53,301 nucleotides of DNA from Alphaproteobacteria bacterium (lineage in GTDB: Bacteria > Pseudomonadota > Alphaproteobacteria > JALCBB01): contig JALCBB010000001.1 in assembly GCA_028066985.1 (NCBI GenBank), forward strand, positions 1 through 53,301, in the 5' to 3' direction. Positions within the stretch are counted from its first letter, which is position 1, and every line of letters starts with the position of its first letter. A model generated the notes under the pieces. The model was not told the origin of the DNA, did no database searches, and was given only the letters and a program-made list of their open reading frames with translations. Shown piece by piece: positions 1-53,301 of the stretch. Both the position numbers and the translations under genes were made by a program.

Positions 1-75
1 CTTTTTTTTAAATAGTTATATTGGGCGGGGCGTCCGTGTTTTCATGTCGCGTAATTGTCGGCTGATTATGGGGGC

Positions 76-128
76 GGGGCGCGGACGGCGCCCTTTGGGC
101 AGCCGTCCGCGCCCCGTCTCTTCTTTTG
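76..128 (+). terminator. Rho-independent terminator-like hairpin, probably ending a + strand unit that lies upstream of the window
   Basis: Perfect 14-bp stem GGGGCGCGGACGGC (76-89) / GCCGTCCGCGCCCC (102-115), 12-nt loop, then T-rich GTCTCTTCTTTTGTG. Confidence 0.5.
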
Positions 129-181
129 TGTGTGTCGTCCCTCAATATATAAATCCGTTACAAGTCCAATTTCTTAGAAAT

Positions 182-280
182 AAAAATTTAATTTCGCGGG
201 CAGCGCCCGCAGGCATCAGTGGACACCGCTCGCTTGAGCCGACACCGTGAATGTCTTAGTCAAAGTTTCACTAATGCCAA
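182..280 (+). repeat. Solo arm of the palindromic-unit family (A/T run, GC hairpin, GGCATCAGTGG, GCTTGAGCC, TGTCTTAGTC, CACTAATGCC)
   Basis: Hairpin GCGGGCAGCGCCCGC at 196-210. All conserved boxes shared with arms at 1640-1744, 5127-5229, 12267-12364 and the composite elements. Lies just 3' of tRNA-Ser on the opposite strand. Confidence 0.85.
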
Positions 281-378
281 AAATCGCGCCATGAGGTGTC
301 CAAAAAGGACAAAAAGGCGGCAGGGTCAATGCGTCCAGTGGATCAAACGCCGCCACAACTCCAAAATACCAAAATCGG

Positions 379-464
379 CGGTGGGGGTGGGATTCGAACC
401 CACGGTGCCCAAAAGGCACAACGGTTTTCGAGACCGCCCCGTTCGACCACTCCGGCACCCCACC
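379..464 (-). tRNA. tRNA-Ser, anticodon CGA (class II, long variable arm); CCA not encoded (CCG follows)
   Basis: Hand-folded cloverleaf: acceptor GGTGGGG/CCCCACC, D stem CCG/CGG, anticodon stem GCGGT/ACCGT with loop CTCGAAA, variable arm GTGCC-TTTT-GGCAC, T arm GTGGG-TTCGAAT-CCCAC, discriminator G. Confidence 0.9.
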
Positions 465-771
465 ACACAAAATATAACCAGATTCGCAACAATAACACAT
501 CACACACAAACACCAGAATTCCACACTATATAAGCACCTCAGGCTGTCCAGTCACACCCGCTCCAAAAGACGCTTCCCGAATCCTTCCCAAATCAACCCC
601 AGTCCGCCCCGATTCCCAAAAAAAATTAAAAAAAATTCCCTTGTATTTCCACTCACAACACACCCCATATGTCGTCACACAATAAGCACACACATAGAAC
701 ATCACAAAAACACCAGTTAAACACTCGCATCCCCCCCGATCGCAGTCCATCGGCAGAGCCTCAAAAGGGGT

Positions 772-801
772 TTGACATCATCCCACTAATTCCCAATAAA
801 T
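772..801 (+). promoter_or_regulatory. Candidate sigma70-type promoter for mraZ/dcw
   Basis: TTGACA at 772-777, 17-18 nt spacer, AATAAA/ATAAAT at 795-801, about 190 nt upstream of mraZ. Motif match only. Confidence 0.35.
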
Positions 802-830
802 ACCACTGAAACCCATGTCCGCCCACTTCG
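781..830 (+). promoter_or_regulatory. Five direct CCCA-type boxes in exact 10-bp phase, candidate MraZ operator
   Basis: Consecutive 10-mers tCCCActaat / tCCCAataaa / taCCActgaa / aCCCAtgtcc / gCCCActtcg overlap the candidate -10. A perfect 10-bp inverted repeat ACCCATGTCC (811-820) / GGACATGGGT (846-855) follows. Confidence 0.4.
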
Positions 831-989
831 TGGCTTTCTCCTCCAGGACATGGGTCCGGCGCCTGGCGAGCCTGATGGCCCTCCTCCTCCCTTAGCCACA
901 GGCATACGCCAGGCGCCGATTCTACAGCCCAAGCCCAAAAAGCCCAGGCACAAGGACAGGCAGGAGAACACAGCAGGGGGTCGCTGAAA

Positions 990-1472
990 GTGCAATCGCT
1001 CTTCCTCGGTACATTCGAGAACCGAATCGACTCCAAAGGTCGCGTGCTCGTGCCCGCCGCCTTCAGGCAGCCCCTCAGTCAGGACGGGCAGCCCGGACTC
1101 GTCTGCTATCCCGATATCAATCAGACCGCGCTCGAAGGCGTCAGTCTGCGCACGCTCAACGACTCCTTCAACGCGCTGCGCGAGCAGTACGAAATGTATT
1201 CGCCCGAATACGAAGCCGTGATGTCCATTCTCAGCGGCGCCGCAAACCTCTCGTGGGACAGCGGCGGACGCGTTCAACTCCCGGAACGGCTCCTCAAAAA
1301 AGCCGGCATCCGCAGCGATGTCGTTTTCGTCGGACTCGGCGACAGGTTCCGTATCTGGGATCCGAACCTCTACCAGAAGCACCTCGGTGTTGTCGCGAAG
1401 ATCACGGAGAAGGGCAACATCACCATCTCGCTCGCTTCCGCGCGGAGAGACGGTCAGGGTAAATCGGAATGA
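990..1472 (+). CDS. mraZ: Transcriptional regulator MraZ
   Basis: 160-aa ORF with N-terminus MQSLFLGTFENRIDSKGRVLVPAAFR typical of MraZ; first gene of the dcw cluster. Confidence 0.9.
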   Translation: MQSLFLGTFENRIDSKGRVLVPAAFRQPLSQDGQPGLVCYPDINQTALEGVSLRTLNDSFNALREQYEMYSPEYEAVMSILSGAANLSWDSGGRVQLPERLLKKAGIRSDVVFVGLGDRFRIWDPNLYQKHLGVVAKITEKGNITISLASARRDGQGKSE

Positions 1473-1816
1473 CGACACCGCCCGCCTCCTCTGTCGTCAC
1501 AGACGCGACCCGCGACAACGGACACCTGCGCGGTCGTCCGTCACTGTCATTGTTAAAGGTCAATGGCGCCTCGCCCACTAATGCCACAGGCCACGCCACG
1601 GGGGACACCTTTCATGGTCGTCCGTCACCGTCATTGTCCTTTAACAATTTTAATTTTTTGTCGGCAGCGCCGACAGGCATCAGTGGGTGCGGCTCGCTTG
1701 AGCCGACACCGTTAACAGTCAATGACACCTCGCCCACTAATGCCAAGGGACGTGCCACGGGGGACGCCTTTCATGGTCGTCCGTCATCGGCGCTCAAAAG
1801 CGGGGCGAAACAATGA
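1469..1816 (+). other. Repeat-derived bridging ORF (115 codons); coding status doubtful
   Basis: ATG 1469 overlaps the mraZ stop (ATGA) and the stop overlaps the rsmH ATG 1813 (ATGA). Nearly the whole ORF is translated repeat DNA (GDTFHGRPSPSLSFNNFNFLSAAPTGISGCGSLEPT). Confidence 0.25.
1519..1790 (+). repeat. Repeat array: X hairpin, distal half-arm, X hairpin, full arm (1640-1744), X hairpin
   Basis: X = GGACACCTTTCATGGTCGTCCGTCACCGTCATTGTCC-like units at 1519-1554, 1600-1639 and 1759-1790. Arm hairpin GTCGGCAGCGCCGAC at 1660-1674; CCCACTAATGCC at 1574-1585 and 1733-1744. Confidence 0.85.
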
Positions 1817-2790
1817 CAAACAACAACGCCGCGCCGGCGCACATCCCCGTGATGACCACGCAAATGCTCGGCGCACTCCAGCCCAAGCCGCACGGCCTCT
1901 ACATTGACGCCACCCTCGGCGGCGGCGGACACTCCCGCGCCATTCTCCAGTCGCACGACTGCCGCGTCATCGCCTTCGACAGAGACCCCGCCGTCACACC
2001 CCACGCCGACTCACTCGCCAGCGACTTCGGGCCCAGATTCCAGTTCGTCCGCGCCCGGTTCAGTCAGATGGAAAACGAACTCCGCAAAATCAACCCCGAT
2101 CCCGTCGACGGCATCACCCTGGACCTCGGTCTCTCCTCCATCCAACTGGACGACCACTCCCGCGGATTCTCGTTCCAGCACAACGCGCCCTTAGATATGT
2201 CAATGGACGGCGCCCAGAGTCCGCAGGGTGCCGAGTCCGTCGCCGACCTCCTCGCCGCCATTGATCACAAAAGTCTCGCCGAAATCCTCGCCCTGGAAGG
2301 CGAAGAACCGCACGCCCAGCGCATCGCCCGCGCCATCGTCAACTCCGCCGCGCCCGTACGCACAACTTCGGAACTCAGCCGCATCGCCGAAAACGCCACA
2401 AACGCCAAGGGCCCGAAACTCCGCAAGCAACTCGCCAGAATCTTCCAGGCGCTCAGAAGACACATCAACGACGAAGCCGCCGAACTGGAAGCCGCCCTCC
2501 TCACAGCCGCCCGCATCCTCGCTCAAGACGGGCGCTGCGTCATCATCTCCTTTCACTCGCTGGAGGATCGTGTCGTCAAGCACGCCTTCGCCGCGAAAAA
2601 AATCGGCGCCGTCAACGAAGCCGTTGAATCAAACGAAGTCGCCGCTCCGTTCGCGCCGACGCAGTCGCTCGCGCGTCCGTCAGCGCAGGAGTGCGCGCGC
2701 AACCCCCGCGCCCGCTCCGCAAGACTCCGCGCCGCCCGCAGAACCGCCGCGCCACGCCCGAAAAATATCTGGTGGAAATCAGCAGCATGA
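1813..2790 (+). CDS. rsmH: 16S rRNA (cytosine1402-N4)-methyltransferase RsmH
   Basis: HIPVM and YIDATLGGGGHS SAM-methyltransferase motifs; conserved position after mraZ. Confidence 0.95.
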   Translation: MTNNNAAPAHIPVMTTQMLGALQPKPHGLYIDATLGGGGHSRAILQSHDCRVIAFDRDPAVTPHADSLASDFGPRFQFVRARFSQMENELRKINPDPVDGITLDLGLSSIQLDDHSRGFSFQHNAPLDMSMDGAQSPQGAESVADLLAAIDHKSLAEILALEGEEPHAQRIARAIVNSAAPVRTTSELSRIAENATNAKGPKLRKQLARIFQALRRHINDEAAELEAALLTAARILAQDGRCVIISFHSLEDRVVKHAFAAKKIGAVNEAVESNEVAAPFAPTQSLARPSAQECARNPRARSARLRAARRTAAPRPKNIWWKSAA

Positions 2791-3140
2791 ACGCCATCCC
2801 CCTCAAGAGACGGCTGGAAACACTCTGCCTCGCCGTCGTCACGCTCTCGCTCGTCGGCGCCGTCATCGGCGTCTTCGCCCTGCTCGTCGTCACCAAACAC
2901 GAAATGCGCGAACTGCGGCAGCGCGAACAGCAGTTGCTCGCCCTGCAGAACGAAGAGCGCGACTCCATCAATGTGCTTAAGGTTGAGATCGCGTATCTCA
3001 CGCGGCCCGAACGCATTGAAGACCTCGCGCGGCGGCATCTCCGCAGTCAGCCCGCCGAGCCGGACGCGATCTACTCGCTCGACCGCTTCATCGCCGAAGA
3101 AACACCCTTCGTCATCAACCCCGAAACCGCGCCGCGATAA
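2787..3140 (+). CDS. ftsL: Cell division protein FtsL-like
   Basis: Refined start ATG 2787 (ATGA overlap with the rsmH stop). 117 aa with one TM segment (LCLAVVTLSLVGAVIGVFALLVV) then a coiled-coil-like region; sits between rsmH and ftsI. Confidence 0.6.
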   Translation: MNAIPLKRRLETLCLAVVTLSLVGAVIGVFALLVVTKHEMRELRQREQQLLALQNEERDSINVLKVEIAYLTRPERIEDLARRHLRSQPAEPDAIYSLDRFIAEETPFVINPETAPR

Positions 3141-3142
3141 CA

Positions 3143-5416
3143 ATGCCGAACACGCCTTCGCCGTCTCCCGACTTTCTGCTCGGACGCGACCTCCTCTCGC
3201 ACACCGGCGCGATGCGGCGGCTGCACCGTCACCGCTCGTGCCAGAACTCCGGCGCCGACCCGATGGAGCGCAGAAATCTCAGAATCCTCGTCTGCCTCGT
3301 GCTCGTCTGCTGCGGCTTCGCGACCATCATCTTCAGACTCGGCGCCGTCATGGCTCCGTGGGACAACGACAGCGCGAAACTGCCGCACCCCATCCGCGCA
3401 ATCGCCGACGCCGCCGAAAAACCCGTCATCACCGACAGGCACGGCGAAATCCTCGCAATGGATCTGCCCGCGTATTCGCCGTACGCGCGTCCGAAGGAAA
3501 TGCGGAACCCGCGCCGCGCCGCGCGACTGCTCGCGTCGGCGATTGAGGACGCCAGTCCCGTTGAACTCGCCGCCGCGTTCCAGAACGCCGCCGACAACGA
3601 CGAGCCGTTCGTCTGGGTCGCGCGGTATATTTCGCCCCGCGAGGCGCGCGCCGTGATGAAGCGCGGCGTCGTCGGCGTGGAAATGATGGCGACGAAACGG
3701 CGCAGTCATCCGCTCGGAAGTCTCGCGTCGCATGTCACCGGCTTCACCGACATTGACGGCCGCGGCCTCGCCGGAATGGAACGGCTCGCGTCGGCGCGCG
3801 CGGAAGAGGGCAGGGGATCGGGTGAGGAGATCGCGCCTGTCGCGCTGTCGCTGGATCTGCGCGTTCAGCATGCGCTGGAGGAAGAACTTCACGCCACGAT
3901 GACGAAATTCCAGGGCAAGGGCGCCGCCGGCGTCGTGATGGACGCGAACAGCGGCGAAATTCTCGCTATCGCTTCGCTGCCGAATTTTCATCCCGACCGG
4001 CGCGAGATGCTTAACGAGGAAAATCGTTTTAATCGCGCCACGCTCGGCGTCTACGAGTTCGGCTCCGTTCTCAAGCCGCTCACCTACGCGACCGTGATGG
4101 AGGCGACGCCGCGCGGCGAGTGGAGCGCGCTCTTCGCTTCGCGTTATTCAACTTCGCCGATGCGGATTCCGGGATACACGATCACGGATTATCGTCCGAA
4201 ACATGCGAATGTGAAATTCGCGGAGGGGATGATTCATTCGTCCAATGTGACGACGGCGAAGGTGATGCGCCGCATCGGCGCGCCGTCGCTCAGGGACGGC
4301 TTCCACAGACTCGGCATGGCCGAAATCGCGCCGCTGGAACTCGGCGAGCGCGGACTGCCGCAGATGCCCGCGAAGTGGGGGCCGACTGAATCGGTCACGG
4401 CGTCTTACGGGCACGGGATCGCGGTGTCGCCTGTGCATATTGTTCGCGCCTTCGCGGCGGTCGTGAACGGCGGAGTGCTGCCGTCGCCGACATTGCTTAA
4501 GGGCGGCGCGGCGCCGGGCGCGCGGGTGCTGTCGGCGGAGACTTCGGCGGTGATGCGGCGTTTGTTGCGGCTCGTCGTGCTTGAGGGAACGGGGCGCAAG
4601 GCGGACGCGGACGGGTATCTTGTCGGCGGCAAGACGGGGACTGCCAATCAGGTTTCGCCGAGCGGCGGCTATGACGACAATCTTCGCATCGCGTCTTTTG
4701 TCGCGGCGTTTCCGATGGATGCGCCGCGGTATGTGACTTTTATGATGGTGGAGAATCCGGTGCCGAGCGAGGACAGTTTCGGTTTCGCGACGGGCGGCTG
4801 GGTCGCGGCGAGCGCGACGCGTCTGCTTGTGGCGCGGATCGCGCCGTTGCTTGGCGTGCTGCCGCGTGACAGCGAGGAGTTTGACACGGGCGCCCTTAAT
4901 TTTCTGAACACACCCGATGTTAACGCGGCACCCTTTGTCGTCGTCAACAATGAAACAACGGATTACAGCCCCGGCATCTTGTCTGTCGTCCACAACACCA
5001 TTGACAGCAATGACATTGACAATGAAGCGACCGACTACAAACCCGGCGCCTTGTCTGTCGTCCACAATAAAACAACGGACAACGAAACGGACACCTTGCA
5101 TGGTCGTCCGTCACCGTCGTTGTCTCTTAATAATTTTAATTTTTTGCGGGCAGCGCCCGCGGGCATCAGTGGGCGCGGTTCGCTTGAGCCAACAGCGCGC
5201 CAGTCCGAAAATCCTCTCCCACTAATGCCGAAGGCCGTCCAGGAGGATGCGATAACCGCCGACGCCTCGCCCGTCAATGAGTCCATTGACGCCATTGACG
5301 CGATCATCGCCGACACTTTAAGCGTCCAGCCCGTTGATGAAACCGTCATCCCCGCCGCCGATGAAACGCCCGCGGACATCACCTCGCTCATTCAACTCGT
5401 CCTCAGCGGAACCTGA
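3143..5416 (+). CDS. ftsI: Peptidoglycan D,D-transpeptidase FtsI (PBP3) with a repeat-containing C-terminal extension
   Basis: SxxK (GSVLKP), SxN (HSSNV) and KTG (GGKTGTA) motifs. Start uncertain (internal Met at MERRNLRILV possible). The last ~170 codons include a repeat insertion. Confidence 0.9.
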   Translation: MPNTPSPSPDFLLGRDLLSHTGAMRRLHRHRSCQNSGADPMERRNLRILVCLVLVCCGFATIIFRLGAVMAPWDNDSAKLPHPIRAIADAAEKPVITDRHGEILAMDLPAYSPYARPKEMRNPRRAARLLASAIEDASPVELAAAFQNAADNDEPFVWVARYISPREARAVMKRGVVGVEMMATKRRSHPLGSLASHVTGFTDIDGRGLAGMERLASARAEEGRGSGEEIAPVALSLDLRVQHALEEELHATMTKFQGKGAAGVVMDANSGEILAIASLPNFHPDRREMLNEENRFNRATLGVYEFGSVLKPLTYATVMEATPRGEWSALFASRYSTSPMRIPGYTITDYRPKHANVKFAEGMIHSSNVTTAKVMRRIGAPSLRDGFHRLGMAEIAPLELGERGLPQMPAKWGPTESVTASYGHGIAVSPVHIVRAFAAVVNGGVLPSPTLLKGGAAPGARVLSAETSAVMRRLLRLVVLEGTGRKADADGYLVGGKTGTANQVSPSGGYDDNLRIASFVAAFPMDAPRYVTFMMVENPVPSEDSFGFATGGWVAASATRLLVARIAPLLGVLPRDSEEFDTGALNFLNTPDVNAAPFVVVNNETTDYSPGILSVVHNTIDSNDIDNEATDYKPGALSVVHNKTTDNETDTLHGRPSPSLSLNNFNFLRAAPAGISGRGSLEPTARQSENPLPLMPKAVQEDAITADASPVNESIDAIDAIIADTLSVQPVDETVIPAADETPADITSLIQLVLSGT
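4925..5235 (+). repeat. Repeat element inserted in frame in the ftsI 3' region
   Basis: CCTTTGTCGTC leader; two copies of a ~69-bp direct repeat (CTTGTCTGTCGTCCACAA at 4978-4995 and 5050-5067); X hairpin 5087-5126; AT run; arm hairpin GCGGGCAGCGCCCGC 5146-5160; CCCACTAATGCC 5218-5229. Same layout as 12096-12412. Confidence 0.85.
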
Positions 5417-5422
5417 CACGCA

Positions 5423-7036
5423 ATGCGACTCCGCGAACTCCTCCCCCACACCATGCACACCCACAACCCCGACATCGCAGGACTCGCCGCTCACACCAGG
5501 GATGTCCAGCCGGGATTCATCTTCGCCGCGCTTCCGAACCTGCAGACAGATCACACAAACCCCGAACACATCAGCGAGGCTGTCAGACGCGGCGCCGTCG
5601 CCGTCATCGCCAGACCCGACGCGGGAGATCATGTCCGCGATGCCGTTCTCATTCCGCACGACAATCCCCGGAAACATCTCGCCGCGCTCGCCGCGCGTTT
5701 CCATTCGCCGCATCCGACGCACAAACTCGCCGTCACCGGAACCGACGGCAAGACCTCGGTCGCGGCGCTCGCGCAGAACCTGCTCGCCGACACGCTCGGC
5801 GCGTCCGTCGGATACATCGGGACGCTCGGCAACTCGCCGAAACTTGACTCGCCCGACTCGCCGCTCACCACGCCTGATCCTGTCACGCTTGCGCGGAAAC
5901 TCGCCGAGATGAAGCGCGGCGGTGTGGATCATGTTGTTCTTGAGGCGTCGTCGCACGGACTGCATCAGGAGCGGCTCAGCGGATTCAAGTTCAGCGCCGC
6001 GTGTTTCACGGGCATCGGACGCGACCACGGCGACTATCATCCGACTCCGGAGGAGTATCTGCTTGCGAAGTCGCGGCTCTTTACCGAACTGCTTGCGCCG
6101 GACGCGACCGCTGTCATTTGCGACGGATGCGACGGCGCCGCCAAAGTCGCCGCTCTCCTCTCCGCCGAAAGACCCGATGTGTCAATCGTCCGTTACCAGA
6201 CCAATAACGGCGACACCTTTATTGTCTCTGACGACAACAACGGCGGCGCCGTTAATGTCTCCACCGCACCCGACAACGGCGACACCGTTAATGTCCCCGT
6301 TAATGTTGGCGACACCTTTATTGTCCCCAATCAAATTAAAGAATTCCACCACACCCGCGACGGCGCATCCGTTGTTCTCCAGATCGGAAAACACACGCGC
6401 TCTGTTAATGTCCCCTTCTACGCGCGCTTTCAGGCGGAAAACCTTCTCGCCGCGCTTCTCTTGTCCTCCTGCGTCATCAACGACAGCGAGGCGACGCCGA
6501 AACTCATGCGCGCCGCCGAGTCCGTCAGCGCCATTCCCGGCAGACTGCAGCGCATCACGCCGCCGCCGTCACACAGGTTAAAGGACTGCGAATTCTTCGT
6601 TGACTTCGCGCACACGCCCGACGCTGTCGCCGGCGTCCTTCACGCGCTGCGCGAACGCCGCCGCGCGCTCAACACGCAGGGCAGACTGATTATCGTCCTC
6701 GGCGCCGGCGGAGACAGAGATCAGCACAAGCGCGCGCCAATGGGAAAAATCGCCGCGACACTCGCCGACACCGTCGTCATCACCGACGATAACCCGCGCG
6801 GCGAAAATCCCGCCGACATTCGCGCCGAAATTCTCAGAGGAACAGAACGCGAGAACGCCGCCGCCGTTAATGTCTCCCGCGGACGCGAAGCCGCCATTGA
6901 GTCCGCCGTCAGCGCGATGAAAGCCGGCGACACGCTCGTCGTCACCGGCAAAGGACACGAAACCACACAGCACATCAACGACTCCGAAATCCCGCTCTCG
7001 GACGCGGACACCCTCAACAACGCCCTCGCAAAATGA
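5423..7036 (+). CDS. murE: UDP-N-acetylmuramoyl-L-alanyl-D-glutamate--2,6-diaminopimelate ligase MurE
   Basis: Mur ligase P-loop VTGTDGKTS and MurE-type ITDDNPRGE motif; dcw position. Confidence 0.95.
   Translation: MRLRELLPHTMHTHNPDIAGLAAHTRDVQPGFIFAALPNLQTDHTNPEHISEAVRRGAVAVIARPDAGDHVRDAVLIPHDNPRKHLAALAARFHSPHPTHKLAVTGTDGKTSVAALAQNLLADTLGASVGYIGTLGNSPKLDSPDSPLTTPDPVTLARKLAEMKRGGVDHVVLEASSHGLHQERLSGFKFSAACFTGIGRDHGDYHPTPEEYLLAKSRLFTELLAPDATAVICDGCDGAAKVAALLSAERPDVSIVRYQTNNGDTFIVSDDNNGGAVNVSTAPDNGDTVNVPVNVGDTFIVPNQIKEFHHTRDGASVVLQIGKHTRSVNVPFYARFQAENLLAALLLSSCVINDSEATPKLMRAAESVSAIPGRLQRITPPPSHRLKDCEFFVDFAHTPDAVAGVLHALRERRRALNTQGRLIIVLGAGGDRDQHKRAPMGKIAATLADTVVITDDNPRGENPADIRAEILRGTERENAAAVNVSRGREAAIESAVSAMKAGDTLVVTGKGHETTQHINDSEIPLSDADTLNNALAK
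6195..6345 (+). repeat. Short interspersed repeats forming an in-frame insertion inside murE
   Basis: GGCGACACCTTTATTGTCYC at 6209-6228 and 6308-6328. GTTAATGTCYCC at about 6250, 6287, 6297 and again near 6404 and 6866. Translated as NNGDTFIVSDDNNGGAVNVSTAPDNGDTVNVPVNVGDTFIV. Confidence 0.7.
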
Positions 7037-8457
7037 ACTGGCACGGACACGAAATCGCCGCCGCGCTCGGCAGCCAACTCGTCGCCGCGCCCGAAAATCT
7101 CGCCTGGGAAGCCTCGGGCGTCTCAATAGACTCGCGCACCCTCAGACAAAACGAAATCTTCGTCGCCCTCAAAGGGCCGAACTTCAACGGCGGCGACTTC
7201 CTGCCGCAGGTCGCCGATAAACTCGCCGCCGCCGCCATCGCCGAAAATGCTCCGCCCGAAATCGCGCGCAAAATTCCCGTCTTTCAAGTCCGCAGCGGAC
7301 ACCTCGGCCTCGCCGCGCTCGCCGAATACGCCCGCGACACCGGCAACGCCAGCCGCATCGCCGTCACAGGCTCAAACGGCAAAACTTCAATGCGGAAACT
7401 CGTCAGCCTCGCGCTCGGCGGCGCCGGCAGCGTCCACGCGAGCATTCGGAGTTACAACAACAAGGTCGGCGTCTCGCTCACGCTCGCGCAGATGAAACGC
7501 GGCGCGAAATTCGCCGTGCTTGAAGTCGGCACCAACCACCCCGGCGAAATCCGCGAACTCGCCGAACTCGTCAAGCCGCGCCTCGCCGTGCTGACCTCGG
7601 TCGGCAGCGCCCACATCGGACATTTTAATTCGCGCAACGAACTCGCCGCAGAAAAAGCCGCTCTCATCGCGCAACTGGACAGCGAAGGCGTCGCCGTTGT
7701 CCACGAGTCGGCGCGGGAACTCGGCGCCGTCGCCGCCGCCGCCGAAAACGCCGGCGTCAAAATTCATTCCTACGGGCGCGGCGAAAATACAGACGCGAAA
7801 CTCATCTCCGTCACACCCGAAACGCCGACGGAAAGCCAGCCCCTCCCGAACAGCGTCACCGTCACCGCCGATGTGACGGGTCAAAGTGTGCGCTTTCAAC
7901 TCCGCACCCCCGCGCCGCATCACGCCGAACTCGCCATCGGCGCGCTGCTCGTCGCGAAACTCCTCGGCGCCGACACCGCCGCCGCCGCCCAAGACCTGCG
8001 CGAATACCAGCCGCCCGACGGACGCGGCAACATCATTCGCGTCCGCGGCGCGTGGGTCGTTGATGACTCCTATAACGCGAACCCCGAGTCCGTCGCCGCC
8101 GCGCTTTCGCTCGTCGGCGGCGCCAGACTCGCGCCCGGCGCCGAGCGCATAGCCGTCCTCGCCGATATGGGCGAACTCGGCGCGCAGAGCGAAGAACTGC
8201 ACCTCGGCCTCGTGCCGCACATTCTTAACGCGAAGATTACGCGGCTCTTTCTTGTCGGCAGGGAAATCCAGCCCGTGGCGAAAAGTCTCTCCCGCAACCG
8301 CGACATCAAAGTCCGGTGGGCGGAAAGTCTCAAGTCCCTCAACCTCAGCCCCGGCGACATCGCGCGCAATCATAACCTCATTCTCGTCAAAGGATCACGC
8401 GCCGCGAAACTTGACGCCTTTGTCGTCTCCCTCGTCAACACCGCTGCCGAAAAATAA
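7033..8457 (+). CDS. murF: UDP-N-acetylmuramoyl-tripeptide--D-alanyl-D-alanine ligase MurF
   Basis: VTGSNGKTS P-loop and DDSYNANP motif; ATGA overlap with the murE stop. Confidence 0.95.
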   Translation: MNWHGHEIAAALGSQLVAAPENLAWEASGVSIDSRTLRQNEIFVALKGPNFNGGDFLPQVADKLAAAAIAENAPPEIARKIPVFQVRSGHLGLAALAEYARDTGNASRIAVTGSNGKTSMRKLVSLALGGAGSVHASIRSYNNKVGVSLTLAQMKRGAKFAVLEVGTNHPGEIRELAELVKPRLAVLTSVGSAHIGHFNSRNELAAEKAALIAQLDSEGVAVVHESARELGAVAAAAENAGVKIHSYGRGENTDAKLISVTPETPTESQPLPNSVTVTADVTGQSVRFQLRTPAPHHAELAIGALLVAKLLGADTAAAAQDLREYQPPDGRGNIIRVRGAWVVDDSYNANPESVAAALSLVGGARLAPGAERIAVLADMGELGAQSEELHLGLVPHILNAKITRLFLVGREIQPVAKSLSRNRDIKVRWAESLKSLNLSPGDIARNHNLILVKGSRAAKLDAFVVSLVNTAAEK

Positions 8458-8463
8458 AACGCG

Positions 8464-9558
8464 ATGCTCTACCACCTCTTCACCTCGCTCGCCGACTCCG
8501 TGTCGGTCTTCAATGTCTTTCGCTATCTGTCGTTTCGCAGCGGACTCGCCATCCTCACCGCGCTCGTCATCAGTTTCGCCGTCGGCGACCGGCTCATCCT
8601 CTGGCTCAAAAATAAACAGGGCAACGGACAGCCCATCCGCGAAGACGGACCCGAAACACACCTGCGCTCCAAACGCGGCACGCCGACAATGGGCGGCGCG
8701 CTCATCCTGCTCTCGCTCGGCAGCGCCACTCTGCTCTGGGCAGACCTCACCAACCCGTATATCTGGATCGCCATCGCCGTCACGCTCTCGTTCGGCGCCA
8801 TCGGCCTGCTGGACGACTACCTCAAGGTCACGCGCGCGCACGCCGGGCAGGGAGTGCCGGGCAGACTGCGGCTCTCCGTTGAGGCGGTTATCGTGATCGT
8901 CGCCGCCGTCGCCGTCGCCGTCATCGGGCCCGACGAACTCGCATACACGCTCGCCTTTCCCGTCTTTAAAAACGCGCTGCTGTATCTGGGGCCGGTGCTG
9001 TTCGCCGCCTTCGCGATTCCCGTCGTCGCCGGCGCCGCCAACGCCGTCAACCTCACCGACGGACTCGACGGACTCGCAATCGTGCCCGTCATGATCGCCG
9101 CCGCATGTTTCGCCGCCATCGCATACCTCACCGGCAACGCCGTCTTCGCCGAGTATCTCCAGATTCACTATGTCAGCGGCGCGGGCGAACTCGCCGTGCT
9201 GTGTTCGGCGCTCGTCGGCGCGAGCCTCGGCTTCCTCTGGTTCAACGCGCCGCCCGCCATGATCTTCATGGGCGACACCGGCGCGCTCGCATGCGGCGCG
9301 CTGCTCGGCACCGTCGCCGTCATCACGCGGCACGAAATCGTGCTTGCGATCATCGGCGGACTCTTCGTCGCCGAGGCTCTCTCCGTGATGATCCAGGTGC
9401 TGTGGTTCAAAAAAACCGGCAACCGCATCTTTCTCATGGCGCCGTTCCACCACCACTTTGAAAAGAAGGGATGGTCCGAACCCAAAATCGTCATCCGCTT
9501 CTGGATCATCGCCGTCATCTGCGCCCTCGCCGGGCTGTCAACGCTCAAACTGCGATAA
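8464..9558 (+). CDS. mraY: Phospho-N-acetylmuramoyl-pentapeptide-transferase MraY
   Basis: Polytopic membrane protein with [13 protein letters not shown] and FMGDTGALA motifs. Confidence 0.97.
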
Positions 9559-9562
9559 CAAA

Positions 9563-10969
9563 ATGCACTTCAGCGCGGCAGACAAAATCTTCGTCCTCGG
9601 ACTCGGCGCGACCGGCGGCTCGGTCGTCGCCGCCGCCCTCGCCGACAACGCCAGCGTCTGCGCCTGGGACGACAATCCCGAACAAAGACGGCTTGACCCC
9701 GCGCCGGGGCTGTCACTGCCGCGAAACGAAAACGACGCGCGCCGCGAACTGCAGGACGCGACACTGCTCGTGTGGAGTCCGGGCATTCCGCATTCCGGCG
9801 AAAACGCGCACCCCATCGCCCGCGAAGCGAAAAAATGCGGACTCAAACCCGTCTCCGATGTTGAGGTCTTCCTGCGCGGACTGCGCGCGGAAAAAAACAG
9901 CGCCAGAGTCGCCGCCGTCACAGGCACCGACGGCAAATCAACCACCGCGACACTCATCGCCGAATTCCTCTCCGCCGACGGCAAACACGCCGTGCCGTGC
10001 GGCAACCTGGGGCCTCCCGTGCTGAATGTCGCGCGCGAACGCGGGACGCAGGGACAGCCCGTCTATGTGCTGGAACTCAGTTCGTTTCAACTCACCATCA
10101 CGCCGTCGCTCGCCGCCGAGGTCGCCGTGCTTGTCAGTCTCGCGCCCGATCACATCGACTGGCACGGCTCGCTGGAGAAATACATCAGCGCCAAACGCGC
10201 CGTCTTTCATAACGCCGCCAGCGCCGTTATCGGCACCGACGACGAACTCTCCGCGCGCGAAGCCGAGCGCATTCAGAGCGAGAGCGGTCATCGGAGTCCG
10301 CCGTGCGTGCGTGTTTCCGGACGCGCGATGCCGGACGGCGGCGTCGGTGTGCAGTCCGACGCGCTGCGCGACCGGCACGGAACCGTCGCCGACTTTCCGG
10401 ACGACAGCCCCTTCGCCGCGCGGCATAACCGTCTCAACGCCGCCGCCGCCTTCGCCGCCGCCTCGCTCCTCGGAGCCTCGCGCCGCAACGCCGAGAGTGT
10501 GCTTAAAAACTTTCGCGGGCTGCCGCATCGGTACGAAATTGTCGGCGAGCGCGACGGTGTTTCTTTTGTCAACGACTCCAAGGCGACGACCGTTCACGCC
10601 GCGCGCGCCGCCCTCGCCGCCGAGCAGAATATTTTCTGGATCGCCGGCGGCAACGCCAAGGGGCAGAACCTCGCGCCGCTCTTCTCGGACGACAATCACG
10701 CGCGGCATCTTTACGCGATCGGCAACGCCGCCGATGAACTTCTGCGCCACGCCGCCGCCGCGGGAATTTCGGCGACAAAACACGACAGCCTCGCCGACGC
10801 CTTCAATGTCGCCGCCTCCGCCGCCGCCGAATTCGTCACGAAATCGGGGGAGGGCGCGGTTGTCCTGTTGTCGCCGGCATGTGCTTCAACCGACGACTTC
10901 CGCAACTTCGCGGATCGCGGAAATCAATTTCGCAAACTCGCCGAGCATCGGCGCGGAGTGAAAAACTGA
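9563..10969 (+). CDS. murD: UDP-N-acetylmuramoylalanine--D-glutamate ligase MurD
   Basis: Refined start ATG 9563 (MHFSAADKIFVLGLGATGGS), in frame with track ORF 9458. VTGTDGKST P-loop and NDSKATT motif. Confidence 0.93.
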   Translation: MHFSAADKIFVLGLGATGGSVVAAALADNASVCAWDDNPEQRRLDPAPGLSLPRNENDARRELQDATLLVWSPGIPHSGENAHPIAREAKKCGLKPVSDVEVFLRGLRAEKNSARVAAVTGTDGKSTTATLIAEFLSADGKHAVPCGNLGPPVLNVARERGTQGQPVYVLELSSFQLTITPSLAAEVAVLVSLAPDHIDWHGSLEKYISAKRAVFHNAASAVIGTDDELSAREAERIQSESGHRSPPCVRVSGRAMPDGGVGVQSDALRDRHGTVADFPDDSPFAARHNRLNAAAAFAAASLLGASRRNAESVLKNFRGLPHRYEIVGERDGVSFVNDSKATTVHAARAALAAEQNIFWIAGGNAKGQNLAPLFSDDNHARHLYAIGNAADELLRHAAAAGISATKHDSLADAFNVAASAAAEFVTKSGEGAVVLLSPACASTDDFRNFADRGNQFRKLAEHRRGVKN

Positions 10970-12090
10970 TGCCGCACCGACTCATTCCGAAACGCGACAA
11001 CAGCGTCTTCTCGCAGTGGTGGTGGAGCGCCGACCTGCCCGTGCTTGCCGCGCTCGCCGCGCTCATCTTCTTCGGGATGCTCCTCTCGTTCAGCGCGACC
11101 CAGCCGCTCGCCGCCAGTCTCGGACAGCAGCACTACGCCCGCGCGATGCCGCATATGGCGTATGCGCTGGTCGCGCTCGCGCTGCTTGTCGCGGTGTCGT
11201 TTCTCAATGCTGACGCGGTTCGGCGCGCGGCGATTATCGCGTGCGCGGCGTGTGTCGTGCTGCTGGTCGCGACGCTTGTGATCGGCACCGAGATCAAGGG
11301 CGCGCGGCGGTGGCTTAATGTGTTCGGGTTTTCGGTGCAGCCGAGCGAGTTTGCGAAGCCGGCTTTCGCGGTCGCGGCGGCGTGGCTGCTGACGGCGGCG
11401 GGCGGGAGGTTTCGGCATCCGGCGTCGCTGGCGGCGTTCGGGCTTTGCGCGCTGCTTTGCGGCTTGCTGCTGCTTCAGCCGGACATCGGGCAGACGGTGA
11501 TTGTCATTTTTATTTTCGGCGCCGAATTTTTTGTCGCCGGGTTTTCGCCTTTTCTTGTGGCGGCGCTGGCTTTGCTTGGCGCGCTGATTTTGCTCGGCGC
11601 GTATCATCTTTTTCCGCATGTGGCGGAGCGGATTAATATTTTTCTGGACCCGGCGTCCGGCGACACTTATCAGGTGGAGCGTTCGCTTGAGGCGTTCGGC
11701 GCCGGCGGGTGGCGCGGTGTCGGGCTGCTGGACGGGCAGATCAAGCAGAAACTTCCGGACCGGCAGTCTGATTTTATTTTCGCTGTTATCGGCGAGGAGA
11801 TGGGTTTCGTTTTCGCGCTGCTTGTGGTTCTGACATTTATGTTTATCGCGGTGCGGGTGCTGTTGAAACTTTCGCGCGAGCCGCGGGCGTTCGCGGCTGT
11901 CGCGGGTGTGGGGCTGCTTACGCAGTTTATCGCGCAGACTTTTGTCAATGTCGGTTCAAGTTTGCAGATGATTCCGACGAAGGGGATGACGCTGCCGTTT
12001 TTGAGTCATGGCGGGTCTTCTTTGCTGGCGATGGGGCTTGGAATGGGCGCGCTCCTGGCACTCCTCAGAAGTCCACATATAACACGATGA
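10969..12090 (+). CDS. ftsW: Peptidoglycan glycosyltransferase FtsW (SEDS family)
   Basis: Refined start ATG 10969 (TGATG overlap with the murD stop). QPSEFAKP, PDRQSDFIF and GMTLPFLSHGGSS motifs. Confidence 0.93.
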   Translation: MPHRLIPKRDNSVFSQWWWSADLPVLAALAALIFFGMLLSFSATQPLAASLGQQHYARAMPHMAYALVALALLVAVSFLNADAVRRAAIIACAACVVLLVATLVIGTEIKGARRWLNVFGFSVQPSEFAKPAFAVAAAWLLTAAGGRFRHPASLAAFGLCALLCGLLLLQPDIGQTVIVIFIFGAEFFVAGFSPFLVAALALLGALILLGAYHLFPHVAERINIFLDPASGDTYQVERSLEAFGAGGWRGVGLLDGQIKQKLPDRQSDFIFAVIGEEMGFVFALLVVLTFMFIAVRVLLKLSREPRAFAAVAGVGLLTQFIAQTFVNVGSSLQMIPTKGMTLPFLSHGGSSLLAMGLGMGALLALLRSPHITR

Positions 12091-12416
12091 CAAACGACTC
12101 TCACACCGCCTTTGTCGTCAATGACACAGATGACACTTTGTCTGTCGTCAACCATGCTTTGACGACCGCGACAACTGCCCCCGCCTCTTTGTCTGTCGTC
12201 AATGCACACAATGACAACGACAATGACAATGGACACCTGCATTGTCGTCCATCACTGTCATTGTCCTTTTTTATTTTTTTGCAGGCAGCGCCTGCGGGCA
12301 TCAGCGGGTGCGGCTCGCTTGAGCCAACACCTTTGCCAGTCCAAGTCGCTCGCTCACTAATGCCAGAGGCGGTGCTTCGGGGGGGCGACTTGCATGGTCG
12401 TCCATTCACATCATGA
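12087..12416 (+). other. Repeat-derived bridging ORF (109 codons); coding status doubtful
   Basis: ATG 12087 overlaps the ftsW stop (ATGA) and the stop overlaps the murG ATG 12413 (ATGA). The arm is read in the same frame as in ftsI (FFIFLQAAPAGISGCGSLEPT). Confidence 0.25.
12096..12412 (+). repeat. Repeat element between ftsW and murG, flanked by the direct repeat ATGACAAA
   Basis: CCTTTGTCGTC leader, CTTTGTCTGTCGTCAA twice, X hairpin 12229-12266, T run, arm hairpin GCAGGCAGCGCCTGC 12281-12295, CTCACTAATGCC 12353-12364, terminal AGAGGCGGTGCTTCG, second X 12382-12410. ATGACAAA at 12087-12094 and 12413-12420. Confidence 0.85.
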
Positions 12417-13555
12417 CAAAGAACCCCCACATCGTCCTCGTCGCCGGCGGAACCGCAGGACATCTCTTCCCCGCGCTCGCCACCGCGCAGACCCTCCAGG
12501 CCCAGGACTACAGCGTCGCCCTCATCTGCGATCACCGCACTCACTCACACCTCCAGTCACAAAACATCACCATCACCGCTCACACCCTCCCCGCCGCCTC
12601 GCCGCGCTCGCGCAACCCCGTCACCATCGCCCTCGCCACCTTCACTCTTATTAACAGCACCCTCAAAGCCGCCAGACTCTTCATCGCCCGCCGACCCCGC
12701 GCCGTCATCACCTTCGGCGGATACACCAGCATCCCCCCCGCCATCGCCGCCATCACCCTCCGCATCCCGACCATCATCCACGAGCAAAATCACACCCTCG
12801 GCCTCGCCAACAAACTCCTCGCCCCCGTCGCCACCACAATCGCCACCTCCTTCCCCGACACCCGCGGACTGCCGAAATACGCCCGCCGCAAAACCACAAC
12901 CACCGGCACTCCCGTCCGCGCCAACATCGCCGCCGTCGCCGGCACTCCATACAAAACACCGCAGGACAGCGGCACCGTTAATGTCCTCGTCATCGGCGGC
13001 AGCCAGGGCGCCGAAACTTTCAATCACCTCATCCCCGAAACTATCGCGCTGCTCCCCGAAAATATCCGCAGCCGCCTCCGCATCACGCAACAAGTGCGCG
13101 GCGACACCGCGTCCGTTCGCCGTCAGTACCAGGACCTCAACATCAACGCCGACCTCGCCGGCTTCTTCACAAACATCAACGAACTCCTCGCCGATACACA
13201 CCTCGTCATCGCGCGCGCCGGCGCATCAACCGTCGCCGAACTCGTCGCCACCGCGCGTCCTGCCATTCTCATTCCGTACCCCCACGCCGCCAACAACCAC
13301 CAGACGCACAACGCGCGAAACTTCGCAAACCTCGGCGGCGGACAAATGCTCGCGCAAGACAAAGCCTCCCCGCGAACCCTCGCCGACACCCTCGCCGAAT
13401 GGCTCGCAAACCCCGACAAACTCATCGCCGCGTCAAACGCGCTTCGTAACCAGTCGCCGAAAAATCCGGAGGCGCGGCTCGCGAACTGCGTCCGCGACAT
13501 CATCGCCCGCAAAAGCGTCGGCCGCCGCCAGACGAAAGAAAGGCTCGCGCTGTGA
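12413..13555 (+). CDS. murG: UDP-N-acetylglucosamine--N-acetylmuramyl-(pentapeptide) pyrophosphoryl-undecaprenol GlcNAc transferase MurG
   Basis: GGTAGHLFPALA N-terminal motif and ARAGASTVAEL. Confidence 0.95.
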   Translation: MTKNPHIVLVAGGTAGHLFPALATAQTLQAQDYSVALICDHRTHSHLQSQNITITAHTLPAASPRSRNPVTIALATFTLINSTLKAARLFIARRPRAVITFGGYTSIPPAIAAITLRIPTIIHEQNHTLGLANKLLAPVATTIATSFPDTRGLPKYARRKTTTTGTPVRANIAAVAGTPYKTPQDSGTVNVLVIGGSQGAETFNHLIPETIALLPENIRSRLRITQQVRGDTASVRRQYQDLNINADLAGFFTNINELLADTHLVIARAGASTVAELVATARPAILIPYPHAANNHQTHNARNFANLGGGQMLAQDKASPRTLADTLAEWLANPDKLIAASNALRNQSPKNPEARLANCVRDIIARKSVGRRQTKERLAL

Positions 13556-15012
13556 CGCCCATCCACCAGCGCAAGCCGGGACTGCTGCCCGCCGACACGG
13601 GGCCGATCCACTTCATCGGCATCGGCGGCATCGGCATGAGCGGCATCGCCGAAGTGCTGCACAGCCTCGGATTCAATGTCCAGGGCAGCGACAACGCGAA
13701 TACGCCGAACCTGCAGCGTCTGCAAAAACTCGGCATCACCGCCTTTGCGAAACATCACAAAAATAATATCCGCGACGCCGATGTCGTCGTCGTGTCGTCC
13801 GCCATTCCCGGCGACAACCCCGAACTCGCCGCCGCGAAAGAACAGTTCATTCCCGTCATTCATCGCTCGGAAATGCTCGCCGAACTGATGAAACTCAAAA
13901 ACTCCATCGCCGTCACCGGGACGCACGGCAAAACCACCACCACCGCGCTCGTCTCCCACGCCCTCTGGAACACGCACCTCAACCCCACGACCATCAACGG
14001 CGGCATCGTCAACGAATGGGGCAGCAACGCCAGAATCGGCAACTCCGAGTGGATGGTCGTTGAAGCCGACGAAAGCGACGGCAGTTTCAGAAATCTGCAG
14101 TCCACCGTCGCGGTCGTCACCAACTGCGACTCCGAACACATGGACTTCTGGAAAAGTCAGCGGTCGCTTCACAACGCCTTCCGCAACTTCATCGGCAGCG
14201 TGCCGTTCTACGGATTCGCCGCGCTCTGCATTGACCACCCCGTCGTCCGCAAGATGGCGCGCGACACGACACAGCGCCGCGTCATCACCTACGGACTCTC
14301 GCCCCTCGCCGAAATTCACGCCGAGAATCCGCAGATGTCCGAACTCGGCACGCGGTTTGATCTCGTCATCGCGCCGCGCGGGTCGCAGGCGAAGCGGAAA
14401 ATCAAGTCCGTCTTTCTCTCGCTGATGGGCGAGCATAATGTGCAGAACGCGCTCGCCGCCGTCGCCGTCGCGCACGGACTCGGGCTGGATATCAACGCCG
14501 TCGCCGAAAGTTTCGCCGGCTTCTCCGGCGTCAAGCGCAGATTCACCCGCGTCGCCAGGGTCAGCAACATCAGTTTCATTGACGACTACGCGCACCATCC
14601 CGCCGAGATTCAGGTCGTGCTGCAGACCGCGCGGCAACTCCTCGCCGCGCGCGAAAACGGCGGCAGGGTCGTCGCGGTCGTTCAGCCGCACAGGTATTCG
14701 CGGCTTCAGGCGATGCTCGCCGAATTCTGCGCGTCGTTTGACAACGCCGCCGCCGTTTTCGTCACGCCCGTCTACGCCGCCGGCGAAAAGGCGCGCGAAG
14801 GCGTGAGTCACCGCGCGCTCGTCCGCGGACTGCGCGAACACGGACACAGACGCGCGAAAGCCGTCGCCAACCCCGACGAACTCGCCGCCGAACTCGCCGC
14901 CGAACTCAAGCCGCACGACTGCGTTATCTTCCTCGGCGCCGGCGACATCACGCGGTGGGCGGAAATCGCGCCGTCCGCCGTCGCGCGACTTCTCAACATC
15001 AGGGTCGCGTGA
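13552..15012 (+). CDS. murC: UDP-N-acetylmuramate--L-alanine ligase MurC
   Basis: IHFIGIGGIGMSGIAEVL and VTGTHGKTTTT; GTGA overlap with the murG stop. Confidence 0.95.
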   Translation: MTPIHQRKPGLLPADTGPIHFIGIGGIGMSGIAEVLHSLGFNVQGSDNANTPNLQRLQKLGITAFAKHHKNNIRDADVVVVSSAIPGDNPELAAAKEQFIPVIHRSEMLAELMKLKNSIAVTGTHGKTTTTALVSHALWNTHLNPTTINGGIVNEWGSNARIGNSEWMVVEADESDGSFRNLQSTVAVVTNCDSEHMDFWKSQRSLHNAFRNFIGSVPFYGFAALCIDHPVVRKMARDTTQRRVITYGLSPLAEIHAENPQMSELGTRFDLVIAPRGSQAKRKIKSVFLSLMGEHNVQNALAAVAVAHGLGLDINAVAESFAGFSGVKRRFTRVARVSNISFIDDYAHHPAEIQVVLQTARQLLAARENGGRVVAVVQPHRYSRLQAMLAEFCASFDNAAAVFVTPVYAAGEKAREGVSHRALVRGLREHGHRRAKAVANPDELAAELAAELKPHDCVIFLGAGDITRWAEIAPSAVARLLNIRVA

Positions 15013-15014
15013 AA

Positions 15015-16010
15015 ATGGCGCAGACAAAAACACCACCGCCGCGCCGCGCCGGAAGCCTCGCCGCCCGGCTTCGCGCCGCCGGCAGAAGTCTCGGCGACGA
15101 CTACATCCGCGGCAAGATCCAGGAAGAGGCGCCGCTCAACAGACACTCGTGGTTCCGCGTCGGCGGTCCCGCCGAAGTGCTCTTCTCGCCCGACGACAAG
15201 AAAGACCTCATCAACTTTCTCAAAATTCTGCCGCCCGAGACGCCGCTGACCGTGCTTGGTCTCGGCTCCAACATGCTGATTCGCGACGGCGGCGTGCGCG
15301 GCGCGGTCGTGCGGCTCTGGCGCGCGTTCGGCGCGACCAGATACTTTGAGGACGACAAAGAAATCTACGCCGAAGCCGCGGCGCCGTGTCCGCGGCTCGC
15401 GAAGTTCGCGTATGTGTCGGGTCTCGGAGGGCTTGAATTCTATCTCGGCATTCCCGGCACTGTCGGCGGCGCGATCGTGATGAACGCCGGCGCGTTCGGC
15501 GGCGAGACGAAGAAAGTCATCTCCAGGGCGTACGCGGTTCTGCGCAACGGCGACGAGTACGCGTTCACGCCGAAGACTCTTCACATGCGCTATCGCTACT
15601 CGCGGTTTCCGAAGGACGCGATCTTCATCGCCGCGAAGTTCAGCGTGAAGCCCGAGCGCAAGGGGATCATCAAAGATCGGATGGACAGCATCAGACAGCA
15701 GCGCGACCTCGCCCAGCCGACCGGCATCGCGACCGGCGGCAGCACTTTCAAGAATCCGCCGAAGCACAAGGCGTGGCGGCTCATTGAGGAGGCGGGCTGT
15801 CAGAATCTGCGTGTCGGCGCGGCGCGGGTGTCGGAGAAGCACTGCAACTTCCTGGTGAACGAGGGCGGCGCGACCGCGACCGACATTGAAGCGCTCGGCG
15901 AGGAAATTCGGCGCCGCGTCTTTGAGACATCGGGCAAAAATCTGGAATGGGAAATCCGTCGCATCGGACAGAGCAGCGCGACGGACGACTGGGAGGTGGG
16001 GCGTGGCTGA
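15015..16010 (+). CDS. murB: UDP-N-acetylenolpyruvoylglucosamine reductase MurB
   Basis: Refined start ATG 15015 (MAQTKTPPP). FAD-binding region NRHSWFRVGGPAEVLF, plus GLGSNML and GSTFKNP. Confidence 0.93.
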   Translation: MAQTKTPPPRRAGSLAARLRAAGRSLGDDYIRGKIQEEAPLNRHSWFRVGGPAEVLFSPDDKKDLINFLKILPPETPLTVLGLGSNMLIRDGGVRGAVVRLWRAFGATRYFEDDKEIYAEAAAPCPRLAKFAYVSGLGGLEFYLGIPGTVGGAIVMNAGAFGGETKKVISRAYAVLRNGDEYAFTPKTLHMRYRYSRFPKDAIFIAAKFSVKPERKGIIKDRMDSIRQQRDLAQPTGIATGGSTFKNPPKHKAWRLIEEAGCQNLRVGAARVSEKHCNFLVNEGGATATDIEALGEEIRRRVFETSGKNLEWEIRRIGQSSATDDWEVGRG

Positions 16011-17229
16011 GTCGCGGCGCGCGCTCGTGCTGTACGGCGGCGTTTCGCCGGAGCGCGAGGTGTCGCTTGTGTCGGGACGCGAGTGCGCCGCCGCGCTGAA
16101 GCGGCTCGGCTGGGAGGTCGCGTTGTATGACTGGCGCGGCGACGGCGATGACTTTCGCGCGCGCGCGGCGGGGGCGCGGTTTGTGTTTAACGCGCTGCAT
16201 GGCGGCGACGGCGAGAACGGCGATCTGGCGCGGCGGTTTGAAGATGTGCTGTTCACACATTCGCCGCCTGGGGCGTCGGCGCTGGCGATGGACAAGGTGC
16301 AGACGCGCGAGTTCGCGGTGAGCATTGGTTTGAGTGTGCCGCCCGGCGAGATTGCGACTTGCGCGGAGGTGCGGTCTGGTTTTGAGCCGTTTGCGCGTCC
16401 GTTTGTGGTGAAGCCGATCGCGGGGGGGTCAAGTATTGGTGTTTGCATTGTCGGCGGCGGGGGTGATGTGTCGGCGATGGAGTGTGGTGATGATGATGAT
16501 TTGCTTGTGGAGGTGTTTATTCCCGGGCGTGAGTTGACGGTTTCGGTTTTGGATGGTCGTGCGCTGGCGGTGACGGAGTTGCGGTCGCGGACGGCGTTTT
16601 ATGATTATGAGGCGAAGTATTCTTCGGGTGTGACGGAGCATCTTGTGCCGGCGCCGGTGCCGGAGGGTGTGTATCGCGCGGCGATGGAGGCGGCGGAGCG
16701 GATGCATGAGGTTTTGGGTTGTCGGGGTGTGTCGCGGAGTGATTTTCGCTGGGATGAGGGTGGTGTGGTTGATGGTGTGGTGTTGTATTTGCTGGAGGTG
16801 AATACGCAGCCTGGGATGACGCCGACGAGTCTGGTGCCGGAGCAGGCTTTGTTTTGCGGGATGGATTTTGACGCGCTTGTTGCGCGGATTGTTGATTCTG
16901 CCTTGTCCGCCAATTCGTCAAACAGCGACACAATGAAGGCGCCCCTTAAAAAGTCCAATGATGCGGACACATCAGGCGCGCCCGTTTCATTGTCTTCTCC
17001 TTCATCGTCCGTCACCGCTCCTGTTAAGGAGTGCGATGGGGACAATAAAGGGGGGCGAGTTTCATTGTCCTCTCTTTCATTGTCTGACAATTCGCTTGTT
17101 AAAAAGTCCGATATGGACAATAAAAGGGCGCGTTGTTCGTCGTCCTCTTCATTGTCTGTCAATTCGCCCGTTAAAAAGTCCAACGGGGACGCTTTAAGTG
17201 CGCCTTTTTCTGTCGGAGTTGCGTCGTGA
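16003..17229 (+). CDS. ddl: D-alanine--D-alanine ligase with a repeat-encoded C-terminal tail
   Basis: Refined start GTG 16003, overlapping the murB stop. LVLYGGVSPEREVSL and the ATP-grasp motif EVNTQPGMT. The canonical domain ends near ARIVDSAL (about 16905); about 100 further codons are tandem repeats. Confidence 0.9.
   Translation: MAESRRALVLYGGVSPEREVSLVSGRECAAALKRLGWEVALYDWRGDGDDFRARAAGARFVFNALHGGDGENGDLARRFEDVLFTHSPPGASALAMDKVQTREFAVSIGLSVPPGEIATCAEVRSGFEPFARPFVVKPIAGGSSIGVCIVGGGGDVSAMECGDDDDLLVEVFIPGRELTVSVLDGRALAVTELRSRTAFYDYEAKYSSGVTEHLVPAPVPEGVYRAAMEAAERMHEVLGCRGVSRSDFRWDEGGVVDGVVLYLLEVNTQPGMTPTSLVPEQALFCGMDFDALVARIVDSALSANSSNSDTMKAPLKKSNDADTSGAPVSLSSPSSSVTAPVKECDGDNKGGRVSLSSLSLSDNSLVKKSDMDNKRARCSSSSSLSVNSPVKKSNGDALSAPFSVGVAS
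16944..17200 (+). repeat. About 75-bp tandem repeat, roughly 3.4 copies, inside the ddl 3' end
   Basis: Units start near 16944, 17022, 17097 and 17170. Each carries GTTAAAAAGTCC...GGACAATAAA...TTTCATTGTCC with GGACAAT/ATTGTCC inverted repeats. A period of 25 codons keeps the frame. Confidence 0.8.
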
Positions 17230-18170
17230 AAAATAAAAATTCGCGCCTCTCCAAAATCATCCGCAGTCTCGCGCTCGCGGCCATCGTCGCCGTCACCGTC
17301 ACCGTCGCCGCCGCAATTTCCGGCGCCGTCACCCTCGCCCCGTTAACCAAAAACAACCCCGCCCCCTCCCCGCAAACCATCTGGAACATCACCCAGAACA
17401 TCCTCAACCTCCAGGTCCGCCAGATCCGCATCTCCGGCAACCACCACCTCTCAACACCCGAAATCCACAACACCCTCGCCGTCACACCCGGCGACCACAT
17501 CCTCAGACACAACCTCAACCACCTCCAGGACAGACTCCACACCCTGCCCTGGATCGCCGGCGCCTCCGTTCAGCGCGAACTGCCCGACACCCTCACTATC
17601 ACCCTGCGCGAAAAACAGCCCTGCGCCCGACACCAGCACAACAAAAAAATCTCCGTCATTGACACGGACGGACACATCATCCCGAACATCGCGCACGAAA
17701 ACTTCGCGCACCTGCCGCTCCTCGTCGGCGCAAACGCACAGCACGGCTGCCAACTCTGGAACCACTGGACAAAACTCCTCAACGACACGCCCCTCGCCGC
17801 CGCGCGCGTCTCCAACCGCCGATGGAACCTCTACCTGCGGAGCAATGTCGTCCTCATGCTCCCCGAACAAAACCCCGACGCCGCCCTCGCCAGACTGCGG
17901 ACACTCCAGAACAAACACCAACTCCTCTCCACCCTCAAACACCACGCCGCCGAACAAAACCACAGCCTCCTCGTTGACCTCAGAGTCAAAAATCGCATCC
18001 GTCTGCGCGGGTTTAAGTCCAATGAGATAAACAGCGACAGCGCCGGCGCTGTCGCCGCAGCCGCCGCAGCCCCCGCGCCCGACACCGCCGCCGTCTCCGA
18101 CGCCGCGAACAACGACGCCTCCAACGCCGTCTCACACACACTCACACCAGACACACAGGCGCAAAACTGA
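17226..18170 (+). CDS. ftsQ: Cell division protein FtsQ
   Basis: GTG start overlapping the ddl stop (GTGA); N-terminal TM segment then a POTRA-like region (IRISGNHHLSTPEIHNTLAVTPGDHIL); dcw position. Confidence 0.85.
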   Translation: MKNKNSRLSKIIRSLALAAIVAVTVTVAAAISGAVTLAPLTKNNPAPSPQTIWNITQNILNLQVRQIRISGNHHLSTPEIHNTLAVTPGDHILRHNLNHLQDRLHTLPWIAGASVQRELPDTLTITLREKQPCARHQHNKKISVIDTDGHIIPNIAHENFAHLPLLVGANAQHGCQLWNHWTKLLNDTPLAAARVSNRRWNLYLRSNVVLMLPEQNPDAALARLRTLQNKHQLLSTLKHHAAEQNHSLLVDLRVKNRIRLRGFKSNEINSDSAGAVAAAAAAPAPDTAAVSDAANNDASNAVSHTLTPDTQAQN

Positions 18171-19453
18171 TGCCGACCGTGCAGCCGCTCGCCCTGCCAA
18201 GAAACGGCAACACCGTCGCCGCCATTGACCTCGGCACAAGCAAACTCTTCTGCCTCATCGCCGAACTCAATATGGGGCGCCCGCGCATCCTCGGCGCCGC
18301 GCAACTCCAGGCCGAAGGACTCAAACACGGCGACATCACCGACCTCAACCAATTCTCACACTGCCTGCATCAGGTCATTGACGAAGCCGAGACCTCCGCC
18401 GGCGAATCCGCCAGGGATATCTACCTCGCCTTCTCCGGCGGCAACCTCTCCGGACAACTGCTGGAAGGCAATGTGCCGATTGAACCCGGACCCATCAGCA
18501 ACTCCGTGCTGACGCGCGCGCTGGACACCGCCGAAACCATCGCGCGCACATCACTGCGCGGACAGCCGAAACGCGAACTGCTCCATGTCGTGCCGGCTTT
18601 CTACGCCGTCGACGGCAGGCACGGCGTCAGCGACCCGCGCGGCATCCACGCCGACCACCTCAGCCTCTTCGCCAACGCCGTCACAATGTCGCGCGCCGCC
18701 CGCCGCGACCTGGACGCCCTGCGAAAAATCTTTCAGCACAACCGCACGCATATTCTCGCGGCGCCGTGGGCGTCCGCGCTCGCCGTGCTGGACGCGGACG
18801 AAAAAAATCTCGGCGCCATCGTCATTGATATCGGCGCCGAAACGACCTCCGTCACCGAAGTGCGCGCCAACGCGCTGCATACGCTCTCGGTCATCCCCAC
18901 CGGCGGCGCGACACTCACACGCAACATCGCGCGGCAACTCGGAATTACACTGCGCTCCGCCGAGCAGATCAAAACACGCCACGGACACGCCTTCGCCGAC
19001 ATCGCGCCCGACCACGAAACCGTCAAAGTCACGCCGCTCGGCAACTCCGATCACACGCCGAAATCCATGCCGCGCGCGAAACTGCTCAAAGTGCTGCAGC
19101 CGTCGCTGGAAAATATCCTCGCCAAAGTCCGCGAACAACTCAACGCGCTCGCGCCCTCGCCTCACAAACACCTCGTCTTCACCGGCGGCGGCTCGCTCGT
19201 GCCGGGAATTGACATCCTCGCCGAACACATCCTGGAACACAAACCGCGCCTCGCGTCGCCGAAACCGCTCTCGCAACTCGCTGACCTCTACAAAACGCCC
19301 GCGCACGCCGTGTCAGTCGGGACGCTGCTCTGGGCGACACAGCACGAAGATATCGTCATGCCCGAAGAAAAACGCCGGCGCCGGAACCTCTGGCAAAAAC
19401 TGGCTTCACCTCCGCAGCGATGGCTCCACAACGCCATCGGCGCGGAATTCTAA
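18170..19453 (+). CDS. ftsA: Cell division protein FtsA
   Basis: Actin-fold motifs AIDLGTSK, VIDIGAETT and FTGGGSLVPGI; TGATG overlap with the ftsQ stop. Confidence 0.93.
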   Translation: MPTVQPLALPRNGNTVAAIDLGTSKLFCLIAELNMGRPRILGAAQLQAEGLKHGDITDLNQFSHCLHQVIDEAETSAGESARDIYLAFSGGNLSGQLLEGNVPIEPGPISNSVLTRALDTAETIARTSLRGQPKRELLHVVPAFYAVDGRHGVSDPRGIHADHLSLFANAVTMSRAARRDLDALRKIFQHNRTHILAAPWASALAVLDADEKNLGAIVIDIGAETTSVTEVRANALHTLSVIPTGGATLTRNIARQLGITLRSAEQIKTRHGHAFADIAPDHETVKVTPLGNSDHTPKSMPRAKLLKVLQPSLENILAKVREQLNALAPSPHKHLVFTGGGSLVPGIDILAEHILEHKPRLASPKPLSQLADLYKTPAHAVSVGTLLWATQHEDIVMPEEKRRRRNLWQKLASPPQRWLHNAIGAEF

Positions 19454-19510
19454 CCGCGAACGCAAAGTCCGCGACACCCTCACCCTCAACCCTCACCAAG
19501 GAGAAGCAAA

Positions 19511-21655
19511 ATGCCCATCCACATCTCAATCCCCGAAAACCAGAGCGACGACGGCGGCGCCGAAAACTTCGTGCCGTTCAGTCCGAAACTGCTCGTCATC
19601 GGCGTCGGCGGCGGCGGCGGCAACGCCATCAACACGATGGTGCAGAACTCGCTGGCGGATGTTAAATTCCTCGCCTGCAACACCGACCGCCAGGCGCTCC
19701 AGGCCGTGCAGACCGAAAACCGCATCGCCCTCGGCGCGGAAACCACACGCGGCCTCGGCGCCGGATTTGATCCCGAAATCGGACGCGCCGCCGCCGAAGA
19801 GTCGCTCAACGACATCCGTCCGTTCCTGGAGGACGCCGACATGGTCTTCATCACCGCGGGCATGGGCGGCGGCACAGGCACCGGCGCCGCGCCCGTCATC
19901 GCAGAAGCCGCGCGCGAATGCGGATGCCTCACCGTCGGCGTCGTCACCAAGCCCTTCGGGTTTGAAGGCGTCACCAACATGGCGAAAGCCGAAGCCGGGA
20001 TTGACCTGCTGTCGCTTCACACCGACACCAGAATCCTCATCGTCAACGACAATGTGTTCCGCGTCATCAACGAGAAAGTCTCAATGAAGGACATGTATCG
20101 CGTCGTCGACAGCGTCCTCTTTGAAGCCGTCCGCGGCATCACCGACCTCGTGACCAAGCGCGGATACATCAACCTGGACTTCAACGATGTCAAAACCGTC
20201 ATGAGCGAGATGGGCAACGCCGTCATGGGCACCGGCGAAGGCGAGGGCGAACACCGCTCGCAGTACGCCGTTGAAGCCGCGCTGGAAAATCCGCTGCTGG
20301 ACGGCATCTCAATCTCGGGCGCGAAGAGCATCCTGCTCAACATCTCCGGCGGCGACGACATCGGCGCCTTTGAAGTGCAGGGCGCCGTTGAGGAAATCCG
20401 CAAGCAACTCGACGACAATGTGCGCTTCATCTTCGGACACACCATTGATCCCGACCTTGAAGGCAAATTCCGCGTCTCGCTCATCGCCACCGGAATGGAT
20501 GTCGCCGACGCCGCCGAGGGCGACAACTCCAATCTCACGCAGACGGCGACGCCGATACGGCGATTCACTCCCGCCATCGTCGTCGGAGGCGCGGCAGGCG
20601 CCGCCGCCAACACCGCGAGCGGCTCGGTCGGGTCGGCAGGCGGCGGCGGATCGGTGCGAACCGCGACAAGCATGTCCGCCGGCGGGGGAGGGGGCGCCGC
20701 GACCGCGCTCGCCGTCGCCGTCCAGCCCGACGAAGAGCCGGACACGCAGGAACTCACCCTGCCCGAACAGGAGACGGCGGAGTCTGTCGCGCCGGTTGAG
20801 ACGAAGAAGCCGGCCGAAGTTGTCAGCGTCGCGACGGGCGCCAAAGTTGAAACAGCCGCCGCGCCTGTTGCTCCCGTTGCGCCTGTCGCGCCTGTTTCGT
20901 CGTCCGTCTCGCCCGTTGAGTCTGTCAAGGCGACCGAGACAGACAACAATGACGGGACTGCCAATGTTTCCGTCTCCGAAAACGGCGCCGTTTCGGACGC
21001 CGGTGAAACCGCGTCCGCGAAGGCGTATGTGCCGCCCGCGCCGCAGACCGTCTATCCGACAGGACACGCCGCCAAGCGCGCCAACGACGCCTACGCGAAC
21101 AGCGGCTCGCCCGTGTCGTCATTCTGGGAGCGCGTGCGCGCGCAGCGCAAGGAGATGGAGAGCGTCCTCGCGACTAAGCAGGTCGCCGTGCCGTCGCCGA
21201 TACAGGTGCCGTCAGAGACAGAGACAAAAACAGAAACGGCGACAACCGCCGCGCCCGTTTCTGTCGCGCCTCCCGAGGCAAGCGCGGAGACAACAGCAGA
21301 GACGACAACGGTGACAACAACACCGCCCGCTGTCTCCGTCACTGAGTCCGTCGCTGAATCTGTCGCCGAGCCTGTCGCTGAATCCGTCAAGGCCGACGAG
21401 GACGCGGACGGCGGCAAGGTCGCTGTCGCCACCGGCGCTGCCGGTTCCGCTGGCGCGAAAGTTGAGTCCGCGCCCGCCGTCTCTGTCTCCGATGACAGCG
21501 ATGACGACAACGGCGGCGGCAGTGTCGGCGTCTCCGAGACGGCGGCGGAGGACGAGGCGCAGATGCGGCTCAAGATCACGCCGAAGGAGTCGGCGAGTCT
21601 TGTGTCGTCCGAGAACCCGATGCCGAAAATTCCTGCGTTCCTGCTGCGGAAGTAG
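19511..21655 (+). CDS. ftsZ: Cell division protein FtsZ with a very long low-complexity linker
   Basis: GVGGGGGNAIN and tubulin signature GMGGGTGTGAAPV. A linker of about 390 aa rich in A/P/V/E/T/S. Conserved C-terminal peptide KIPAFLLRK. Confidence 0.97.
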   Translation: MPIHISIPENQSDDGGAENFVPFSPKLLVIGVGGGGGNAINTMVQNSLADVKFLACNTDRQALQAVQTENRIALGAETTRGLGAGFDPEIGRAAAEESLNDIRPFLEDADMVFITAGMGGGTGTGAAPVIAEAARECGCLTVGVVTKPFGFEGVTNMAKAEAGIDLLSLHTDTRILIVNDNVFRVINEKVSMKDMYRVVDSVLFEAVRGITDLVTKRGYINLDFNDVKTVMSEMGNAVMGTGEGEGEHRSQYAVEAALENPLLDGISISGAKSILLNISGGDDIGAFEVQGAVEEIRKQLDDNVRFIFGHTIDPDLEGKFRVSLIATGMDVADAAEGDNSNLTQTATPIRRFTPAIVVGGAAGAAANTASGSVGSAGGGGSVRTATSMSAGGGGGAATALAVAVQPDEEPDTQELTLPEQETAESVAPVETKKPAEVVSVATGAKVETAAAPVAPVAPVAPVSSSVSPVESVKATETDNNDGTANVSVSENGAVSDAGETASAKAYVPPAPQTVYPTGHAAKRANDAYANSGSPVSSFWERVRAQRKEMESVLATKQVAVPSPIQVPSETETKTETATTAAPVSVAPPEASAETTAETTTVTTTPPAVSVTESVAESVAEPVAESVKADEDADGGKVAVATGAAGSAGAKVESAPAVSVSDDSDDDNGGGSVGVSETAAEDEAQMRLKITPKESASLVSSENPMPKIPAFLLRK

Positions 21656-21673
21656 GCTCGGACGGCGCGCAAA

Positions 21674-21714
21674 ACGGGGACCGATCGCCGCGCGGTCGGT
21701 CTCCGTTTGTTTTT
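21674..21714 (+). terminator. Rho-independent terminator after ftsZ
   Basis: 14-bp stem ACGGGGACCGATCG (21674-21687) / CGGTCGGTCTCCGT (21693-21706) with two G-T pairs, loop CCGCG, then TTGTTTTT. Confidence 0.7.
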
Positions 21715-21805
21715 GCGGCGTCATAAAACGCTGTATCGCGTCAAAGTGCGATACATTCCGCAAAACCCGTTGCCAGACACCGCGCGCGCGCACTAACCTC
21801 AACCA

Positions 21806-22654
21806 ATGGACGCCCAGCCGCAGACCACCATCGCCGCGCCCGTCTCGTGGGAGGGCTACGGACTGCATCGCGGACGGCACGGTGTCGCGTCGGTGCTGCC
21901 CGCCGAGGAGAATGTCGGCTACAGAATTCGCAAGTCGGGCGGCGATCCGAAAGACGACATTAAAGTGTCTCCGCTCTATGCGGAGCCGTCGCCGTTGCAG
22001 ACGCAGTTGCGGCGCGGCGGACAGCGCGCGTATACGGTTGAACATTTGTTGTCGGCGTGTTACGGGCTGGGGCTGGACAATGTTGTGATTGAGTTGAGCG
22101 AGGAGGAGCCTCCGATACTTGACGGCAGCGCGTTTTTGTTCGCGCGCGACATTCATGCGGCGGGCGTGCGCGAGCAGGGGGCGCCGCGCCGGGTGCTGGA
22201 GGTTGCGGAGCCTTTTACGCACAGCGAGGGCGCGACGGAGATGCGTTTTCTGCCGTCGTCGGCGCTGGAGATTGTGGTGGAGATTGATTTTGAGGCTTTG
22301 GCTATCGGGTATCAGCGGCTGGAGATTTGTCTGACGCCGGAGCGGTATTTGCGCGAGGTCGCGCCGGCGCGGACTTTTCTGTTGCGGGAGGATTTGCCGT
22401 TTATGCGGCGGTATGGTCTGGGTCGCGGGGGGAATTTGAAGAACGCGATTATTGTGGATGGTGCGCGGGTGCATAGTCAGGAGCCGTTGCGGTTTGCGGA
22501 TGAGTTTGTGCGTCATAAGTTGCTGGATCTTGTGGGGGATCTGGCGTTATTGGGGGCGCCGTTGCGGGGCCGTGTGGAGGTTAACCGGCCTGGTCACAGT
22601 GTTACGATTAATGCGCTCCGCGAGTGGACAACGAAGCACCCCCTTCGGCATTAG
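21806..22654 (+). CDS. lpxC: UDP-3-O-acyl-N-acetylglucosamine deacetylase LpxC
   Basis: VEHLLSACYGLGLDN, PILDGSA and FVRHKLLDLVGDLAL motifs. The last ~9 codons and the TAG stop lie inside a repeat arm. Confidence 0.93.
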   Translation: MDAQPQTTIAAPVSWEGYGLHRGRHGVASVLPAEENVGYRIRKSGGDPKDDIKVSPLYAEPSPLQTQLRRGGQRAYTVEHLLSACYGLGLDNVVIELSEEEPPILDGSAFLFARDIHAAGVREQGAPRRVLEVAEPFTHSEGATEMRFLPSSALEIVVEIDFEALAIGYQRLEICLTPERYLREVAPARTFLLREDLPFMRRYGLGRGGNLKNAIIVDGARVHSQEPLRFADEFVRHKLLDLVGDLALLGAPLRGRVEVNRPGHSVTINALREWTTKHPLRH

Positions 22655-22775
22655 TGGGAGTCTGACTTAGACAGTCACGATAGCCGCTCAAGCGAACCGC
22701 GCCCGCTGATGCCCGCAGGCGCTGCCCGCAGAAAAATTAAAATTTAATTTGACTATTATATATAAGGGGCTGACT
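22626..22775 (-). repeat. Solo arm plus partial AT core, overlapping the lpxC 3' end
   Basis: GGACAACGAAGCAC terminus at 22626, GGCATTAGTGGG 22647-22658, GACTTAGACAGTCACGAT, GCTCAAGCGA, CCCGCTGATGCC 22702-22713, hairpin 22715-22729, then a degenerate core (TTGACTATTATATATAAGGGG). Confidence 0.85.
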
Positions 22776-22937
22776 TTCCCGCCTTTTCGCCTCCCGCTGT
22801 GATTCGGAGAATGATAATGCCTGCCACTGATTGACGGGGGCTTTGATCCGTCACGACAGCAAGCCGTAAAATTATGACTAAATTATGCCAAAAATCACAA
22901 CTCCTTGAAATTGCTGAATTTTTGTGTAAGGGAAACT

Positions 22938-22986
22938 AACAACAAATAATTTTGTGTTAGGGAAAATGCGAATTCCCTTACACAAA
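22938..22986 (-). terminator. Rho-independent terminator of the fic gene
   Basis: On the minus strand: TTTGTGTAAGGGAA / TTCCCTAACACAAA stem (13 of 14 pairs), 8-nt loop, then AUUAUUUGUUGUU. A third copy of the stem sequence at 22921-22934 allows an alternative pairing. Confidence 0.6.
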
Positions 22987-23004
22987 CCATATATCCCGTT
23001 GATT

Positions 23005-24141
23005 TCACTTCATTTCTTTTTTCACGGTCTCAGAGAGTTCGTGAAAAACGAAGATAGAGGCACGGTTCCCGCTTGCGGGTACTCTCTCCTTCACAAACCC
23101 CTCTTCGCACATGACCTTAACAAGTTTGTTGGCAGTGATGCGGGAGCATCCGATGTCCTGCATGAGTCCGGGGGTCGTGAACATTGGTTTCTTAAATATG
23201 AAATCCAGCGCGTAAACGCCGAAAGGCGACTTGACAGCCCGCAAAATGGACTTTTTGCGATCTTCATAAAGAGACACGATCGCGTGAATCTTTTGACAGT
23301 CCCGGTTCGCCTGCACCTTGAGGGCGTCCAGAAAGAACTCGCACCATCCTGTCCAGTCGCCGTCACGCGAAACGCGCAGGAGACCGTCCATATACTCGTC
23401 GCGATGTTCCTCCAGGTATTCGCTGATGTAGAAATACGGCTGCGACAGAATGCGGCCGCCGTCCATCTTCTTGTCATACAGGAAGAGCGGTATCAGGAGG
23501 CGGCCCAGCCTTCCGTTGCCGTCATGAAACGGATGAATCGCCTCAAATTCGGCATGCACCAGAGCCAGTTGTACCAGAGGATCCGGATACGACTGCTCGT
23601 TCATAAAACTCTCCCAGACATCCATCGCCTGCTGCAGATCATCCGGGGCGCACGGGATGAATCTGGCACTGGCAATATCAGAGCCGGGATCGCCTATATA
23701 ATTCTGCGTTGCGCGATACTCGCCGGGAGACTTTCCGCGTCCGCGCACCCCGCTTAACATGATTTTGTGCGTCCTCTTGATGAGGTTGTGAGACAAGGGG
23801 CGTTTTTCGAGCGAACTAGACGCTCTCCCCAGCGCGAAGATGTAATTGATCACTTCGTGCATATTTGCCACAAAGGGATATTCTTCCCTGACATTGCCGG
23901 TCTGCGCTTCAAACAGCAGCACCTCCTCCAGGGTGGTCTGTGTCCCCTCAATTTTGTTTGAGGCGATCGCTTCCAGACGAGTCATGGGGTTGAGCAGAAC
24001 CGCCGGATTCGGAATGCTTCTCAGACCCTCTTCGTACGCCGAGATTGCGCGCATCGCGCCGCTGGTTCTGGGCGCCAGACGCTCCCAGTCCAGATTTTTC
24101 GGCGGAAATTTTCCGCGATGATATTTTACCGGCTTCGCCAT
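23005..24141 (-). CDS. Fic family protein (AMPylase-type Fic domain with N-terminal inhibitory-type motif)
   Basis: Fic motif HPFHDGNGRLGR; N-terminal SNKIEG matching the (S/T)xxxE(G/N) inhibitory helix pattern. Refined start ATG 24141, preceded by GGGAGG 8 nt upstream. Visibly lower GC than its neighbours. Confidence 0.85.
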   Translation of the reverse strand: MAKPVKYHRGKFPPKNLDWERLAPRTSGAMRAISAYEEGLRSIPNPAVLLNPMTRLEAIASNKIEGTQTTLEEVLLFEAQTGNVREEYPFVANMHEVINYIFALGRASSSLEKRPLSHNLIKRTHKIMLSGVRGRGKSPGEYRATQNYIGDPGSDIASARFIPCAPDDLQQAMDVWESFMNEQSYPDPLVQLALVHAEFEAIHPFHDGNGRLGRLLIPLFLYDKKMDGGRILSQPYFYISEYLEEHRDEYMDGLLRVSRDGDWTGWCEFFLDALKVQANRDCQKIHAIVSLYEDRKKSILRAVKSPFGVYALDFIFKKPMFTTPGLMQDIGCSRITANKLVKVMCEEGFVKERVPASGNRASIFVFHELSETVKKEMK

Positions 24142-24155
24142 CAGAACACCTCCCG

Positions 24156-25352
24156 TCAACGCAAATCAGGGTTAGTAAGGGGAACCTCGAACACCTGGCC
24201 CGGAAAGATCAAATCCGGATTCTCAATCTGTCCGCGATTGCGCTCGAAAATCACGCTGTACAAAAAACCCTCCCCCAACTCGCGCCGCGCTATCAACCAC
24301 AAACTGTTCCCACGCTCAACCACCACAACCTTGCCAACACCCACAGCACGACCCTCCGCATCCTCGCCCGTCACACCGCCATGATCAGCCAGAAACTCCT
24401 CGCCATGACGCACAAACGGCGCCTTCAACTTCCACATCACACGACCATTCGCATTCCGCAACTCAACCTCAAGACGATGCTCGCCCTCCGCAATCGGAGC
24501 ATCCGGCACCAGAAGCCATACCCCGTCCGCCGCCACATACGCGTCGCCCACACCGCGACCGTCAATCTGCGCCACAATATGTCCGCCCGCCGGCGCGCGA
24601 CCGCGGATAGTCGCGTTGCCGTCCTCGTCATAATCAACCGACTCAAGACGCAGCGCCCCCACCACCAGTCCGCCCGCCGCGCCCTGCAAAACACGGCGCT
24701 CCGCCCCAGGCTCCTTGCCAAGCAAAAATACCTGGCTCTCATTCGCCGGACGTCCCTCAGGAACATCAATCACCACCAAGTCCTCGCTCAAGCGCGGACG
24801 ATACCCCTCAAGACGCGAACGCAAATCCAGCCGATGCGAACCAGCCTCAAGATCCGTGTCCGGCAGCAACAGCCACTCGCCGCGCCGATCCGCCTGCGCC
24901 GTGCCGACCGCCTCGCCGTCAAGCAAAACCGTGACATCAGAACCGGGCGCCGCGCGTCCGGCAAGAATAGCCGCGCCGCCAGGCTGCACACGCACAACAT
25001 CAAACGACGGCGCCGGACCAGGCGCCTCAGGACGCAACTGCTCCTGCGCGACCTGCTGCGCCTCAATGCTCTGCTGCTCGCTGCGGCGCAGAAAACCCTC
25101 GTCGCCCGCAAGACTCCACCACACCGCCGCCACAAAAGCGAAAATCAGGACAATCACAAGTCCGCGCAGAACGAGAGCCTCGGAAAACGCGGCGCCTTTT
25201 CCGCCGCCGCCGCGCCGTCCTGAACGCCCCGCGCGCGCCTCCTGCGCCGGCGTAGGCTTGACGACAACCGCGGGCGTGACGGCGCGGCCGCGCATGCTCT
25301 CCACCCTGCGGAGCGCAGACGCAAGACTTTGCAAATTCCTGTTTTTAGACAT
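24156..25352 (-). CDS. LysM peptidoglycan-binding domain-containing membrane-anchored protein
   Basis: N-terminal TM segment (LVIVLIFAFVAAVWW) and C-terminal LysM (VVERGNSLWLIARRELGEGFLYSVIFERNRGQIENPDLIFPGQVFEVP). Confidence 0.8.
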   Translation of the reverse strand: MSKNRNLQSLASALRRVESMRGRAVTPAVVVKPTPAQEARAGRSGRRGGGGKGAAFSEALVLRGLVIVLIFAFVAAVWWSLAGDEGFLRRSEQQSIEAQQVAQEQLRPEAPGPAPSFDVVRVQPGGAAILAGRAAPGSDVTVLLDGEAVGTAQADRRGEWLLLPDTDLEAGSHRLDLRSRLEGYRPRLSEDLVVIDVPEGRPANESQVFLLGKEPGAERRVLQGAAGGLVVGALRLESVDYDEDGNATIRGRAPAGGHIVAQIDGRGVGDAYVAADGVWLLVPDAPIAEGEHRLEVELRNANGRVMWKLKAPFVRHGEEFLADHGGVTGEDAEGRAVGVGKVVVVERGNSLWLIARRELGEGFLYSVIFERNRGQIENPDLIFPGQVFEVPLTNPDLR

Positions 25353-25450
25353 CGCGGGGCTGTGCTATCGTAGGTTCGCGGGATCACCCGGGGGCGGAAA
25401 TAGTCTAGCCCGCACAACCAAATTAGGCAATCGGAAAGGACACCTCACAA

Positions 25451-26032
25451 GTGACGGCATCCCCGGACGACAACTGGCGCGGACTGTCGCTCTGCGTGTT
25501 CTGCGGCGGCTCGGAAGCCGCGCCCGCCGCGCATGTCAGCAGCGCGCGCAGCCTCGGACGCATCCTCGGCGAGCGCGGCATTCGGCTCATCTTCGGCGGC
25601 GGCGAGATCGGTCTGATGGGCGCGGTCGCGCGCGGCTGCATGGAGACCGGCGGCATCACTTACGGCGTGATTCCGGAGTTCATTACGCACCTTGAGCGTC
25701 CGTGCGAGGGACTGTCGCGGCTTGAGGTCGTGCAGACAATGCACGAGCGCACCGCGCGCATGCACGCTCTCGCCGACGCCTTCATCGCGCTGCCCGGCGG
25801 CATCGGCACGCTGGAGGAGGTGCTGGAGTTCTCCACTTATCGCTCGCTCGGCGTGCATGACAAGCATATTATTCTCGTCAATCTTGACGACTTCTGGCGT
25901 CCGCTGTTTCGGGTGTTTGAGGCGATGGCGGCGCTCGGCTATTTCCGCGAGCCGTGGGAGCCTCTGTTCACCGTGATAAACAGCGAGACCGAAGTCGTGG
26001 CGACGCTTGAAAATCTGAAACTGCTTCGGTAG
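25451..26032 (+). CDS. LOG family protein (TIGR00730-type lysine-decarboxylase-like Rossmann fold)
   Basis: CVFCGGS, IFGGGEIGLMG and LPGGIGTLEE motifs; GTG start. Confidence 0.85.
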   Translation: MTASPDDNWRGLSLCVFCGGSEAAPAAHVSSARSLGRILGERGIRLIFGGGEIGLMGAVARGCMETGGITYGVIPEFITHLERPCEGLSRLEVVQTMHERTARMHALADAFIALPGGIGTLEEVLEFSTYRSLGVHDKHIILVNLDDFWRPLFRVFEAMAALGYFREPWEPLFTVINSETEVVATLENLKLLR

Positions 26033-26044
26033 GATGGACGGACT

Positions 26045-27259
26045 ATGAAAAAGATTTCGGTCAAAGGCTCCGTGGTTGAGTTGGACGGCGACGAGATGAC
26101 GCGCGTCATCTGGCGCGAAATCCGCGAGAAGTTGATCCTGCCGTTTCTGGATGTGGACCTGGTGTATTTTGATCTGGGTCTGCCTTCGCGCGACAAGACC
26201 TCCGACAAGGTGACGCTGGACGCGGCGGCGGCGATACGCGAGCATCGCGTGGGCGTGAAGTGCGCGACGATCACGCCGAACGCCGAGCGTGTTGAAGAGT
26301 TCGGACTCAAGGAGATGTGGCGCTCGCCGAACGGCACGATCCGCAATTATCTGAACGGCACGGTGTTTCGGGAGGCGATTATCTGTCGGAATGTGCCGCG
26401 TCTTGTTCCGAACTGGACGCGTCCGATTATTGTGGCGCGTCATGCGTATGGCGATCAGTATCGCGCGACGGACATGCGGATCGCGGGGCGCGGTGTTTTG
26501 TCTATGCGCTTTGAGCCTGAGAACGGCGGCGAGGCGACGGAGATGGTGGTGCGCGAGTTTCCCGGAGGCGGCGTGGCGCTGTCTATGTTCAACGAGGACG
26601 AGTCTATGGAGGGCTTTGCGCGCGCGTGTTTCAGTTATGCGCTGGAGCGGGGTGTGGATGTGTATTTTTCCACGAAGGACACGATTTTGAAGGTTTATGA
26701 CGGACATTTCCGCGACTGTTTTCAGGCGGTGTTTGACGGCGAGTTCGCGGAGTTGTTTCGGGAGCGCGGGTTGAAGTACGAGCATCGTCTGATTGACGAC
26801 ATGGTTGCGTCCGCGTTGAAGTGGTCTGGCGGTTATTTGTGGGCGTGCAAGAATTATGATGGAGATGTGCAGTCTGACATGATTGCGCAGGGTTTCGGTT
26901 CTTTGGGTCTGATGACATCGGTTTTGCTGACGCCGGACGGACGGGTTGTTGAGGCGGAGGCGGCGCATGGCACGGTGACGCGGCATTTTCGGATGCATGA
27001 GCGCGGCGAGGCGACGAGCACGAATCCGATGGCGACGATTTTCGCGTGGACGCGGGCGTTGGGGTGGCGCGGACGGTTTGACGGCACTCCGGAGGTTGTG
27101 GAGTTTGCGGGGAAGTTGGAGGGTGTGTGTGTGGGCGCGATAGAGTCCGGGAAGATGACGAAGGATCTGGCTTTGCTGGTGGGTCCTGAGCAGGGCTGGA
27201 TGGAGACCTTCGCGTATCTGGACTACCTTGCCGAGCGTTTAAGCGAAGCCCTTAATTAA
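26045..27259 (+). CDS. icd: NADP-dependent isocitrate dehydrogenase (404-aa homodimeric, eukaryote-like subtype)
   Basis: N-terminus MKKISVKGSVVELDGDEMTRVIWREIREKLILPFLDVDL plus NYDGDVQSD and GTVTRH motifs. Confidence 0.95.
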   Translation: MKKISVKGSVVELDGDEMTRVIWREIREKLILPFLDVDLVYFDLGLPSRDKTSDKVTLDAAAAIREHRVGVKCATITPNAERVEEFGLKEMWRSPNGTIRNYLNGTVFREAIICRNVPRLVPNWTRPIIVARHAYGDQYRATDMRIAGRGVLSMRFEPENGGEATEMVVREFPGGGVALSMFNEDESMEGFARACFSYALERGVDVYFSTKDTILKVYDGHFRDCFQAVFDGEFAELFRERGLKYEHRLIDDMVASALKWSGGYLWACKNYDGDVQSDMIAQGFGSLGLMTSVLLTPDGRVVEAEAAHGTVTRHFRMHERGEATSTNPMATIFAWTRALGWRGRFDGTPEVVEFAGKLEGVCVGAIESGKMTKDLALLVGPEQGWMETFAYLDYLAERLSEALN

Positions 27260-27597
27260 AGGGACAAGCGAAGTGCGACCTTTGGCATTAGTGGGCGTTT
27301 GACTAAGACATTCACGATGTCGGCTCAAGCGAAAACACGCCAACTAATGGGTGCGGGCTAGCCCGCAAAAAAATAAATAATAATTTATTGACTATTTAAG
27401 GGGTCAATTAAATAAATTGCTTTCTTATTAATTGACAAATAATGGAATGGTTATTGTCTATTAAATTAATTCTTTTAATTTTATTTTTTTGCAGGCAGCG
27501 CCTGCGGGCATCAGCGGGTATCGCTCGCTTGAGCCGACATCGTGACTAGTCTTAGTCACACGCCCACTAATGCCAAGGATCAGTCTTCGGAGTCGTC
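27260..27597. mobile_element. Composite mosaic palindromic element (MITE-like), between convergent icd and the RND permease
   Basis: Left arm: AGGGACAAGCGAAG, GGCATTAGTGGG 27284-27295, GACTAAGACATTCACGATG, GCTCAAGCGA, hairpin GCGGGCTAGCCCGC 27353-27366. AT core 27367-27490. Right arm: hairpin GCAGGCAGCGCCTGC 27491-27505, GCTTGAGCC, CCCACTAATGCC 27563-27574. Confidence 0.7.
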
Positions 27598-30500
27598 GTC
27601 TTCACGACGGGCGCCGAAAAGACGGGAAAGTAAGGAGCGGCGGGGGCGGGACTCCTCCGATGTCGGCGGGTCGTCTGAGCCAGCCCAACTGAACTCTCCG
27701 CCAGACACAGACACCGATACAGCCTCAGCCGCAACTCCAGCCAAAACACCGCGAGAAGTCGCCTCCAAAACAGCCAGCCGGCGTCCCTCCTTCTTGCTCC
27801 GACGGCGGCGGGCGCGCTCCTCCATGCGTCCCTTGTAAACCAAAGCCGACGGCGTCACCAGCAAAGTCAAAGGCGTCGCGAAGAACAAGCCGAACACAAT
27901 CACCGTGGATAACTGCACCCACCACAACGCGCTCGGCGAATTGTAGGTCACCGTCCGCTCAATGAAGTCAAAGTTCAACTTCAGCACCAGCGGCATCAAA
28001 CCCAGAATCGTCGTGCAAGCCGTCAGCAACACAGGACGCATGCGCTGCGCCCCCGTTCGCAAAATTGCCTCCGTCACATCCAGACCCGAACGCCGCAAAC
28101 CCTCATAGGTGTCAATCAACACAATGTTGTTGTTCACAATAATCCCCGCCAGCGCAATCACACCAATCCCGCACATCACAATCCCGAACGGCTGCCCCGT
28201 TATCAGCAGTCCAAGCATCACACCCGTCGTCGACATGATCACCGCCGACAATATCAATAACGCCGAGAAAAACGAGTTGAACTGCGTCACCAGAATCACA
28301 GCCATCAACGCCATCGCCACCATGAAGGCGCGCACCAGAAACGCCTGCGCCTCCATCTCCTCCACATTCTCGCCCACAAACTCATAACGAACACTCGGAT
28401 CCAGGTCCGCCTCGGCAAGCAAAGCCTCAAGTTCCGCCTGCTTCGCCGACACCAGAAATTCACGACCCGTCGCCGGATCTATGCCGACATTCGCCTCCAC
28501 CGTCACCACACGGCGCTGATCCACACGGCTGAAGACCGTGTCCGCGGGCTTCGTCTCCAGATCCACAAACGACGAAATCGGCACCAGGCCGCTGCGCGTC
28601 TGAATCCGCAACTGCTGCAACTGCGAAGTGTTGCGATAGTCAAGCGGCACGCGCGCGATGATGTCCACCTCCTCGGTCGTGTGATCCGGACGGTAACTCG
28701 CCAGTTTCAAACCGCCCGTGAACATCTCCACATAGTTCCCCACCAGCGACAAATTCGCGCCGAAACGCTCGGCCGCCGTCCGATCGACGATGAGTTCAAC
28801 ACCGAGTTCGGGCGGAGGCAGCGAGTCCTCAATGTCAACCACGCCGCCGGCGCTCTCCATCAGCGCGCGCACCCGCGCCGCCGTCGCCGGCAGAATCTCG
28901 GGCGAATTAGAAGTCAGACGCACCACAAGCGGCTTGCCCTCGCCGCCGGGACCCTCTTCGTCGGCCTGCGGCTCAATGACAATCCCCGCGAGATGCAGGG
29001 TGCGCTCGCGTATCTCTTCCAGAATCACCGTCGCCGGACGGCGCAGGTTGCTGTCCACGAGTTCAATCGTGATGTTGCCGATGATGTCGCTGTCGCTCTG
29101 TCCGGACACCTGACTCACCGTATACACCGACCCCATCTCGCCGTTCTCAATCGCGAGTTTCAGAATTTCAGCCTCGGCTTCGCGCACGAGATGATCGCGC
29201 TCCACCGCCGAAAAATTGCCCTGCGCGCGCACATGAATCACCGCCTGATCCGGCTCGGTCGCCGGGAAAAACTCCGTGCCCTGTCCGGAACGGCTGTAGG
29301 CGAAGAACGAACCCACCAGCACCGCCGCCGCCGCCAGCACCACAAGCGACGGAAAGCGTATCAGTCGCCGCAAAAGACGAATATACGCGCCCGTGAAGCC
29401 CTTCACCGCGTTCAGGTCGCCGCCGCGAGCGATCGCGCGCGCCGTCTTCACGCTCTCGTCCGTGCGCGCCTTGCCGAAAATGGAGCCTATCGTCGGCAGG
29501 AAAATTAGCGCCATGAACAGCGCCGCCGTAAGCACGATGATCTGCGTTATCGGCAGGAACTTCATAAACTCGCCCACCGTGCCGGGCCAGAACGCCAGCG
29601 GCAGAAACGCGCACAGGGTCGTCGCCGTGGACGAGGTGATCGGCCAGAACATTCGGTGCGACGCCTCGCGGAACGCCTCCTCGGCGGTCTTGCCCTCGGA
29701 CATCTTGCGGTCGGCGAACTCGGTCATCACGATGGAGCCGTCAACGAGGAGTCCGACCGACAAAATCAGCGCGAAGAGAACCACGATGTTAAGCGTGAAG
29801 CCGATGCTGCTGATCACCATGAACGCCACGAGCAGCGACGCCGGAATCGCGAAGCCGACCAGCAGCGCCGTGCGGAGTCCGATGGTGGCGATGAGAACAG
29901 TGACCACGAGCAGAATAGATGTCACGACCGAATTGCCGAGGTCGCTGATGATGCGGCGGATGTCGACGGACTCGTCGCCGCTGAAGGCGTAGGTCACGCC
30001 GGGGGGCCACTTTTTGCTCTCCTCTTCAACGACGATCTTCGCCTGGTCGATGGTTTCAATGATGTTCGTGCCGATGCGCTTCGTGATCTCAACGGAGACG
30101 CTGTTCTGTCCGTTGACGCGGACGAAGGAGTCCGGCTCGCGGAAGGTCGGGCGCACGATGGCGATGTCGCCGACGGTGACTTCTCTGTCGCCGTTGACGC
30201 GCAGGGGCAGGTCGATGATTTCTTCGTAGGAGCGGTAGAGACCCGGCACGCGGACGGCGAAGCGTCCGGCGCCTGTATCCAGGGTGCCGGCGGTGATGAC
30301 CTGGTTGTTGCTTGCGACCGCGGCGAGGACGGTGTCGGCTTCAAGTCCGTAGGACTCGAGTTTGACGGGGTCAATGATGACTTCGACCTGTTCGGGCAGG
30401 GTGCCGAAGACATCCGCGGTCAGGACGTTGGTGAGCGACTCCAGCGAGTCGGAGAGGTCTACCGCGACCTGGCGGATCACGCGTTCGGGCAGGCTGCTGG

Positions 30501-30933
30501 ACAGCGTGACGGTGATGATCGGAAACAGCGAGAGGTTGACTTCGCTGACGGTGGGTTCGTCGGCGTCGGCGGGGAGGTCGACGGCGACTTCGTCGCTGGC
30601 GACGCGGACGTCGTCCAGGGCGGTGTCAATGCTGTATCCGGCGGCGAATTCCAGTTGAACGAAGCCGCCGCCGGAGTATGCGGCGGAGGTCATTTCAATG
30701 ACGCCTTCCACGGCGCGCATTTTATTTTCCATGGGGCGGACGAGGAGTCGTTCGGAGTCTTCGGGCGAGATGCCGCGCTGGCTCATGCTGATGTAGAGGA
30801 TGGGGATCTGGACGTCGGGCTCGGACTCTCTGGGGATGGAGAGCATGGAGAGGTATCCGGAGATGAGGAAGATGAAGAGCAGCCCGAGGGTGGAGCGCTT
30901 GCGGAGGAGGGCGGCGTCAATGAGGTGGCTCAT
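27580..30933 (-). CDS. Efflux RND transporter permease subunit (AcrB/HAE1-like)
   Basis: 1117 aa, 12-TM RND architecture with two large periplasmic loops. The low-complexity C-terminal tail has its last codons and stop inside the element end. Confidence 0.95.
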   Translation of the reverse strand: MSHLIDAALLRKRSTLGLLFIFLISGYLSMLSIPRESEPDVQIPILYISMSQRGISPEDSERLLVRPMENKMRAVEGVIEMTSAAYSGGGFVQLEFAAGYSIDTALDDVRVASDEVAVDLPADADEPTVSEVNLSLFPIITVTLSSSLPERVIRQVAVDLSDSLESLTNVLTADVFGTLPEQVEVIIDPVKLESYGLEADTVLAAVASNNQVITAGTLDTGAGRFAVRVPGLYRSYEEIIDLPLRVNGDREVTVGDIAIVRPTFREPDSFVRVNGQNSVSVEITKRIGTNIIETIDQAKIVVEEESKKWPPGVTYAFSGDESVDIRRIISDLGNSVVTSILLVVTVLIATIGLRTALLVGFAIPASLLVAFMVISSIGFTLNIVVLFALILSVGLLVDGSIVMTEFADRKMSEGKTAEEAFREASHRMFWPITSSTATTLCAFLPLAFWPGTVGEFMKFLPITQIIVLTAALFMALIFLPTIGSIFGKARTDESVKTARAIARGGDLNAVKGFTGAYIRLLRRLIRFPSLVVLAAAAVLVGSFFAYSRSGQGTEFFPATEPDQAVIHVRAQGNFSAVERDHLVREAEAEILKLAIENGEMGSVYTVSQVSGQSDSDIIGNITIELVDSNLRRPATVILEEIRERTLHLAGIVIEPQADEEGPGGEGKPLVVRLTSNSPEILPATAARVRALMESAGGVVDIEDSLPPPELGVELIVDRTAAERFGANLSLVGNYVEMFTGGLKLASYRPDHTTEEVDIIARVPLDYRNTSQLQQLRIQTRSGLVPISSFVDLETKPADTVFSRVDQRRVVTVEANVGIDPATGREFLVSAKQAELEALLAEADLDPSVRYEFVGENVEEMEAQAFLVRAFMVAMALMAVILVTQFNSFFSALLILSAVIMSTTGVMLGLLITGQPFGIVMCGIGVIALAGIIVNNNIVLIDTYEGLRRSGLDVTEAILRTGAQRMRPVLLTACTTILGLMPLVLKLNFDFIERTVTYNSPSALWWVQLSTVIVFGLFFATPLTLLVTPSALVYKGRMEERARRRRSKKEGRRLAVLEATSRGVLAGVAAEAVSVSVSGGEFSWAGSDDPPTSEESRPRRSLLSRLFGARREDDDSED

Positions 30934-30951
30934 GGCGCGACCTTTCCGAGT

Positions 30952-31228
30952 CCGGTGGGAGCAGCCCCTGGCATTAGCGGGCGAGGAATCCAGGCTTGCC
31001 GTGACGGCCGCTCAAGCGAGCGACGCCCGCTGATGCCCGCGGGCGCTGCCCGCAAAAAATTAAATTTTAATGGACAGACGATGAATGGACGAACCGTCGG
31101 GCGGCTGTCTGTCCATTTATTTTTTTTGTCGGCAGCGCCGACAGGCGACAGTGGGTGCGGCTCGCTTGAGCCGACGCCGTTAACAGTCAATGACACCCCG
31201 CCCACTAATGCCAAGGGCGGTGCCATGG
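30952..31228. mobile_element. Composite palindromic element with a variant core, intercistronic in the RND operon
   Basis: GGCATTAGCGGG 30970-30981, CCCGCTGATGCC 31026-31037, hairpin GCGGGCGCTGCCCGC 31039-31053. The core holds a 9-bp stem TGGACAGAC 31071-31079 / GTCTGTCCA 31107-31115. Second hairpin GTCGGCAGCGCCGAC 31128-31142; CCCACTAATGCC 31201-31212. Confidence 0.7.
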
Positions 31229-31272
31229 AAAGTCCAAAGGCGGCACTGACGAATGACAGAAACTTGCCCATA

Positions 31273-32394
31273 TCAGCCGCCGTCCACAACCGCGTCAACC
31301 TCCTCCTGCGTCACCACCTTCACCAACTGACCATCCTGTATCCACGACTGACCCACCGTCACCACACGCAACTCCCCAGGCATACCGCTCACCCACGCGC
31401 CCCCCGCATCCTGATCCACAATCTCAATAGAATGAAACCGCGCAGTGTCACTGTCATCCACCCCGTACACGCCCAGCACGCCGGAGTCGTTCAACACAAT
31501 GATCCCCGGCGAAATCCGATGCAACGCGCGCGGCTCCTGACGCAACAACACCCGCGCCGTCGCCCCCGCAGGATACACACCATCCGGATTCGCAGCCTCC
31601 GCCTCTATCCGAAATGTCCGCGTCGCCGGATCCGCAATCCGCGAAATGAAACTCACCTCGCCCGTCACCACACCGCCGAAAACAAGTTCCGCCTCCACCC
31701 GATCACCAAGCCGCACCTGCCCGAGTTCATCCTCGCTGACAGAGAAGGTCAATTTCAACGGGTCAAGGTCAAGCAGCCGCGCAACCTCGCTGCCCGGCGA
31801 AACATAGTCGCCCACCTCAACCAGCACATCCTCCAGCACCGCGCCGAACGGAGCGTCAATCACCAGCCGCCGCAACTCCAAAGTCGCGCGCTCCAACTGC
31901 GCGCGCGCGCTCGCCAATGTCGCCGTCGCCGCGTTCAACTGCATCTCCGAACGCAAACCCTCGTCGTACAGACGCCGCGTCGCCTTGAAATCACTCTCGG
32001 CCTGATCCAACTGCGCGCGCGCGTCCGCCAGTGTCGCCGGACGATCCTGCTCGGTGAGCCGAAGCAAAGCCGTCCCGCCGGCGACAGCGTCGCCCGCCTC
32101 AACAAGTATCTCCTCAACGCGTCCGCTGATCTCGCTCTGCAGACGAAGGTCGCGGCGCGCCTCGGTGCGTCCGGCAACCTCAAGCACGCCGACATGCGGA
32201 CGCGCCGTCAGCGTCTCAACACGCACCTCAAGGGCGGTGACCTCGGCGTCCTGAATGACGACAGGGGCGACCTGCGGCGTGACAGGCTGTCCCTGCCGCG
32301 CGACGGTGCCGGAGTATATCCAGAGTCCCGCAGCGGCAATCACCGCAACCGCTATCGTGCGCGGACTCTTCACAAACGCCACTAGAAATCTCAC
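31273..32394 (-). CDS. Efflux RND transporter periplasmic adaptor subunit (MFP/HlyD family)
   Basis: 373 aa with an N-terminal anchor, coiled-coil hairpin and beta-barrel regions; immediately upstream of the RND permease on the same strand. Confidence 0.9.
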   Translation of the reverse strand: MRFLVAFVKSPRTIAVAVIAAAGLWIYSGTVARQGQPVTPQVAPVVIQDAEVTALEVRVETLTARPHVGVLEVAGRTEARRDLRLQSEISGRVEEILVEAGDAVAGGTALLRLTEQDRPATLADARAQLDQAESDFKATRRLYDEGLRSEMQLNAATATLASARAQLERATLELRRLVIDAPFGAVLEDVLVEVGDYVSPGSEVARLLDLDPLKLTFSVSEDELGQVRLGDRVEAELVFGGVVTGEVSFISRIADPATRTFRIEAEAANPDGVYPAGATARVLLRQEPRALHRISPGIIVLNDSGVLGVYGVDDSDTARFHSIEIVDQDAGGAWVSGMPGELRVVTVGQSWIQDGQLVKVVTQEEVDAVVDGG

Positions 32395-32496
32395 GGGTTA
32401 ACTCTCCATGCTCGTGGACAAATGCCGCTGATTCCTCCTCGTGGGCGTCGCCACTCTAGCACTCCGCCGCGCAACGGGCAAGGGGGCGGAAAAGGC

Positions 32497-33684
32497 TTAT
32501 TCGCGGCGGCGGAAGGCAGTCCAGAAGGCGAGAAAAACGAGGGGCATCGCCGAAAGGCAGTATAGCATCCAGTCTGGCCCGCCCGCCTCCATCGCCGCGC
32601 CGATCACAGGCGGACCCGCCACAACTCCCGCGCTGAACATCACAATATATAAGCCGTTGGCGCGGGCGATGTCCTGGGCGCGGGTGCGCTCGGCGAGGAC
32701 GGCGAGAGCGAGCGTGTAAATGGAGAAGACCGCGCCTCCCCAGAGCAGAAAGACCAGAAACAGCGCGGCGCCTTCAAAGTCGGTGAGCGCGAGCGACAGC
32801 GGCAGAACACACGCCGACAGCAGCACAAACACCAAAACCCGCGCCGGACGCAACTTGTCGCCGACCCATCCGACCGGCAACTGCCACAGCGCGCAGCCGA
32901 GCGCGAACGCGAAGAGCGCGCTGACGGTCAGAGTTTCAGACCATCCGTTGCGGAGACCCCACACCGCGCCGAGGGCGAGCGGCGTCTCCTCGGCGGCGCC
33001 CGCGAGGAAGGCGAGGCCCGCGAGCATCGGCATTGACTTCAAGAGACGCCGCGAAAATATCGCCTCGCGCATCGGCAGGTCGGGCAGAATGGCGCGGTTG
33101 CCGCGCACGATTAAAAAGACGACGAAGAAGAGTCCCGCCGGCAGGAGCATTAATCTGTGGTCGCTGCCGAGGAGTCCGATAAGGAGCGGGCCCGAAAAAT
33201 ATCCGAACGCGACGACGGCGCCGTAGACGCCGAGAAAAAATGTGCGCTTCTTCGGCGGCGCGAGCGACATGATCCACGCCTCGGAATAAACCCACTGCGC
33301 CGCGAACGACACGCCGAGAATGACGCGCAGGATGATCCATGTCCACGCGCCGAAATACGCCGCCGACAAAACGCAGCATACGCACGAGATCGCGATGCCC
33401 GTGTAGACAGTGCGCGCCGTCGCCACCCGCGACGACAGGAACGGCAGAAATAACATTCCGACGAGCGCGCCGAAAAATCCGGCGGAGGTGCAGATGCCGT
33501 TGAGCGTCGCGGAGTATCCGTTGCGCTCAAAGACCAGCGACGACAGCAGCGTGATGAACGATATGATGATTCCCACCGGATACGCGACAACAACCGCCAC
33601 CCAGAGCGCCTGCGGGGCTCCGAAAATGACGCGGCCGGCGGCGGGATTCATCGGGTTTATTTTCTCCTTGACCTGTGCTAGCAT
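32497..33684 (-). CDS. MFS transporter
   Basis: About 12 predicted TM helices. Start uncertain: ATG 33684 (MLAQVKEK) or 33651 is preferred over track start 33732, which would overlap msrP. Confidence 0.8.
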   Translation of the reverse strand: MLAQVKEKINPMNPAAGRVIFGAPQALWVAVVVAYPVGIIISFITLLSSLVFERNGYSATLNGICTSAGFFGALVGMLFLPFLSSRVATARTVYTGIAISCVCCVLSAAYFGAWTWIILRVILGVSFAAQWVYSEAWIMSLAPPKKRTFFLGVYGAVVAFGYFSGPLLIGLLGSDHRLMLLPAGLFFVVFLIVRGNRAILPDLPMREAIFSRRLLKSMPMLAGLAFLAGAAEETPLALGAVWGLRNGWSETLTVSALFAFALGCALWQLPVGWVGDKLRPARVLVFVLLSACVLPLSLALTDFEGAALFLVFLLWGGAVFSIYTLALAVLAERTRAQDIARANGLYIVMFSAGVVAGPPVIGAAMEAGGPDWMLYCLSAMPLVFLAFWTAFRRRE

Positions 33685-33716
33685 TGTTTCATCAGGATTC
33701 CCACACGGAGATCGCA

Positions 33717-34748
33717 ATGGCAACCCTCGCAAAAATACAGAAAAAGTCGCGGACGCGCAGTCCGCAGGCGGTCGTGCCGCCGCGCTGGCGGATGTCCGAG
33801 TCGGAGGCGACCGACGAGTCAGTCTGGCTCAAACGCCGCGCCCTCATGCAAGGCGGACTCATCGCGGGCGTCGCCGGCGCGGCGGGGGTGACGGCTCCGT
33901 TCGCGGACGGCGCGCGCGCGGCGACAGAAGAAGACCCGAGCGCGCATTTGCATCCCGCGCCGCGCAACGAGGCGTATGTGCTGGACCGTCCGCTCACGAC
34001 CGAGGAGGACGCCACGCAGTACAACAACTTCTACGAGTTCGGGTCGTCAAAGACGATTCACGAGAAGGCGCAGAAGTTGTATCTGCGTCCGTGGGACATT
34101 GAGATCACGGGGCTTGTGAAGAATCCGCGCACGATCGGCGTTGACGAGTTGTTTTCGCAGGTCAGTTTTGAGGAGCGTTTGTATCGTCTGCGTTGTGTTG
34201 AGGCGTGGGCGATGGCGTTGCCGTGGACGGGGTTTCCGATGCGTGATCTGGTCGCGCTTGCGGAGCCGCTCGGCTCGGCGAAGTATGTGAAGATGACGAC
34301 CCTTGAGGATCCGAAGGTGATGCGCGGACAGAAGGCGGTGTGGTATCCGTGGCCTTACATTGAGGGTTTGACGATGGACGAGGCGATGAACGAACTTGCG
34401 TTTATGGTGACGGGTTTGTATGGCAAGCCGTTGCCGAAGCAGAATGGCTCGCCGTTGCGTCTGGTGGTGCCGTGGAAGTATGGATTTAAGTCAATTAAGT
34501 CCATTGTGTCGTTTGAGTTCACGGAGGAGCGGCCGGTGAGTTTCTGGGAGGAGGTGCAGGGGAAGGAGTATGGTTTTTGGGCGAATGTGAATCCTGTGGT
34601 GCCGCATCCGCGCTGGAGTCAGGCGAGCGAGCGGATGATTGGTTCTAACGAGCGCCGTGACACGCTGTTGTTTAACGGGTATGGCGAGGAGGTCGCGCAC
34701 CTTTACGCCGGCCTTGAGGATGAGTTCGGCGACCTGCTCTACCGCTAG
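33717..34748 (+). CDS. msrP: Protein-methionine-sulfoxide reductase catalytic subunit MsrP (YedY-type molybdoenzyme)
   Basis: Tat-like signal (RRALMQGGLIAGVAGAAG) and hallmark YNNFYEFG; refined start ATG 33717. Confidence 0.9.
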   Translation: MATLAKIQKKSRTRSPQAVVPPRWRMSESEATDESVWLKRRALMQGGLIAGVAGAAGVTAPFADGARAATEEDPSAHLHPAPRNEAYVLDRPLTTEEDATQYNNFYEFGSSKTIHEKAQKLYLRPWDIEITGLVKNPRTIGVDELFSQVSFEERLYRLRCVEAWAMALPWTGFPMRDLVALAEPLGSAKYVKMTTLEDPKVMRGQKAVWYPWPYIEGLTMDEAMNELAFMVTGLYGKPLPKQNGSPLRLVVPWKYGFKSIKSIVSFEFTEERPVSFWEEVQGKEYGFWANVNPVVPHPRWSQASERMIGSNERRDTLLFNGYGEEVAHLYAGLEDEFGDLLYR

Positions 34749-34751
34749 AGC

Positions 34752-35025
34752 CTCCCCCGACGACCAGCCCTTGGCATTAGTGGGCGTTTGACTTAGACAG
34801 TCACGATGTTCGCTCAAGCGAGCCGCACCCACTGATGCCCGCAGGCGCTGCCTGCAAAAAAATAAATTAAAGATTAAATGGACTATTTAAGGGGTCAATT
34901 AAATAAATTGTTTTTTTATTTTTTAATTTTTTGCGGGCTAGCCCGCACCCATCTGCTGGCATCGTTCGCTTGAGCGGCTGTTGTGAATGTCTTAGTCAAA
35001 GTCTTACTAATGCCAAAGGCTGTTT
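34752..35025. mobile_element. Composite mosaic palindromic element (short core), between convergent msrP and hemB
   Basis: GGCATTAGTGGG 34773-34784, CCCACTGATGCC 34828-34839, hairpin GCAGGCGCTGCCTGC 34841-34855, core 34856-34932, hairpin GCGGGCTAGCCCGC 34933-34946, CTTACTAATGCC 35003-35014. Confidence 0.7.
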
Positions 35026-36033
35026 CTATGTTAATTTTGCCAGATCAATTGCCGCGTATGTAAAAATTCCGTCAGCGCCCGCACGGCGCAGACAAAGAGC
35101 CGTCTCGTAAAGCGCGCGCTCCCACTCAAGCGCCCCCGCATCCGCGGCATACCGCAGCATCGCATACTCGCCGCTCACCTGATACGCAAATGTCGGAAGG
35201 CCAAAACCATCCTTGACGCCGCGAATGATGTCCAGATACGGCAAGCCAGGCTTCACCATCAGCATGTCCGCGCCCTCGCCGACATCAAGCGCAGCCTCCC
35301 GCATCGCCTCGCCATAATTCGCCGGGTTCATCTGATAAGTCCGCTTGTCGCCGCGCAAAGAACCCGACGACCCCACCGCGTCCCGAAAAGGTCCGTACAG
35401 ACAACTCGCAAACTTCGCCGCATACGACAAAATCTTCGTGTCAATAAATCCCGCGCCCTCAAGCGCCGAACGAATGACGCCGACCCTGCCGTCCATCATG
35501 TCGGACGGCGCGACAACATCCGCGCCCGCCAGCGCCAGCACAACCGCCTGCTCGGCAAGCAGCGCGTTCGTCTCGTCGTTAAGAATGACGCCCTCGTCGG
35601 ATACGAGTCCGTCGTGTCCGAGGCTGTTGTACGGGTCCAGCGCGACATCGCAGATGACGCCGATTTCGGGCGTGTTCTTTTTCAGCGCGGCGATTGTCCG
35701 GCAGACGAGATTTTCGGGATTGACGGCGAGGCGGCAGCCGGGGTCTTTGTCGGCGTCATCCACCCAGGGGAACAGCGCCACCGCCGATATTTCCAGCGCG
35801 GCGGCTTTTTCGGTCTGCGCGAGCGCTTCTTTCGGGGTGAGCCGTTTCACGCCGGGGAGAGATTTGATTTCCGCCGGCACGCTTTCATTTTCCCGCAGGA
35901 AGATCGGCAGGACGAGATTATGCGGCGAGAGCGTTGTTTCGCTCACGAGGCGCCGTATCCAGGGAGCGGAGCGAAGGCGGCGCATCCGAGTCGCGGGAAA
36001 GCGGGCTGTGCTAGGATTGCGGCTTGTTGTCAT
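35026..36033 (-). CDS. hemB: Porphobilinogen synthase (delta-aminolevulinic acid dehydratase)
   Basis: FPATRMRRLR N-terminal signature, VAPSDMMDGRV and MVKPGLPYLDI active-site regions. Start is ATG 36033 or TTG 36069. Confidence 0.93.
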   Translation of the reverse strand: MTTSRNPSTARFPATRMRRLRSAPWIRRLVSETTLSPHNLVLPIFLRENESVPAEIKSLPGVKRLTPKEALAQTEKAAALEISAVALFPWVDDADKDPGCRLAVNPENLVCRTIAALKKNTPEIGVICDVALDPYNSLGHDGLVSDEGVILNDETNALLAEQAVVLALAGADVVAPSDMMDGRVGVIRSALEGAGFIDTKILSYAAKFASCLYGPFRDAVGSSGSLRGDKRTYQMNPANYGEAMREAALDVGEGADMLMVKPGLPYLDIIRGVKDGFGLPTFAYQVSGEYAMLRYAADAGALEWERALYETALCLRRAGADGIFTYAAIDLAKLT

Positions 36034-36077
36034 TTTAAGGAGAGTGCCGTGCTTGAGGCTTGAGCGCAAGGGGCGAG

Positions 36078-36509
36078 ATGTCGGTCACGATTCACGAAGA
36101 GGACTTTGATCCGTGGGAGCGGCTGCGTTTGCTGTCGCGGCTCTGGGACGAGGGACGCGCGGGCGCGCTCGCGTCGTTCATCGGTGTCGCGCGCGCGGAC
36201 GAGGCTGACGGCGTGGCGGTTTCGGCGATTTTTCTGGAGCATTACGCGGGGATGACGGAGCGCGTTCTGGGCGAATTGGAGGACGAGGCGGCGCGTCGCT
36301 GGGGGTTGCTGGCGACATGTGTTGAGCATCGTGTCGGACGCGTTGATGTGGGTTGTCCGATAGTTCTGGTTGGTGTGTTGTCGGAGCGGCGGGGCGATGC
36401 TTTTGCGGCTTGTCGTTTTCTTGTGGAGGAGTTGAAGTCCCGCGCGCCGTTCTGGAAGTGCGAGGAGCGGACAGACGGCACCAGACACTGGGTTGAAGGC
36501 AATAATTAA
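36078..36509 (+). CDS. moaE: Molybdopterin synthase catalytic subunit MoaE
   Basis: 143 aa from ATG 36078, with FIGVAR, LEHYAGMTE and PFWKCE-type motifs. Confidence 0.85.
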   Translation: MSVTIHEEDFDPWERLRLLSRLWDEGRAGALASFIGVARADEADGVAVSAIFLEHYAGMTERVLGELEDEAARRWGLLATCVEHRVGRVDVGCPIVLVGVLSERRGDAFAACRFLVEELKSRAPFWKCEERTDGTRHWVEGNN

Positions 36510-36840
36510 AAGACAGACGAAGTGCCACATTCGGCATTAGTGGGCGTCTGACTAAGACAGTCACGATGTTTGCTCAAGCGAGCCGCACCCACTGATGCCC
36601 GCAGGCGCTGCCTGCAAAAAAATAAAATTAAAAAGAAATTAATTTATTTAATAGACACCATTAATTGTCTATTAATGAAAAGGCAATTGATTTAATTGAC
36701 CCCTTAAATAGTCAATAAATTATTATTTATTTTTTGCGGGCTAGCCCGCACCCGTCTGCTGGCATCGTTCGCTTGAGCCGACACCTTAAGAGTCTAAAAT
36801 TCTCGCCCACTAATGCCAGAAGCCGCACTTCGCCTGTCTC
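36510..36840. mobile_element. Composite mosaic palindromic element (archetype), between convergent moaE and ychF
   Basis: Terminal inverted repeats AAGACAGACGAAGTGCC... / ...GCACTTCGCCTGTCTC. GGCATTAGTGGG 36533-36544, CCCACTGATGCC 36588-36599, hairpin 36601-36615, AT core 36616-36735, hairpin GCGGGCTAGCCCGC 36736-36749, CCCACTAATGCC 36806-36817. TAATTAA on both flanks. Confidence 0.75.
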
Positions 36841-36848
36841 TTAATTAA

Positions 36849-36876
36849 TGCCAGAGGCGGTGCTTCGTTGTCTCTG
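36849..36876. repeat. Isolated element terminus fragment
   Basis: TGCCAGAGGCGGTGCTTCGTTGTCTCTG repeats the last ~28 nt of an arm, bracketed by TAATTAA (36842-36848) and TTAATTA (36877-36883). Confidence 0.6.
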
Positions 36877-36880
36877 TTAA

Positions 36881-37990
36881 TTAGACATTGAAGCGGAAGT
36901 TCATCACATCACCATCGCAAACAACATAATCACGCCCCTCATGTCTCAATAAACCACGCTCCCTCGCGCCAGCCTCGCCGCCACACTCCGCAAAGTCCGC
37001 AAACGAAACCGTCTCCGCCCGAATAAATCCGCGCTCCATATCACTGTGAATACACCCCGCCGCACCAGGAGCCAGCACACCGCCAACCACCGTCCACGCC
37101 CGCGTCTCCTTCGGACCCGTCGTGAAAAATGTTATCAGCCCAAGACGACCATAACCCTCCCGAACCAGTCGCTCCAGACCGGACGCCTCCAGACCCGCGT
37201 CGCTCAAAAACTCCCGACGCTCGTCCGCATCGCCTAAACAACTCACCTCCGACTCAAACGCCGCCGACAACATCACAAATCCAAAATCACACTCGCCAGC
37301 CCGCGACCTCACACCCTCCGAATACTCATTGCCGCTCACCACATCCCCCTCGCCGACATTCGCCACATATACACAGTCCTTCGCCGTCAGCAGATTCAAA
37401 CCGCGCCACGCCCCCAGAACCTCCGCCGACTCCGACTCGCCCGGCGCCGCCGTACGCGCCGCCCGTCCCGCCTCCAAAGCGCCGCGCGCCATATCAATCA
37501 CGCGCATCCGCAAAACCGCTTCCTCGTCTCCGCCGCGCACACGCTTCTCCAATCCCGACGCCTGACGCTCCAGCGACTCCAGGTCGGCCAGCATCAGTTC
37601 CGTCTCCACGAGTTCCGCGTCGCGCAGCGGATCCACCTCGCCCTCCGTATGACTCACCTCGCCGCCGAAACAACGCAAAACATGCAGTATCAAACCCGCC
37701 TCCCGCACCTGCCCCAGAAAACGATTGCCCAGCCCCTCGCCCGTGCTTGCGCCGCGCACGAGTCCGGCGATGTCGACGACCTCCAGGGTCGCCGGCGTCA
37801 CCTTTTCGGAGCGCGACATCTCCGCGAGCCGCGACAGCCGCGCGTCAGGCACCGCGACCCGTCCGAGGTTCGGATCAATCGTGCAGAACGCGAAGTTCGC
37901 CACACGCGCCTGCTCGCCGCTCACCAATGCATTAAATAATGTGGACTTCCCCACATTCGGCAAACCGACAATCCCGCACGAAAACCCCAT
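36881..37990 (-). CDS. ychF: Redox-regulated ribosome-binding ATPase YchF
   Basis: MGFSCGIVGLPNVGKSTLFNAL P-loop N-terminus and a C-terminal TGS-like domain. Confidence 0.97.
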   Translation of the reverse strand: MGFSCGIVGLPNVGKSTLFNALVSGEQARVANFAFCTIDPNLGRVAVPDARLSRLAEMSRSEKVTPATLEVVDIAGLVRGASTGEGLGNRFLGQVREAGLILHVLRCFGGEVSHTEGEVDPLRDAELVETELMLADLESLERQASGLEKRVRGGDEEAVLRMRVIDMARGALEAGRAARTAAPGESESAEVLGAWRGLNLLTAKDCVYVANVGEGDVVSGNEYSEGVRSRAGECDFGFVMLSAAFESEVSCLGDADERREFLSDAGLEASGLERLVREGYGRLGLITFFTTGPKETRAWTVVGGVLAPGAAGCIHSDMERGFIRAETVSFADFAECGGEAGARERGLLRHEGRDYVVCDGDVMNFRFNV

Positions 37991-38643
37991 CAGTCTGTCT
38001 CCTTCTTCGGCGCCTTACCTGTCACCGTCGCCGTCGCCGTCGCCCCGCCGCGCAGCGGACTCATCGCCACATCCATCGCGCTCAGAAAACGATTGTCGTT
38101 CTCCTCGTCATTCTTGACAAGATACGGAACATTCTCGGCTATCGCGTCCAGCAGAGGCGTCAGCATCTCGGCGCGCTCCGTCGCCGAAAACGACGACAGC
38201 ACATAGTCGCGCGCGTCGCCGCCGTCCCTGCCGATGCCGACGCGCAGGCGGCGGTAGTCCGCGCCCGTCACCGCCGTGATGGAGCGCAGTCCGTTGTGTC
38301 CGGCGTCGCCGCCGCCGGTTTTGACCTTGACGCGTCCGAGCGAGAGGTCAAGTTCGTCGTGAATCACGAGGATGCGCTCCGTCTTCAGCCGAAACTTCTC
38401 CGCCGCCGACTGCACCGCGCCGCCCGACAGATTCATATAGGTCAGCGGCTCAAGCAGAAACACCGCGACACCGCCGATCTCGCCGCGCGCGGCGCGCCAG
38501 CCTTTGCCGTCGCGCCACTCGGCGAAACCATGACGGCGCGCGACCGCCTCAACGACCATGAAGCCGACATTGTGTCTGTCCCAGCGATGTTGCGCGCCGG
38601 GATTGCCGAGGCCCGCCCAGAGTTGCGCGCTGCCGGCGCTCAC
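37990..38643 (-). CDS. pth: Peptidyl-tRNA hydrolase
   Basis: Refined GTG start 38643 (GTGA overlap with the rplY stop). LWAGLGNPG and RHNVGF motifs; TGATG overlap with the ychF start. Confidence 0.9.
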   Translation of the reverse strand: MSAGSAQLWAGLGNPGAQHRWDRHNVGFMVVEAVARRHGFAEWRDGKGWRAARGEIGGVAVFLLEPLTYMNLSGGAVQSAAEKFRLKTERILVIHDELDLSLGRVKVKTGGGDAGHNGLRSITAVTGADYRRLRVGIGRDGGDARDYVLSSFSATERAEMLTPLLDAIAENVPYLVKNDEENDNRFLSAMDVAMSPLRGGATATATVTGKAPKKETD

Positions 38644-39326
38644 TCGGCGGGGGCGGCGTCGCCCTCCTGGGGAGTTTCGGGCGTCTCGCCTTCGCCCTCG
38701 GCTTCGGCGGCGGCTTCGGCTTCTTCGGCTTCGGCGGCTTCCAGGGCTTCGGCGCGCAGGGCGGACGGCGCGGCGACGGTCGCTATCGTGAAGTTGCGCT
38801 CCAGCACCGGACGCACGCCCGCGGGCCACTGCGCCTTGTCGGCGTGGATTGACTCGCCGAGCATGAAGCCTTCAAGGTCAACGACGATTTCGCTCGGTAT
38901 CGCGGCGGCGCGGCAGTGGATTTCAATGCGGTGGCGCACGATGTTCAGCACGCCGCCTTCGCGGAGTCCCTGGCAGTTTTCTTCGTTGAGAAAGCGCACC
39001 GGCACCTGGACGCGCAGCCGCGTGCGCTCGTCAACGCGCTGGAAGTCTATGTGCTGCGCGCGTCCGTTGACGGGATGGTTCTGCACCGCGCGCGGCAGGG
39101 CGCGGACTTTCTCGTCGCCGACGGTGATTTCGTAGATGCGCGTGAGGAAGTCTTCGCTGTCCACTTCAAACATCAGTTCTTTTTTCGGAATGGCGATGGC
39201 GACCGCCTCCTTGTCGCCGCCGTAGAGGACGGCGGGCACGAAGTCGCGGCGGCGGTGCGCGCGCGCGCTGCCGGTGCCGGTGTTTTCGCGGGTGACGGCG
39301 CTGAGGGTGCGTTCTTCGGCGGTCAT
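38640..39326 (-). CDS. rplY: 50S ribosomal protein L25 / general stress protein Ctc
   Basis: RRDFVPAVLYGG N-terminal motif, acidic Ala/Glu-rich C-terminal tail, and the conserved prs-ctc-pth-ychF order. Confidence 0.9.
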   Translation of the reverse strand: MTAEERTLSAVTRENTGTGSARAHRRRDFVPAVLYGGDKEAVAIAIPKKELMFEVDSEDFLTRIYEITVGDEKVRALPRAVQNHPVNGRAQHIDFQRVDERTRLRVQVPVRFLNEENCQGLREGGVLNIVRHRIEIHCRAAAIPSEIVVDLEGFMLGESIHADKAQWPAGVRPVLERNFTIATVAAPSALRAEALEAAEAEEAEAAAEAEGEGETPETPQEGDAAPAE

Positions 39327-39343
39327 TTTCGGTCCTTTGTTTG

Positions 39344-40321
39344 TCAGGCTCGCCGGCGGAGCGGCAGTGTCGCGGCTGTCACGGGCGAGAGGTCAAAGAG
39401 CCGCGACACCGACTGTCCTTCGGAGATGCATCGGATGGACTCGCCGAGCAGGTGCGCCACGGACAGCGTTCTGATCTTATCACATTCCTGCGCGGCGGGC
39501 GACAGGGGGATCGTGTCGGTGACGACGATTTCTTCCAGCGACGAGCCGGCGATGCGCTGCACGGCTTCGCCTGAGAAGACGCCGTGCGTCACATACGCGT
39601 GGACGGCGCGCGCGCCTTCGCCGAGCAGGGCGTCGGCGGCGTTGCAGAGGGTGCCGGCGGAGTCGACGATGTCGTCTATGAGCAGGCAGGTTTTGTCGCG
39701 GACATCGCCGATCACATGCATTGAGGCGACGCTGCCGGGGGTGTCGCGGCGTTTATCAATGATGGCGAGGGGCGCCTTGAGGGCGTCGGCGATGATGCGC
39801 GCGCGGGAGACGCCTCCGACATCGGGCGAGACGCCGACGAGGGTTTCGGGGTTGAAGTTTTGTCTGATGTCGCTCATGAAGACGGGCGCGGCCTGGAGGT
39901 TGTCGGTGGGGATATCAAAGAAGCCCTGGATTTGTCCGGCGTGGAGGTCAATGGTGAGGACGCGATTCGCGCCGGCGACGGTGAGCAGGTTGGCGACGAG
40001 TTTCGCGGAGATGGGCGCGCGCGACTCGGATTTTCTGTCCTGTCGGGCGTAACCGAAGTATGGGAGTACGGCGGTGATGCGTTTTGCGGAGCCGCGTTTG
40101 AGGGCGTCAATGGCGATGAGGAGTTCGAGGAGGTTATCGTTGGCGGGGTTGCAGGTGGGCTGGATGATGAAGACGTCGTGTTCGCGGACATTTTCCAGGA
40201 TTTCGACGAAGATTTCGCCGTCAGCGAAGCGTCGCATGGAGGTTTGTGTCAGGAGCACTCCGAGGTGTCTGGCGATATTTTCGGCGAGGCTTGTGTTTGC
40301 GTTGCCGGAGAGGAGTCGCAT
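39344..40321 (-). CDS. prs: Ribose-phosphate pyrophosphokinase
   Basis: [22 protein letters not shown]-terminus, [10 protein letters not shown] and [16 protein letters not shown]-binding motifs. Confidence 0.97.
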
Positions 40322-40414
40322 GGGGGTATTGTGGCTGGAGTGGGGGTTTTGTGGAGTTTAGGGGTGGATTTTGGCGAGGTCAAGTGCGACTTTCGGACAA
40401 TTTAGGGACAATTT

Positions 40415-40454
40415 AGAGACAGACGAAGAGCCGCCCTTGGCATTAGTGGGCGCC
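40415..40454. repeat. Isolated element terminus fragment
   Basis: AGAGACAGACGAAGAGCCGCCCTTGGCATTAGTGGGCGCC is the outer ~40 nt of an arm, followed by TTAATTAA (40456-40463) and then a full element. Confidence 0.6.
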
Positions 40455-40463
40455 TTTAATTAA

Positions 40464-40794
40464 GGGACAACGAAGCACGGCCTCTGGCATTAGTGGGAGA
40501 TTGACCAAGACATTCACAATAGTCGCTCAAGCGAGCGATGCCAGCAGATGGGTGCGGGCTAGCCCGCAAAAAAAATTAAAAATTAATTTTGACTATTAAT
40601 GGGGTCAATTAAATAAATTGTCTTTTCATTAATAGACAATTAATGGTGTCTATTAAATAAATTAATTTCTTTTTAATTTTATTTTTTTGCAGGCAGCGCC
40701 TGCGGGCATTAGTGGGCGCGGTTCGCTTGAGCGGCTGTTGTGAATGTCTTGGTCAAACTCCCACTAATGCCAAAGATCGCACTTCGTTTGTCTC
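40464..40794. mobile_element. Composite mosaic palindromic element (inverted relative to 36510-36840), between the prs start and the GNAT stop
   Basis: GGGACAACGAAG end, GGCATTAGTGGG 40486-40497, hairpin GCGGGCTAGCCCGC 40554-40567, AT core 40568-40688, hairpin GCAGGCAGCGCCTGC 40689-40703, CCCACTAATGCC 40760-40771, end CACTTCGTTTGTCTC. Confidence 0.75.
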
Positions 40795-40795
40795 T

Positions 40796-41521
40796 TTAAC
40801 TTAGTGTCGGGTCCCTTTTAAAGAGGATTTTCCCGGTAAGGGCGCTGAGAGAAACTTTTTGCACCCCGTCAGAATCGAAGTTGTCAGGGTCAAGGTATGT
40901 CTGAAAACATCCCTTAAGCCGAAGCCACTCCTTATCTATCGCGGCAAACCACGCAGTGTCCCTGTTCCTGCCCTTGTAGACAGTCGCCTGTCTGAAAATT
41001 CCCTCGTAAGAAAGTCCAAGCCTCTGCGCGGCGCGGCGAGACCTGAGATTGAGAGCGTCGCACTTCCACTCATACCTGCGATACCCGTTGTCAAAAGCCC
41101 ACTGCATCATCAGAAACATCGCCTCCGTCGCCGCGACCGTGTTCTGCAGCAAAGGCGAAAAATTAATGTGTCCGACCTCTATAGACCGATCACGCGGCTT
41201 GATCCGCAGATAACTCGCGACACCGCAAGCCTCGCCCGTGTCTCGCCGTGTAAGAGCGAAATAAACCGGATCACGAAGACCCTCAACACTCCTCAGCCAC
41301 GCAATGTAGGACTCAAGAGTGTCAAAAGGACCGTACGGCATATAAGTCCAGATGAGATTCTGCTCGTCTCTCCGATTCGCGGAGAAGAGTTGCGTCCCGT
41401 GCTTGTCGGCCGAGAGCGGAGAGACAGAGACATACCGCCCGCTCAAGGTGATGTTGTCGGGGGTCGGCGGCGTTTCGGTGTCCGCGACGGGTTCGCCGAT
41501 TTGGGGAGTGGAGGCGCTCAT
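40796..41521 (-). CDS. GNAT family N-acetyltransferase (RimJ/RimL-like)
   Basis: 241 aa from ATG 41521 (MSASTPQIG). Acetyltransf_3-like region IEVGHINFSPLLQNTVAATEAMFLMMQWAFDNGYRRYEWKCDALNLRSRRAAQRLG. The longer 501-aa track ORF is rejected. Confidence 0.85.
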   Translation of the reverse strand: MSASTPQIGEPVADTETPPTPDNITLSGRYVSVSPLSADKHGTQLFSANRRDEQNLIWTYMPYGPFDTLESYIAWLRSVEGLRDPVYFALTRRDTGEACGVASYLRIKPRDRSIEVGHINFSPLLQNTVAATEAMFLMMQWAFDNGYRRYEWKCDALNLRSRRAAQRLGLSYEGIFRQATVYKGRNRDTAWFAAIDKEWLRLKGCFQTYLDPDNFDSDGVQKVSLSALTGKILFKRDPTLS

Positions 41522-41620
41522 ATTGAAGGACTTAAGACTATGATGACCACGCTGATTCGGGAAGGGGGTCTCGGCGACGGGTTTATTGATAAACGGACGC
41601 GGAGGGTATAGTCTTATTAT

Positions 41621-42220
41621 ATGAGGGTTCATGAAATTTTCGAGCGCTCGCTTGGACATCAGGAGCGTTTTGGCGGCTTTTTCGTCTTCGGCGGACGCGC
41701 GCCGCGCTCCGAGTATTTGTCGGGGACGATCATTCTGTTTTTGTCCGGATTTTTGTTCAGTCTGCTGGTGCATGTGATTTACACGCGGTGCGGACGGCCT
41801 GTTTTCTGTTCTTATGTGTTGTCGCCGTTGTATGCGTTTAATGTGGCGCTGCTGGTGTTTCTGGTGCTGGCGATGCTGTGTCAGCGTATTCGTCGTTTTC
41901 ACGACTTCGGAGTTTCGGGGTTGTTCGCGATTTTGACGGCGCCGTTTGTGCCGTTTATTTTGTGGGCGTATTTCACCTGGCCGCAATTTTCTCATATTGA
42001 CGGACTGCTTCCTCATGCGCCTTCGTTTTACGAGACGCGTCTGGTGCGCGGGGTGTTGTTTCTGGTGCTTGGGGTGTTTGTGTTGTTGCCGTTTATTATG
42101 CCGGGGAATCGCCGCGGGGAGTATTATGATCTGGAGTGGCAGGCGCGGACGCATCGCCTTGATGTACTTGCGCGCGATCGCCGCACGCAGGAGCGCAGGA
42201 AGGTCCGCGGCAAAACTTGA
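41621..42220 (+). CDS. DUF805 domain-containing inner membrane protein
   Basis: GGRAPRSEY, RIRRFHDFGVSG and PGNRRGEYY resemble the DUF805 (YhaH-like) motifs; 4-5 TM helices. The GA of the TGA stop is the first two bases of the next element. Confidence 0.75.
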   Translation: MRVHEIFERSLGHQERFGGFFVFGGRAPRSEYLSGTIILFLSGFLFSLLVHVIYTRCGRPVFCSYVLSPLYAFNVALLVFLVLAMLCQRIRRFHDFGVSGLFAILTAPFVPFILWAYFTWPQFSHIDGLLPHAPSFYETRLVRGVLFLVLGVFVLLPFIMPGNRRGEYYDLEWQARTHRLDVLARDRRTQERRKVRGKT

Positions 42221-42551
42221 GACAGACGAAGAGCAGTCTGTGGCATTAGTGGGCGTGTGACTAAGACATTCACAACATCCGCTCAAGCGAACCGCGCCCA
42301 CTTAAGCCCGCAGGCGCTGCCTGCAAAAAAATAAAATTAAAAAGAAATTAATTTATTTAATAGACACCATTAATTGTCTATTAATGAAAAGACAATTTAT
42401 TTAATTGACCCCATTAATGGTCAAAATTAATTTTTAATTTTTTTTTGCGGGCTAGCCCGCACCCATCTGCTGGCATCGCTCGCTTGAGCCAACGCCTTAA
42501 AAGTCTGAAATTCTCGCCCGCTAATGCCATAGGCCGCCCTTCGTCTGTCCC
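42219..42551. mobile_element. Composite mosaic palindromic element, between DUF805 and aapJ
   Basis: GAGACAGACGAAG 42219-42231, GGCATTAGTGGG 42242-42253, hairpin 42310-42324, AT core 42325-42446, hairpin GCGGGCTAGCCCGC 42447-42460, CCCGCTAATGCC 42517-42528, end CCTTCGTCTGTCCC. Confidence 0.75.
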
Positions 42552-42747
42552 CTAATTATTAAAGCATCGGCCGGCACAGGGGCGAAAATGCCCCGAAAAC
42601 GCCCGAAAATCCCCCAAATTCAATGCTCCCCAAAGACTCGACAAACCCGCCAACTTCCAGTAAAAATTACCCCGCCGACAGAATCACCCCGTCGGCACAA
42701 GGCAGGACCCGAAATCCGCCAGAATCACAACCCACCAGGAGCCCAAC

Positions 42748-43767
42748 ATGCGTACCCTCACCCTGTCGCTCGCCATCGCCGCGATCGCTCTCATATCCAC
42801 CCCCCCGGCCAACGCCGCCACGCTCGATGATGTGCAGACTCGCGGCGTCCTGCGTTGCATCATCAACACCGGCCTCATCGGCTTCGCCTTCACCGACGAA
42901 AACGGCGACTGGCAGGGCTTTGATGTGGACTTCTGCCGCGCCACCGCCGCCGCCGTCCTCGACAACCCCGACGCCGTTGAGTTCATCAACGCCACCGGAA
43001 AGACGCGCTTCACGATGCTCAATTCCGGCGAGGGCGAGGTTCTGTATCGCAACACGACCATCACGATGAGTCGCGACACCGACCTCAAACTCACCTTCCT
43101 CGGCGTCAACTACTACGACGGACAGGGCTTCATCGTGCCGCGCGCGCTCGGCGTCAGCAGCGCGCATGAATTGGACGGCGCGTCTGTCTGCATTCAGACC
43201 GGCACGACGACCGAGTTGAACCTCGCCGACTTCTTCCGCTCCAACGGAATCAGTTACGAGCCGGTGCCGATCGAGACCAACGAGGAGGCGCGCGTCTCCT
43301 ACCTCGCCGGCCGCTGCGACGCCTACACGACCGACGCCTCCGGCCTCGCCGCGACCCGCGCCACCTTTGACGACCCCGGCGGACACATCATCCTCCCCGA
43401 GATCATCTCCAAGGAGCCGCTCGGTCCCGCCGTGCGCCAGGGCGACGACCAGTGGGCCGACATCGTGCGCTGGGTTCTCAACGCGCTCATTGAAGCCGAG
43501 GAATACGGCATCACCGCCGACAACACCGCGCTGCTTGCCAGCACGAGCGACAATCCGTCGGTGCTGCGCATCCTCGGCGAGGAGGGCAGTTACGGCGAGT
43601 TCATCGGCCTTGACAACCAGTGGGCGCGCCGCGCCATTGAGGCTGTCGGCAACTACGGCGAGATTTTTGATCGTCATCTGGGTCCGAGCACCGCGATTGG
43701 TCTTGAGCGCGGGCTGAACGCCCAGTGGACAGACGGCGGCCTGCTTTACGCGCCTCCTGTCCGGTAA
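42748..43767 (+). CDS. aapJ: General L-amino acid ABC transporter substrate-binding protein
   Basis: Signal peptide ending ANA-ATLDDV; family-3 SBP with N-terminus RGVLRCIINTGLIGFAFTDENGDWQGFDVDFCRA resembling AapJ/BztA; followed by two permeases and an ATPase. Confidence 0.85.
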   Translation: MRTLTLSLAIAAIALISTPPANAATLDDVQTRGVLRCIINTGLIGFAFTDENGDWQGFDVDFCRATAAAVLDNPDAVEFINATGKTRFTMLNSGEGEVLYRNTTITMSRDTDLKLTFLGVNYYDGQGFIVPRALGVSSAHELDGASVCIQTGTTTELNLADFFRSNGISYEPVPIETNEEARVSYLAGRCDAYTTDASGLAATRATFDDPGGHIILPEIISKEPLGPAVRQGDDQWADIVRWVLNALIEAEEYGITADNTALLASTSDNPSVLRILGEEGSYGEFIGLDNQWARRAIEAVGNYGEIFDRHLGPSTAIGLERGLNAQWTDGGLLYAPPVR

Positions 43768-43778
43768 GGTTTGTATTC

Positions 43779-43810
43779 GGGGCGGGACTGGTGTTCCGCC
43801 CCGTTTCCCT
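43779..43810 (+). terminator. Possible attenuating terminator after aapJ
   Basis: Stem GGGGCGGGA (43779-43787) / TCCGCCCC (43795-43802), followed by GTTTCCCTTT (weak T tract). Confidence 0.4.
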
Positions 43811-43816
43811 TTCGGA

Positions 43817-44034
43817 ACAGCCGCCCTTTGTCGTCTTAAAGGGGACAATCACCGTCGGCTGTTTCATTAAGTTGAGTTATCGGGACAATCGCCGTTGATT
43901 GTCCTGTTAAATGAGACAGCCGCCCTTTGTCGTCTTATTAAAGGGGACAATCACCGTTTAAAGGGGACAATCACCGTCGGCTGTTTCATTAAGTCAAGTT
44001 ATCGGGACAATTGCCGTTGATTGTCTCAATTAAA
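43817..44034 (+). repeat. Tandem duplication (99 + about 119 bp) of a hairpin-rich GGGACAAT unit between aapJ and aapQ
   Basis: Copies start at ACAGCCGCCCTTTGTCGTCTT (43817 and 43916). Each has ACAGCCG/CGGCTGT and GGACAATYGCCGTTGATTGTC hairpins. Copy 2 carries an extra AAAGGGGACAATCACCGT. Confidence 0.8.
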
Positions 44035-44108
44035 AAGACGGCGACATCTGTCACCGTCACCCGTAGTCAGTCATTCAGGCGCGCCGCCGCGCGAGGAGGA
44101 AATCCAGA

Positions 44109-45347
44109 ATGACACAGCAATCCGTCGCCATTTCCGCTCCTTCAGGCGGCGCTCCCCCGCGTCCTTCCCTCTTTGAGAACGGACTCGCGGGCTTCTTCCG
44201 CAATCGCGAGGTTCGCGGCGTTCTCTATCAGGTCATCACCATCGCCATCCTCTTCGCGTCCTTCGCGTGGATGGGCAACAATGTCGTCAACAACCTCTCC
44301 GCCCTCGGCAAGGACTTCAGTTTCGCCTTCCTCGGCGACCCCGCCAACTACGACATCAATCAGCGCCCGATCCCCTACACCTCGCAAAGCACGAACGCGC
44401 GCGCGATGGCGGTCGGCATCATCAACACCGCCCTTGTCGCCGCGCTCGGGATTGTCCTCACCACGATCATGGGACTCTTCGTCGCGATCGCGCGGCTTTC
44501 CCCGAACTGGCTGCTGAGCCGCATCGCGTATGTGTACATAGAGTATGTGCGGAATGTGCCGGTGCTGCTGCATATTCTGCTTGTCTACGGCGTCGTCATC
44601 AATGTTTTTCCCGACCCGCGCGGCGGAGGCTCATGGGTCTCGTTCTTTGATGTCGCCTTCCTTTCCAACCGCGGACTCGCGATACCGAAGCCGATCCCGC
44701 ATCAGGGATTTGAATGGGTCGTCGTCGCGTTTGTGGTCGCGTGCGTCGCGGCGTATGTGATCCGCCGCCGGGCGCGGCGCCGTCAGACGCTCACGGGAGA
44801 GCAGACGATGGTCTTTCTGCCCTCGCTCGCGCTCATCGTCGGACTGCCGCTCGTCGCCGTTCTCGTTCTTAATGACGCCGTTAATCTTGAAATCCCCGAA
44901 ATCGGACGCTTCAATGTCCGCGGCGGCCTCATTCTCAAGCCTGAATATTTCGCGCTTACGCTGTCGCTGTCGCTGTACACTTCGGCGTTTGTCGCCGAGG
45001 TCATCCGCGCCGGCATACTCTCGGTTTCCAAGGGACAGAAAGAAGCCGCCGGCGCGCTCGGCTTCGGCAGGATGCGCGCGCTTCGGCTGATTATTCTGCC
45101 GCAGGCGCTGCGTGTCGCCATTCCGCCGATGACGAACCAGTATCTCAACCTGACGAAGAACTCGTCGCTCGCCATCGCCATCGGCTATCAGGACATCGTC
45201 GGCACCATCGGCGGCATCACGCTCAACCAGACCGGCCGCGAGATAGAGTGCATGATTCTCGTGCTGTCGCTGTATCTGGCGTTTTCGCTTTTCATTTCGT
45301 TCATTCTGAACATTTACAACCGCTCCATCGCGCTGGTGGAACGATAG
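44109..45347 (+). CDS. aapQ: General L-amino acid ABC transporter permease
   Basis: 412-aa polytopic permease with an EAA-type loop (KGQKEAAGALGFGRMRALRLIILPQALR). Confidence 0.85.
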   Translation: MTQQSVAISAPSGGAPPRPSLFENGLAGFFRNREVRGVLYQVITIAILFASFAWMGNNVVNNLSALGKDFSFAFLGDPANYDINQRPIPYTSQSTNARAMAVGIINTALVAALGIVLTTIMGLFVAIARLSPNWLLSRIAYVYIEYVRNVPVLLHILLVYGVVINVFPDPRGGGSWVSFFDVAFLSNRGLAIPKPIPHQGFEWVVVAFVVACVAAYVIRRRARRRQTLTGEQTMVFLPSLALIVGLPLVAVLVLNDAVNLEIPEIGRFNVRGGLILKPEYFALTLSLSLYTSAFVAEVIRAGILSVSKGQKEAAGALGFGRMRALRLIILPQALRVAIPPMTNQYLNLTKNSSLAIAIGYQDIVGTIGGITLNQTGREIECMILVLSLYLAFSLFISFILNIYNRSIALVER

Positions 45348-46487
45348 ATGTCCGAGCAGACCGCGCCTCCTCCTCCCGCCGCCCGCGCGCCCGCGCCCGA
45401 CGACGACACGCCGCTCCTCGCGCGCAACCCTGTCGTCTCGTGGGTGTGGACGAACTTTTTTTCCACGCCGCTCAACATCGCGCTGACCGTCATCTCGGTC
45501 TGGTTCATCTGGAGCGTCGGCAGCGCCTTCCTGGAGTGGGCGGTTTTCAACGGCGTCCTTTTCGCCGACTCGCGCGCGCACTGCCGCGAGATCGTGGAGC
45601 ATGGCGCGTGCTGGGCGGTCGTCAGTTCGCGCATCGACTCGTTTCTCTACGGACTGTATCCGCCCGCGCAGCACTGGCGCATCAACATCACTTTTCTGCT
45701 GCTGGTCGCCGCCCTCGTGCCGGTTCTCTGGGACACGATGCCGCACCGCAAGCGCGCGCTTTTGTACAGCGCTTTTGTCTTTCCTGTGCTTGCGGTGTGG
45801 CTTCTTGTCGGCGGTCTCGGACTTGAGCCGGTCAGCACCAAGAAGTTCAGCGGCTTCATGCTCACGCTTGTCATCGGAGTCACGGGCATCACGCTTTCGC
45901 TGCCGCTCGGCATTCTTCTTGCTCTTGCGCGGCGGTCGTCGCTGCCGGTTCTGCGGATTCTTTCTGTTGTTTTCATTGAGTTCATCCGCGGCGTTCCGCT
46001 GATAACTTTGCTTTTCATCGCGTCGGTGCTGTTGTCGTATTTTCTGCCGCCTGGAGCGAGTTTTGATCTGATTATCCGTGTTCTGATAATGGTGACGCTG
46101 TTCGCGTCCGCGTATATGGCTGAGGTCATTCGCGGCGGCTTTCAGTCCATTCCGGCGGGACAATACGAGGCCGCCCAGGCGCTCGGACTCGGCTACTGGC
46201 GAAGTTTGCAGAAGGTCATTCTGCCGCAGGTGCTGAAGGTGTCTATTCCGGGCATCGTCAACAGTTTCATCGGACTCTACAAGGACACCACCCTTGTCAT
46301 CATCATCGGTCTTTTTGATCCTCTCGGCATCGGACGCTCTTTGCTTTCTGACGCCGCCTGGGCGGGTTTGTCGGCCGAGGTGTATCTTTTTGTCGCGCTT
46401 TTTTACTTCTGCTCGTGTTTTGCGATGTCGCGCTACAGTCTTTATGTGGAGCGCAAACTTGAGCGCGGGCAGTCTCATGACAGATAA
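45348..46487 (+). CDS. aapM: General L-amino acid ABC transporter permease
   Basis: 379-aa polytopic permease with an EAA-type loop (AGQYEAAQALGLGYWRSLQKVILPQVLK); starts directly after the aapQ stop. Confidence 0.85.
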   Translation: MSEQTAPPPPAARAPAPDDDTPLLARNPVVSWVWTNFFSTPLNIALTVISVWFIWSVGSAFLEWAVFNGVLFADSRAHCREIVEHGACWAVVSSRIDSFLYGLYPPAQHWRINITFLLLVAALVPVLWDTMPHRKRALLYSAFVFPVLAVWLLVGGLGLEPVSTKKFSGFMLTLVIGVTGITLSLPLGILLALARRSSLPVLRILSVVFIEFIRGVPLITLLFIASVLLSYFLPPGASFDLIIRVLIMVTLFASAYMAEVIRGGFQSIPAGQYEAAQALGLGYWRSLQKVILPQVLKVSIPGIVNSFIGLYKDTTLVIIIGLFDPLGIGRSLLSDAAWAGLSAEVYLFVALFYFCSCFAMSRYSLYVERKLERGQSHDR

Positions 46488-46499
46488 CGGAGCACTGCA

Positions 46500-47306
<807 letters not shown>

Positions 47307-47325
47307 CGCGCGCGCCCTTTCATCA

Positions 47326-47615
47326 GGGGACAAACGAAGCACGGCCTCTGGCATTAGTGGGAGTTTGACCTAGACAGTCACGATGTTGGCTCAAGCGAAA
47401 CACACCAACTAATGGGTGCGGGCTAGCCCGCAAAAAATAAATAATAATTTATTGACTATTTAAGGGGTCAATTAAATAAATTAATTTCTTTTTAATTTAA
47501 TTTTTTTTGCAGGCAGCGCCTGCGGGCATCAGTGGGCGCTGTTTGCTTGAGCCAACGCTTTAAGAGTCTAAATTTCACGCCCACTAATGCCAAATGCCGC
47601 ACTTTGTCTGTCTCC
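47326..47615. mobile_element. Composite mosaic palindromic element (core lacking the middle module), between aapP and alaX
   Basis: GGGGACAAACGAAG end, GGCATTAGTGGG 47350-47361, hairpin GCGGGCTAGCCCGC 47418-47431, core 47432-47508, hairpin GCAGGCAGCGCCTGC 47509-47523, CCCACTAATGCC 47580-47591, end CACTTTGTCTGTCTCC. Confidence 0.75.
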
Positions 47616-47693
47616 TAGGTATTGTTTCCCTATTAACAAAATGAAATTAAACTGCTAAAACAATATGACCATCACCGCCAGCCCCGAACTCCA

Positions 47694-48413
47694 ATGACAG
47701 CCACCACAAAACTCTACGAAGAAGACTCCTATCTGCGCGAATGTTCCGCAGAAATCACCGACTCACAGCCGGGCAAAATCCGCCTCAACCAGACCATCCT
47801 CTACGCCGAAAGCGGCGGACAACTCCCCGACCACGGCGCCATCACCCTCCCCAACGGCGACACCTTCAATGTCGTTGACAGCCAGAAAGCGCCGGGCAAC
47901 CCCTCCGCCATCTGGCACACCCTGGAAAACGACCAGCAGATCATCCCGCCCCAAACACCCGTCACCGTCACCCTGGACTGGGAACGCAGATACCAACTCA
48001 TGCGCATGCACACCGCGATGCACCTGCTCTGCGCCTGCGTCACCGGCAGCGTCACCGGCGGCGCCGTCAACATCGGACGCGGCAGAATAGACTTCAATGT
48101 GCCGCCCGACTCCATCAATAAAGAAAAACTCCACGCGCAACTCAACGCGCTCATTGAACAAAACATCCCCGCCACGCCGCGCTGGGTCAGCGAAAGCGAA
48201 CTGGACAACAACCCCTCGCTCGTCCGCACGATGTCGGTCAGCCCGCCGCGCGGCGCCGGACGCATCCGCCTCCTGGATATCGCCGACACCGACCTCCAGC
48301 CCTGCGGCGGAACCCATGTCAAACACACCGGCGAAATCGGCGCGCTCGTCGTCGGCAAAATAGAAAACAAGGGCAGACAGAACAGACGCGTCAACATCCG
48401 CTTCGCCGAGTGA
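47694..48413 (+). CDS. alaX: Alanyl-tRNA editing protein (AlaX-M type)
   Basis: HTAMHLL and CGGTHV zinc-binding motifs of the Ala/Thr-tRNA synthetase editing domain; 239 aa. Confidence 0.85.
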   Translation: MTATTKLYEEDSYLRECSAEITDSQPGKIRLNQTILYAESGGQLPDHGAITLPNGDTFNVVDSQKAPGNPSAIWHTLENDQQIIPPQTPVTVTLDWERRYQLMRMHTAMHLLCACVTGSVTGGAVNIGRGRIDFNVPPDSINKEKLHAQLNALIEQNIPATPRWVSESELDNNPSLVRTMSVSPPRGAGRIRLLDIADTDLQPCGGTHVKHTGEIGALVVGKIENKGRQNRRVNIRFAE

Positions 48414-48423
48414 GACGAGAGCC

Positions 48424-49740
48424 GTGCCCGCCTCCGCCTCCGCAAAGTCGCTGAACTACAAAGTCAACGGCGGCGACATCAGCCTCAGCGAAAAGCGCCT
48501 GAGTTTTCGCGGCTCCGCCGACACGCTCGCCGGCATCCTCACCGAAAATCCGGACGGCGCGCGGCGCGGCGTCGCCGTCTACGCGCACTGCTTCACCTGC
48601 GGCAAGGACATCGCGGCGTCACGCGCCGTTTCGCGCGGCCTCGCCGCCCGCGGCATCACGACCCTGCGCTTTGACTTCACGGGCATCGGCGACAGCGGCG
48701 GAGATTTCGCGTCCAGCACTTTCACGAACAACTGCAGGGACATCATCGCCGCCGCCGACTTTCTCGCGTCCGAGGGCTTCAAGCCGGATATTTTCGTCGG
48801 ACACAGCCTCGGAGGCGCCGCCGCGATTTCGGCCGCCGCGCATACGCCCGACATCAAGGGAGTGGTCGCCATCGGTTCGCCGGCGAAGCCCGGACATGCG
48901 CTGCGTCTTTTTGAGCCGGTGCGCGACGAGGTCGCGTGGCGCGGACAGGGCGAGGTCAGCATCGGCGGCAGAACTTTCAGCATCAGCGGCGACTTTCTTG
49001 ACGACTTTGAGACGCAGTGTTCGGAGGGTGTTGTTTCGCGCCTTGGCTGTGATTTTCTGGTTTTGCACTCGCCGCGCGATGACACTGTGGGGATAGAGAA
49101 CGCGGCGACATTGTTCGGGTGGGCGCGGCATCCGAAGTCGTTTGTGTCGCTGGGTGATTTCGGACATCTTCTGGCGCCGGCGCATGAGTCTGATTATGTC
49201 GCGGAGTTGATCAGCGGGTGGGCGTCTCGTTTTCTGGGCAGCGGGGCGACGGCGACGGCGCCGGCGACGACAGCGAAGGCGCCCGCGCCCGCGTCCGCGA
49301 GCAGTCCGGACGATGGCGGTGTTGAGGTTGTGGAGTCTTTGCCTTTGGGTGATTTGCGTCAGGAGGTTCGGGTGCGCGGACATAGTTTTGTGGTGGGGGA
49401 GCCGGTTCCGATCGGCGATGATTCTGGTCCGACGCCGTATGATGTATTGCTGGCGGGTCTGGGGGCTTGTACGGCGATGACCTTGCGGATGTATGCGAAG
49501 CGGAAGGGTTTGTCTTTGGATCGGGTGCGGGTGAAGTTGTGGCATGGCCGGCGTCATGCGGATGATTGCGAGCGGGCGGATGGCGCTGCGGCGCAGATTG
49601 AGGAGGTTCGGCGGGTGGTGGAGTTGGAGGGTGATCTGAGCGAGGCGGAGCGGGCGCGGCTGCTGGAGATAGCGGACAAGTGTCCTGTGCATCGGACGCT
49701 GACGGGCGACCTGTCTATTAAGACGGAATTATCCGATTAA
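48424..49740 (+). CDS. Bifunctional alpha/beta hydrolase / OsmC family protein
   Basis: N-terminal hydrolase fold with nucleophile elbow GHSLGG; C-terminal OsmC-like domain (GPTPYDVLLAGLGACTAMTLRMYA...CPVHRTL); GTG start. Confidence 0.8.
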   Translation: MPASASAKSLNYKVNGGDISLSEKRLSFRGSADTLAGILTENPDGARRGVAVYAHCFTCGKDIAASRAVSRGLAARGITTLRFDFTGIGDSGGDFASSTFTNNCRDIIAAADFLASEGFKPDIFVGHSLGGAAAISAAAHTPDIKGVVAIGSPAKPGHALRLFEPVRDEVAWRGQGEVSIGGRTFSISGDFLDDFETQCSEGVVSRLGCDFLVLHSPRDDTVGIENAATLFGWARHPKSFVSLGDFGHLLAPAHESDYVAELISGWASRFLGSGATATAPATTAKAPAPASASSPDDGGVEVVESLPLGDLRQEVRVRGHSFVVGEPVPIGDDSGPTPYDVLLAGLGACTAMTLRMYAKRKGLSLDRVRVKLWHGRRHADDCERADGAAAQIEEVRRVVELEGDLSEAERARLLEIADKCPVHRTLTGDLSIKTELSD

Positions 49741-49752
49741 TTCAGCAATTAA

Positions 49753-50085
49753 AGAGACAACGAAGCACCGCCCCTGGCATTAGTGAGACTTTGACTAAGA
49801 CATTCACGGCGTTGGCTCAAGCAAACAGCGCCAACTAATGCCCGCAGGCGCTGCCTGCAAAAAATAAAATTAAAAGAATTAATTTAATAGACAATAACCA
49901 TTCCATTATTTGTCAATTAATAAGAAAGCAATTTATTTAATTGACCCCTTAAATAGTCAATAAATTATTATTTATTTTTTGCGGGCTAGCCCGCACCCAT
50001 CTGCTGGCATCGCTCGCTTGAGCCAACAGCGTGACTTTCTTAGTCAAACTCCCACTAATGCCAAGGGCCGCACTTCGCTTGTCTC
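49753..50085. mobile_element. Composite mosaic palindromic element, between convergent OsmC-fusion and dehydrogenase genes
   Basis: AGAGACAACGAAG 49753-49765, GGCATTAGTGAG 49776-49787, hairpin GCAGGCGCTGCCTGC 49844-49858, AT core 49859-49980, hairpin GCGGGCTAGCCCGC 49981-49994, CCCACTAATGCC 50051-50062, end CACTTCGCTTGTCTC abutting the stop CTA 50086-50088. Confidence 0.75.
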
Positions 50086-51048
50086 CTAATTGGAGCGATC
50101 CACAACAACGACCTCATAACCCTCCTCCTCAGGCTCGTCATCCACAATCTCCGCCGGAAAACCATCCGCCCGCACATCCAAACCGCACGCCTCCTCCAAT
50201 CGCCGCACCACATCCGGAGAATTTCCCCGCGCCCCATACCGCTCCATACCATCCCGAAATATCCCGTACACCACCGGCGACACCTCCACAGGCACGCCAA
50301 ACTCCCGCGCCAGTCCCCCGAAAATCCCCATGTCCTTCAACACAAGGTCCATCGTGAAATTAATGTCCCGACTCCCGTTCAATATCACCTGCCCCTCCGT
50401 CTCATGCACAAACGAATTCCCCGACGACACCCGCACCGCCTCGTAAGTCACGCCCATATCCATCCCCGACGCGCGCGCCACCATAAACGCCTCGCACAAC
50501 GACACCAGATGCACCGACGCCAGATAGTTCGTCACTATCTTCAACACCGACGCGCTCCCCAGATCACCCGTATGCAAAATCCGCCGCCCCATTTTCGTCA
50601 GCAGCGGAAACATCAGGTCAAAGGTCTCCCGATCCCCGCCCGCAAAAATAGAAATGTTCCCCGTCGCCGCCCGATGACATCCCCCCGACACAGGACAATC
50701 CATACTCCGCACCCCCAGCGCCGACAACTTCGCGGCAAGACGCTTAACCTCGCCATGCTCCGTTGAACTCATCTCCGCCCAGATTGTGCCGGGCGTCACG
50801 CCTTCAATCAGTCCGCCCTCGCCCTCAACGACCAGCGCGCTCACCTCGGGACTCGGCAGACATGTGATCACCACATCACACGCCTCGCCCATCTCCGCCG
50901 CCGACTCGCCCCATCGCGCGCCGCCGTCAAGGAGTCCGCGCGCCGCGTTTTTGTCCAGGTCGCGCACCGTCAGACTGACGCCGTTCCGCAGCAGACTGCC
51001 GGCGAGTTTGCCGCCGACCTGTCCCAAGCCTATGAATCCGACCTTCAT
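50086..51048 (-). CDS. NAD(P)-dependent oxidoreductase, beta-hydroxyacid dehydrogenase (HIBADH-like) family
   Basis: Refined start ATG 51048 (MKVGFIGLGQVGGKLAGSL Rossmann motif); DCPVSGG and KIVTNYL regions. Confidence 0.85.
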   Translation of the reverse strand: MKVGFIGLGQVGGKLAGSLLRNGVSLTVRDLDKNAARGLLDGGARWGESAAEMGEACDVVITCLPSPEVSALVVEGEGGLIEGVTPGTIWAEMSSTEHGEVKRLAAKLSALGVRSMDCPVSGGCHRAATGNISIFAGGDRETFDLMFPLLTKMGRRILHTGDLGSASVLKIVTNYLASVHLVSLCEAFMVARASGMDMGVTYEAVRVSSGNSFVHETEGQVILNGSRDINFTMDLVLKDMGIFGGLAREFGVPVEVSPVVYGIFRDGMERYGARGNSPDVVRRLEEACGLDVRADGFPAEIVDDEPEEEGYEVVVVDRSN

Positions 51049-51359
51049 TGTCGTGCCTCCGCAGTTCGCCAAAAAATCAAGGAACGACAATATACCCCCA
51101 AAATCGCCGCGATTCCCCCCGCAAATCCGCGCAAACGGGCTTTCAGAACTTTTAAAGTCGCTTTCAGAATAATCGGCGCGCAAAAAAATTAAAATCAACT
51201 TGCATTTCGGACGCGGTCAATATAGTATCAGAGACCTGCTTTCGTCCGCCGCCGTTCGGCGCGCGCGGGCAGGAACCAGCACGGGACCGGTCGCGCCGCG
51301 ACTAGTTCCTTCAGAAGGCGCGGCAAAAGCGCCCTCACCACGGTAAGGACACAAGTCAA

Positions 51360-53021
51360 ATGTCAAAACGGTACGACCGCGACCCCCAAACCGGAAAGAA
51401 ATTCCACTCATACGTCCCCGAAATTGCCGACGATCTCCGCGCCGGCAAGGTCGGACGGCGCGACTTCCTCAGAACCGTCACTCTGCTCGGCGTTTCCGCG
51501 GGCACCGCCTACGCGATGGCGTCGGACATTCTCGGCGAGGACATTCGTCCGCAGCGTGCGTCGGCGCAGACGCCGAAGCGCGGCGGCACCGTGCGCTCGG
51601 CGATGCGTGTCCAGCGCATGGACGACCCCGCCATCTACGACTGGGTCGAGCGTTCCAATCAGAGTCGCGGCATTGTTGAGCACATCTCGCGCACGGATGT
51701 GAACAACATCACGACTCCCTACCTCGCCGAGGGCTGGGAGGCGAGCGAAGACCTCAAAACCTGGACCATCAATCTGCGCCGCGGCGTCAAGTGGTCCAAC
51801 GGCGACGACTTCAACGCCGATGACCTTGTCTTCAATCTCAATCGCTGGGTTGATCCGGACACGGGCTCGTCAAACCTCGGACTTTTCTCGGCGCTCAAGC
51901 CGGGCAATGTGGAGAAGACCGGCAGTCACAGCGTGCGCATGACGCTTGACAGTCCGGTGCTGCAGATCCCCGAGAACTTCTACAACTATCCGACTGCGAT
52001 CATGCATCGGCGTTTCTCGGACGAGGGCGGTGATTTCTCCAAGAATCCGGTCGGCACGGGCCCGATGACGCTTGTTGATCTTGTTGTCGGCGAGTACTGC
52101 GAACTTCGCAAGCGCGCCGACGAGTACGGGTACTGGGATCGCGACCCGTACATTGACGGCATTGTCTACCGTGACTACGGCGATGATCCGCAGGCGCCGA
52201 TCAGCGCTTTTGCGGCGGGCGAGGTTGATCATCTGTACGAGGTTGCTGTCAACTCGCTTGATGTTGCCGAGCGTCTGCCGAACGCTGTTATCAGCGAGAC
52301 GCCGACCGGTCAGACGGGAATTTGTCGTTTCCGTCAGACGGAGACGCCGTTTGACAACAAGAAGTTGCGCCAGGCGTTTAACGCGGCTCTTGATCATGAT
52401 GAGACTCTGCAGCTTGCGTATCGCGGCCGTGGTCTTGCCGGCGAGAATCATCATGTTGGCGAGGTTCATCCGGAGTATTTCGCGTTGCCGAAGCCGAAGC
52501 GTGATGTGGAACTTGCGAAGCGTTTGCTTGCGGAGTCTGGTCTTGGTCCGTCTGTGGATCTGAAGATTGATCTTGGCGCGTCTGACGACTGGCATCGCAA
52601 TGCTTGTGCGGCGATGAAGCAGCAGTTGGCGCCTGCGGGGATCAATCTGGAACTCAATGTGATGCCTGGCGCGACTTACTGGGATGTCTGGGATTCGACG
52701 CCGCTTGGTTTCACGCAGTGGACGCATCGTCCGCTGGGGGTGATGGTGTTGAATCTGGCGTATCGCAGCGGTGTTCCGTGGAACGAGGCTGCGTATGCGA
52801 ATCCGGAGTTTGACCGTCAGCTGGATGTTGCCGGCAGCATTCTGGATGTTGACGAGCGGCGCAAGCAGATGGAGGTTGTGCAGAAGATTCTGCAGGACGA
52901 TGCTGTTTTTGCGCAGCCGTTGTGGCGTTCGGTGTTTAACATTTCGCGTGACAATTTGCGCGGCACCGAGGTGCATCCGACTTTTTACCATCAGTTTCAG
53001 AACTGGTGGATTGACGCGTAA
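51360..53021 (+). CDS. ABC transporter substrate-binding protein, family 5 (peptide/nickel/opine type)
   Basis: Tat-type signal RRDFLRTVTLLGVSAGTAYAMA; 553 aa with SBP_bac_5-like regions (KWSNGDDFNADDLVFN). Confidence 0.88.
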   Translation: MSKRYDRDPQTGKKFHSYVPEIADDLRAGKVGRRDFLRTVTLLGVSAGTAYAMASDILGEDIRPQRASAQTPKRGGTVRSAMRVQRMDDPAIYDWVERSNQSRGIVEHISRTDVNNITTPYLAEGWEASEDLKTWTINLRRGVKWSNGDDFNADDLVFNLNRWVDPDTGSSNLGLFSALKPGNVEKTGSHSVRMTLDSPVLQIPENFYNYPTAIMHRRFSDEGGDFSKNPVGTGPMTLVDLVVGEYCELRKRADEYGYWDRDPYIDGIVYRDYGDDPQAPISAFAAGEVDHLYEVAVNSLDVAERLPNAVISETPTGQTGICRFRQTETPFDNKKLRQAFNAALDHDETLQLAYRGRGLAGENHHVGEVHPEYFALPKPKRDVELAKRLLAESGLGPSVDLKIDLGASDDWHRNACAAMKQQLAPAGINLELNVMPGATYWDVWDSTPLGFTQWTHRPLGVMVLNLAYRSGVPWNEAAYANPEFDRQLDVAGSILDVDERRKQMEVVQKILQDDAVFAQPLWRSVFNISRDNLRGTEVHPTFYHQFQNWWIDA

Positions 53022-53043
53022 TCTGCCGCCGGCAGATCTTTTC

Positions 53044-53073
53044 GGGGGAGCCTGTTTGGCTCCCCCTTTTTTT
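53044..53073 (+). terminator. Rho-independent terminator of the SBP gene
   Basis: Stem GGGGGAGCC (53044-53052) / GGCTCCCCC (53058-53066), loop TGTTT, then TTTTTTT (53067-53073). Confidence 0.85.
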
Positions 53074-53080
53074 GTCAACG

Positions 53081-53301
53081 AGGGACAACGACGACCCGCC
53101 CTTGGCATTAGTGGGAGATTGACTAAGACATTCACGATGTCGGCTCAAGCGAGCGATGCCGGCAGATGGGTGCGGGCTAGCCCGCAAAAAATAAATAATA
53201 ATTTATTGACTATTTAAGGGGTCAATTAAATCGGCGTGCAGCCTCCGGCATTAGTGGGAGATTGACTAAGACATTCACGATAGCCGCTCAAGCGAACCGC
53301 A
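53081..53301. mobile_element. Composite element interrupted in its core by a second arm; truncated by the window end
   Basis: AGGGACAACGACG end, GGCATTAGTGGG 53104-53115, hairpin GCGGGCTAGCCCGC 53172-53185, core up to ...GGGGTCAATTAAAT (about 53230). A new arm then starts with GGCATTAGTGGG at 53247-53258 in the same orientation. Confidence 0.65.

Follow-up and report, generated by a model that had tools for sequence, protein, structure and literature searches.

What becomes of an operon when structured repeat DNA comes to lie between two of its genes? Overlapping stop and start codons (AUGA, UGAUG) couple translation in bacterial operons, for example at the trp junctions of E. coli. The question is raised here by a repeat array between mraZ and rsmH, near the beginning of a stretch of 53,301 nucleotides that we refer to as the window (contig JALCBB010000001.1 of assembly GCA_028066985.1, positions 1 to 53,301, forward strand). 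The window opens with the dcw cell-division cluster, as identified with NCBIfam and Pfam. Identical or near-identical contigs are known from metagenomes of the sponge Ianthella basta, among them PRJEB9378 and SRR1809083x; a further source is a closed contig of 2.27 Mb (ctg64743c, ENA ERZ21781341). The host is 'Candidatus Luteria ianthellae' (order JABSOH01), the dominant alphaproteobacterial symbiont of I. basta (PMC10947273).

The repeat array between mraZ and rsmH

The mraZ-rsmH spacer is lineage-specific, modular, nested-hairpin repeat DNA of a REP/MITE-like kind, belonging to a family found so far in 'Ca. Luteria ianthellae' only. An earlier note on this DNA had claimed that the array forms an open reading frame bridging both genes, with an ATGA overlap at each end, and that it is built of small hairpins, a half arm and a full arm. 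The bridging frame was found as described, and direct repeats, nhmmer and a motif scan recovered the same modules:

990..1472, plus strand: mraZ (NCBIfam MraZ equivalogs, Pfam PF02381); TGA stop 1470-1472 within ATGA 1469-1472
1469..1816, plus strand: bridge ORF 1, 115 aa, ATG start, TGA stop, consisting entirely of repeat modules
1520-1539, 1603-1623 and 1762-1782, plus strand: small hairpins GGACNCCT..GGTCGTCC within bridge ORF 1
1520..1539, plus strand: the first of these, a variant copy, GGACACCTGCGCGGTCGTCC, of direct-repeat family D2/D3 (from sequence)
1546..1599, plus strand: distal half arm, nhmmer match to model positions 57-108
1603..1623, plus strand: small hairpin GGACACCTTTCATGGTCGTCC (motif scan)
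1649..1759, plus strand: full 'open'-type arm (nhmmer E = 9e-27), core spacing 41 nt
1660-1674, plus strand: hairpin of the full arm, in bridge ORF 1
1694-1703, plus strand: core TCGCTTGAGC of the full arm, in bridge ORF 1
1711-1726, plus strand: stop-free box GTTAACAGTCAATGAC of the full arm, in bridge ORF 1
1733-1744, plus strand: core CCCACTAATGCC of the full arm, in bridge ORF 1
1762..1782, plus strand: small hairpin GGACGCCTTTCATGGTCGTCC, part of a 79-nt direct repeat
1783..1812, plus strand: variable tail before the rsmH start (sequence and strain comparison)
1813..2790, plus strand: rsmH (TIGR00006, E = 3e-74); ATG 1813-1815 within ATGA 1813-1816

The ATGA at 1469-1472 joins the mraZ stop to the start of bridge ORF 1, and the ATGA at 1813-1816 joins its stop to the start of rsmH. 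The untranslated gap between the two genes is 340 nt, and the spacing from ATGA to ATGA is 344 nt. In the NCBIfam alignment, positions 6-309 of the RsmH profile correspond to residues 9-310, and because the profile begins at residue 9, ATG 1813 is the true rsmH start. The coupling frame of the bridge contains no internal stop, whereas the two remaining sense frames have 3 and 6. Once bridges are counted, all junctions from mraZ to murB measure -4 to +6 nt; 4-nt stop/start overlaps are also found at the native dcw junctions rsmH/ftsL, murE/murF and murG/murC.

Several details of the array are relevant to its openness and history. Where intergenic arms carry the stop-containing box GTGAATGTCTTAGTC, the arm of bridge 1 has GTTAACAGTCAATGAC, a replacement that the earlier note had pointed out and that is evident in the arm alignment. 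According to the motif scan, the hairpin module of the GGACACCTTTCATGGTCGTCC type is present in translated copies only (at 1603, 1762, 5089 and 12383) and in no cluster located at the boundary of an operon. The 79-nt direct repeat (1552-1630 and 1711-1789) has a spacing of 159 nt, or 3 x 53. In the strain-variant alignment, strain contig L012 retains the proximal 75 nt of the first arm, and the half arm at 1546-1599 is thus an in-frame deletion derivative.

A promoter scan found no promoter-like site inside the insert, and a terminator scan no sense-strand terminator; a T-run lies 5' of the arm hairpin, not 3'. The G-run GCGGGG at 1800-1805 could be a weak Shine-Dalgarno site for rsmH, and a Shine-Dalgarno-like G-rich stretch is located 8-12 nt 5' of rsmH in every strain variant.

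How did the junction look before the array was there? In two distant relatives, with 62% and 58% RsmH identity, mraZ and rsmH are separated by a 17-nt gap or share a GTGA overlap. The 9-11 kb fetched from those two relatives contain no arms. Their tight, armless junctions indicate that the insert is lineage-specific and that the ancestral junction was tight. The site of the insert was probably once a gene junction that abutted or overlapped directly. A scan of GTDB genomes for RsmH found no relative, and the strains compared include no empty-site allele.

Recurrence of bridges and contrast with intergenic copies

Long open frames are common in GC-rich DNA and many genes start with ATGA, and the bridge could be a coincidence of this kind. 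In shuffles that preserved dinucleotides and kept the insert ends fixed, 17% of versions of the mraZ-rsmH insert stayed open, and 12-17% did so across the inserts; the phase requirement brings a further factor of 1/3. An A directly follows the start codon at 16 of the 34 gene starts of the window, so that a TGA will often overlap the start of a downstream gene there. The window also has a spurious ORF of 909 aa on the strand opposite real genes. Taken by itself the mraZ-rsmH locus comes to roughly 0.01-0.06, the value varying with the features assumed beforehand, and is only suggestive. The argument from this one locus, on which the earlier note had relied, is weakened by the simulation that the note had proposed. 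The case beyond chance is carried instead by recurrence, by the contrast with intergenic copies and by the strain variants.

Recurrence is seen at three further features of the window:

5089..5239, plus strand: hairpin and arm in the C-terminal tail of FtsI (FtsI 3143-5416; translation, nhmmer, frame table)
12087..12416, plus strand: bridge ORF 2, 109 aa, between ftsW and murG; ATGA at 12087-12090 and 12413-12416
30930..31271, minus strand: bridge ORF 3, 113 aa (from ATG 31271) or 122 aa (from TTG 31298), flanked by genes for an RND adaptor and an AcrB-family pump

The arm of bridge 2 (12270-12379) uses the reading frame of the bridge 1 arm, giving ...AAPAGISGCGSLEPTP..., with a core spacing of 40 nt and no stops. 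Bridge 3, whose flanking genes were identified by Pfam, begins at a TGAtATG, 1 base past the adaptor stop, and ends at an ATGA on the pump start; it spans an inverted pair of arms, one antisense (31117-31224) and one sense (30959-31064). Bridges 1-3 all have the stop/start overlap or abutment of translationally coupled cistrons. A fourth bridge, on a different contig of this MAG, follows a binding-protein gene and ends in an ATGA on the permease start. The FtsI-tail arm (5135-5239) is read through in the frame used by the bridges, again with a core spacing of 40 nt.

One binding-protein/permease gap of the window (43768-44108) is unbridged and carries a different small repeat. A terminator-like hairpin follows the upstream gene, and a strong GAGGAGG precedes the permease start. 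With such a hairpin and its own GAGGAGG, coupling is not needed at this junction, which fits the model.

Across the 53 kb, the nhmmer arm model gives ~27 matches, with 22 full arms of ~105-110 nt. Most arms form inverted pairs around an AT-rich centre, and the pairs lie mostly between convergent, divergent or functionally unrelated genes. The clusters at operon boundaries are located at the 3' ends of genes. The two settings differ sharply in their reading frames. All nine boundary clusters have at least three stops in each of the six frames, whereas all three operon-internal inserts in the window have no stop in the coupling frame. GC content also differs (0.54-0.60 in operon-internal inserts, 0.41-0.46 in boundary clusters).

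The difference can be followed into the arm itself. The arms have two invariant cores, GCTTGAGC and CTAATGCC; of the 17 untranslated arms, 16 have exactly 39 nt between them. At this spacing a TAA of the core falls in the arm frame, beside a TGA and/or TAG in the box. In the translated arms the spacing is 40 or 41 nt and there are no stops (5/5). The association between spacing and translation has a hypergeometric P of 2.3e-4 for the five arms, or 0.002 if the arm read in antisense is left out. The open state of three inserts and of the fourth bridge on the other contig, set against none of nine boundary clusters in six frames, and the association with core spacing both argue against coincidence.

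Strain variants, the encoded peptide and the possible spread of a translatable repeat

Co-occurring strains provide a further line of evidence. Close strains share about 98% DNA identity in mraZ and about 95% in rsmH. Their mraZ-rsmH inserts fall into length classes of 306, 330, 348 and 375 nt with six distinct sequences, all from metagenome assemblies of repeat-rich DNA, and several of the six turned up in assemblies made independently; the 348-nt form lies within the closed 2.27-Mb contig, and the 306-nt form occurs in several independent assemblies. All variants are open from ATGA to ATGA, compared with 3-8 stops in the other two frames, and encode products of 101 to 124 aa. The insert differs between strains by indels of 75, 6 and 18 nt and by a 1-nt indel in the arm box together with a compensating difference of 23 nt in the tail. 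The tail before rsmH is 54, 36 or 13 nt long depending on the strain, and phase is restored every time. A variant of the adaptor/pump bridge carries an extra arm (+174 nt) and likewise keeps an open frame in the right phase, the remaining frames having 9-13 stops. The five net length changes are all multiples of three, which has a probability of about 0.004 if they were unconstrained, the region upstream of mraZ holding too few indel events to serve as a neutral control. Both this regularity and the offset of a 1-nt frameshift by a 23-nt indel run counter to coincidence, which we now consider extremely unlikely.

Could the constraint be on the protein? The bridges might be real genes, encoding for instance a division-related or secreted peptide. 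The NCBI MAG annotates bridge ORF 1 as a gene, and bridge 2 is better conserved than its surroundings, with a single, synonymous difference in 330 nt between strains whose flanking genes diverge by 1.4-2.0%. At bridge 1 the pattern is the reverse of that expected for a protein under constraint. The mraZ-rsmH insert diverges by about 10% between strains, compared with about 2% for mraZ; substitutions are spread evenly over codon positions, with non-synonymous to synonymous changes at 14:2 (window versus L006). A stretch of 52 aligned nt is read in different frames by different strains, and product length varies. GC at the three codon positions is flat (0.53/0.63/0.61 for GC1/2/3), and GC3 across the bridges is 0.55-0.61, compared with 0.76-0.81 in real genes. 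By its substitutions, frame switching and GC3, bridge 1 is not a conventional protein-coding gene. NCBIfam and Pfam gave nothing credible for the 115-aa product, and a comparison with 5.8 billion proteins returned only its match to itself. Peptide-profile matches were solely repeat-derived ORFs from alphaproteobacterial MAGs of I. basta, that is, from the same symbiont lineage, and other parts of the window contain the same DNA in untranslated form. We therefore judge a functional small protein to be very unlikely. Given the neutral substitutions, the flat GC and the lack of homologues beyond repeat-derived ORFs of this lineage, the bridge 1 peptide appears to be without function, with selection acting on openness and phase rather than on the peptide. 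Example tryptic peptides for the bridge ORFs and their strain variants are ATGDAFHGRPSSALK and VNGASPTNATGHATGDTFHGRPSPSLSFNNFNFLSAAPTGISGCGSLEPTPLTVNDTSPTNAK. The portion of the I. basta metaproteome table (Table S3 of Engelberts et al. 2022) that was searched contains no repeat peptide, an uninformative absence given how much of the table it covers.

The most serious rival places the cause in the element rather than in the operon, and it overlaps with selection at the junctions rather than excluding it. A 'translatable' repeat subfamily, with an open frame, modules in multiples of three and ends that contain ATGA (as in CAATGAC), may have spread in the manner of Rickettsia palindromic elements (RPE), in which case openness would be inherited from the subfamily and not maintained site by site. 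The open arms share the small hairpin module, GC-richer centres and the 40-41 nt spacing. Arms 1647-1760 and 31115-31228 are 91% identical. Bridge 3, the bridge of L035 and further called ORFs have the centre peptide KKNKWTD..RP.IVC.LKFNFL in common. FtsI uses the same frame, and CAATGAC-like strings are frequent within the modules. Even a translatable element, however, needs the right phase at both ends with each insertion, and neither the frameshift compensated by 1 nt and 23 nt nor the variable tails are accounted for by inheritance. The open arms have at least four different kinds of stop-free box, which suggests repeated opening events. As the earlier note had observed, ATGAC is present at both ends of the mraZ-rsmH insert, where it may or may not mark a target-site duplication; shared junction strings are 5 nt there, 8 nt at ftsW/murG (ATGACAAA) and absent at adaptor/pump, unlike the product of a single transposition mechanism. 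We regard spread of an already open subfamily as possible though not probable.

Other properties of the family concern its structure and origin. The first arm hairpin shows compensatory changes, with GC, AU and CG at one pair. RNA folds of the three spacers have z-scores of -4.1, -5.8 and -9.1 relative to shuffled controls, and the predicted folds place the murG and acrB start codons in stems and leave the rsmH AUG unpaired. A MITE is a unit of under about 500 bp bounded by terminal inverted repeats. The boundary copies are inverted arm pairs with an AT-rich centre; the mraZ-rsmH copy is instead a direct arrangement of a half arm and a full arm. The window and the loci fetched for comparison showed no transposase gene. 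The repeats had no match in Rfam (a tRNA was the sole match in the search), and a pattern of the repeat core, run against GTDB genomes, gave among the matches listed single chance-level ones in unrelated genomes.

Probable translational coupling and comparison with known systems

Looking across the analysis, palindromic repeat DNA inside operons is readable in the frame that links the flanking genes, which suggests strong selection for unbroken translation. Selection appears to have kept, or let survive, versions of the insert that are read in a single frame from an AUG on the upstream stop to a UGA on the downstream start. We consider it rather probable that selection maintains a translatable bridge so that coupling persists, with the passage of ribosomes itself deduced from the DNA. 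The earlier note had proposed that ribosome transit and coupling may be preserved through the insert. This proposal gains support from the recurrence of bridges, the contrast with boundary clusters, the changes within the arms and the strain variants.

From the anatomy and the known behaviour of AUGA and UGAUG junctions, the following sequence of events can be envisaged. Ribosomes ending mraZ would reinitiate at the overlapping AUG. The spacer would be translated as a throw-away cistron, and its strong hairpins would be melted. The ribosomes would then terminate atop the rsmH AUG and reinitiate there, so that the operon mRNA would never contain a long untranslated structured stretch. The benefit is likely to be the retention of translational coupling. 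Escape from premature termination (polarity), RNase attack or start-site occlusion may be other benefits. Points against this reading are that rsmH might initiate independently, given the G-rich stretch upstream of it, that its AUG is unpaired in the predicted fold, and that the open arms may be one propagating subfamily whose openness is partly inherited.

A more far-reaching proposal is that the repeat has evolved a dedicated 'coupling-neutral' mobile spacer, open in either orientation and ending in stop/start overlaps, that colonises coupled junctions without polar damage. We think this unlikely. If true, bridge cistrons would be a general genome feature that can be counted, perhaps with dozens in 2.27 Mb, and the host might use spacer length and hairpin strength to set the expression ratios of operon partners.

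The inserts may be viewed as a natural experiment in which structured junk is tolerated in operons only as phase-exact translatable spacers. The pattern of tolerance would gauge the strength of selection on continuous translation and on stop/start coupling in operons. Bridge cistrons would also explain one class of the small hypothetical proteins that are annotated where symbiont genomes are rich in repeats.

How does this family compare with known small repeats? REP/BIME, ERIC, BOX and Correia elements affect mRNA stability and RNase III processing and act as promoters or terminators; a role as translated spacers through which coupling persists is not known for them. Like them, the repeats described here are modular, hairpin-forming, mostly intergenic and clustered at the ends of transcription units. 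They are not REP/BIME elements, being nested units of ~110 nt with several copies in translated DNA. Some copies of REP/BIME, ERIC, BOX and Correia are described as carrying ORFs or extending gene ends (PMC3184786).

A structured small repeat tolerated between operon genes is known in the element Chunjie, reported in 2008 and cited in later accounts (PMC10969869, PMC3184786), and the position between operon genes is shared by our inserts. Chunjie is characterised there as non-coding and A+T-rich, its terminal inverted repeats being 21 bp and its direct repeats 9 bp long, and these citing accounts report no phase-exact ORF or stop/start overlap for it (PMC3184786).

RPE (Ogata et al. 2000) are palindromic elements of Rickettsia described as in-frame fusions within genes (PMC10969869, PMC3184786). 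The resemblance is close. Both are dispersed palindromic repeats of ~100-150 bp in an alphaproteobacterial symbiont, lying in frame in translated DNA, and in neither does the peptide have a function, its presence being tolerated. The present family is likewise dispersed and hairpin-forming at about 100-150 bp, and its FtsI-tail copy is in frame within a gene, as RPE copies are; bridge 1 is a separate ORF. Unlike an RPE fusion, each bridge is a cistron of its own, fitting exactly between two genes with a stop/start overlap at either end, and the family falls clearly into two kinds, copies at boundaries being closed and those inside operons open. The host differs too, being a GC-rich sponge symbiont and not Rickettsia, and the likeness is drawn from descriptions of RPE rather than from sequence homology.

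Repeats inserted in frame, gene ends lengthened by repeat ORFs and a MITE within an operon have been described before, for RPE, BRE, ERIC, BOX and Chunjie, according to the same accounts (PMC10969869, PMC3184786). The literature searched does not describe repeat cistrons that stand alone, fit exactly between two operon genes and stay in phase despite structural change, and it includes no paper in which 'miniature inverted-repeat' occurs together with 'translational coupling'; the papers in it that name 'Ca. Luteria ianthellae' do not discuss these repeats. The junctions themselves resemble those of coupled operon genes, the same 4-nt overlap being present at both ends of bridge 1. Unlike in classical coupling, the middle cistron is inserted repeat DNA, conserved solely in openness and phase. 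A stand-alone bridge cistron would be a third fate of small repeats, beside 'intergenic' and 'in-frame fusion'.

Bridge ORFs at further gene junctions

Two more bridge ORFs, open frames built of repeat DNA that link the stop of one gene to the start of the next within an operon, lie in the window.

12087-12416, + strand: second bridge ORF, linking ftsW to murG and 109 aa long
30930-31298, - strand: third bridge ORF, between the RND adaptor gene and the AcrB-family pump gene

The ftsW-murG bridge has an ATGA overlap with the neighbouring gene at each end, and ATGACAAA is common to both of its junctions. Between strains it carries one change in 330 nt, which is synonymous, and the flanking genes are 1.4-2.0% divergent. 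Strain variability is reversed between bridges: this one is near-invariant, whereas the mraZ-rsmH bridge is highly polymorphic.

The adaptor/pump bridge traverses an inverted pair of arms, the hairpin-forming repeat units of ~110 nt. In a variant on the contig of a related strain (L036 2501-3034), one extra arm adds 174 nt and the frame remains open and in phase.

At 29656-32385 (+), facing genuine genes on the minus strand, there is a spurious open frame of 909 aa. Its presence illustrates that long ORFs originate readily in the GC-rich, skewed DNA found here, and cautions against arguing from any single ORF.

Junctions between binding-protein and permease genes

A fourth repeat-built ORF is present on another contig of the same MAG (locus L035), and a corresponding gene junction in an ABC operon of the window also contains repeats.

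L035 4001-4324, contig JALCBA010000059.1: fourth repeat-built ORF, 107 aa, with a terminal ATGA that overlaps an ABC permease start codon
Window 43768-44108: gap between binding-protein and permease genes

The 107-aa ORF starts 37 nt 3' of the binding-protein stop, with a small hairpin intervening. A DarT/Macro-domain gene pair is found at L035 as well. The window gap is closed in all frames. Its repeat is of another kind, a small tandem hairpin with units like GGGGACAATCACCGTCGGCTGTTTCATTAAG; a terminator-like hairpin stands 3' of the upstream gene, and the permease start is preceded by a strong GAGGAGG site.

Untranslated arms at operon boundaries

In the window, 17 untranslated arms stand at operon boundaries (for example, 27268-27589, 40470-40788 and 47333-47607), and their clusters have at least three stops in each of the six frames. 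The exact 39-nt spacing of their two invariant cores is kept in 16 of the 17, conservation so strict that it hints at a constraint of its own on the closed form. Candidate roles would be an all-frame translation stop or a binding site for protein or RNA.

189-290: solo arm adjoining tRNA-Ser, upstream of mraZ

Most strains have this solo arm, but one (L012) is without it and another (L007) has other sequence instead; therefore boundary copies, too, are polymorphic for presence or absence.

Repeats read within genes

16984-17229: tandem repeat in the D-Ala-D-Ala ligase tail, 2.7 copies of a 72-75-nt unit, in frame
5089-5239: hairpin and full arm, in frame, in the long C-terminal tail of FtsI (ftsI, 3143-5416)

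The ligase gene extends past its Pfam domain by a C-terminal tail of ~110 aa, and the TGA that ends the tail overlaps the ftsQ start codon, GTG (GTGA, 17226-17229). This repeat tail is a further route to keeping inserted repeats translated. The reading frame of the arm in the FtsI tail matches that of the arms in the bridges, and FtsI is 757 aa long in the window, compared to 693-698 aa in the distant relative whose RsmH is 62% identical.

Follow-up and report, generated by a model that had tools for sequence, protein, structure and literature searches.

The hairpin HP1, a GC-rich structure of 14-15 bases that lies inside a repeat of about 100 nt (the arm), is probably a structure-constrained module of a lineage-specific palindromic DNA repeat of REP/BIME-like character, in which pairing is kept at the DNA level; we give this reading a probability of about 55%. 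Complementarity rather than sequence persists in HP1, and the pattern is real and non-random. The window, that is, the whole stretch of DNA that was analyzed, comprises 53,301 nt (assembly GCA_028066985.1, contig JALCBB010000001.1, positions 1 to 53,301). Its source is probably 'Ca. Luteria ianthellae', the dominant alphaproteobacterial symbiont of the sponge Ianthella basta (PMC10947273), and the genome assembly amounts to 2.01 Mb in 199 contigs, with 60.6% G+C and a completeness of 95%.

The Hairpin and the Repeat That Carries It

An initial annotation of the window had listed HP1 variants at a series of positions, and every one of them was re-found in place: four copies of GCAGGC-AGC-GCCTGC (type A1), two of GCGGGC-AGC-GCCCGC together with one reverse form, two of GTCGGC-AGC-GCCGAC, all eight of GCGGGC-TA-GCCCGC (type B) and one mismatched copy. 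The list was short by four type A1 copies in reverse orientation (GCAGGC-GCT-GCCTGC). By chance, 0.00-0.01 pattern matches are expected per window, as estimated from dinucleotide-preserving shuffles. The features of the window are as follows.

196-210, forward strand: HP1, GCGGGC-AGC-GCCCGC
1650-1751, forward strand: complete arm unit (AT stretch and T-run, HP1, invariant TCGCTTGAGC, CCCACTAATGCC end), a solo arm upstream of rsmH
1660-1674, forward strand: HP1, GTCGGC-AGC-GCCGAC, the hairpin on which the initial annotation centered
5146-5160, forward strand: HP1, GCGGGC-AGC-GCCCGC
12281-12295, forward strand: HP1, type A1
22715-22729, reverse strand: mismatched HP1, GCGGGC-AGC-GCCTGC, a gene-conversion chimera
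27353-27366, reverse strand: HP1, type B, left end of composite element 27276-27578
27491-27505, forward strand: HP1, type A1, right end of the same element
31039-31053, reverse strand: HP1, GCGGGC-AGC-GCCCGC
31128-31142, forward strand: HP1, GTCGGC-AGC-GCCGAC
34841-34855, reverse strand: HP1, type A1, absent from the initial list
34933-34946, forward strand: HP1, type B
36601-36615, reverse strand: HP1, type A1, absent from the initial list
36616-36735, no strand assigned: AT-rich core between two hairpins, with the palindromic motifs TTGAC-N10-GTCAA and AATAGACA-N8-TGTCTATT
36736-36749, forward strand: HP1, type B
40554-40567, reverse strand: HP1, type B
40689-40703, forward strand: HP1, type A1
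42310-42324, reverse strand: HP1, type A1, absent from the initial list; the element has its inner part inverted in strain locus L073
42447-42460, forward strand: HP1, type B; type A1 instead in L073, via inversion
47418-47431, reverse strand: HP1, type B; whole element 47338-47603 inverted in L070 and L074
47509-47523, forward strand: HP1, type A1, in the same invertible element
49844-49858, reverse strand: HP1, type A1, absent from the initial list; inner part of the element inverted in L070
49981-49994, forward strand: HP1, type B, partner of the preceding hairpin in one element
53172-53185, reverse strand: HP1, type B, loop TA in the window and TG in L070

A profile search found 1,021 arm copies in the 2.01-Mb genome, or about 5% of its DNA. 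Each arm runs from a T-run of 6-9 T through HP1, which follows directly and stands 10-14 nt from the inner end, to the invariant TCGCTTGAGC and the conserved CCCACTAATGCC. In the genome-wide arm alignment the foot of HP1 consists of the T-run (columns 5-10 are more than 90% T) and, on the 3' side, of R-G/C-G/C. The decamer TCGCTTGAGC (columns 45-54, for example 1693-1702 in the window) is almost invariant in 771 copies; the neighboring columns are polymorphic at about 50:50.

A complete element consists of two back-to-back arms around a core with a median length of 123 bp and 83% A+T, in the order arm, hairpin, AT-rich core, hairpin, arm, and the inverted repetition of the two arms extends as far as their outer ends. 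Arm pairs occur genome-wide 157 times back to back, 18 times in the opposite inverted arrangement (+,-) and 96 times in tandem. Type B and type A1 are found together at the two ends of 88 of the 157 back-to-back pairs, and merely 7 and 3 such pairs are homotypic for one or the other of these two main types. The two commonest hairpin versions thus mark the opposite, differentiated ends of a single composite element. In the examples inspected, the TTGAC-N10-GTCAA motif of the core adjoins the TA-loop end, and this palindrome recurs beside that end in most full elements. The core at 36616-36735 also contains a promoter-like sequence, TTGACC-16 nt-AATTAT, at 36696-36723 (forward strand), pointing outward through the TA-loop hairpin.

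The other hairpin versions are mostly found in solo arms with unrelated, G+C-rich upstream sequence; such arms begin about 12 nt ahead of the hairpin, with AATTTAATTTTTT. A second small palindromic module, (A)TGTTTCGCGCGAAACAT, recurs genome-wide right before the AT stretch of several solo arms. In ten core-less doublets the two hairpins are separated by A5-7 alone (T5-7 on the other strand); they lie at C113:5666, C129:4986, C77:8492, C122:7327 and six other contig positions, and one of their strands is terminator-like, with a hairpin followed by a T-run.

With crude gene calls, the outer end of the arm is directed toward a gene 3' end in 531 cases vs 240 (69%), at a median distance of 31 nt. 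The preference is about 71:29 for both hairpin types, whichever end of the element they mark. No copy of the arm repeat was found in 40 class-level relatives, in the one further genome of the order (searched with a covariance model) or in JGI metagenome contigs. The repeat is lineage-specific, without copies outside the species among the 41 relatives.

Persistence of Pairing

In the alignment of the 22 window copies, the pair changes described in the initial annotation hold: pair 13-23 occurs as G-C, A-U, C-G and once as G-U, and pair 12-24 as C-G and U-A. All cells of the six-pair helix (100%) are paired, and two pairs are changed on both sides; the covariation score is reached by 0 of 500 shuffles, and controls in which the partner was slid by 1-3 columns are 29-48% paired. 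The annotation had proposed an alignment of all genomic copies with a statistical test of covariation. When this was carried out, 752 of the 771 aligned stems were perfect. Among the 760 distinct rows, 99.6% of the cells are paired and four of the six pairs are changed on both sides, and the pairing is reached by 0 of 500 shuffles even when the 3' letters are permuted within groups of the same loop/3'-flank haplotype.

The perfect stems fall into seven types (GCGGGC, 433 copies; GCAGGC, 268; GGCGGC, 29; GTCGGC, 16; GCGGCG, 4; GCCGCC and GCGGAC, 1 each), around a loop of 2 or 3 nt. Each imperfect version is present in at most two copies. About five of the 19 imperfect hairpins are chimera-like and the remainder are mostly single transitions. 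To connect the perfect types, about nine pairs must have been substituted, and each of the 18 base changes falls on a complementary partner. One copy carries a private compensated pair, GCGGAC-GGC-GTCCGC, and its near-twin element reads GCGGGC-GGC-GCCCGC; in another hairpin the loop is reverse-complemented, from GGC to GCC.

The arm contains 45 variable columns (minor allele at least 10%), for which the median r2 is 0.14 between adjacent columns and 0.03 at a distance of 4-12 nt. Paired positions do not vary independently: r2(13,23) is 0.989, the highest value among the 990 column pairs. Column 23 shows 132 exceptions with column 26, which is 3 nt away, vs 9 with its pairing partner 13, which is 10 nt away. 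Because r2 reaches 0.99 at 13/23 against a median of 0.03, clonal descent alone is insufficient to explain the pairing.

The variable columns of the arm as a whole (26-100, genome-wide) differ mostly by transitions and are nearly unlinked even when adjacent, a mosaic that is unusual for a repeat family.

Within columns 17-28, which make up a haplotype block, r2 rises to 0.65-0.95 for unpaired columns as well (0.95 for both 18-27 and 19-28), and the hairpin block as a whole (columns ~11-28) behaves as a single unit. The variation is best seen as about seven discrete hairpin-block haplotypes and not as hundreds of independent events; roughly 6-9 historical double changes are needed to account for them. 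Rare alleles number 2.5 per column in the stem vs 1.9 in the rest of the arm. The stem columns are thus not depleted of rare changes, and by this measure they give no indication of site-by-site purifying selection. The earlier proposal of selection on the structure itself rather than on primary sequence therefore stands in so far as complementarity is kept through seven stem sequences, and is not borne out at the level of rare alleles.

Rearrangement of the Hairpins between Strains

Other assemblies of the same symbiont comprise a near-identical group (99.9%) and a lineage that is 1-3% diverged in the flanking DNA, to which GCA_028067315.1, GCA_028067365.1 and samples of PRJEB9378 belong. No hairpin changes were found among the near-identical strains, and the divergent lineage alone is informative. 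Between the lineages, elements 47338-47603 and 49764-50074 are inverted, so that the hairpin types swap sides. Element 42231-42539 is inverted in L073 and retains the window orientation in the sister loci L069, L070 and L074 of the diverged lineage. The crossovers of these inversions lie at the outer arm ends or at about columns 37-54, a region that includes the decamer TCGCTTGAGC. Assembly noise does not account for the orientation differences, since they recur in assemblies made independently, one of which supplies a closed contig of 2.27 Mb (ERZ21781341 ctg64743c).

The mismatched copy at 22715-22729, which had been taken for a simple exception to the pairing, is a gene-conversion chimera when compared with its orthologue. 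The orthologue in the other lineage has a perfect hairpin, GCGGGC-GGC-GCCCGC, and differs by seven substitutions, all confined to arm columns 17-39 with none elsewhere in the arm. Because the substitutions are limited to these columns, the mismatch can be attributed to a 23-nt conversion tract, one boundary of which falls in the hairpin loop. The chimeric hairpin persists in several near-identical assemblies, and any self-correction is therefore not fast.

Local two-sided compensation was not found between orthologous hairpins in the pairs compared. At a given locus, one hairpin type gives way to another through inversion of the element or through a short gene-conversion tract; this replaces the idea that the variants arise by local compensation, at least as far as differences between strains are concerned.

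Two further strain differences concern the neighborhood of the hairpins. Strains that are 99.9% identical may have or lack a 43-bp piece of the AT-rich core (TTAAATCAATTGCC...GGTGTCT) with the direct repeat ATTAAAT at its boundaries (window 36616-36735 vs L043 and L045). In one strain of the divergent lineage, a synteny break falls at a repeat element: the genes upstream of the 42231 element in L069 (1-7000, compared with window 40400-42300) encode PPDK, peptidase M20 and DUF1028, and not GNAT and DUF805.

Probable Maintenance of the Pairing in DNA

Together, the evidence leans toward a DNA rather than an RNA basis of the HP1 pairing. HP1 may fold in single-stranded DNA or be extruded beside the easily melted AT core, during replication or recombination. 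Pairing would then be kept by one of two routes: either only hairpin versions competent to fold are copied onward, or a stem mismatch is resolved by copying one half from the other, as in quasipalindrome template switching. The second is a mutational route that could keep the pairing without selection, and according to published work stems can arise and persist through template switching (PMC8794818, PMC8604942). The hairpin versions are redistributed among the copies by inversion of elements and by short gene-conversion tracts. Calculated as DNA, the HP1 variants have folding energies of -6.4 to -8.8 kcal/mol, and the 22715 chimera -5.2 kcal/mol. Some points count against the DNA reading, namely that the stem, at 6 bp, is short for a cruciform to be stable, that independent compensatory events are few (about 6-9) and that no cognate enzyme was found in the genome searched.

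The enzyme searches covered the genome in six frames. They gave no match to Y1 (RAYT/IS200, PF01797), for which control genomes do match, and none to DDE_Tnp_1, rve, RVT_1 (reverse transcriptase), TnpB or resolvase/invertase; with a control that stayed silent, the search for Y2 carries no information. Only two tyrosine recombinases were found, the number expected for XerC and XerD. Thus, the genome searches identified no mobilizing or hairpin-binding enzyme for HP1, a negative that rests on a 95%-complete assembly of 199 contigs from which repeated genes could have dropped out.

Alternative Explanations

REP sequences in E. coli mRNAs form hairpins that block 3' exonucleases or mark processing sites. 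HP1 might similarly act in 3' UTRs or 5' leaders under selection on the RNA, an explanation that we regard as possible and rather doubtful. The arms lie mostly just behind genes, at the short distance given above, and HP1 folds equally well as RNA (mean -10.3 kcal/mol, z about -3.6). It is the sole significant fold in the arm, with a mean z of -3.65 on the forward and -3.54 on the reverse strand and with 97-98% of the copies below -2. In 98% of the copies HP1 can be closed by one more pair, T10-R26, which reads U-A or U-G on the arm strand, and compensatory changes in the Bacillus repeat bcr1 have been interpreted as RNA structure (PMC3184786). On the other hand, the mismatches in the 771 aligned hairpins include 9 G-T vs 8 A-C, so that strand-specific wobble tolerance is not apparent. 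The orientation relative to transcription is not fixed, because both hairpin types show the 71:29 ratio and elements flip between strains. The remaining segments of the arm have z values of +0.2 to -1.8, and RNAalifold returns HP1 only, other candidate helices showing uncompensated variation. Rfam gives no match beyond spurious long-hairpin hits. The features of a structured ncRNA family are therefore not seen here, there being a single covarying helix, no G-U asymmetry and no curated match. The stems lack an excess purifying signal as well, and selection at each of about 1,000 loci would be implausible in what is probably a small symbiont population.

A multi-helix RNA model of the arm was also considered, in which a long stem of GGCATCAGTGGG and CCCACTAATGCC encloses CGGCTC-GCTT-GAGCCG. 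It was rejected, since the long stem is disrupted in type B arms with no compensating change, and the model fails further on uncompensated variable positions and on non-significant z-scores.

A stronger form of the DNA reading is that, in a genome with no detectable transposase, reverse transcriptase or invertase, the palindrome maintains itself, complementarity, flips and homogenization of hairpins and arms all resulting from replication template switching and short-tract conversion alone, where DNA folds back beside the readily melting AT core. We consider this unlikely; if true, a repeat could persist and come to occupy about 5% of a genome independently of any enzyme. In a bolder variant, the hairpin-bounded cores with their promoter-like TTGACC-N16-AATTAT would be hundreds of invertible switches.

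BIMEs are bound by gyrase and IHF, the linker by IHF and the REP by gyrase or Pol I. HP1 could likewise be a site in duplex DNA, a palindrome at the edge of the AT core whose symmetry is conserved through binding of a dimeric protein such as a nucleoid protein, gyrase or a recombinase. The constant position at the core/arm junction and the further palindromic motifs in the core would fit such a site, and gyrase at REP has been mentioned (PMC6379681). However, a homodimer should conserve its half-site, and in HP1 the half-sites differ (GCGGGC, GCAGGC, GGCGGC, GTCGGC) while complementarity is always kept, and the spacing between them changes between 2 and 3 nt. Because both half-sites and loop length vary, a sequence-specific duplex site is argued against, and we regard it as improbable.

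The view that no structural constraint exists, the covariation being shared ancestry of a few clonal subfamilies that descend from perfect palindromes, is largely refuted. It draws on the small number of stem haplotypes (about seven), on the strong linkage disequilibrium of unpaired columns in block 11-28 and on the density of rare alleles in the stems, which is the same as in the rest of the arm. It is contradicted by the placement of all 18 base changes on complementary partners, the scarcity of each imperfect version, the contrast of 9 with 132 exceptions over 10 and 3 nt, the failure of all 500 within-haplotype shuffles to reach the pairing and the existence of private compensated variants.

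An intrinsic terminator for the flanking genes, suggested by the GC-rich stem beside a T-run and by the one hairpin-T5-7 strand of the core-less doublets, is rejected on the position of the T-run: read outward, ordinary copies have it 5' of HP1, read inward an A-run follows, and the order hairpin then U never occurs, nor does a scan for terminators call any HP1 copy. A canonical intrinsic terminator is present nearby for comparison, at 53047-53072 (forward strand) after an SBP_bac_5 gene (GGGGGAGCC-TGTTT-GGCTCCCCC followed by T7), and ordinary terminators therefore coexist with the repeats in this genome.

Implications

Compensatory change is usually read as proof of a functional RNA, and the same signature is found here in a DNA repeat, without strand preference and as the product of a few hairpin versions that inversion and gene conversion move about. 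This calls for caution in covariation-based discovery of RNAs in repeat-rich symbiont genomes. With about 1,000 arms in a 2-Mb genome, differentiated ends, frequent flips and no transposase, the repeat could serve for studying how palindromic DNA is maintained.

Relation to Known Repeat Systems

Compensatory change in repeat hairpins is already known from REPINs (PMC3116915) and bcr1 (PMC3184786); the symbiont repeat family and its architecture appear to be undescribed. The closest likeness is to the REP, BIME and REPIN sequences of gamma- and betaproteobacteria, which likewise occur by the hundreds as short GC-rich palindromes in extragenic DNA, for the most part behind genes. The arm repeat shares with them the high copy number and the inverted doublet as the main arrangement. 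The two hairpin types around a linker, found here in 88 of 157 pairs, resemble the Y and Z REPs of a BIME, and stem pairing is likewise kept by compensatory changes in REPINs, where such changes are common (PMC3116915). The symbiont genome differs from REP/REPIN-RAYT systems in having no RAYT gene. In place of the GTAG-type 5' motif of REPs, the foot of HP1 has a T-run; the stem is only 6-7 bp and lies inside an arm of about 100 nt that is otherwise unstructured; the linker is a modular core of about 120 bp with 83% A+T; and, unlike REPs, the arm has no copies outside the species among the 41 relatives.

Correia elements of Neisseria and MITEs are similarly abundant at gene ends, measure about 100-350 bp and have terminal inverted repeats, which the arms also form, around a central region; they also include subtypes with differing ends, as does the arm element. 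No related transposase was found in the symbiont genome, and the conserved hairpin is internal, at the arm/core junction, rather than at the tip. The mobile repeat bcr1 of the Bacillus cereus group, about 155 bp long, has a predicted structure that is likewise kept by compensatory changes; it differs in being transcribed and in having 5-bp direct repeats at its ends, whereas one small hairpin covaries in the arm repeat (PMC3184786). As in an inverton, the segment between inverted repeats is found in both orientations, at 42231-42539, 47338-47603 and 49764-50074, and the symbiont genome differs in having no dedicated invertase gene.

Quasipalindrome template switching is a mutational process and not an element family, and homologous recombination from arm to arm would account for the inversions just as well. 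The process predicts one-step perfecting of inverted repeats, homogenization of their arms and inversion of the spacer (PMC7202029, PMC8794818, PMC8604942). All three patterns are found in the symbiont repeat, at the scale of the hairpin, in the private compensated pair and the inverted loop, and at the scale of the element, in the inverted core.

Follow-up and report, generated by a model that had tools for sequence, protein, structure and literature searches.

An in-frame repeat-element insert in the C-terminal tail of FtsI from an uncultured alphaproteobacterium

The enzyme FtsI is normally essential for cell division and is targeted by beta-lactams. Selfish palindromic repeats residing in frame in conserved genes are best known from Rickettsia, with scattered enteric cases. 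In the 53,301-nucleotide stretch of DNA analysed here (the window, 60.5% GC), ftsI encodes a protein of 757 aa, typical FtsI proteins having 572-590 aa according to the homologue search. A preliminary description had placed, within the C-terminal tail of this protein and in frame with it, a complete repeat element of about 310 bp. The question raised by the locus is whether the additional residues are indeed a repeat copy inserted into a pre-existing tail, and how such a gene could harbour it.

The ftsI gene and the modules of its insert

The gene (3143..5416, + strand) lies in the dcw cluster between ftsL and murE, in the local order rsmH-ftsL-ftsI-murE-murF-mraY, and encodes a class B PBP with the Pfam domains PBP_dimer (PF03717, residues 95-202) and Transpeptidase (PF00905, residues 263-540). 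The SxxK (S308/K311), SSN (366-368) and KTG (497-499) motifs are invariant in the FtsI alignment, and both domains, the SxxK/SxN/KTG motifs and the gene position are those of FtsI/PBP3. Its best matches outside its own clade are 43-49% identical, those with names belonging to Kiloniellales, Dongiaceae, Fodinicurvata and Rhodovibrionaceae. The reading frame is open throughout, with no in-frame stop before 5414, and its translation reads ...LLGVLPR...NAAPFVVVNNETT...LHGRPSPSLSLNNFNFLRAAPAGISGRGSLEPT...SLIQLVLSGT*. The TGA stop codon, seen both in the sequence and in the ORF list, occupies 5414..5416 (+), at the end of the roughly 60 codons that had been described between the repeat and the stop, and murE starts at 5423.

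This uninterrupted frame and the end of the transpeptidase domain at residue 540 bear out the claim of a repeat copy of about 310 bp in the tail, past the catalytic domain. The boundaries of 4925-5235 first given, on the other hand, had to be shifted: the best edges, each accurate to about 6 nt, are 4931..5245 (+), that is 315 nt or 105 codons corresponding to residues 597-701. This stretch is absent from the orthologue P0002, present in the sister strains L002 and L004 and homologous to other repeat copies. It is preceded by a native proximal tail, DSEEFDTGALNFLNTPDVNAA (4865..4930, +), whose homology to the repeat-free P0002 was established by BLASTP of the tails and by alignment, and it is followed by a native distal tail (5246..5413, +) delimited by alignment, BLASTP, AlphaFold (AF2) and substitution pattern. 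Two helices are predicted by AF2 in the distal tail (residues 711-727 and 745-756), which closes with the clade-conserved motif ADITSLIQLVLSGT.

All the modules claimed for the insert were found on the + strand in the order leader, direct repeats, X hairpin, AT run, arm hairpin and CCCACTAATGCC. The leader motif CCTTTGTCGTC (the TTGTCGTC leader, 4932..4942) also starts the ftsW/murG insert. Two direct repeats (4947-4995 and 5019-5067, together 4947..5067), each terminating in CTTGTCTGTCGTCCACAA and 84% identical in the repeat search, are followed by a partial third copy at 5057-5098; their presence agrees with the preliminary description, but the measured period is 72 nt (24 codons) instead of about 69. 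The X hairpin GGACAACGAAACGGACACCTTGCATGGTCGTCCGTCACCGTCGTTGTCT (approximately 5077..5125), recognised in the MFE fold, has homologous modules at 1594-1640 and 12228-12268. It is succeeded by the AT run TTAATAATTTTAATTTTTT (5127..5145), translated as NNFNFL, with which the arm model starts, and by arm hairpin 1, GCGGGCAGCGCCCGC (5146..5160), folding as GCGGGC-AGC-GCCCGC. In the RNAalifold analysis of 22 arms supporting this hairpin, both sides of columns 21/31 were changed in 10 arms and both sides of columns 20/32 in 2. The arm stem-loop (5162..5229), delimited by pattern search, nhmmer and folding, consists of GGCATCAGTGGG (5162-5173) pairing over 12 bp with CCCACTAATGCC (5218-5229) around TCGCTTGAGCC (5180-5190) and a variable loop, and the loop variant present in ftsI is stop-free in the ftsI frame whereas 16 of the 21 arms analysed for this property have a stop.

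The insert thus carries one arm of about 105 nt ending in CCCACTAATGCC; the repeat search returned no inverted-repeat pair across 4880-5260, and the insert as a whole is not one palindrome. By alignment its module order is common to the inserts at 12087-12416 (ftsW/murG) and 1469-1816, as had been claimed for the former, although in the ftsW/murG insert the distance between the two TTGTCTGTCGTC motifs is about 51-62 nt. No close copy of the 72-nt unit was found elsewhere in the window, and the left 115 nt (4931-5045) resemble other copies at the level of motifs only (TTGTCTGTCGTC). This left part could in part be a post-insertion duplication and not original element; a 12-nt slippage duplication is seen within the direct-repeat region in L002. 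The insert is flanked by GATGTTAAC on the left and GATGCGATAAC on the right, sequences too weak to call a target-site duplication, and no clear one was seen around it.

Comparison with orthologues and sister strains

The FtsI of P0002 (genome GCA_052851145.1; 693 aa, 66% identical) has neither the insert nor anything resembling the arm peptide, and the arm is absent from 10.6 kb of that genome. BLASTP and alignment show that P0002 shares 22 residues after LLGVLPR, up to ...AAP, and that the alignment resumes at ISSLIRLVL, the C-terminal SLIxLVL..GT motif being common to both proteins. In P0002 the codons of SLIxLVLxGT differ synonymously while the protein motif is conserved; P0003 and P0004, which carry other low-complexity expansions at both termini, keep the C-terminal motif as well. 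Since P0002 shares the tail on both sides of the insert, the event is read as an insertion into an existing tail whose frame is under selection. The finding that the preliminary description had named against its own reading, a repeat-free orthologue sharing this tail, did not materialise, as P0002 shares the 22 residues and ITSLIxLVL without the inserted stretch. A native origin of the 72-nt repeats, considered because P0002 has VDAAVDAIVDAIVD, was rejected: the motif TTGTC(TG)TCGTC recurs upstream of other arms (ftsW/murG and L006 7778-8000), and VDAAVDAIVDAIVD resembles instead the post-insert ESIDAIDAIIAD of the window. An intron or intein was likewise rejected, with no supporting domain or Rfam match.

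The organism has the sister MAGs GCA_028067335.1, GCA_028067395.1 and GCA_028066975.1. The insert is in frame in three independent assemblies (window, L004 and L002), whose only indels are of +3 and +12 nt: L004 differs from the window by 56 substitutions and no indel, and L002 carries the +3 and +12 nt indels with the frame kept. Substitutions at first, second and third codon positions of ftsI number 5, 0 and 31 against L004. Downstream of the insert they number 2, 2 and 7 against L004 and 2, 2 and 6 against L002, a third-position bias which has the appearance of coding sequence. Within the insert the counts against L004 are 1, 2 and 6, so that 6 of 9 differences lie at third positions (binomial p about 0.04), while in L002 non-synonymous changes are numerous and the patch 4943-4977 is replaced; the inserted residues are under weak purifying selection. 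AF2 predicts disorder for the insert, with pLDDT values of 25-39 (all <50) for exactly residues 595-712, compared with >90 for the catalytic core.

It is highly probable from these comparisons that a repeat element inserted, free of stops, into an existing FtsI tail, where it forms a disordered linker of about 105 residues. We infer that the insert is translated and neutral or nearly so, and that it was mobilised as a non-autonomous, hairpin-rich mosaic repeat specific to this lineage. Such an element would have entered the 3' part of ftsI at a poorly conserved periplasmic tail which already lay between the transpeptidase domain and a short, conserved helix at the C-terminus and linked the two, and a 72-nt in-frame duplication possibly enlarged it afterwards. 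Because the 315 nt hold no stop in the ftsI frame, about 105 disordered residues would be added to the linker and the C-terminal motif would still be made. No special mechanism would be needed, as random insertions in ftsI would survive only when in frame, stop-free and in a tolerant linker. The required frame of the insert is stop-free in 8% of dinucleotide shuffles, and chance survival is therefore plausible.

Two other readings of the ftsI extension were weighed against this insertion. That the extension is an artefact of sequencing or assembly, or a spurious GC-rich frame, with the real FtsI stopping near the end of the transpeptidase domain, would suit the usual length of the protein; spurious long ORFs do come with GC-rich DNA, and another frame (4917-5225) and antisense ORFs are open here as well. 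This reading is nonetheless hardly credible when three assemblies concur with indels in multiples of 3, when SLIxLVLxGT persists in the insert-free P0002 over synonymous DNA differences, when substitutions downstream of the insert favour third positions and when the first in-frame stop comes at 5414; the frameshift or sequencing error on which the preliminary description might have foundered was thus not encountered. The inserted DNA could otherwise work as nucleic acid, in mRNA processing or stability or in internal regulation of the downstream mur genes, its translation being incidental. REP, Correia and ERIC elements influence the stability of flanking mRNA (PMC2229807). Folding of the insert region gives strong local hairpins (-101 kcal/mol, z = -2.2), arm hairpin 1 shows compensatory changes among copies, and a consistent C/T asymmetry in the 12-nt arm stem permits a G-U pair on one strand only. 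In ftsI, though, the wobble-compatible strand is the antisense one, and a DNA-level mobility signal predicts conservation of the palindrome equally well. No sigma-70-like promoter or intrinsic terminator was detected in 4700-5600, the insert is no intrinsic terminator in the sense orientation because its T run comes before the hairpin, and Rfam gave no match even at E = 1. A role as nucleic acid is consequently judged unlikely, albeit less so than an artefact, and insertion into the existing tail is retained.

The repeat family and known systems

Repeat copies were surveyed in the 53 kb of this genome and in about 30 kb from sister MAGs. The family is built of the modules termed arm, X hairpin and TTGTCGTC. 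In the 53-kb window nhmmer detects 23 arms, the arm HMM matching the ftsI copy at 5128-5237 with E = 8e-31, and GGCATTAGTGGG with at most 1 mismatch has 31 occurrences in the window vs 0.11 expected by chance. Canonical members, 258-304 bp long, have two arms in inverted orientation on either side of an AT-rich core. They are intergenic and AT-rich and have stops in all six frames, and in the eight such copies the outer ends read RGRGACARRCGAAG. The ftsI copy, with its one arm, is GC-richer than these intergenic members, and the epithet complete applies to it relative to the other dcw-cluster copies but not to the canonical inverted arm pair. Of about 16 loci, 1 or 2 lie within genes, the ftsI copy being internal to the CDS and the ddl extension C-terminal; the remaining loci in the 53 kb fall between genes or overlap the ends of genes. 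Some copies have ATGAC-rich modules, and two intergenic ones have ATGAC(AAA) on both flanks. The window and L004 show zero differences across 238 nt of the ftsW/murG element, a stretch which was not taken as constraint, the L004 contig breaking off within the repeat.

The repeat family is newly seen and has no Rfam, Pfam or NCBIfam entry. The ftsI insert matches nothing in these three collections: Rfam yielded only a tRNA at the gathering threshold and nothing at E <= 1 across 4800-5450, the FtsI tail and the bridging ORFs described below gave no NCBIfam or Pfam match at E <= 10, and the ORFs of the elements matched no protein family. Likewise, blastn of the insert against PLSDB plasmids returned nothing, and metagenome contigs scanned with the best-conserved 25-mer of the repeat gave 0 matches. 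The arm-peptide profile, run against 5.8 billion proteins, had six matches, all of them small hypothetical ORFs of sister MAGs, and found no large protein besides, in a search of limited sensitivity that missed the sister-strain FtsI P0001, which bears the same peptide. A Pseudomonas stretch among the matches listed for the pattern GGCATTAGTGGGN{20,45}CTCAAGCGA in genome contigs was discarded as chance: the pattern is estimated to match about 7 times by chance in 596 Gb, and the stretch, with E = 0.0035 against the arm model as a single locus, had no match when all loci were searched together.

Among known systems the closest in behaviour are the Rickettsia palindromic elements, RPE-1 to RPE-10 (Ogata et al. 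2000, 2002; summarised in PMC10969869 and PMC2229807), of which nearly half of the R. conorii copies counted lie in ORFs, mostly RPE-1 to -3 (PMC10969869, PMC3767692), ATGAC being characteristic of RPE-4, -6 and -7 (PMC3767692). The present repeat is similarly a short, hairpin-forming, non-autonomous element of an alphaproteobacterial host. Its ftsI copy lies in frame in a conserved housekeeping gene which is left intact, the encoded peptide is outside the folded core, the same insertion site is kept in close relatives, and ATGAC-rich modules occur in some copies. No NCBIfam, Pfam or Rfam profile was matched. The repeat differs in its host, which is not a Rickettsia or Wolbachia but has about 60% GC and an FtsI nearest to the Rhodospirillales/Kiloniellales type, not Rickettsiales. 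The insert is moreover a 315-nt mosaic vs RPEs of 100-150 nt (the arm alone, in 23 copies, has about 105 nt and a 12-bp stem), the intragenic share, which is large in RPEs, is just 1 or 2 loci in about 16, and canonical copies are closed by stops in six frames. The likeness to RPEs proposed at the outset is accordingly kept for behaviour and dropped for membership: by host and copy distribution we do not regard the ftsI repeat as an RPE, yet it behaves like one.

Bacterial MITEs forming ORF fusions include ERIC/IRU, the 107-bp Correia element and YPAL/RU-2 (Delihas 2007/2008, PMC2229807), and the Correia element has an open, intragenic form of 107 bp and a stop-rich, intergenic one of 155 bp (PMC2229807). 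Canonical copies here resemble MITEs in their long terminal inverted repeats, AT-rich flanks TTAATTAA and lack of a transposase, and the X-type and AT-core types parallel the Correia subtypes in coding capacity and location; copies also overlap 3' ends of genes and can provide stop codons. Unlike MITEs, and unlike the eight canonical copies, the single-armed ftsI copy has no TIR pair. The TIR arms of the family measure about 105-130 nt vs 4-24 bp listed for those elements, and no sequence relationship to ERIC/IRU, Correia or YPAL/RU-2 was detected. REP sequences are extragenic palindromic units of 20-40 bp linked to RAYT transposases (PMC3733652). As in BIMEs, a few short hairpin modules are mixed here in variable order, number and orientation, mostly outside genes and directly after stop codons. 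The arm of about 105 nt vs 20-40 bp and the one intragenic copy set the family apart, and in-frame residence inside genes is not known for BIMEs. In-frame repeat residence is thereby extended to an unrelated GC-rich uncultured alphaproteobacterium and to FtsI, whose C-terminal linker can take about 100 extra residues. Preservation of the short terminal helix despite the insert suggests that in this clade the C-terminal motif is functional.

Repeat copies within operons

A broader reading would make ftsI one instance of selection that keeps repeats of this family, or of its GC-richer X-type subfamily, translatable inside transcription units, so that ribosomes stay on the mRNA, for coupling and against Rho-dependent polarity. 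In the four operon or CDS inserts (mraZ|rsmH 1473-1812, ftsI 4931-5245, ftsW|murG 12091-12412 and MFP|RND 30934-31272), zero stops occur in exactly the sense frame that joins the upstream stop to the downstream start, compared with about 4 on average in their other frames, and the joint probability of four open frames under dinucleotide shuffling is about 2e-4. The three intergenic inserts make bridging ORFs ending in an ATGA overlap with the next start (1469-1816, 12087-12416 and 30930-31298(-)), Ddl (16009-17229) has a repeat-built extension of about 105 aa up to a GTGA overlap with ftsQ, and outside operons each frame of seven full elements contains 3-13 stops. In the element-free relative L007, mraZ overlaps rsmH and ftsW overlaps murG by 4 nt, with ATGAC at the former junction and GTGA at the latter. 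Several observations run the other way. In ftsI the open frame is already explained by the need for the C-terminal motif, in five open arms the antisense strand also has an open frame, and the operon inserts are GC-richer (0.54-0.60 vs 0.42-0.45); antisense openness and higher GC make the effect partly one of composition or subfamily and not of frame-specific selection. Furthermore, the element between hppD and hgmA in L005 ends 50 nt before the next gene, and those at 22640-22745 and 40431-40779, between co-directional genes, are not open. The frame that the ftsI copy had been said to share with ORFs 1469-1816, 12087-12416 and 44-250 is indeed shared, an agreement partly forced because arm frame +2 is closed by the conserved TGA of CTTGAGCC and all three dcw arms contain a stop in frame +1. 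Selection for coupling is consequently possible but doubtful, and for ftsI itself insertion into a tolerant tail remains the preferred account.

On these sequence features it may tentatively be suggested that mosaic copies in operons are maintained as translated bridging ORFs or as protein linkers and extensions (FtsI, Ddl). The bridging ORFs would arise when an element inserts into an ATGA stop/start overlap and ATGAC is duplicated, the new ATGA overlap coupling the next gene. If so, selection against untranslated gaps, through lost coupling and Rho polarity, would determine which operon insertions survive, and essential cell-wall genes would steadily gain new peptide sequence from the repeats. 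The opening of the operon inserts in the sole reconnecting frame offers a testable hypothesis on how operons tolerate repeat invasion. For annotation, it warns that the small hypothetical proteins annotated between the dcw genes of these MAGs derive from repeats. As a side observation, a sister-MAG contig carries a type III secretion needle gene, and the organism is possibly host-associated.

The ftsI insert and its predicted structure

The forward-strand ORF at 3143-5416 encodes a class B penicillin-binding protein of 757 aa with Pfam PBP_dimer (residues 95-202) and Transpeptidase (residues 263-540) domains, and its SxxK, SSN and KTG motifs are intact in the FtsI protein alignment. These domains and motifs, together with its position between ftsL and murE in the dcw order mraZ-rsmH-ftsL-ftsI-murE-murF-mraY-murD-ftsW-murG-murC, identify it as FtsI. 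Past ...LLGVLPR the frame runs on for 183 codons and crosses exactly the modules (4932-5229) listed in the preliminary description of a complete repeat element of about 310 bp in the FtsI C-terminal tail. On the forward strand, these are the leader motif CCTTTGTCGTC (4932-4942), two direct repeats 84% identical (4947-4995 and 5019-5067), an X hairpin seen by folding (about 5077-5125), an AT run (5127-5145), a GC hairpin (5146-5160) and a 68-nt stem-loop with GGCATCAGTGGG and CCCACTAATGCC as its closing stem (5162-5229). The direct repeats are spaced by 72 nt (24 codons) instead of the period of about 69 bp first proposed. The AT run and hairpin are indeed read as the peptide NNFNFLRAAPAGISGRGSLEPT, and the expected 60 or so codons were counted as 60 between the insert and the TGA stop (5414-5416). 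The insert is best bounded at 4931-5245, corresponding to 315 nt or 105 codons. Its left 115 nt resemble other copies at motif level only, and some of this stretch could have arisen through a later duplication of 72 nt in frame. Between 4700 and 5600, nothing resembling a promoter or terminator was found.

An AlphaFold2 prediction based on 63 aligned sequences gave pLDDT above 90 in the catalytic core and 25-39 over residues 595-712, almost exactly the insert. From these low values, the extra 105 residues are predicted to form a longer disordered periplasmic linker, followed by two helices of low to moderate confidence (711-727 and 745-756).

Frame maintenance and origin of the FtsI tail

The ftsI insert was found in two further assemblies, GCA_028067335.1 (locus L004) and GCA_028067395.1 (locus L002). 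Over the gene, L004 differs from the window by 56 substitutions and 0 indels, and L002 by indels of +3 nt and +12 nt and by replacement of the stretch 4943-4977, each of which preserves the frame. A frameshift or assembly artefact was ruled out by the frame kept in L004 and L002; with three assemblies agreeing, an upstream end of translation caused by a frameshift or sequencing error is refuted. By first, second and third codon position, substitutions between the window and L004 number 5, 0 and 31 in the core, 1, 2 and 6 in the insert and 2, 2 and 7 in the distal tail, and by this pattern the distal tail behaves as coding DNA in its evolution, as does the insert, though under weak constraint. 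In L002 (3609-4700), murE is split into two ORFs of 229 and 101 aa, whereas the window and L004 have it as one ORF of 537 aa; an assembly error or a pseudogene may account for the split.

Typical FtsI proteins are 572-590 aa long and extend about 25 residues beyond LLGxxP. In the clade of the window the tail is longer, as in the FtsI relatives P0002 (66% identical, 693 aa, GCA_052851145.1) and P0003 and P0004 (43-45% identical, about 795 aa), which have a terminal motif in common with the window protein (ADITSLIQLVLSGT in the window, DSISSLIRLVLREGT in P0002, DSVAFLVQQILYGSTP in P0003). By BLASTP, the window and P0002 tails align only over their first 22 residues (to ...NAAP; P597, nt 4933) and last nine. 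P0002 thus shares the tail ends and lacks the inserted stretch: nothing like the arm peptide (the arm being the repeat module of about 105 nt) was seen in P0002 FtsI, and no arm in its 10.6-kb contig or in 22 kb around the P0004 ftsI. Since the P0002 tail matches only the flanking ends, the element was acquired after divergence from the P0002 lineage, in a fast-evolving linker that was already there. P0003 and P0004 carry low-complexity expansions at the cytoplasmic N-terminus (SQGASQGIS-type repeats) and in the C-terminal tail (FtsI alignment; element-free relative locus L007, 10001-12388), in spite of which the terminal FLVQQILYG motif is kept; both FtsI termini seem to tolerate expansion in this clade.

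As judged from sequence comparison, the frame kept across strains and the conserved terminal motif show read-through of the insert to be probably under selection. Regarding its establishment, dinucleotide-shuffled versions of the insert have no stop in the required frame in 8% of cases, so that a rare neutral survivor is a sufficient explanation.

The repeat family and its open frames within operons

The motif GGCATTAGTGGG occurs 31 times in 53 kb with at most 1 mismatch (0.11 expected), and an iterated nhmmer model of the arm of about 105 nt located 23 arms and 2 fragments in the window. An arm is made up of a T run, a hairpin GCRGGC-NNN-GCCYGC, GGCATCAGTGGG, TCGCTTGAGCC, a variable loop and CCCACTAATGCC. 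Copies show compensatory changes in this hairpin, one pair occurring as GC, AU and CG, and the 12-nt stem is consistently asymmetric in C and T, so that only one strand gives a G-U pair. Sixteen of the arms are arranged as eight inverted pairs, each 258-304 bp long with an AT-rich core between the two arms and outer ends ...TTAATTAA-RGRGACARRCGAAGYGC (27276-27579, 30962-31220, 34765-35022, 36526-36825, 40478-40779, 42234-42536, 47342-47599 and 49768-50070). This MITE-like inverted-arm palindrome is the canonical family member, intergenic and lying immediately 3' of stop codons or overlapping them; its arms come in two variants, GCRGGCAGCGCCYGC with GGGCATCAGTGGG and GCGGGCTAGCCCGC with ACCCATCTGCTGG. 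The copies in ftsI, 1469-1816 and 12087-12416 have a single arm preceded by the X hairpin and TTGTC(TG)TCGTC motifs, and a GC content of 0.54-0.60 compared with 0.42-0.45 in canonical copies. The repeat had no match in Rfam, Pfam, NCBIfam or PLSDB plasmids, and a 25-mer from it had 0 matches in JGI metagenomes; it appears that only a few sister MAGs, which bear the label 'Alphaproteobacteria bacterium', have the family.

As initially noted, the ftsI insert is read in the frame of ORFs 1469-1816, 12087-12416 and 44-250. This peptide frame is stop-free in 5 of 21 full arms (1642+, 5128+, 12269+, 31069- and 31115+), exactly those within transcription units, and has 1-5 stops in the other 16. Bridging ORFs, which cross a repeat insert between two operon genes, were found at mraZ|rsmH (1469-1816, forward), ftsW|murG (12087-12416, forward) and membrane-fusion protein|RND pump (30930-31298, reverse), each in ATGA overlap with the downstream start; the first two also start within an ATGA that overlaps the upstream stop. 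ATGAC flanks both sides of the mraZ|rsmH and ftsW|murG inserts, as does ATGACAAA at ftsW/murG, and the same junctions in L007 are plain 4-nt stop/start overlaps (ATGAC at mraZ/rsmH, GTGA at ftsW/murG), which suggests that the inserts entered these overlaps and duplicated the target.

Selection for translatability of repeat copies inside operons is a serious but unproven hypothesis, which we consider rather improbable. In its favour, the three bridging inserts and the ftsI insert all have 0 stops in the required sense frame, against an average of about 4 in other frames (joint shuffle probability about 2e-4), and each frame of the canonical elements holds 3-13 stops, a count covering seven of them, the eighth (30962-31220) sitting within the open membrane-fusion protein|RND pump insert. 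However, the element at the sister-MAG locus L005 ends 50 nt before hgmA, two window elements between co-directional genes are closed, and the five open arms are also open in an antisense frame, so that composition or subfamily contributes to the effect. The ftsW/murG element has 0 differences in 238 nt between L004 (10001-10238) and the window (12087-12324), whereas the flanking genes differ by 1.5-3%; this could reflect constraint, gene conversion or, as the L004 contig ends inside the repeat, a contig-end assembly artefact.

Other gene ends are also involved. Ddl (about 16009-17229, forward) has 406 residues, compared with 303-310 aa in ordinary Ddl proteins; its Pfam domain ends at 295 and is followed by an extension of about 105 aa built of three tandem units of 72-75 nt (16992-17210). 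These units have TCATCGTCCGTCACCG in common with the X hairpin, and the end of the extension overlaps ftsQ at GTGA. The sister-strain Ddl P0127 has the extension with a different repeat content. The LpxC stop TAG (22652-22654; lpxC 21806-22654) falls within the arm motif GGCATTAGTGGG, so that the reverse-strand repeat at 22640-22745 supplies about the last ten codons and the stop. An isocitrate/isopropylmalate dehydrogenase-family gene (26045-27259) has its stop in an element's TTAATTAA end, and the end of a reverse-strand RND pump gene (27580-30933) abuts the arm at 27475-27579.

Relation to known repeat systems

Rickettsia palindromic elements (RPEs) and ORF-carrying MITEs (ERIC, the 107-bp Correia element and YPAL) form in-frame fusions to conserved genes, and the effects are neutral or mild (PMC2229807, PMC10969869). 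The proposed resemblance of the ftsI insert to RPEs holds for this behaviour, in-frame residence in a conserved gene, which it also shares with these MITEs. RPE family membership is not supported: searches including Rfam, Pfam and NCBIfam gave no match at sequence or profile level, the host is a non-Rickettsia of 60% GC, the insert is a 315-nt mosaic, and the family has about 16 loci with just 1 or 2 of them intragenic. ATGAC, reported as the hallmark of Rickettsia RPE-4, -6 and -7 and Wolbachia WPEs (PMC3767692), reaches 14-18 per kb on both strands in the X-type inserts 1469-1816 and 12087-12416 compared with 2.4 per kb in the window; being just a 5-mer, it is only a lead. Its enrichment is also listed for the sister-MAG locus L006 (7778-8130), and the pentamer is absent from canonical elements. 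Canonical copies have the terminal inverted repeats of MITEs, unlike the one-arm ftsI copy, and the mosaic build of the family recalls BIMEs, with units three times longer than REPs (PMC3733652).

Taken together, the in-frame element is real and its earlier interpretation essentially right. Protein-coding insertion of a non-autonomous palindromic repeat is already known, and the novelty is an undescribed repeat family; ftsI is a notable target gene, and the translatability of every intra-operon copy raises the case above routine. A type III secretion needle protein gene (PF09392) lies on the L006 contig (8201-8452), and hints at a host-associated lifestyle of the lineage.

Follow-up and report, generated by a model that had tools for sequence, protein, structure and literature searches.

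In the 53.3-kb stretch of alphaproteobacterial DNA analysed here (the window), the genes ftsW and murG are separated by a lineage-specific insert which, as comparison of the sequences supports, sits exactly between the ancestral ftsW stop and murG start, i.e. at a junction that had no spacer. The insert is a copy of a previously undescribed, dense family of palindromic repeats, and a stop-free frame crosses it from the end of one gene to the beginning of the other. We give somewhat more credence than doubt to the reading that a MITE-like element inserted at the ancestral overlap of the two genes, either at a short sequence identity or with a short duplication, and was then kept as a stop-free relay to murG. 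This DNA probably belongs to the dominant alphaproteobacterial symbiont of the sponge Ianthella basta, 'Ca. Luteria ianthellae'.

The ftsW gene (10969..12090, plus strand; 373 aa in the gene call of the source MAG; Pfam FTSW_RODA_SPOVE) closes at the TGA at 12088-12090 inside the sequence ATGACAAAC (12087-12095), and murG (12413..13555, plus strand; 380 aa) opens with the ATG at 12413 inside ATGACAAAG (12413-12421). An earlier note on this DNA had described an 8-bp repeat on both sides of the insert, and the word ATGACAAA can indeed be read directly and exactly on the plus strand at 12087-12094, where it contains the ftsW stop, and at 12413-12420, where it contains the murG start. In the left word, CGATGA corresponds to a native-type overlap with an FtsW R-stop, while GACAAA matches the terminal motif of the element; the right word is the native murG start (M-T-K). 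From the left start to the right start there are 326 bp, with 322 bp of repeat DNA in between. That this DNA belongs to a repeat element was confirmed: 12268-12379 is an instance of a ~112-nt core present 25 times in the window. The 109-codon ORF that had been noticed across the insert also held up: this bridge ORF (12087..12416, plus strand) is the sole stop-free frame of the insert and recreates the ATGA geometry at both ends, its ATG overlapping the ftsW stop and its TGA the murG ATG. Upstream of murG there is no Shine-Dalgarno sequence, whereas operon-opening genes have one.

The ancestral stop/start overlap assumed in the earlier note is borne out by relatives. In the sister genome, the nearest relative without the insert, FtsW and MurG have the same lengths as here (373 and 380 aa), and their genes are joined by a 1-nt overlap (TAATG) without any spacer; among alphaproteobacterial ftsW/murG junctions, 37 of 76 show 4-nt NTGA overlaps, several of them reading CGATGAC..AAG, i.e. 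R-stop / M-T-K. The single ATGACAAA predicted for an insert-free relative was not seen in the sister, which is too distant to decide this point (51% identity in MurG). Strains of the same species and members of the MurG cluster all carry the insert, with no empty site among them. GTDB has no representative genome of the species, and the best MurG match among its representatives is at 44%.

Canonical elements of the family have a total length of 327-329 bp, termini included, and consist of inverted arms of 97-227 nt with 71-100% complementarity; a full element combines one A-type with one B-type arm and has the conserved termini AATTARRGAGACARRCGAAG at both ends. The elements thus share with MITEs that they are short, non-coding (ORFs spanning them have no Pfam domain), present in high copy number and bounded by terminal inverted repeats, whereas a target-site duplication of fixed length was found neither in six canonical copies nor in three inserts at gene junctions. 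The copies are old (70-90% identical), and an original duplication may have decayed. No transposase was found in the 53.3-kb window. A 1.4-kb segment between 227-nt inverted repeats of 95% (40796-42220) was considered as an autonomous parent and rejected, as it encodes GNAT or DUF805 proteins and no transposase. Rfam families gave no match in the window except for one tRNA, the element was detected only in the same group of MAGs, and metagenome scans with the core motifs returned no real match. The terminal motifs are highly enriched: GACARRCGA has 13 matches in place of 2.6 expected, with ten of the twelve others besides the insert copy lying inside elements, and CACCGCCYYTG has eight in place of 0.11 expected, among them the one at 12104 and several element termini. 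Besides the one at 12089, exact GACAAACGA is found only at two true termini.

The ftsW/murG copy has a left terminus and most of a right terminus. Its left terminal repeat (12089..12114, plus strand, as are all parts of the insert) reads GACAAACGA ctctca CACCGCCTTTG, i.e. the family terminal motif in the correct orientation with its second half at 12104, and is an inverted repeat predicted to pair with 12364-12374 on the right, so that the two terminal repeats of the insert pair mutually in the predicted fold. Overlapping it is an array of short degenerate units (12104..12267), comprising CTTTGTC(TG)TCGTCAA three times, (A)ATGACA four times and an inner unit GGACACCTGCATTGTCGTCCATCACTGTCATTGTCC at ~12231-12267; short GTCGTCAA and ATGACA repeats lie in this left part, and the same unit types recur in the ftsI and mraZ/rsmH inserts. 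Then follows a core arm of the A subtype (12268..12385) with a T-run, the hairpin GCAGGCAGCGCCTGC (12281-12295), which is backed by compensatory changes, the invariant words CTCGCTTGAGC and CACTAATGCC and the right terminal repeat CAGAGGCGGTGCTTCG. Between the latter and the murG start lies an extra partial unit, GGGGGGCGACTTGCATGGTCGTCCATTCACATC (12380..12412), again without a Shine-Dalgarno sequence. The right end of the insert is therefore not a canonical terminus, and its history may comprise more than one step. Neither promoters nor terminators were predicted on the plus strand of the insert. A long-range core stem formed by GGCATTAGTGGG and CCCACTGATGCC was discarded, as it is absent from the RNAalifold prediction and fails in B-type arms; only the GC hairpin has compensatory changes.

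An important question is whether the two flanking words record an 8-bp duplication of the target, as had been proposed. The other copies compared do not show such a duplication, an observation that the earlier note had named as refuting its proposal. In the six canonical copies, the longest flanking direct match is 3-7 nt (null mean, 4.0), the match of 7 nt being part of the palindromic end; at the three junction inserts, the flanking matches amount to 8 bp (ftsW/murG), 6 bp (mraZ/rsmH, where only AATGAC is common to both flanks) and 0 bp (g31273/g27580, with nothing in common beyond ATG). In the left copy of the duplicated word, GACAAA is the family terminus, and the right copy is found ~30 nt past the right terminal repeat, with a further repeat unit intervening. 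With the family terminal motif located at 12089 and 12104, six of the eight left-hand bases (GACAAA) can belong to the element itself. As the canonical copies are also unduplicated and the junction matches uneven, any duplication at this site is resolvable only as 2-8 bp. Thus, the flanking words are real, yet they make a poor case for an 8-bp transposon footprint, and microhomology with the element end and a target duplication are equally likely. At the ftsW/murG site itself, the microhomology reading and a true 8-bp duplication predict the same sequence, and an 8-bp duplication taken alone would matter little.

In its strict form, i.e. a transposase-mobilised element that cut the ATGA overlap with an 8-bp stagger and left ATGACAAA as a true target-site duplication, with the stop in one copy and the start in the other, we regard this history as unlikely. 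It would account for an 8-mer that is exact at both boundaries, an ancestral overlap of the CGATGAC type is plausible, any insertion into a 4-nt overlap that both genes survive requires a duplication of at least ATGA, and AATGAC also stands on both sides of the mraZ/rsmH insert. Against it speak the canonical copies, which have no flanking repeat above chance, the lack of a fixed length among the junction matches, the right copy not adjoining the right terminal repeat and the window without a transposase. Moreover, left GACAAACGA being the family terminus, the element would have to begin just past its own missing hexamer, an unlikely coincidence, and sister mraZ and rsmH do not overlap but are 17 nt apart.

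A second possibility is that the two 8-mers are merely alike by convergence, both being ATGA restart sites with the A-rich Met-Thr-Lys/Asn context preferred in this genome behind them, and bear no relationship to the insertion. We hold this to be quite improbable, even though the overlap geometry imposes ATGA at both sites and ATGACA is a favoured beginning of genes in the window (4 of 37 gene starts) as well as a repeated word of the insert, which holds four further copies of it. The third ATGACAAA in the window (three on both strands compared to 1.23 expected) is the start of rsmH at 1813, which natively reads ATGACAAAC here and ATGACCAAC in the sister. Among the nine genes starting with ATGA, the full 8-mer is common to one of 36 pairs, giving an empirical chance of ~3%, which is still uncommon. 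Moreover, the left hexamer is specifically accounted for by the element terminus, and past the 8-mer a weak likeness goes on for ~28 nt (16 of 28 matches; in-phase empirical P 0.004, a score equalled by one other gene start). The native rsmH start, ATGAC[C/A]AAC, is recognized as such because it is also present in the sister, and it further counts against the idea, rejected here, that ATGACAAA invariably belongs to the right end of the element; the distance to the last conserved unit is also 7 nt in one and 28 nt in the other of two dcw junction inserts.

The extended likeness could also mean that a longer duplication or a repair event, and not the element, produced the left end of the insert (~36 nt, MTNDSHTAFVV), which would then be a diverged copy of the beginning of murG (MTKNPHIVLVA, 5' end). 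This is hardly credible in spite of the 36-nt direct repeat of 72% identity and the low P value for the bases past the 8-mer, as the same stretch fits the family terminal repeat equally well, a reading with independent support. A codon-biased, C-rich composition also raises in-phase identity, and another gene start has an equal score.

Returning to the favoured history, i.e. insertion of a MITE-like element at the ancestral overlap, the sequence of events would have been as follows. A copy of the abundant lineage-specific palindromic repeat would have hit a CGATGACAAAG-type overlap (FtsW ...R-stop / MurG M-T-K). With ATGA on each side, the two genes would have stayed intact, and the full 8-bp identity would be due to the left terminus of the element (GACAAACGA...) equalling the target over GACAAA. 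We therefore take the event to be an insertion where element end and target are identical over a short stretch, or one with a short duplication of 2-8 bp, and not the signature of a transposase that duplicates 8 bp. Subsequently, the one frame set by the left ATG has been kept free of stop codons. Ribosomes ending ftsW translation would restart at the ATGA, cross the highly structured insert and stop at the TGA overlapping the murG ATG, thereby relaying translational coupling to murG, which is without a Shine-Dalgarno sequence. In this way the bridge frame probably keeps murG translation coupled to that of ftsW. The sequences show the anatomy of the locus, the membership of the insert in the family, the tight junction of the ancestor, the recurring bridge geometry, the maintained frame and the constraint on the sequence; from them we infer the mechanism of insertion as well as translation of the bridge ORF and its requirement for MurG synthesis.

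Similar bridges recur, and the bridge ORF is a firmer result than the flanking words. Among five co-directional spacers in the window that contain an element, three have one stop-free frame closing in an ATGA overlap; two of these frames also open with such an overlap, and the third opens 1 nt past the upstream stop. Besides ftsW/murG, these are mraZ/rsmH (1469..1816, plus strand; 115 codons), with the same element type, ATGA overlaps at each end and a hypothetical protein annotated in one MAG, and a frame running through an inverted pair of cores (30930..31271, minus strand) that starts TGAtATG and ends in an ATGA overlap. The latter connects what we take, from the translations, to be an efflux-pump pair, i.e. 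an RND adaptor-like gene (31273-32394) and an RND pump-like gene (27580-30933). The same bridge geometry is present at dprA/ORF196/topA in the related contig L091 (P = 0.005 for an open frame in shuffles). Within ftsI, an element of this type (4930..5250, plus strand) is read in frame in the C-terminal tail, with the conserved FtsI end ITSLIQLVL downstream; the ftsI ORF (3143-5416) passes right through it, as described for the in-frame coding insertions of Rickettsia palindromic elements. By shuffling, a single bridge frame is open with P = 0.12-0.19, which is weak on its own. As single frames are not very improbable, the statistical case rests on their recurrence (~1e-3 within the window) together with the diverged strain L226, in which the mraZ/rsmH bridge frame and its TGA/ATG overlap are kept across a net 18-nt indel and numerous substitutions.

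What is kept is the openness of the frame and not a peptide, because the reading frame at CACTAATGCC varies among copies (SLMPEAV in one, SPTNAKG in another), so that the conserved peptide of Rickettsia palindromic elements has no counterpart here. That the 109-codon ORF and its relatives are genuine small-protein genes borne by the element is thus very unlikely. Their start/stop overlaps are typical of operon genes, PGAP called some of them hypothetical proteins and the insert is strongly conserved among strains. Yet, apart from the shifting frames, bridge ORFs pass through the core in one or the other orientation, have no GC3 codon signature (0.55 in the 109-codon ORF compared to 0.74-0.81 in real genes) and no Pfam match, and a protein search gave only seven matches, all in the same MAG group.

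At the strain level, the 322-bp insert contains one variable site between two strain groups, where 6.7 would be expected from the local average and about 14-15 from the third-position rate; equally invariant 322-bp windows make up 7% of the compared 10.5 kb. This constraint at the nucleotide level exceeds what an open frame needs, and an additional or different function is therefore likely, e.g. in binding a protein or in forming a structure at the RNA or DNA level. As a more far-reaching and tentative proposal, to which we lean rather less than halfway, the dense repeat family may have colonised translationally coupled junctions, its copies persisting there as 'relay ORFs', stop-free frames that run from the upstream stop to the downstream start and encode no conserved peptide. 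Selfish DNA within operons would then be shaped by selection on ribosome flow and not on a product, and the near-invariance of the insert would mean that the structured element has gained its own role in the dcw transcript.

Several known systems resemble these elements in part. RPEs are short high-copy palindromic repeats that are read in frame within coding sequence (PMC10969869). Like them, the present repeats reside in an alphaproteobacterial symbiont and are tolerated in coding sequence, namely in the tails of ftsI and ddl. In contrast to RPEs, however, they belong to another host lineage and are apparently unrelated in sequence, are longer (327-329 bp, with arms of ~110 nt) and vary in frame among copies, whereas RPEs are described as coding for a conserved peptide; stand-alone bridge ORFs linking two overlapping genes also lie outside the RPE description. 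With Correia/NEMIS elements of Neisseria and ERIC elements of enterobacteria, they share the non-coding nature, high copy number, terminal inverted repeats and location at gene boundaries, as well as co-transcription, strong folding and the ability to provide stop codons or change gene ends (PMC10969869). Correia elements, however, have a defined TA duplication, promoters and an IHF site, whereas here no consistent duplication and no promoter were found; a full element made of an A-type and a B-type arm, with no parent insertion sequence found in the window, also differs from both. REP/BIME and REPIN doublets, which are mobilised by RAYT, likewise pair a conserved structured unit in inverted orientation, are very dense and intergenic and lack a target duplication. 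REP units are ~20-40 nt long, whereas the arms here comprise ~110 nt with several invariant words, and no RAYT gene was seen in the 53.3-kb window. Finally, the ends of the bridge ORF are classical termination-reinitiation ATGA overlaps, as join most dcw genes of the cluster in the window; unlike in classical coupling, however, the signal would here be relayed via a 109-codon frame apparently devoid of a function of its own. Among the papers covered by the literature search, none paired translational coupling with a miniature inverted-repeat element. Overall, a MITE- or RPE-like element tolerated via a translational relay is the best reading.

The repeat family described here inhabits what is probably a model sponge symbiont, where it fragments assemblies and reshapes gene ends; its density of ~1 per 2 kb in the window would imply several hundred to ~1000 copies in the ~2.3 Mb genome. 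If the relay is real, it would offer mobile repeats a simple route into tight, coupled operons, even into the essential division and cell-wall cluster, without breaking them, and the small 'hypothetical proteins' in such spacers would be by-products of coupling rather than genes.

The dcw cluster is complete on the plus strand of the window (mraZ, rsmH, ftsL, ftsI, murE, murF, mraY, murD, ftsW, murG, murC, murB, ddl, ftsQ, ftsA, ftsZ, lpxC), and its ftsW/murG junction is exactly as an earlier note, made from the sequence alone, had read it. The ftsW stop TGA (12088-12090) lies within ATGACAAAC (12087-12095) and the murG start (12413) within ATGACAAAG (12413-12421), with the 8-mer ATGACAAA at both edges of the intervening 322-bp copy of a repeat element (the insert). 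A 109-codon ORF (12087..12416, plus strand) opens at the ftsW stop, and its terminal TGA overlaps the murG ATG, so that the geometry of coupling is recreated at both ends. In the 53.3 kb, ATGACAAA occurs three times on both strands together, the third copy being the rsmH start at 1813. murG has no Shine–Dalgarno sequence, which operon-first genes do possess. At the ftsW/murG boundary (11001-12000 vs 12001-14000), GC skew switches sharply from +0.13 to -0.33 and AT skew from -0.42 to +0.06, although both genes lie on the same strand; this probably reflects the codons of the membrane protein FtsW, which are rich in T and G, and not a replication feature.

A MurG search of 5.8 billion proteins yielded as nearest relative a MAG with 51% MurG identity, whose FtsW (373 aa) and MurG (380 aa) equal those of this genome in length and whose ftsW/murG junction, AAATAATGAAAAATAAC, is a 1-nt overlap with neither spacer nor element. 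Among 76 resolvable alphaproteobacterial loci, 37 show a 4-nt NTGA overlap and nine a 1-nt overlap, and CGATGAC(C)... (FtsW R-stop, MurG M-T) is recurrent. The tight junction in this sister together with the overlap-type junctions of the Alphaproteobacteria thus indicates that the 322 bp are an insertion into a stop/start overlap, which supports the ancestral overlap proposed earlier; native-looking sequence stands on both sides, CGATGA to the left and ATGACAAAG (M-T-K) to the right.

The insert belongs to a large repeat family. Positions 12268-12379 are a copy of a ~112-nt core that occurs 25 times in the window (consensus ATTTTATTTTTTTGCGGGCAGCGCCCGCGGGCATCAGTGGGCGCGGCTCGCTTGAGCC...CCCACTAATGCCAAAGGCCGCGCTTCG), in which the words CTCGCTTGAGC and CACTAATGCC are nearly invariant and a GC hairpin 3' of a T-run shows compensatory changes (one pair: GC 13, AU 13, CG 4). 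Canonical elements are inverted pairs of arms around an AT-rich centre, measuring 327–329 bp between termini that read AATTARRGAGACARRCGAAG. Every one (27269-27589, 34759-35023, 36518-36832, 40471-40786, 42227-42543, 47335-47605 and 49761-50077) has an arm of the A type (GCAGGCAGCGCCTGCGGGCATCAG...) and another of the B type (GCGGGCTAGCCCGCACCCATCTGC...), whichever way the whole element lies, and because of this constant pairing the canonical unit is asymmetric rather than a simple palindrome. The ftsW/murG copy has a solo A-type arm, flanked on the left by arrayed short, degenerate units (CTTTGTC(TG)TCGTCAA, AATGACA) and on the right by one further partial unit; copies of this subtype are also found between mraZ and rsmH (1473-1812) and towards the 3' end of ftsI (about 4930-5250). 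The youngest-looking element pair in the window consists of 227-nt inverted repeats, 95% complementary, which bracket a 1.4-kb low-GC segment (40568-42445 with the repeats included) coding for a GNAT acetyltransferase (minus strand) or a DUF805 protein (plus strand); the whole may be a composite that the repeats mobilise. Rfam contains no family matching the element, which among the data searched is confined to one organism, represented by MAGs and assemblies from Ianthella basta metagenomes and probably 'Ca. Luteria ianthellae' as judged from context (PMC10947273). The same locus is present on a single 2.27-Mb contig (ENA ERZ21781341 ctg64743c, L217; 2,274,910 bp), which would carry about 1,000 core copies if the repeat were as dense throughout as it is in the window.

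Did insertion duplicate 8 bp of target, as the earlier note had proposed? Other copies do not exhibit such duplications: around six canonical elements, flanking direct matches are 3-7 nt long against a null mean of 4.0, the only 7-mer being part of a palindromic end; the flanks of the mraZ/rsmH insert have only AATGAC in common (in the sister, this gap is 17 nt and the native rsmH start reads ATGACCAAC), and those of the third junction insert, between an efflux-pump-like gene pair, share nothing. At ftsW/murG itself, GACAAACGA at 12089 is the terminal motif of the family: GACARRCGA has 13 matches where 2.6 are expected, 10 of the 12 others lying inside elements, and exact GACAAACGA is restricted to 12089 and two true termini. 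It is followed at 12104 by the next terminal-repeat block, CACCGCCTTTG (8 matches vs 0.11 expected), which in the predicted fold pairs with the right terminal repeat. Since the left 8-mer overlaps this motif, six of its eight bases can be element sequence; the right ATGACAAA lies ~30 nt past the right terminal repeat. Moreover, the geometry dictates ATGA, and ATGACA is among the favoured starts; two ATGA starts would therefore have the 8-mer in common ~3% of the time. Weak similarity reaches ~28 nt past the 8-mer (in phase, P about 0.004), but one other gene start scores equally and the same stretch also matches the terminal repeat. Any length from AT or ATGA up to 8 bp would satisfy the duplication that has to be assumed, and insertion at a microhomology between element end and target would fit the data at least as well. 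The earlier interpretation thus has partial support: an ancestral overlap and a recreated geometry of coupling stand, whereas the 8-bp duplication as a diagnostic trait is not supported.

More robust than the 8-mer is the bridge ORF, i.e. a stop-free frame through an element copy that links the stop of the upstream gene to the start of the downstream gene. Of the five element-bearing spacers in the window that lie between co-directional genes, three have exactly one stop-free frame, its TGA over the downstream ATG: the frames of mraZ/rsmH (1469-1816) and ftsW/murG start on the upstream stop, and that of the efflux-pump-like pair (30930-31271, minus strand) starts 1 nt past it (TGAtATG). The other two spacers are AT-rich (GC 0.43-0.44), with abundant stops in all frames and no bridge frame. 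On a related contig, a 196-codon ORF runs from dprA through three arms to topA and ends in an ATGA overlap. In shuffled sequences the required frame is open with a chance of 0.12-0.19 per spacer (0.005 for dprA/topA); for three of five spacers with a 1-in-3 phase requirement, we estimate roughly 1e-3. The mraZ/rsmH insert keeps its frame in a diverged strain (RsmH 95% identical): its right part there shows a net 18-nt indel and many substitutions, yet the frame is open and still ends on the rsmH ATG. Bridge frames vary from copy to copy and are devoid of the GC3 signature of genes, and their conserved trait is openness, not a protein.

The insert is also under constraint. Over 10.5 kb, 233 columns vary between two strain groups (2% of all positions, ~4.9% of third codon positions). 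The 322 bp contain one variable site, with others within 10-40 nt on either side, whereas about 15 differences would be expected at the third-position rate and 6.7 at the overall mean; empirically, 7% of 322-bp windows in the 10.5 kb are equally invariant. The single site, 12326 (A/G), is the third position of CCA/CCG and synonymous in the bridge ORF. Constraint on the insert is thus at least as strong as that on the surrounding essential genes. This exceeds what frame openness requires and therefore points to some nucleic-acid-level function. Strong structure is predicted for the RNA of the insert (z = -4.9), and promoter and terminator prediction on its plus strand gave no hit.

Elements also reach into genes. 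Many genes terminate within element arms (lpxC, for instance, stops at the TAG of GGCATTAGTGGG), which implies that native 3' gene ends have been replaced by elements; stop codons inside arms or TTAATTAA-type ends include those at 22652-22654, 27257-27259, 50086-50088 and 36881-36883. In ftsI (3143-5416), a full dcw-type element (4930-5250) is read through in frame in the FtsI tail, and must be translated because it precedes the C-terminal motif ITSLIQLVL, which is conserved (ISSLIRLVL in the sister). The 3' end of ddl (16984-17210) contains three ~75-bp repeats in tandem, with many ATTGTC/GACAAT palindromes, in frame in the C-terminal tail of Ddl (408 aa vs 334 aa in the sister, homology stopping at residue 301); a GTGA overlap joins the end of the ORF to ftsQ, and it is here that the other strain's contigs break or diverge.

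In copy number, size and terminal repeats, the element resembles miniature inverted-repeat transposable elements, but it shows no fixed target duplication. Like Rickettsia palindromic elements (PMC10969869), its in-gene copies are in frame, but they encode no conserved peptide. That review describes no stand-alone bridge ORFs between coupled genes, and in the literature searched no paper paired translational coupling with a miniature inverted-repeat.

As judged from sequence, a translational relay seems the most economical mechanism: a ribosome would end at the ftsW stop, reinitiate at the overlapping ATG, read through the insert and thereby unfold its RNA, then stop at the bridge-ORF TGA and reinitiate at the murG ATG. 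The interest of this system would lie in its recurrent relay-ORF geometry together with strong constraint, rather than in the 8-mer.

Follow-up and report, generated by a model that had tools for sequence, protein, structure and literature searches.

The window analysed here, a 53,301 bp stretch of alphaproteobacterial DNA, contains lpxC at positions 21806-22654 of the forward strand. This ORF encodes a 282 aa UDP-3-O-acyl-GlcNAc deacetylase, identified by matches to the Pfam LpxC family and to LpxC in the PDB, and the gene is assumed to be essential in the host organism. Positions 22626-22748, which begin with GGACAACGAAGCACccccttcGGCATTAGTGGGAG at 22626, are an ordinary copy of an approximately 125 nt structured repeat, here called an arm, and the 3' end of lpxC lies within it. 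The junction is at codon 274 (TGG, 22625-22627, forward strand), which encodes Trp274, the last residue shared with the LpxC orthologue of a sister species (P0002/L001) in both protein and DNA alignments. The GG of this codon coincides with the start of the arm (GGACA), and the profile alignment begins there. Codons 275-282 (TTKHPLRH) and the TAG stop are arm DNA, and the stop (22652-22654) sits inside the box GGCATTAGTGGG (22647-22658), in the 5' strand of the conserved 12 bp stem of the arm. An initial annotation of the window had stated that the sequence from 22626 matches the outer termini of arms elsewhere, naming copies at 40464 and 47326, and that the lpxC stop lies within a conserved box. 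Both copies exist, and both statements hold.

The components of the lpxC arm follow one another on the forward strand. The outer segment (22626-22646), delimited in alignments of 20-31 arms, consists of GGACAACGAAGCAC and seven variable bases (N7, here ccccttc) and is of the short 'GACAACGAAGCAC' variant. It encodes T275-R281, with R281 and H282 straddling into the box, and is 73-77% identical to the outer segments of the copies at 40486 and 49776. The conserved box GGCATTAGTGGGAG (22647-22660) is the 5' strand of the 12 bp stem (helix 1) and pairs with 22702-22713 in the MFE fold. After it come inner hairpin 1 (TGACT...AGTCA; 22663-22677; helix 2), which is 66% paired and has three pairs with double changes, and inner hairpin 2 (22686-22695; helix 3), which contains the invariant columns of the GCTCAAGCGA motif and is degraded in the lpxC copy. 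The 3' strand of the stem, box' CCCGCTGATGCC (22702-22713), pairs with the box that holds the stop codon, as seen in the MFE fold and in a test of the helices. The terminal GC hairpin GCAGGCGCTGCCCGC (22715-22729; helix 4) has one A-C mismatch in the lpxC copy and is followed by an A-rich run. An A-run and part of an AT-rich core (TTGACTATTA...AAGGGG), recognised by comparison with the composite elements described below, extend over 22730-22769 to the end of the element.

The lpxC copy is a solo arm followed by a core fragment, with no inverted partner arm. Past approximately 22770 the DNA is unique and of lower GC content, and continues into an oppositely oriented fic gene; a self-BLAST of the window returned no other copies of 22740-23010. 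No intrinsic terminator was found after lpxC.

A profile built from 12 other arms, with the lpxC copy excluded, matched 22624-22718 (E=1e-25), with homology starting at GTGGACAACG, and a profile of 20 arms matched 22624-22748 (E=6e-35). The lpxC arm has a mean identity of 72.7% to other arms, compared with a family mean of 71.4%, and its nearest copy is 82% identical. It is a mosaic member of the family, with an outer segment closest to the short variant. Short-read contigs break inside this arm (contig L003 ends 44 nt past the lpxC stop), as might be seen if the junction reflected an assembly or chimera artefact at a repeat, or if the similarity were due to chance. Against this stand the E value obtained with the independent profile and the recovery of the identical LpxC protein from 11 independent contigs in several samples, including one of 2.27 Mb. 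As the same protein is encoded on 11 independent contigs, the junction is not an assembly artefact, and the probability that chance or artefact accounts for it is close to nil.

The arm repeat family

When all copies in the window were extracted and aligned, the arm was found to be an oriented unit of approximately 125 nt. From the outer end, it has an optional AATTAA or AATTAG prefix, then GRGACA(R)RCGAAGYGC and seven variable bases. The middle is made up, in order, of the box GGCATTAGTGGGMG, the small hairpin (TGACT..AGTCA) and the invariant GCTCAAGCGA hairpin. There are two types of inner end, both leading to an A-run: the inverted box CCCACTGATGCC with the hairpin GCAGGCGCTGCCTGC in type A, and GATGCCAGCAGATGGGTG with the hairpin GCGGGCTAGCCCGC in type B. 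Composite elements of approximately 290-340 bp, in which an AT-rich core (TTGACTATTTAAGGGGTCAATTAAAT...) is flanked by a pair of inverted arms of approximately 125 nt that end with GRGACA, lie at 36508-36845, 40462-40795, 47325-47617 and 49752-50085.

With up to two mismatches allowed, 31 copies of the box are present in the window, whereas shuffles predict 0.17. The 20-arm profile returned 26 matches in the 53 kb window, 22 of them near-full arms, and 13 further arms were found in 19 kb of flanking genome from the 2.27 Mb contig. Across the approximately 72 kb sampled, this is a density of one arm per 1.5-2.4 kb. The source records of the contigs include a sponge metagenome, and, judged from how its FtsI homologues are named, the lineage lies near Rhodospirillales/Kiloniellales. 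Rfam returned no arm match, only a tRNA, at both gathering and permissive thresholds, a blastn search of PLSDB plasmids with the composite element returned no match, and JGI metagenomes contained 0 matches to a 26-base arm pattern. A pattern combining the outer segment and the box, with 18 specified bases and about 17 chance matches expected, was also used to search genome contigs; a single locus was found among the matches listed, and was discarded as a chance match in a Paludibacteraceae coding region. No transposase, RAYT gene or autonomous element was found in the approximately 72 kb formed by the window and its flank.

A structure specified by hand, in which the 12 bp box/box' stem encloses the two hairpins and is accompanied by the terminal hairpin, was tested across 20 copies. 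It was 86% paired, compared with 31-45% when partners were slid. Helix 1, the box/box' stem, was 91% paired, and helix 4, the terminal hairpin, was 99% paired with compensatory changes (AU10/GC5/CG4 and CG 16, UA 4). In the orientation found at lpxC, nearly all copies have TAG at +5, most have TGA at +16, and some have TAR near +21. The lpxC arm has stops in all three frames within approximately 25 nt of the start of the box, and in most other copies two or more frames are closed as early as this. In the reverse orientation, only zero or one frame is stop-free.

The outer segment falls into several length and sequence subfamilies, found beside unrelated genes. This diversity bears on the direction of the exchange, as TTKHPLRH could in principle be native to lpxC, with the repeat family having captured the end of the gene and spread it. 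The lpxC copy is, however, an average, mosaic member, family homology runs seamlessly for approximately 95 nt beyond the lpxC stop, and the LpxC of the sister species does not have the TTKHPLRH tail. We consider an origin of the arm sequence in lpxC to be extremely unlikely.

Gene ends and coding sequences that meet arms

For Pfam-validated genes, the interval between the end of the gene and the edge of the arm was determined, with negative values denoting ends that lie inside an arm. The lpxC gene ends at -30 nt, AcrB at -14 (with its TGA in the arm outer segment), DUF805 at -3 (with its TGA completed by the GA of the arm) and HIBDH at -3. Icd and GNAT end at the arm edge (0), HemB at +3 and the molybdopterin oxidoreductase at +4. 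YchF, with its conserved ...FRFNV end intact, is at +8, and four other genes are at +14 to +61. The lpxC gene is the extreme of a local continuum of overlaps between gene ends and arms. There was a trend towards TAA or TAG stops at arm-abutting genes (9/13 versus 9/23). The initial annotation had proposed a check of other copies for ORFs ending at the same TAG; among about 35 arms examined, no second real gene does so, and lpxC alone reaches the box TAG. An ORF on the reverse strand (786-1478) that ends at a box-like TAG was rejected as a gene, being antisense to mraZ and without a Pfam match.

One arm is read through in full. FtsI (3143-5416, 757 aa) continues in frame through a complete reversed arm at 5126-5241. 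The sister FtsI (693 aa) is without the approximately 42 arm-encoded residues, and the extreme C-terminus, SLI[QR]LVL..GT, is common to both; other FtsI proteins are 572-590 aa. The arm peptide of FtsI had only eight weak matches in 1.84 billion representative proteins, and pervasive exonisation of the kind associated with Rickettsia RPEs was rejected on this basis.

Genes ftsW and murG overlap in the sister species and are separated in the window by a 326 bp arm-containing insert. This insert is flanked by an 8 bp direct repeat, ATGACAAA, and its removal restores the ATGA overlap. The lpxC and mraZ-rsmH loci and the canonical composites showed no target-site duplication. The possibility that the murG start codon lies inside an arm was rejected, as the real ATG, at 12413, is native.

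Origin of the arm-encoded tail and its effect on LpxC

The closest LpxC orthologue, P0002, is a 281 aa protein from the sister species with 82% identity; the next homologues share only 47% identity. P0002 and the LpxC encoded in the window are collinear up to ...INALR[E/T]W, where both have the same Trp. From there, P0002 (...VEVNRPGHSSTINALRTW) ends with nine unrelated residues, AGGEPPQAG, and LpxC here (...GHSVTINALREW) with TTKHPLRH. The DNA sequences of the sister and the window also diverge directly after the common TGG, exactly where arm homology begins. Strain variants (99% identity) all end WT[T/A]KHPLRH, and no homologue beyond them has a WTTKHPLRH-like tail. The initial annotation had assigned all nine codons of WTTKHPLRH to the element. 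This stands for TTKHPLRH but not for Trp274, which is best read as native to lpxC; because it is also present in the sister orthologue, eight codons and the stop, rather than nine, appear to be repeat-derived. The orthologue alignment that the same annotation had called for places the end of similarity to P0002 at Trp274, with the native tail of approximately nine codons absent here, and the observation that it had held would count against a repeat origin, a WTTKHPLRH-like tail in an orthologue without the arm, was not made, as P0002 ends AGGEPPQAG.

When the arm profiles were run with nhmmer, no significant full-length arm was found in the sister lpxC locus or in 21.7 kb of the sister dcw cluster, the equivalent of which in the window carries about seven arms. 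The best sister match (E=0.66) is at a hairpin whose loop holds the TGA stop of sister lpxC. Approximately 185 nt downstream of that stop, and in the same orientation, the sister also has an arm-like inner hairpin (CCCACTTAAGCC... CGCGGGCACTGCCCGC) that scored above all 300 dinucleotide shuffles in local alignment; this arm-like inner end would be compatible with the deletion-fusion route considered below. As the sister diverges after the Trp and has no significant full-length arm, and as the strains keep the tail, we conclude from the sequences that the tail encoded by the lpxC arm is lineage-specific and repeat-derived. With only one close orthologue, and the next at 47%, the ancestral tail is not polarised by an outgroup. 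The sister LpxC tail may also have been remodelled, as its stop lies in a weakly arm-like hairpin loop.

The most probable explanation, and one in which we have good confidence, is that the 3' end of lpxC was joined to a solo arm belonging to a structured, mosaic repeat that is abundant between genes, in a lineage-specific event that followed divergence from the sister species. Since that divergence, the native tail of approximately nine codons, its stop and the downstream spacer would have been lost. Codon 274 (TGG) would have been joined to the outer end of the arm through GG microhomology, and translation would then run on through eight arm-encoded codons and end at the box TAG. Insertion had been proposed in the initial annotation as the means by which the native 3' end was replaced. 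The sister tail does differ from the junction onward, but a deletion-fusion is equally compatible. We give direct insertion of an arm into the 3' coding end of lpxC close to an even chance; the arm terminus GRGACA is essentially complete at lpxC, and other arms are also without the AATTAA prefix. A deletion that fused lpxC to a pre-existing downstream arm is a credible candidate, with a probability clearly below even. Neither a target-site duplication nor a displaced native tail that would decide between the two routes was found downstream of the lpxC arm.

Another candidate event is the loss of an lpxC stop codon that abutted an arm, with the ORF extended to the box TAG. Abutting stops are the common arrangement, as at Icd, HIBDH and GNAT, and in arms of the short variant the box TAG shares a frame with a stop placed immediately ahead of GGGACA. 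Stop-loss would, however, need Trp274 to be derived from the GGG of the arm, and the arm-less sister has Trp at this position and nine more codons after it. In addition, the AATTAA/TAG prefix has left no trace upstream (CTCCGCGAG). Because Trp274 is common to the sister, stop-loss is disfavoured, and we regard it as very unlikely.

Fusion to the arm appears to have left the enzyme largely as it was. The Pfam LpxC model (PF03331) scores 270.5 bits against a cut-off of 27 (E=2.1e-80), with residues 6-273 aligned to model positions 1-265 of 268, and the PDB LpxC match is at 1.8e-45. The catalytic and zinc residues E79, H80, T190, H237, D241, D245 and H264, the counterparts of E. coli E78, H79, T191, H238, D242, D246 and H265, are invariant columns in an alignment of 92 sequences. 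On these alignments, the catalytic fold and the Pfam domain of LpxC are left intact. There are 18 residues after the catalytic His264, compared with 19 in the sister and a median of 36 in 92 monofunctional homologues; the 18-residue tail is the joint minimum of the 92, and is matched by three natural LpxCs. As only eight codons have been replaced and the length is essentially unchanged (282 versus 281 aa in the sister), this is a tail swap and not a truncation.

The AlphaFold model of LpxC (pLDDT 96.2) has a C-terminal helix at 264-277 followed by coil. T275-K277 complete the last helical turn, and 278-282 are a low-confidence tail, so that the repeat-encoded part of the model is confined to this turn and a disordered 5-mer. 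As the fold is intact, the length of the tail is kept, and only this turn and the 5-mer are new, the change of tail was probably near-neutral. A regulatory effect on termination or protein turnover is conceivable but improbable.

LpxC is the committed step of lipid A synthesis. In E. coli, FtsH determines how much LpxC is present by way of the LpxC C-terminal tail, and FtsH/Lon degron logic is known in other proteobacteria. The arms could accordingly be regarded as selected RNA or DNA structures that act as an adaptive 3' module, with the stop in the stem, or the new tail, tuning the level of LpxC. The arm structure is conserved across copies, with the compensatory changes and the excess of pairing over slid partners given above, but the hairpins of the lpxC copy are slightly degraded and the RNA fold around the lpxC stop exceeds shuffles in stability by just a small margin (z=-1.95). 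Many genes have stops 0-8 nt from arm edges, but only lpxC, of about 35 arms, ends at the box TAG. The arm-encoded tail is fixed across strains, but strains at 99% identity are too alike for fixation to indicate selection. REPs near stop codons have been reported to affect translation, and in Coxiella a stop codon beside a stable stem has been discussed as possibly affecting expression, with RNase III and ribosome-stalling scenarios (PMC5896051). Overall, we consider an adaptive module at lpxC improbable, and a near-neutral fusion to a solo arm is the reading that we prefer.

A broader proposal, which we hold to be similarly doubtful, is that the arms are undescribed structured mobile modules that dock at stops and 3' ends and have been co-opted at lpxC and ftsI, tuning LpxC abundance. 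Docking at 3' ends would explain the stops 0-8 nt from arm edges, the AATTAA/AATTAG prefix and the early stops in up to three frames. If this were true, the buried stop and the new tail would functionally replace FtsH/Lon degron logic for LpxC.

Relationship to known repeats and significance of the fusion

REPs and BIMEs are extragenic palindromes found mostly just after stops, in alternating orientation, with conserved linkers and compensated hairpins. Like them, the arms are extragenic and near stops, and are mosaic, with alternating orientation and conserved linkers. They differ from REPs in being multi-stem units of approximately 100 nt, about three to four times longer, with a GGCATTAGTGGG box and no GTAG-type head, rather than palindromes of 20-40 nt. 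No RAYT gene was identified in the approximately 72 kb, and one arm-containing insert has an 8 bp direct repeat, which REPs do not show. The composites resemble MITEs in size (approximately 290-340 bp, below approximately 500 bp), in being non-coding with many dispersed copies, and in their terminal inverted repeats, the approximately 125 nt arms; the lpxC copy is a solo arm.

Fusions of this kind have precedents. ERIC/RU-1 elements are fused to the 3' ends of enzyme genes, for example those of the E. carotovora amidase ECA3499 and Tdh ECA0168, where the normal stop is eliminated and C-terminal residues and a new stop are supplied (Delihas 2007, PMC2759123). At lpxC, too, the repeat is small, structured and intergenic, and joins the enzyme past its conserved domain. 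The arm is unrelated to ERIC/RU-1 in sequence and supplies eight residues rather than 13-35; it belongs to a mosaic family of multi-stem units, and its host is an alphaproteobacterium that is uncultured and associated with sponges. In Coxiella burnetii, copies of QMITE1 and QMITE2 share 1-50 bp with the C-terminal ends of functional genes, and EnhC owes its last 33 aa to a copy inserted in frame at the 3' end (Wachter et al. 2018, PMC5896051). The arms also overlap the C-terminal ends of genes, but belong to another family in another phylum, and QMITEs make up approximately 1% of the Coxiella genome whereas an arm is found roughly every 1.5-2.4 kb in the approximately 72 kb sampled here.

The RPEs of Rickettsia are palindromic elements of approximately 100-150 bp that enter coding sequences without destroying the protein (PMC10969869). 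The in-frame arm in FtsI, also in an alphaproteobacterium, is comparable. Frequent in-frame insertion was, however, not found, with FtsI the one clear case, and an arm in the lpxC orientation terminates the frame instead of being read through. The host is GC-rich and not a member of the Rickettsiales, and the arms have no Rfam match. As no transposase or RAYT gene was found, and neither the size and head of REPs nor the insertion frequency of RPEs fits, we describe the arms as an uncharacterised MITE/BIME-like family and do not place them in a named one. The repeat fusion at lpxC is a kind of event already known from ERIC, QMITE and RPE.

As a clean natural example of selfish or structural repeats creating protein termini, the lpxC fusion, with a tail whose stop lies in a stem, is a tractable test case for distinguishing neutral from regulatory fusions. 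It also carries a warning for annotation, as C-termini and stops in this genome are often repeat-derived and short-read contigs break at the same points. Somewhat more interest attaches to the family as a whole, and to the arm read in frame through FtsI, than to the lpxC fusion itself. At lpxC, ftsI and acrB, an extremely dense repeat family remodels the ends of core genes that are normally invariant, apparently without destroying them.

Inserts between ftsW and murG and between mraZ and rsmH

The ftsW and murG genes overlap in the sister species, the only source of a close LpxC orthologue, and in the window they are kept apart by a repeat-laden insert of 326 bp (12087-12420) that contains an arm, one of the structured repeat units of approximately 125 nt, at 12267-12383. 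An 8 bp direct repeat, ATGACAAA, is present on both sides of the insert, and when the insert is taken out of the sequence the ATGA stop/start overlap of ftsW and murG is regained. The clearest indication that arm elements transpose comes from this insert.

The spacer between mraZ and rsmH is 340 nt in the window (1473-1812) versus 17 nt in the sister species, and includes a partial arm in tandem with a full one, as well as an outer segment of a second type, GACGGACGACCATGAAAGG.... The mraZ TGA directly precedes the start of this insert, for which no clear duplication was seen. Solo fragments of the outer segment were also found in tandem just outside full arms, at 40395-40460 and 36846-36873. 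Such fragments include GGACAATTTAG GGACAATTTAG AGACAGACGAAGAGC..GGCATTAGTGGGCGCC, and the minus strand has GAGACAACGAAGCACCGCCTCTGGCATTA joined to ATTAAGAGACA as a further example. They are not accounted for by nested insertion in its simple form, because the far side yielded no matching remainder.

Gene ends at arm edges

Besides lpxC, AcrB is a second gene that has arm DNA as its end. On the minus strand, its final four or so codons and TGA (27580-27594) lie within the outer segment of the arm at 27471-27594, with the stop at -8 from the box, the conserved arm motif. The stop codons of Icd (27257-27259), HemB (35026-35028), YchF (36881-36883), GNAT (40796-40798), DUF805 (42218-42220) and HIBDH (50086-50088) adjoin or overlap an arm, 0-8 nt from its edge. 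These six stops are often contained in an AATTAA/AATTAG prefix, and the TGA of DUF805 is completed by the GAGACA of the arm. These positions suggest that TAA/TTAA-like sites are preferred as targets, or else that the arms supply the stops. TAA or TAG stops made up 9/13 at arm-abutting genes versus 9/23, a trend by raw counts only. Just past the window, a tRNA gene has an arm no more than about 15 nt past its 3' end (L010 5795-5880).

The lpxC locus and its surroundings

In the lpxC locus of the sister species (L001), the lpxC TGA is held in the loop of a GCAGGC-TGA-GCCTGC hairpin that is followed by ACCCAT (6835-6858) and bears a weak likeness (E=0.66) to the reversed hairpin of a type-B arm, one of two inner-end types. 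An arm-like inner end, CCCACTTAAGCC..CGCGGGCACTGCCCGC, lies approximately 185 nt downstream (7003-7045), shortly before the contig break.

Downstream of the lpxC arm in the window, the 22770-24160 stretch has a lower GC content (approximately 0.53) and includes a minus-strand Fic-domain gene (23005..24159) and a 14 nt inverted repeat, TTTGTGTAAGGGAA / TTCCCTTACACAAA (22921-22986). It is a possible acquired island or operator. Just past the window (L007 20308-21662), a DarT-like gene is followed by an ADP-ribosylglycohydrolase gene, a predicted DarTG-like toxin-antitoxin pair.

An arm read in frame in FtsI

A further short repeat with CTTTGTCTGTCGTC / CAATGACA motifs, found in the ftsW-murG insert (12100-12260) and in the FtsI tail (4975-5070), where it codes for repeated G(A/I)LSVVHN, is apparently one more module of the mosaic. 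FtsI/PBP3 (3143-5416) is 757 aa, versus 693 aa in the sister species and 572-590 aa in typical FtsI. It includes a complete reversed arm (5126-5241, minus orientation) that is read in frame, encoding ...SLSLNNFNFLRAAPAGISGRGSLEPTARQSENPLPLMPKAVQ...; the sister FtsI shares the extreme C-terminus and does not have the arm-encoded stretch. This in-frame arm in a core cell-division gene of the dcw cluster resembles insertions of the Rickettsia palindromic element type.
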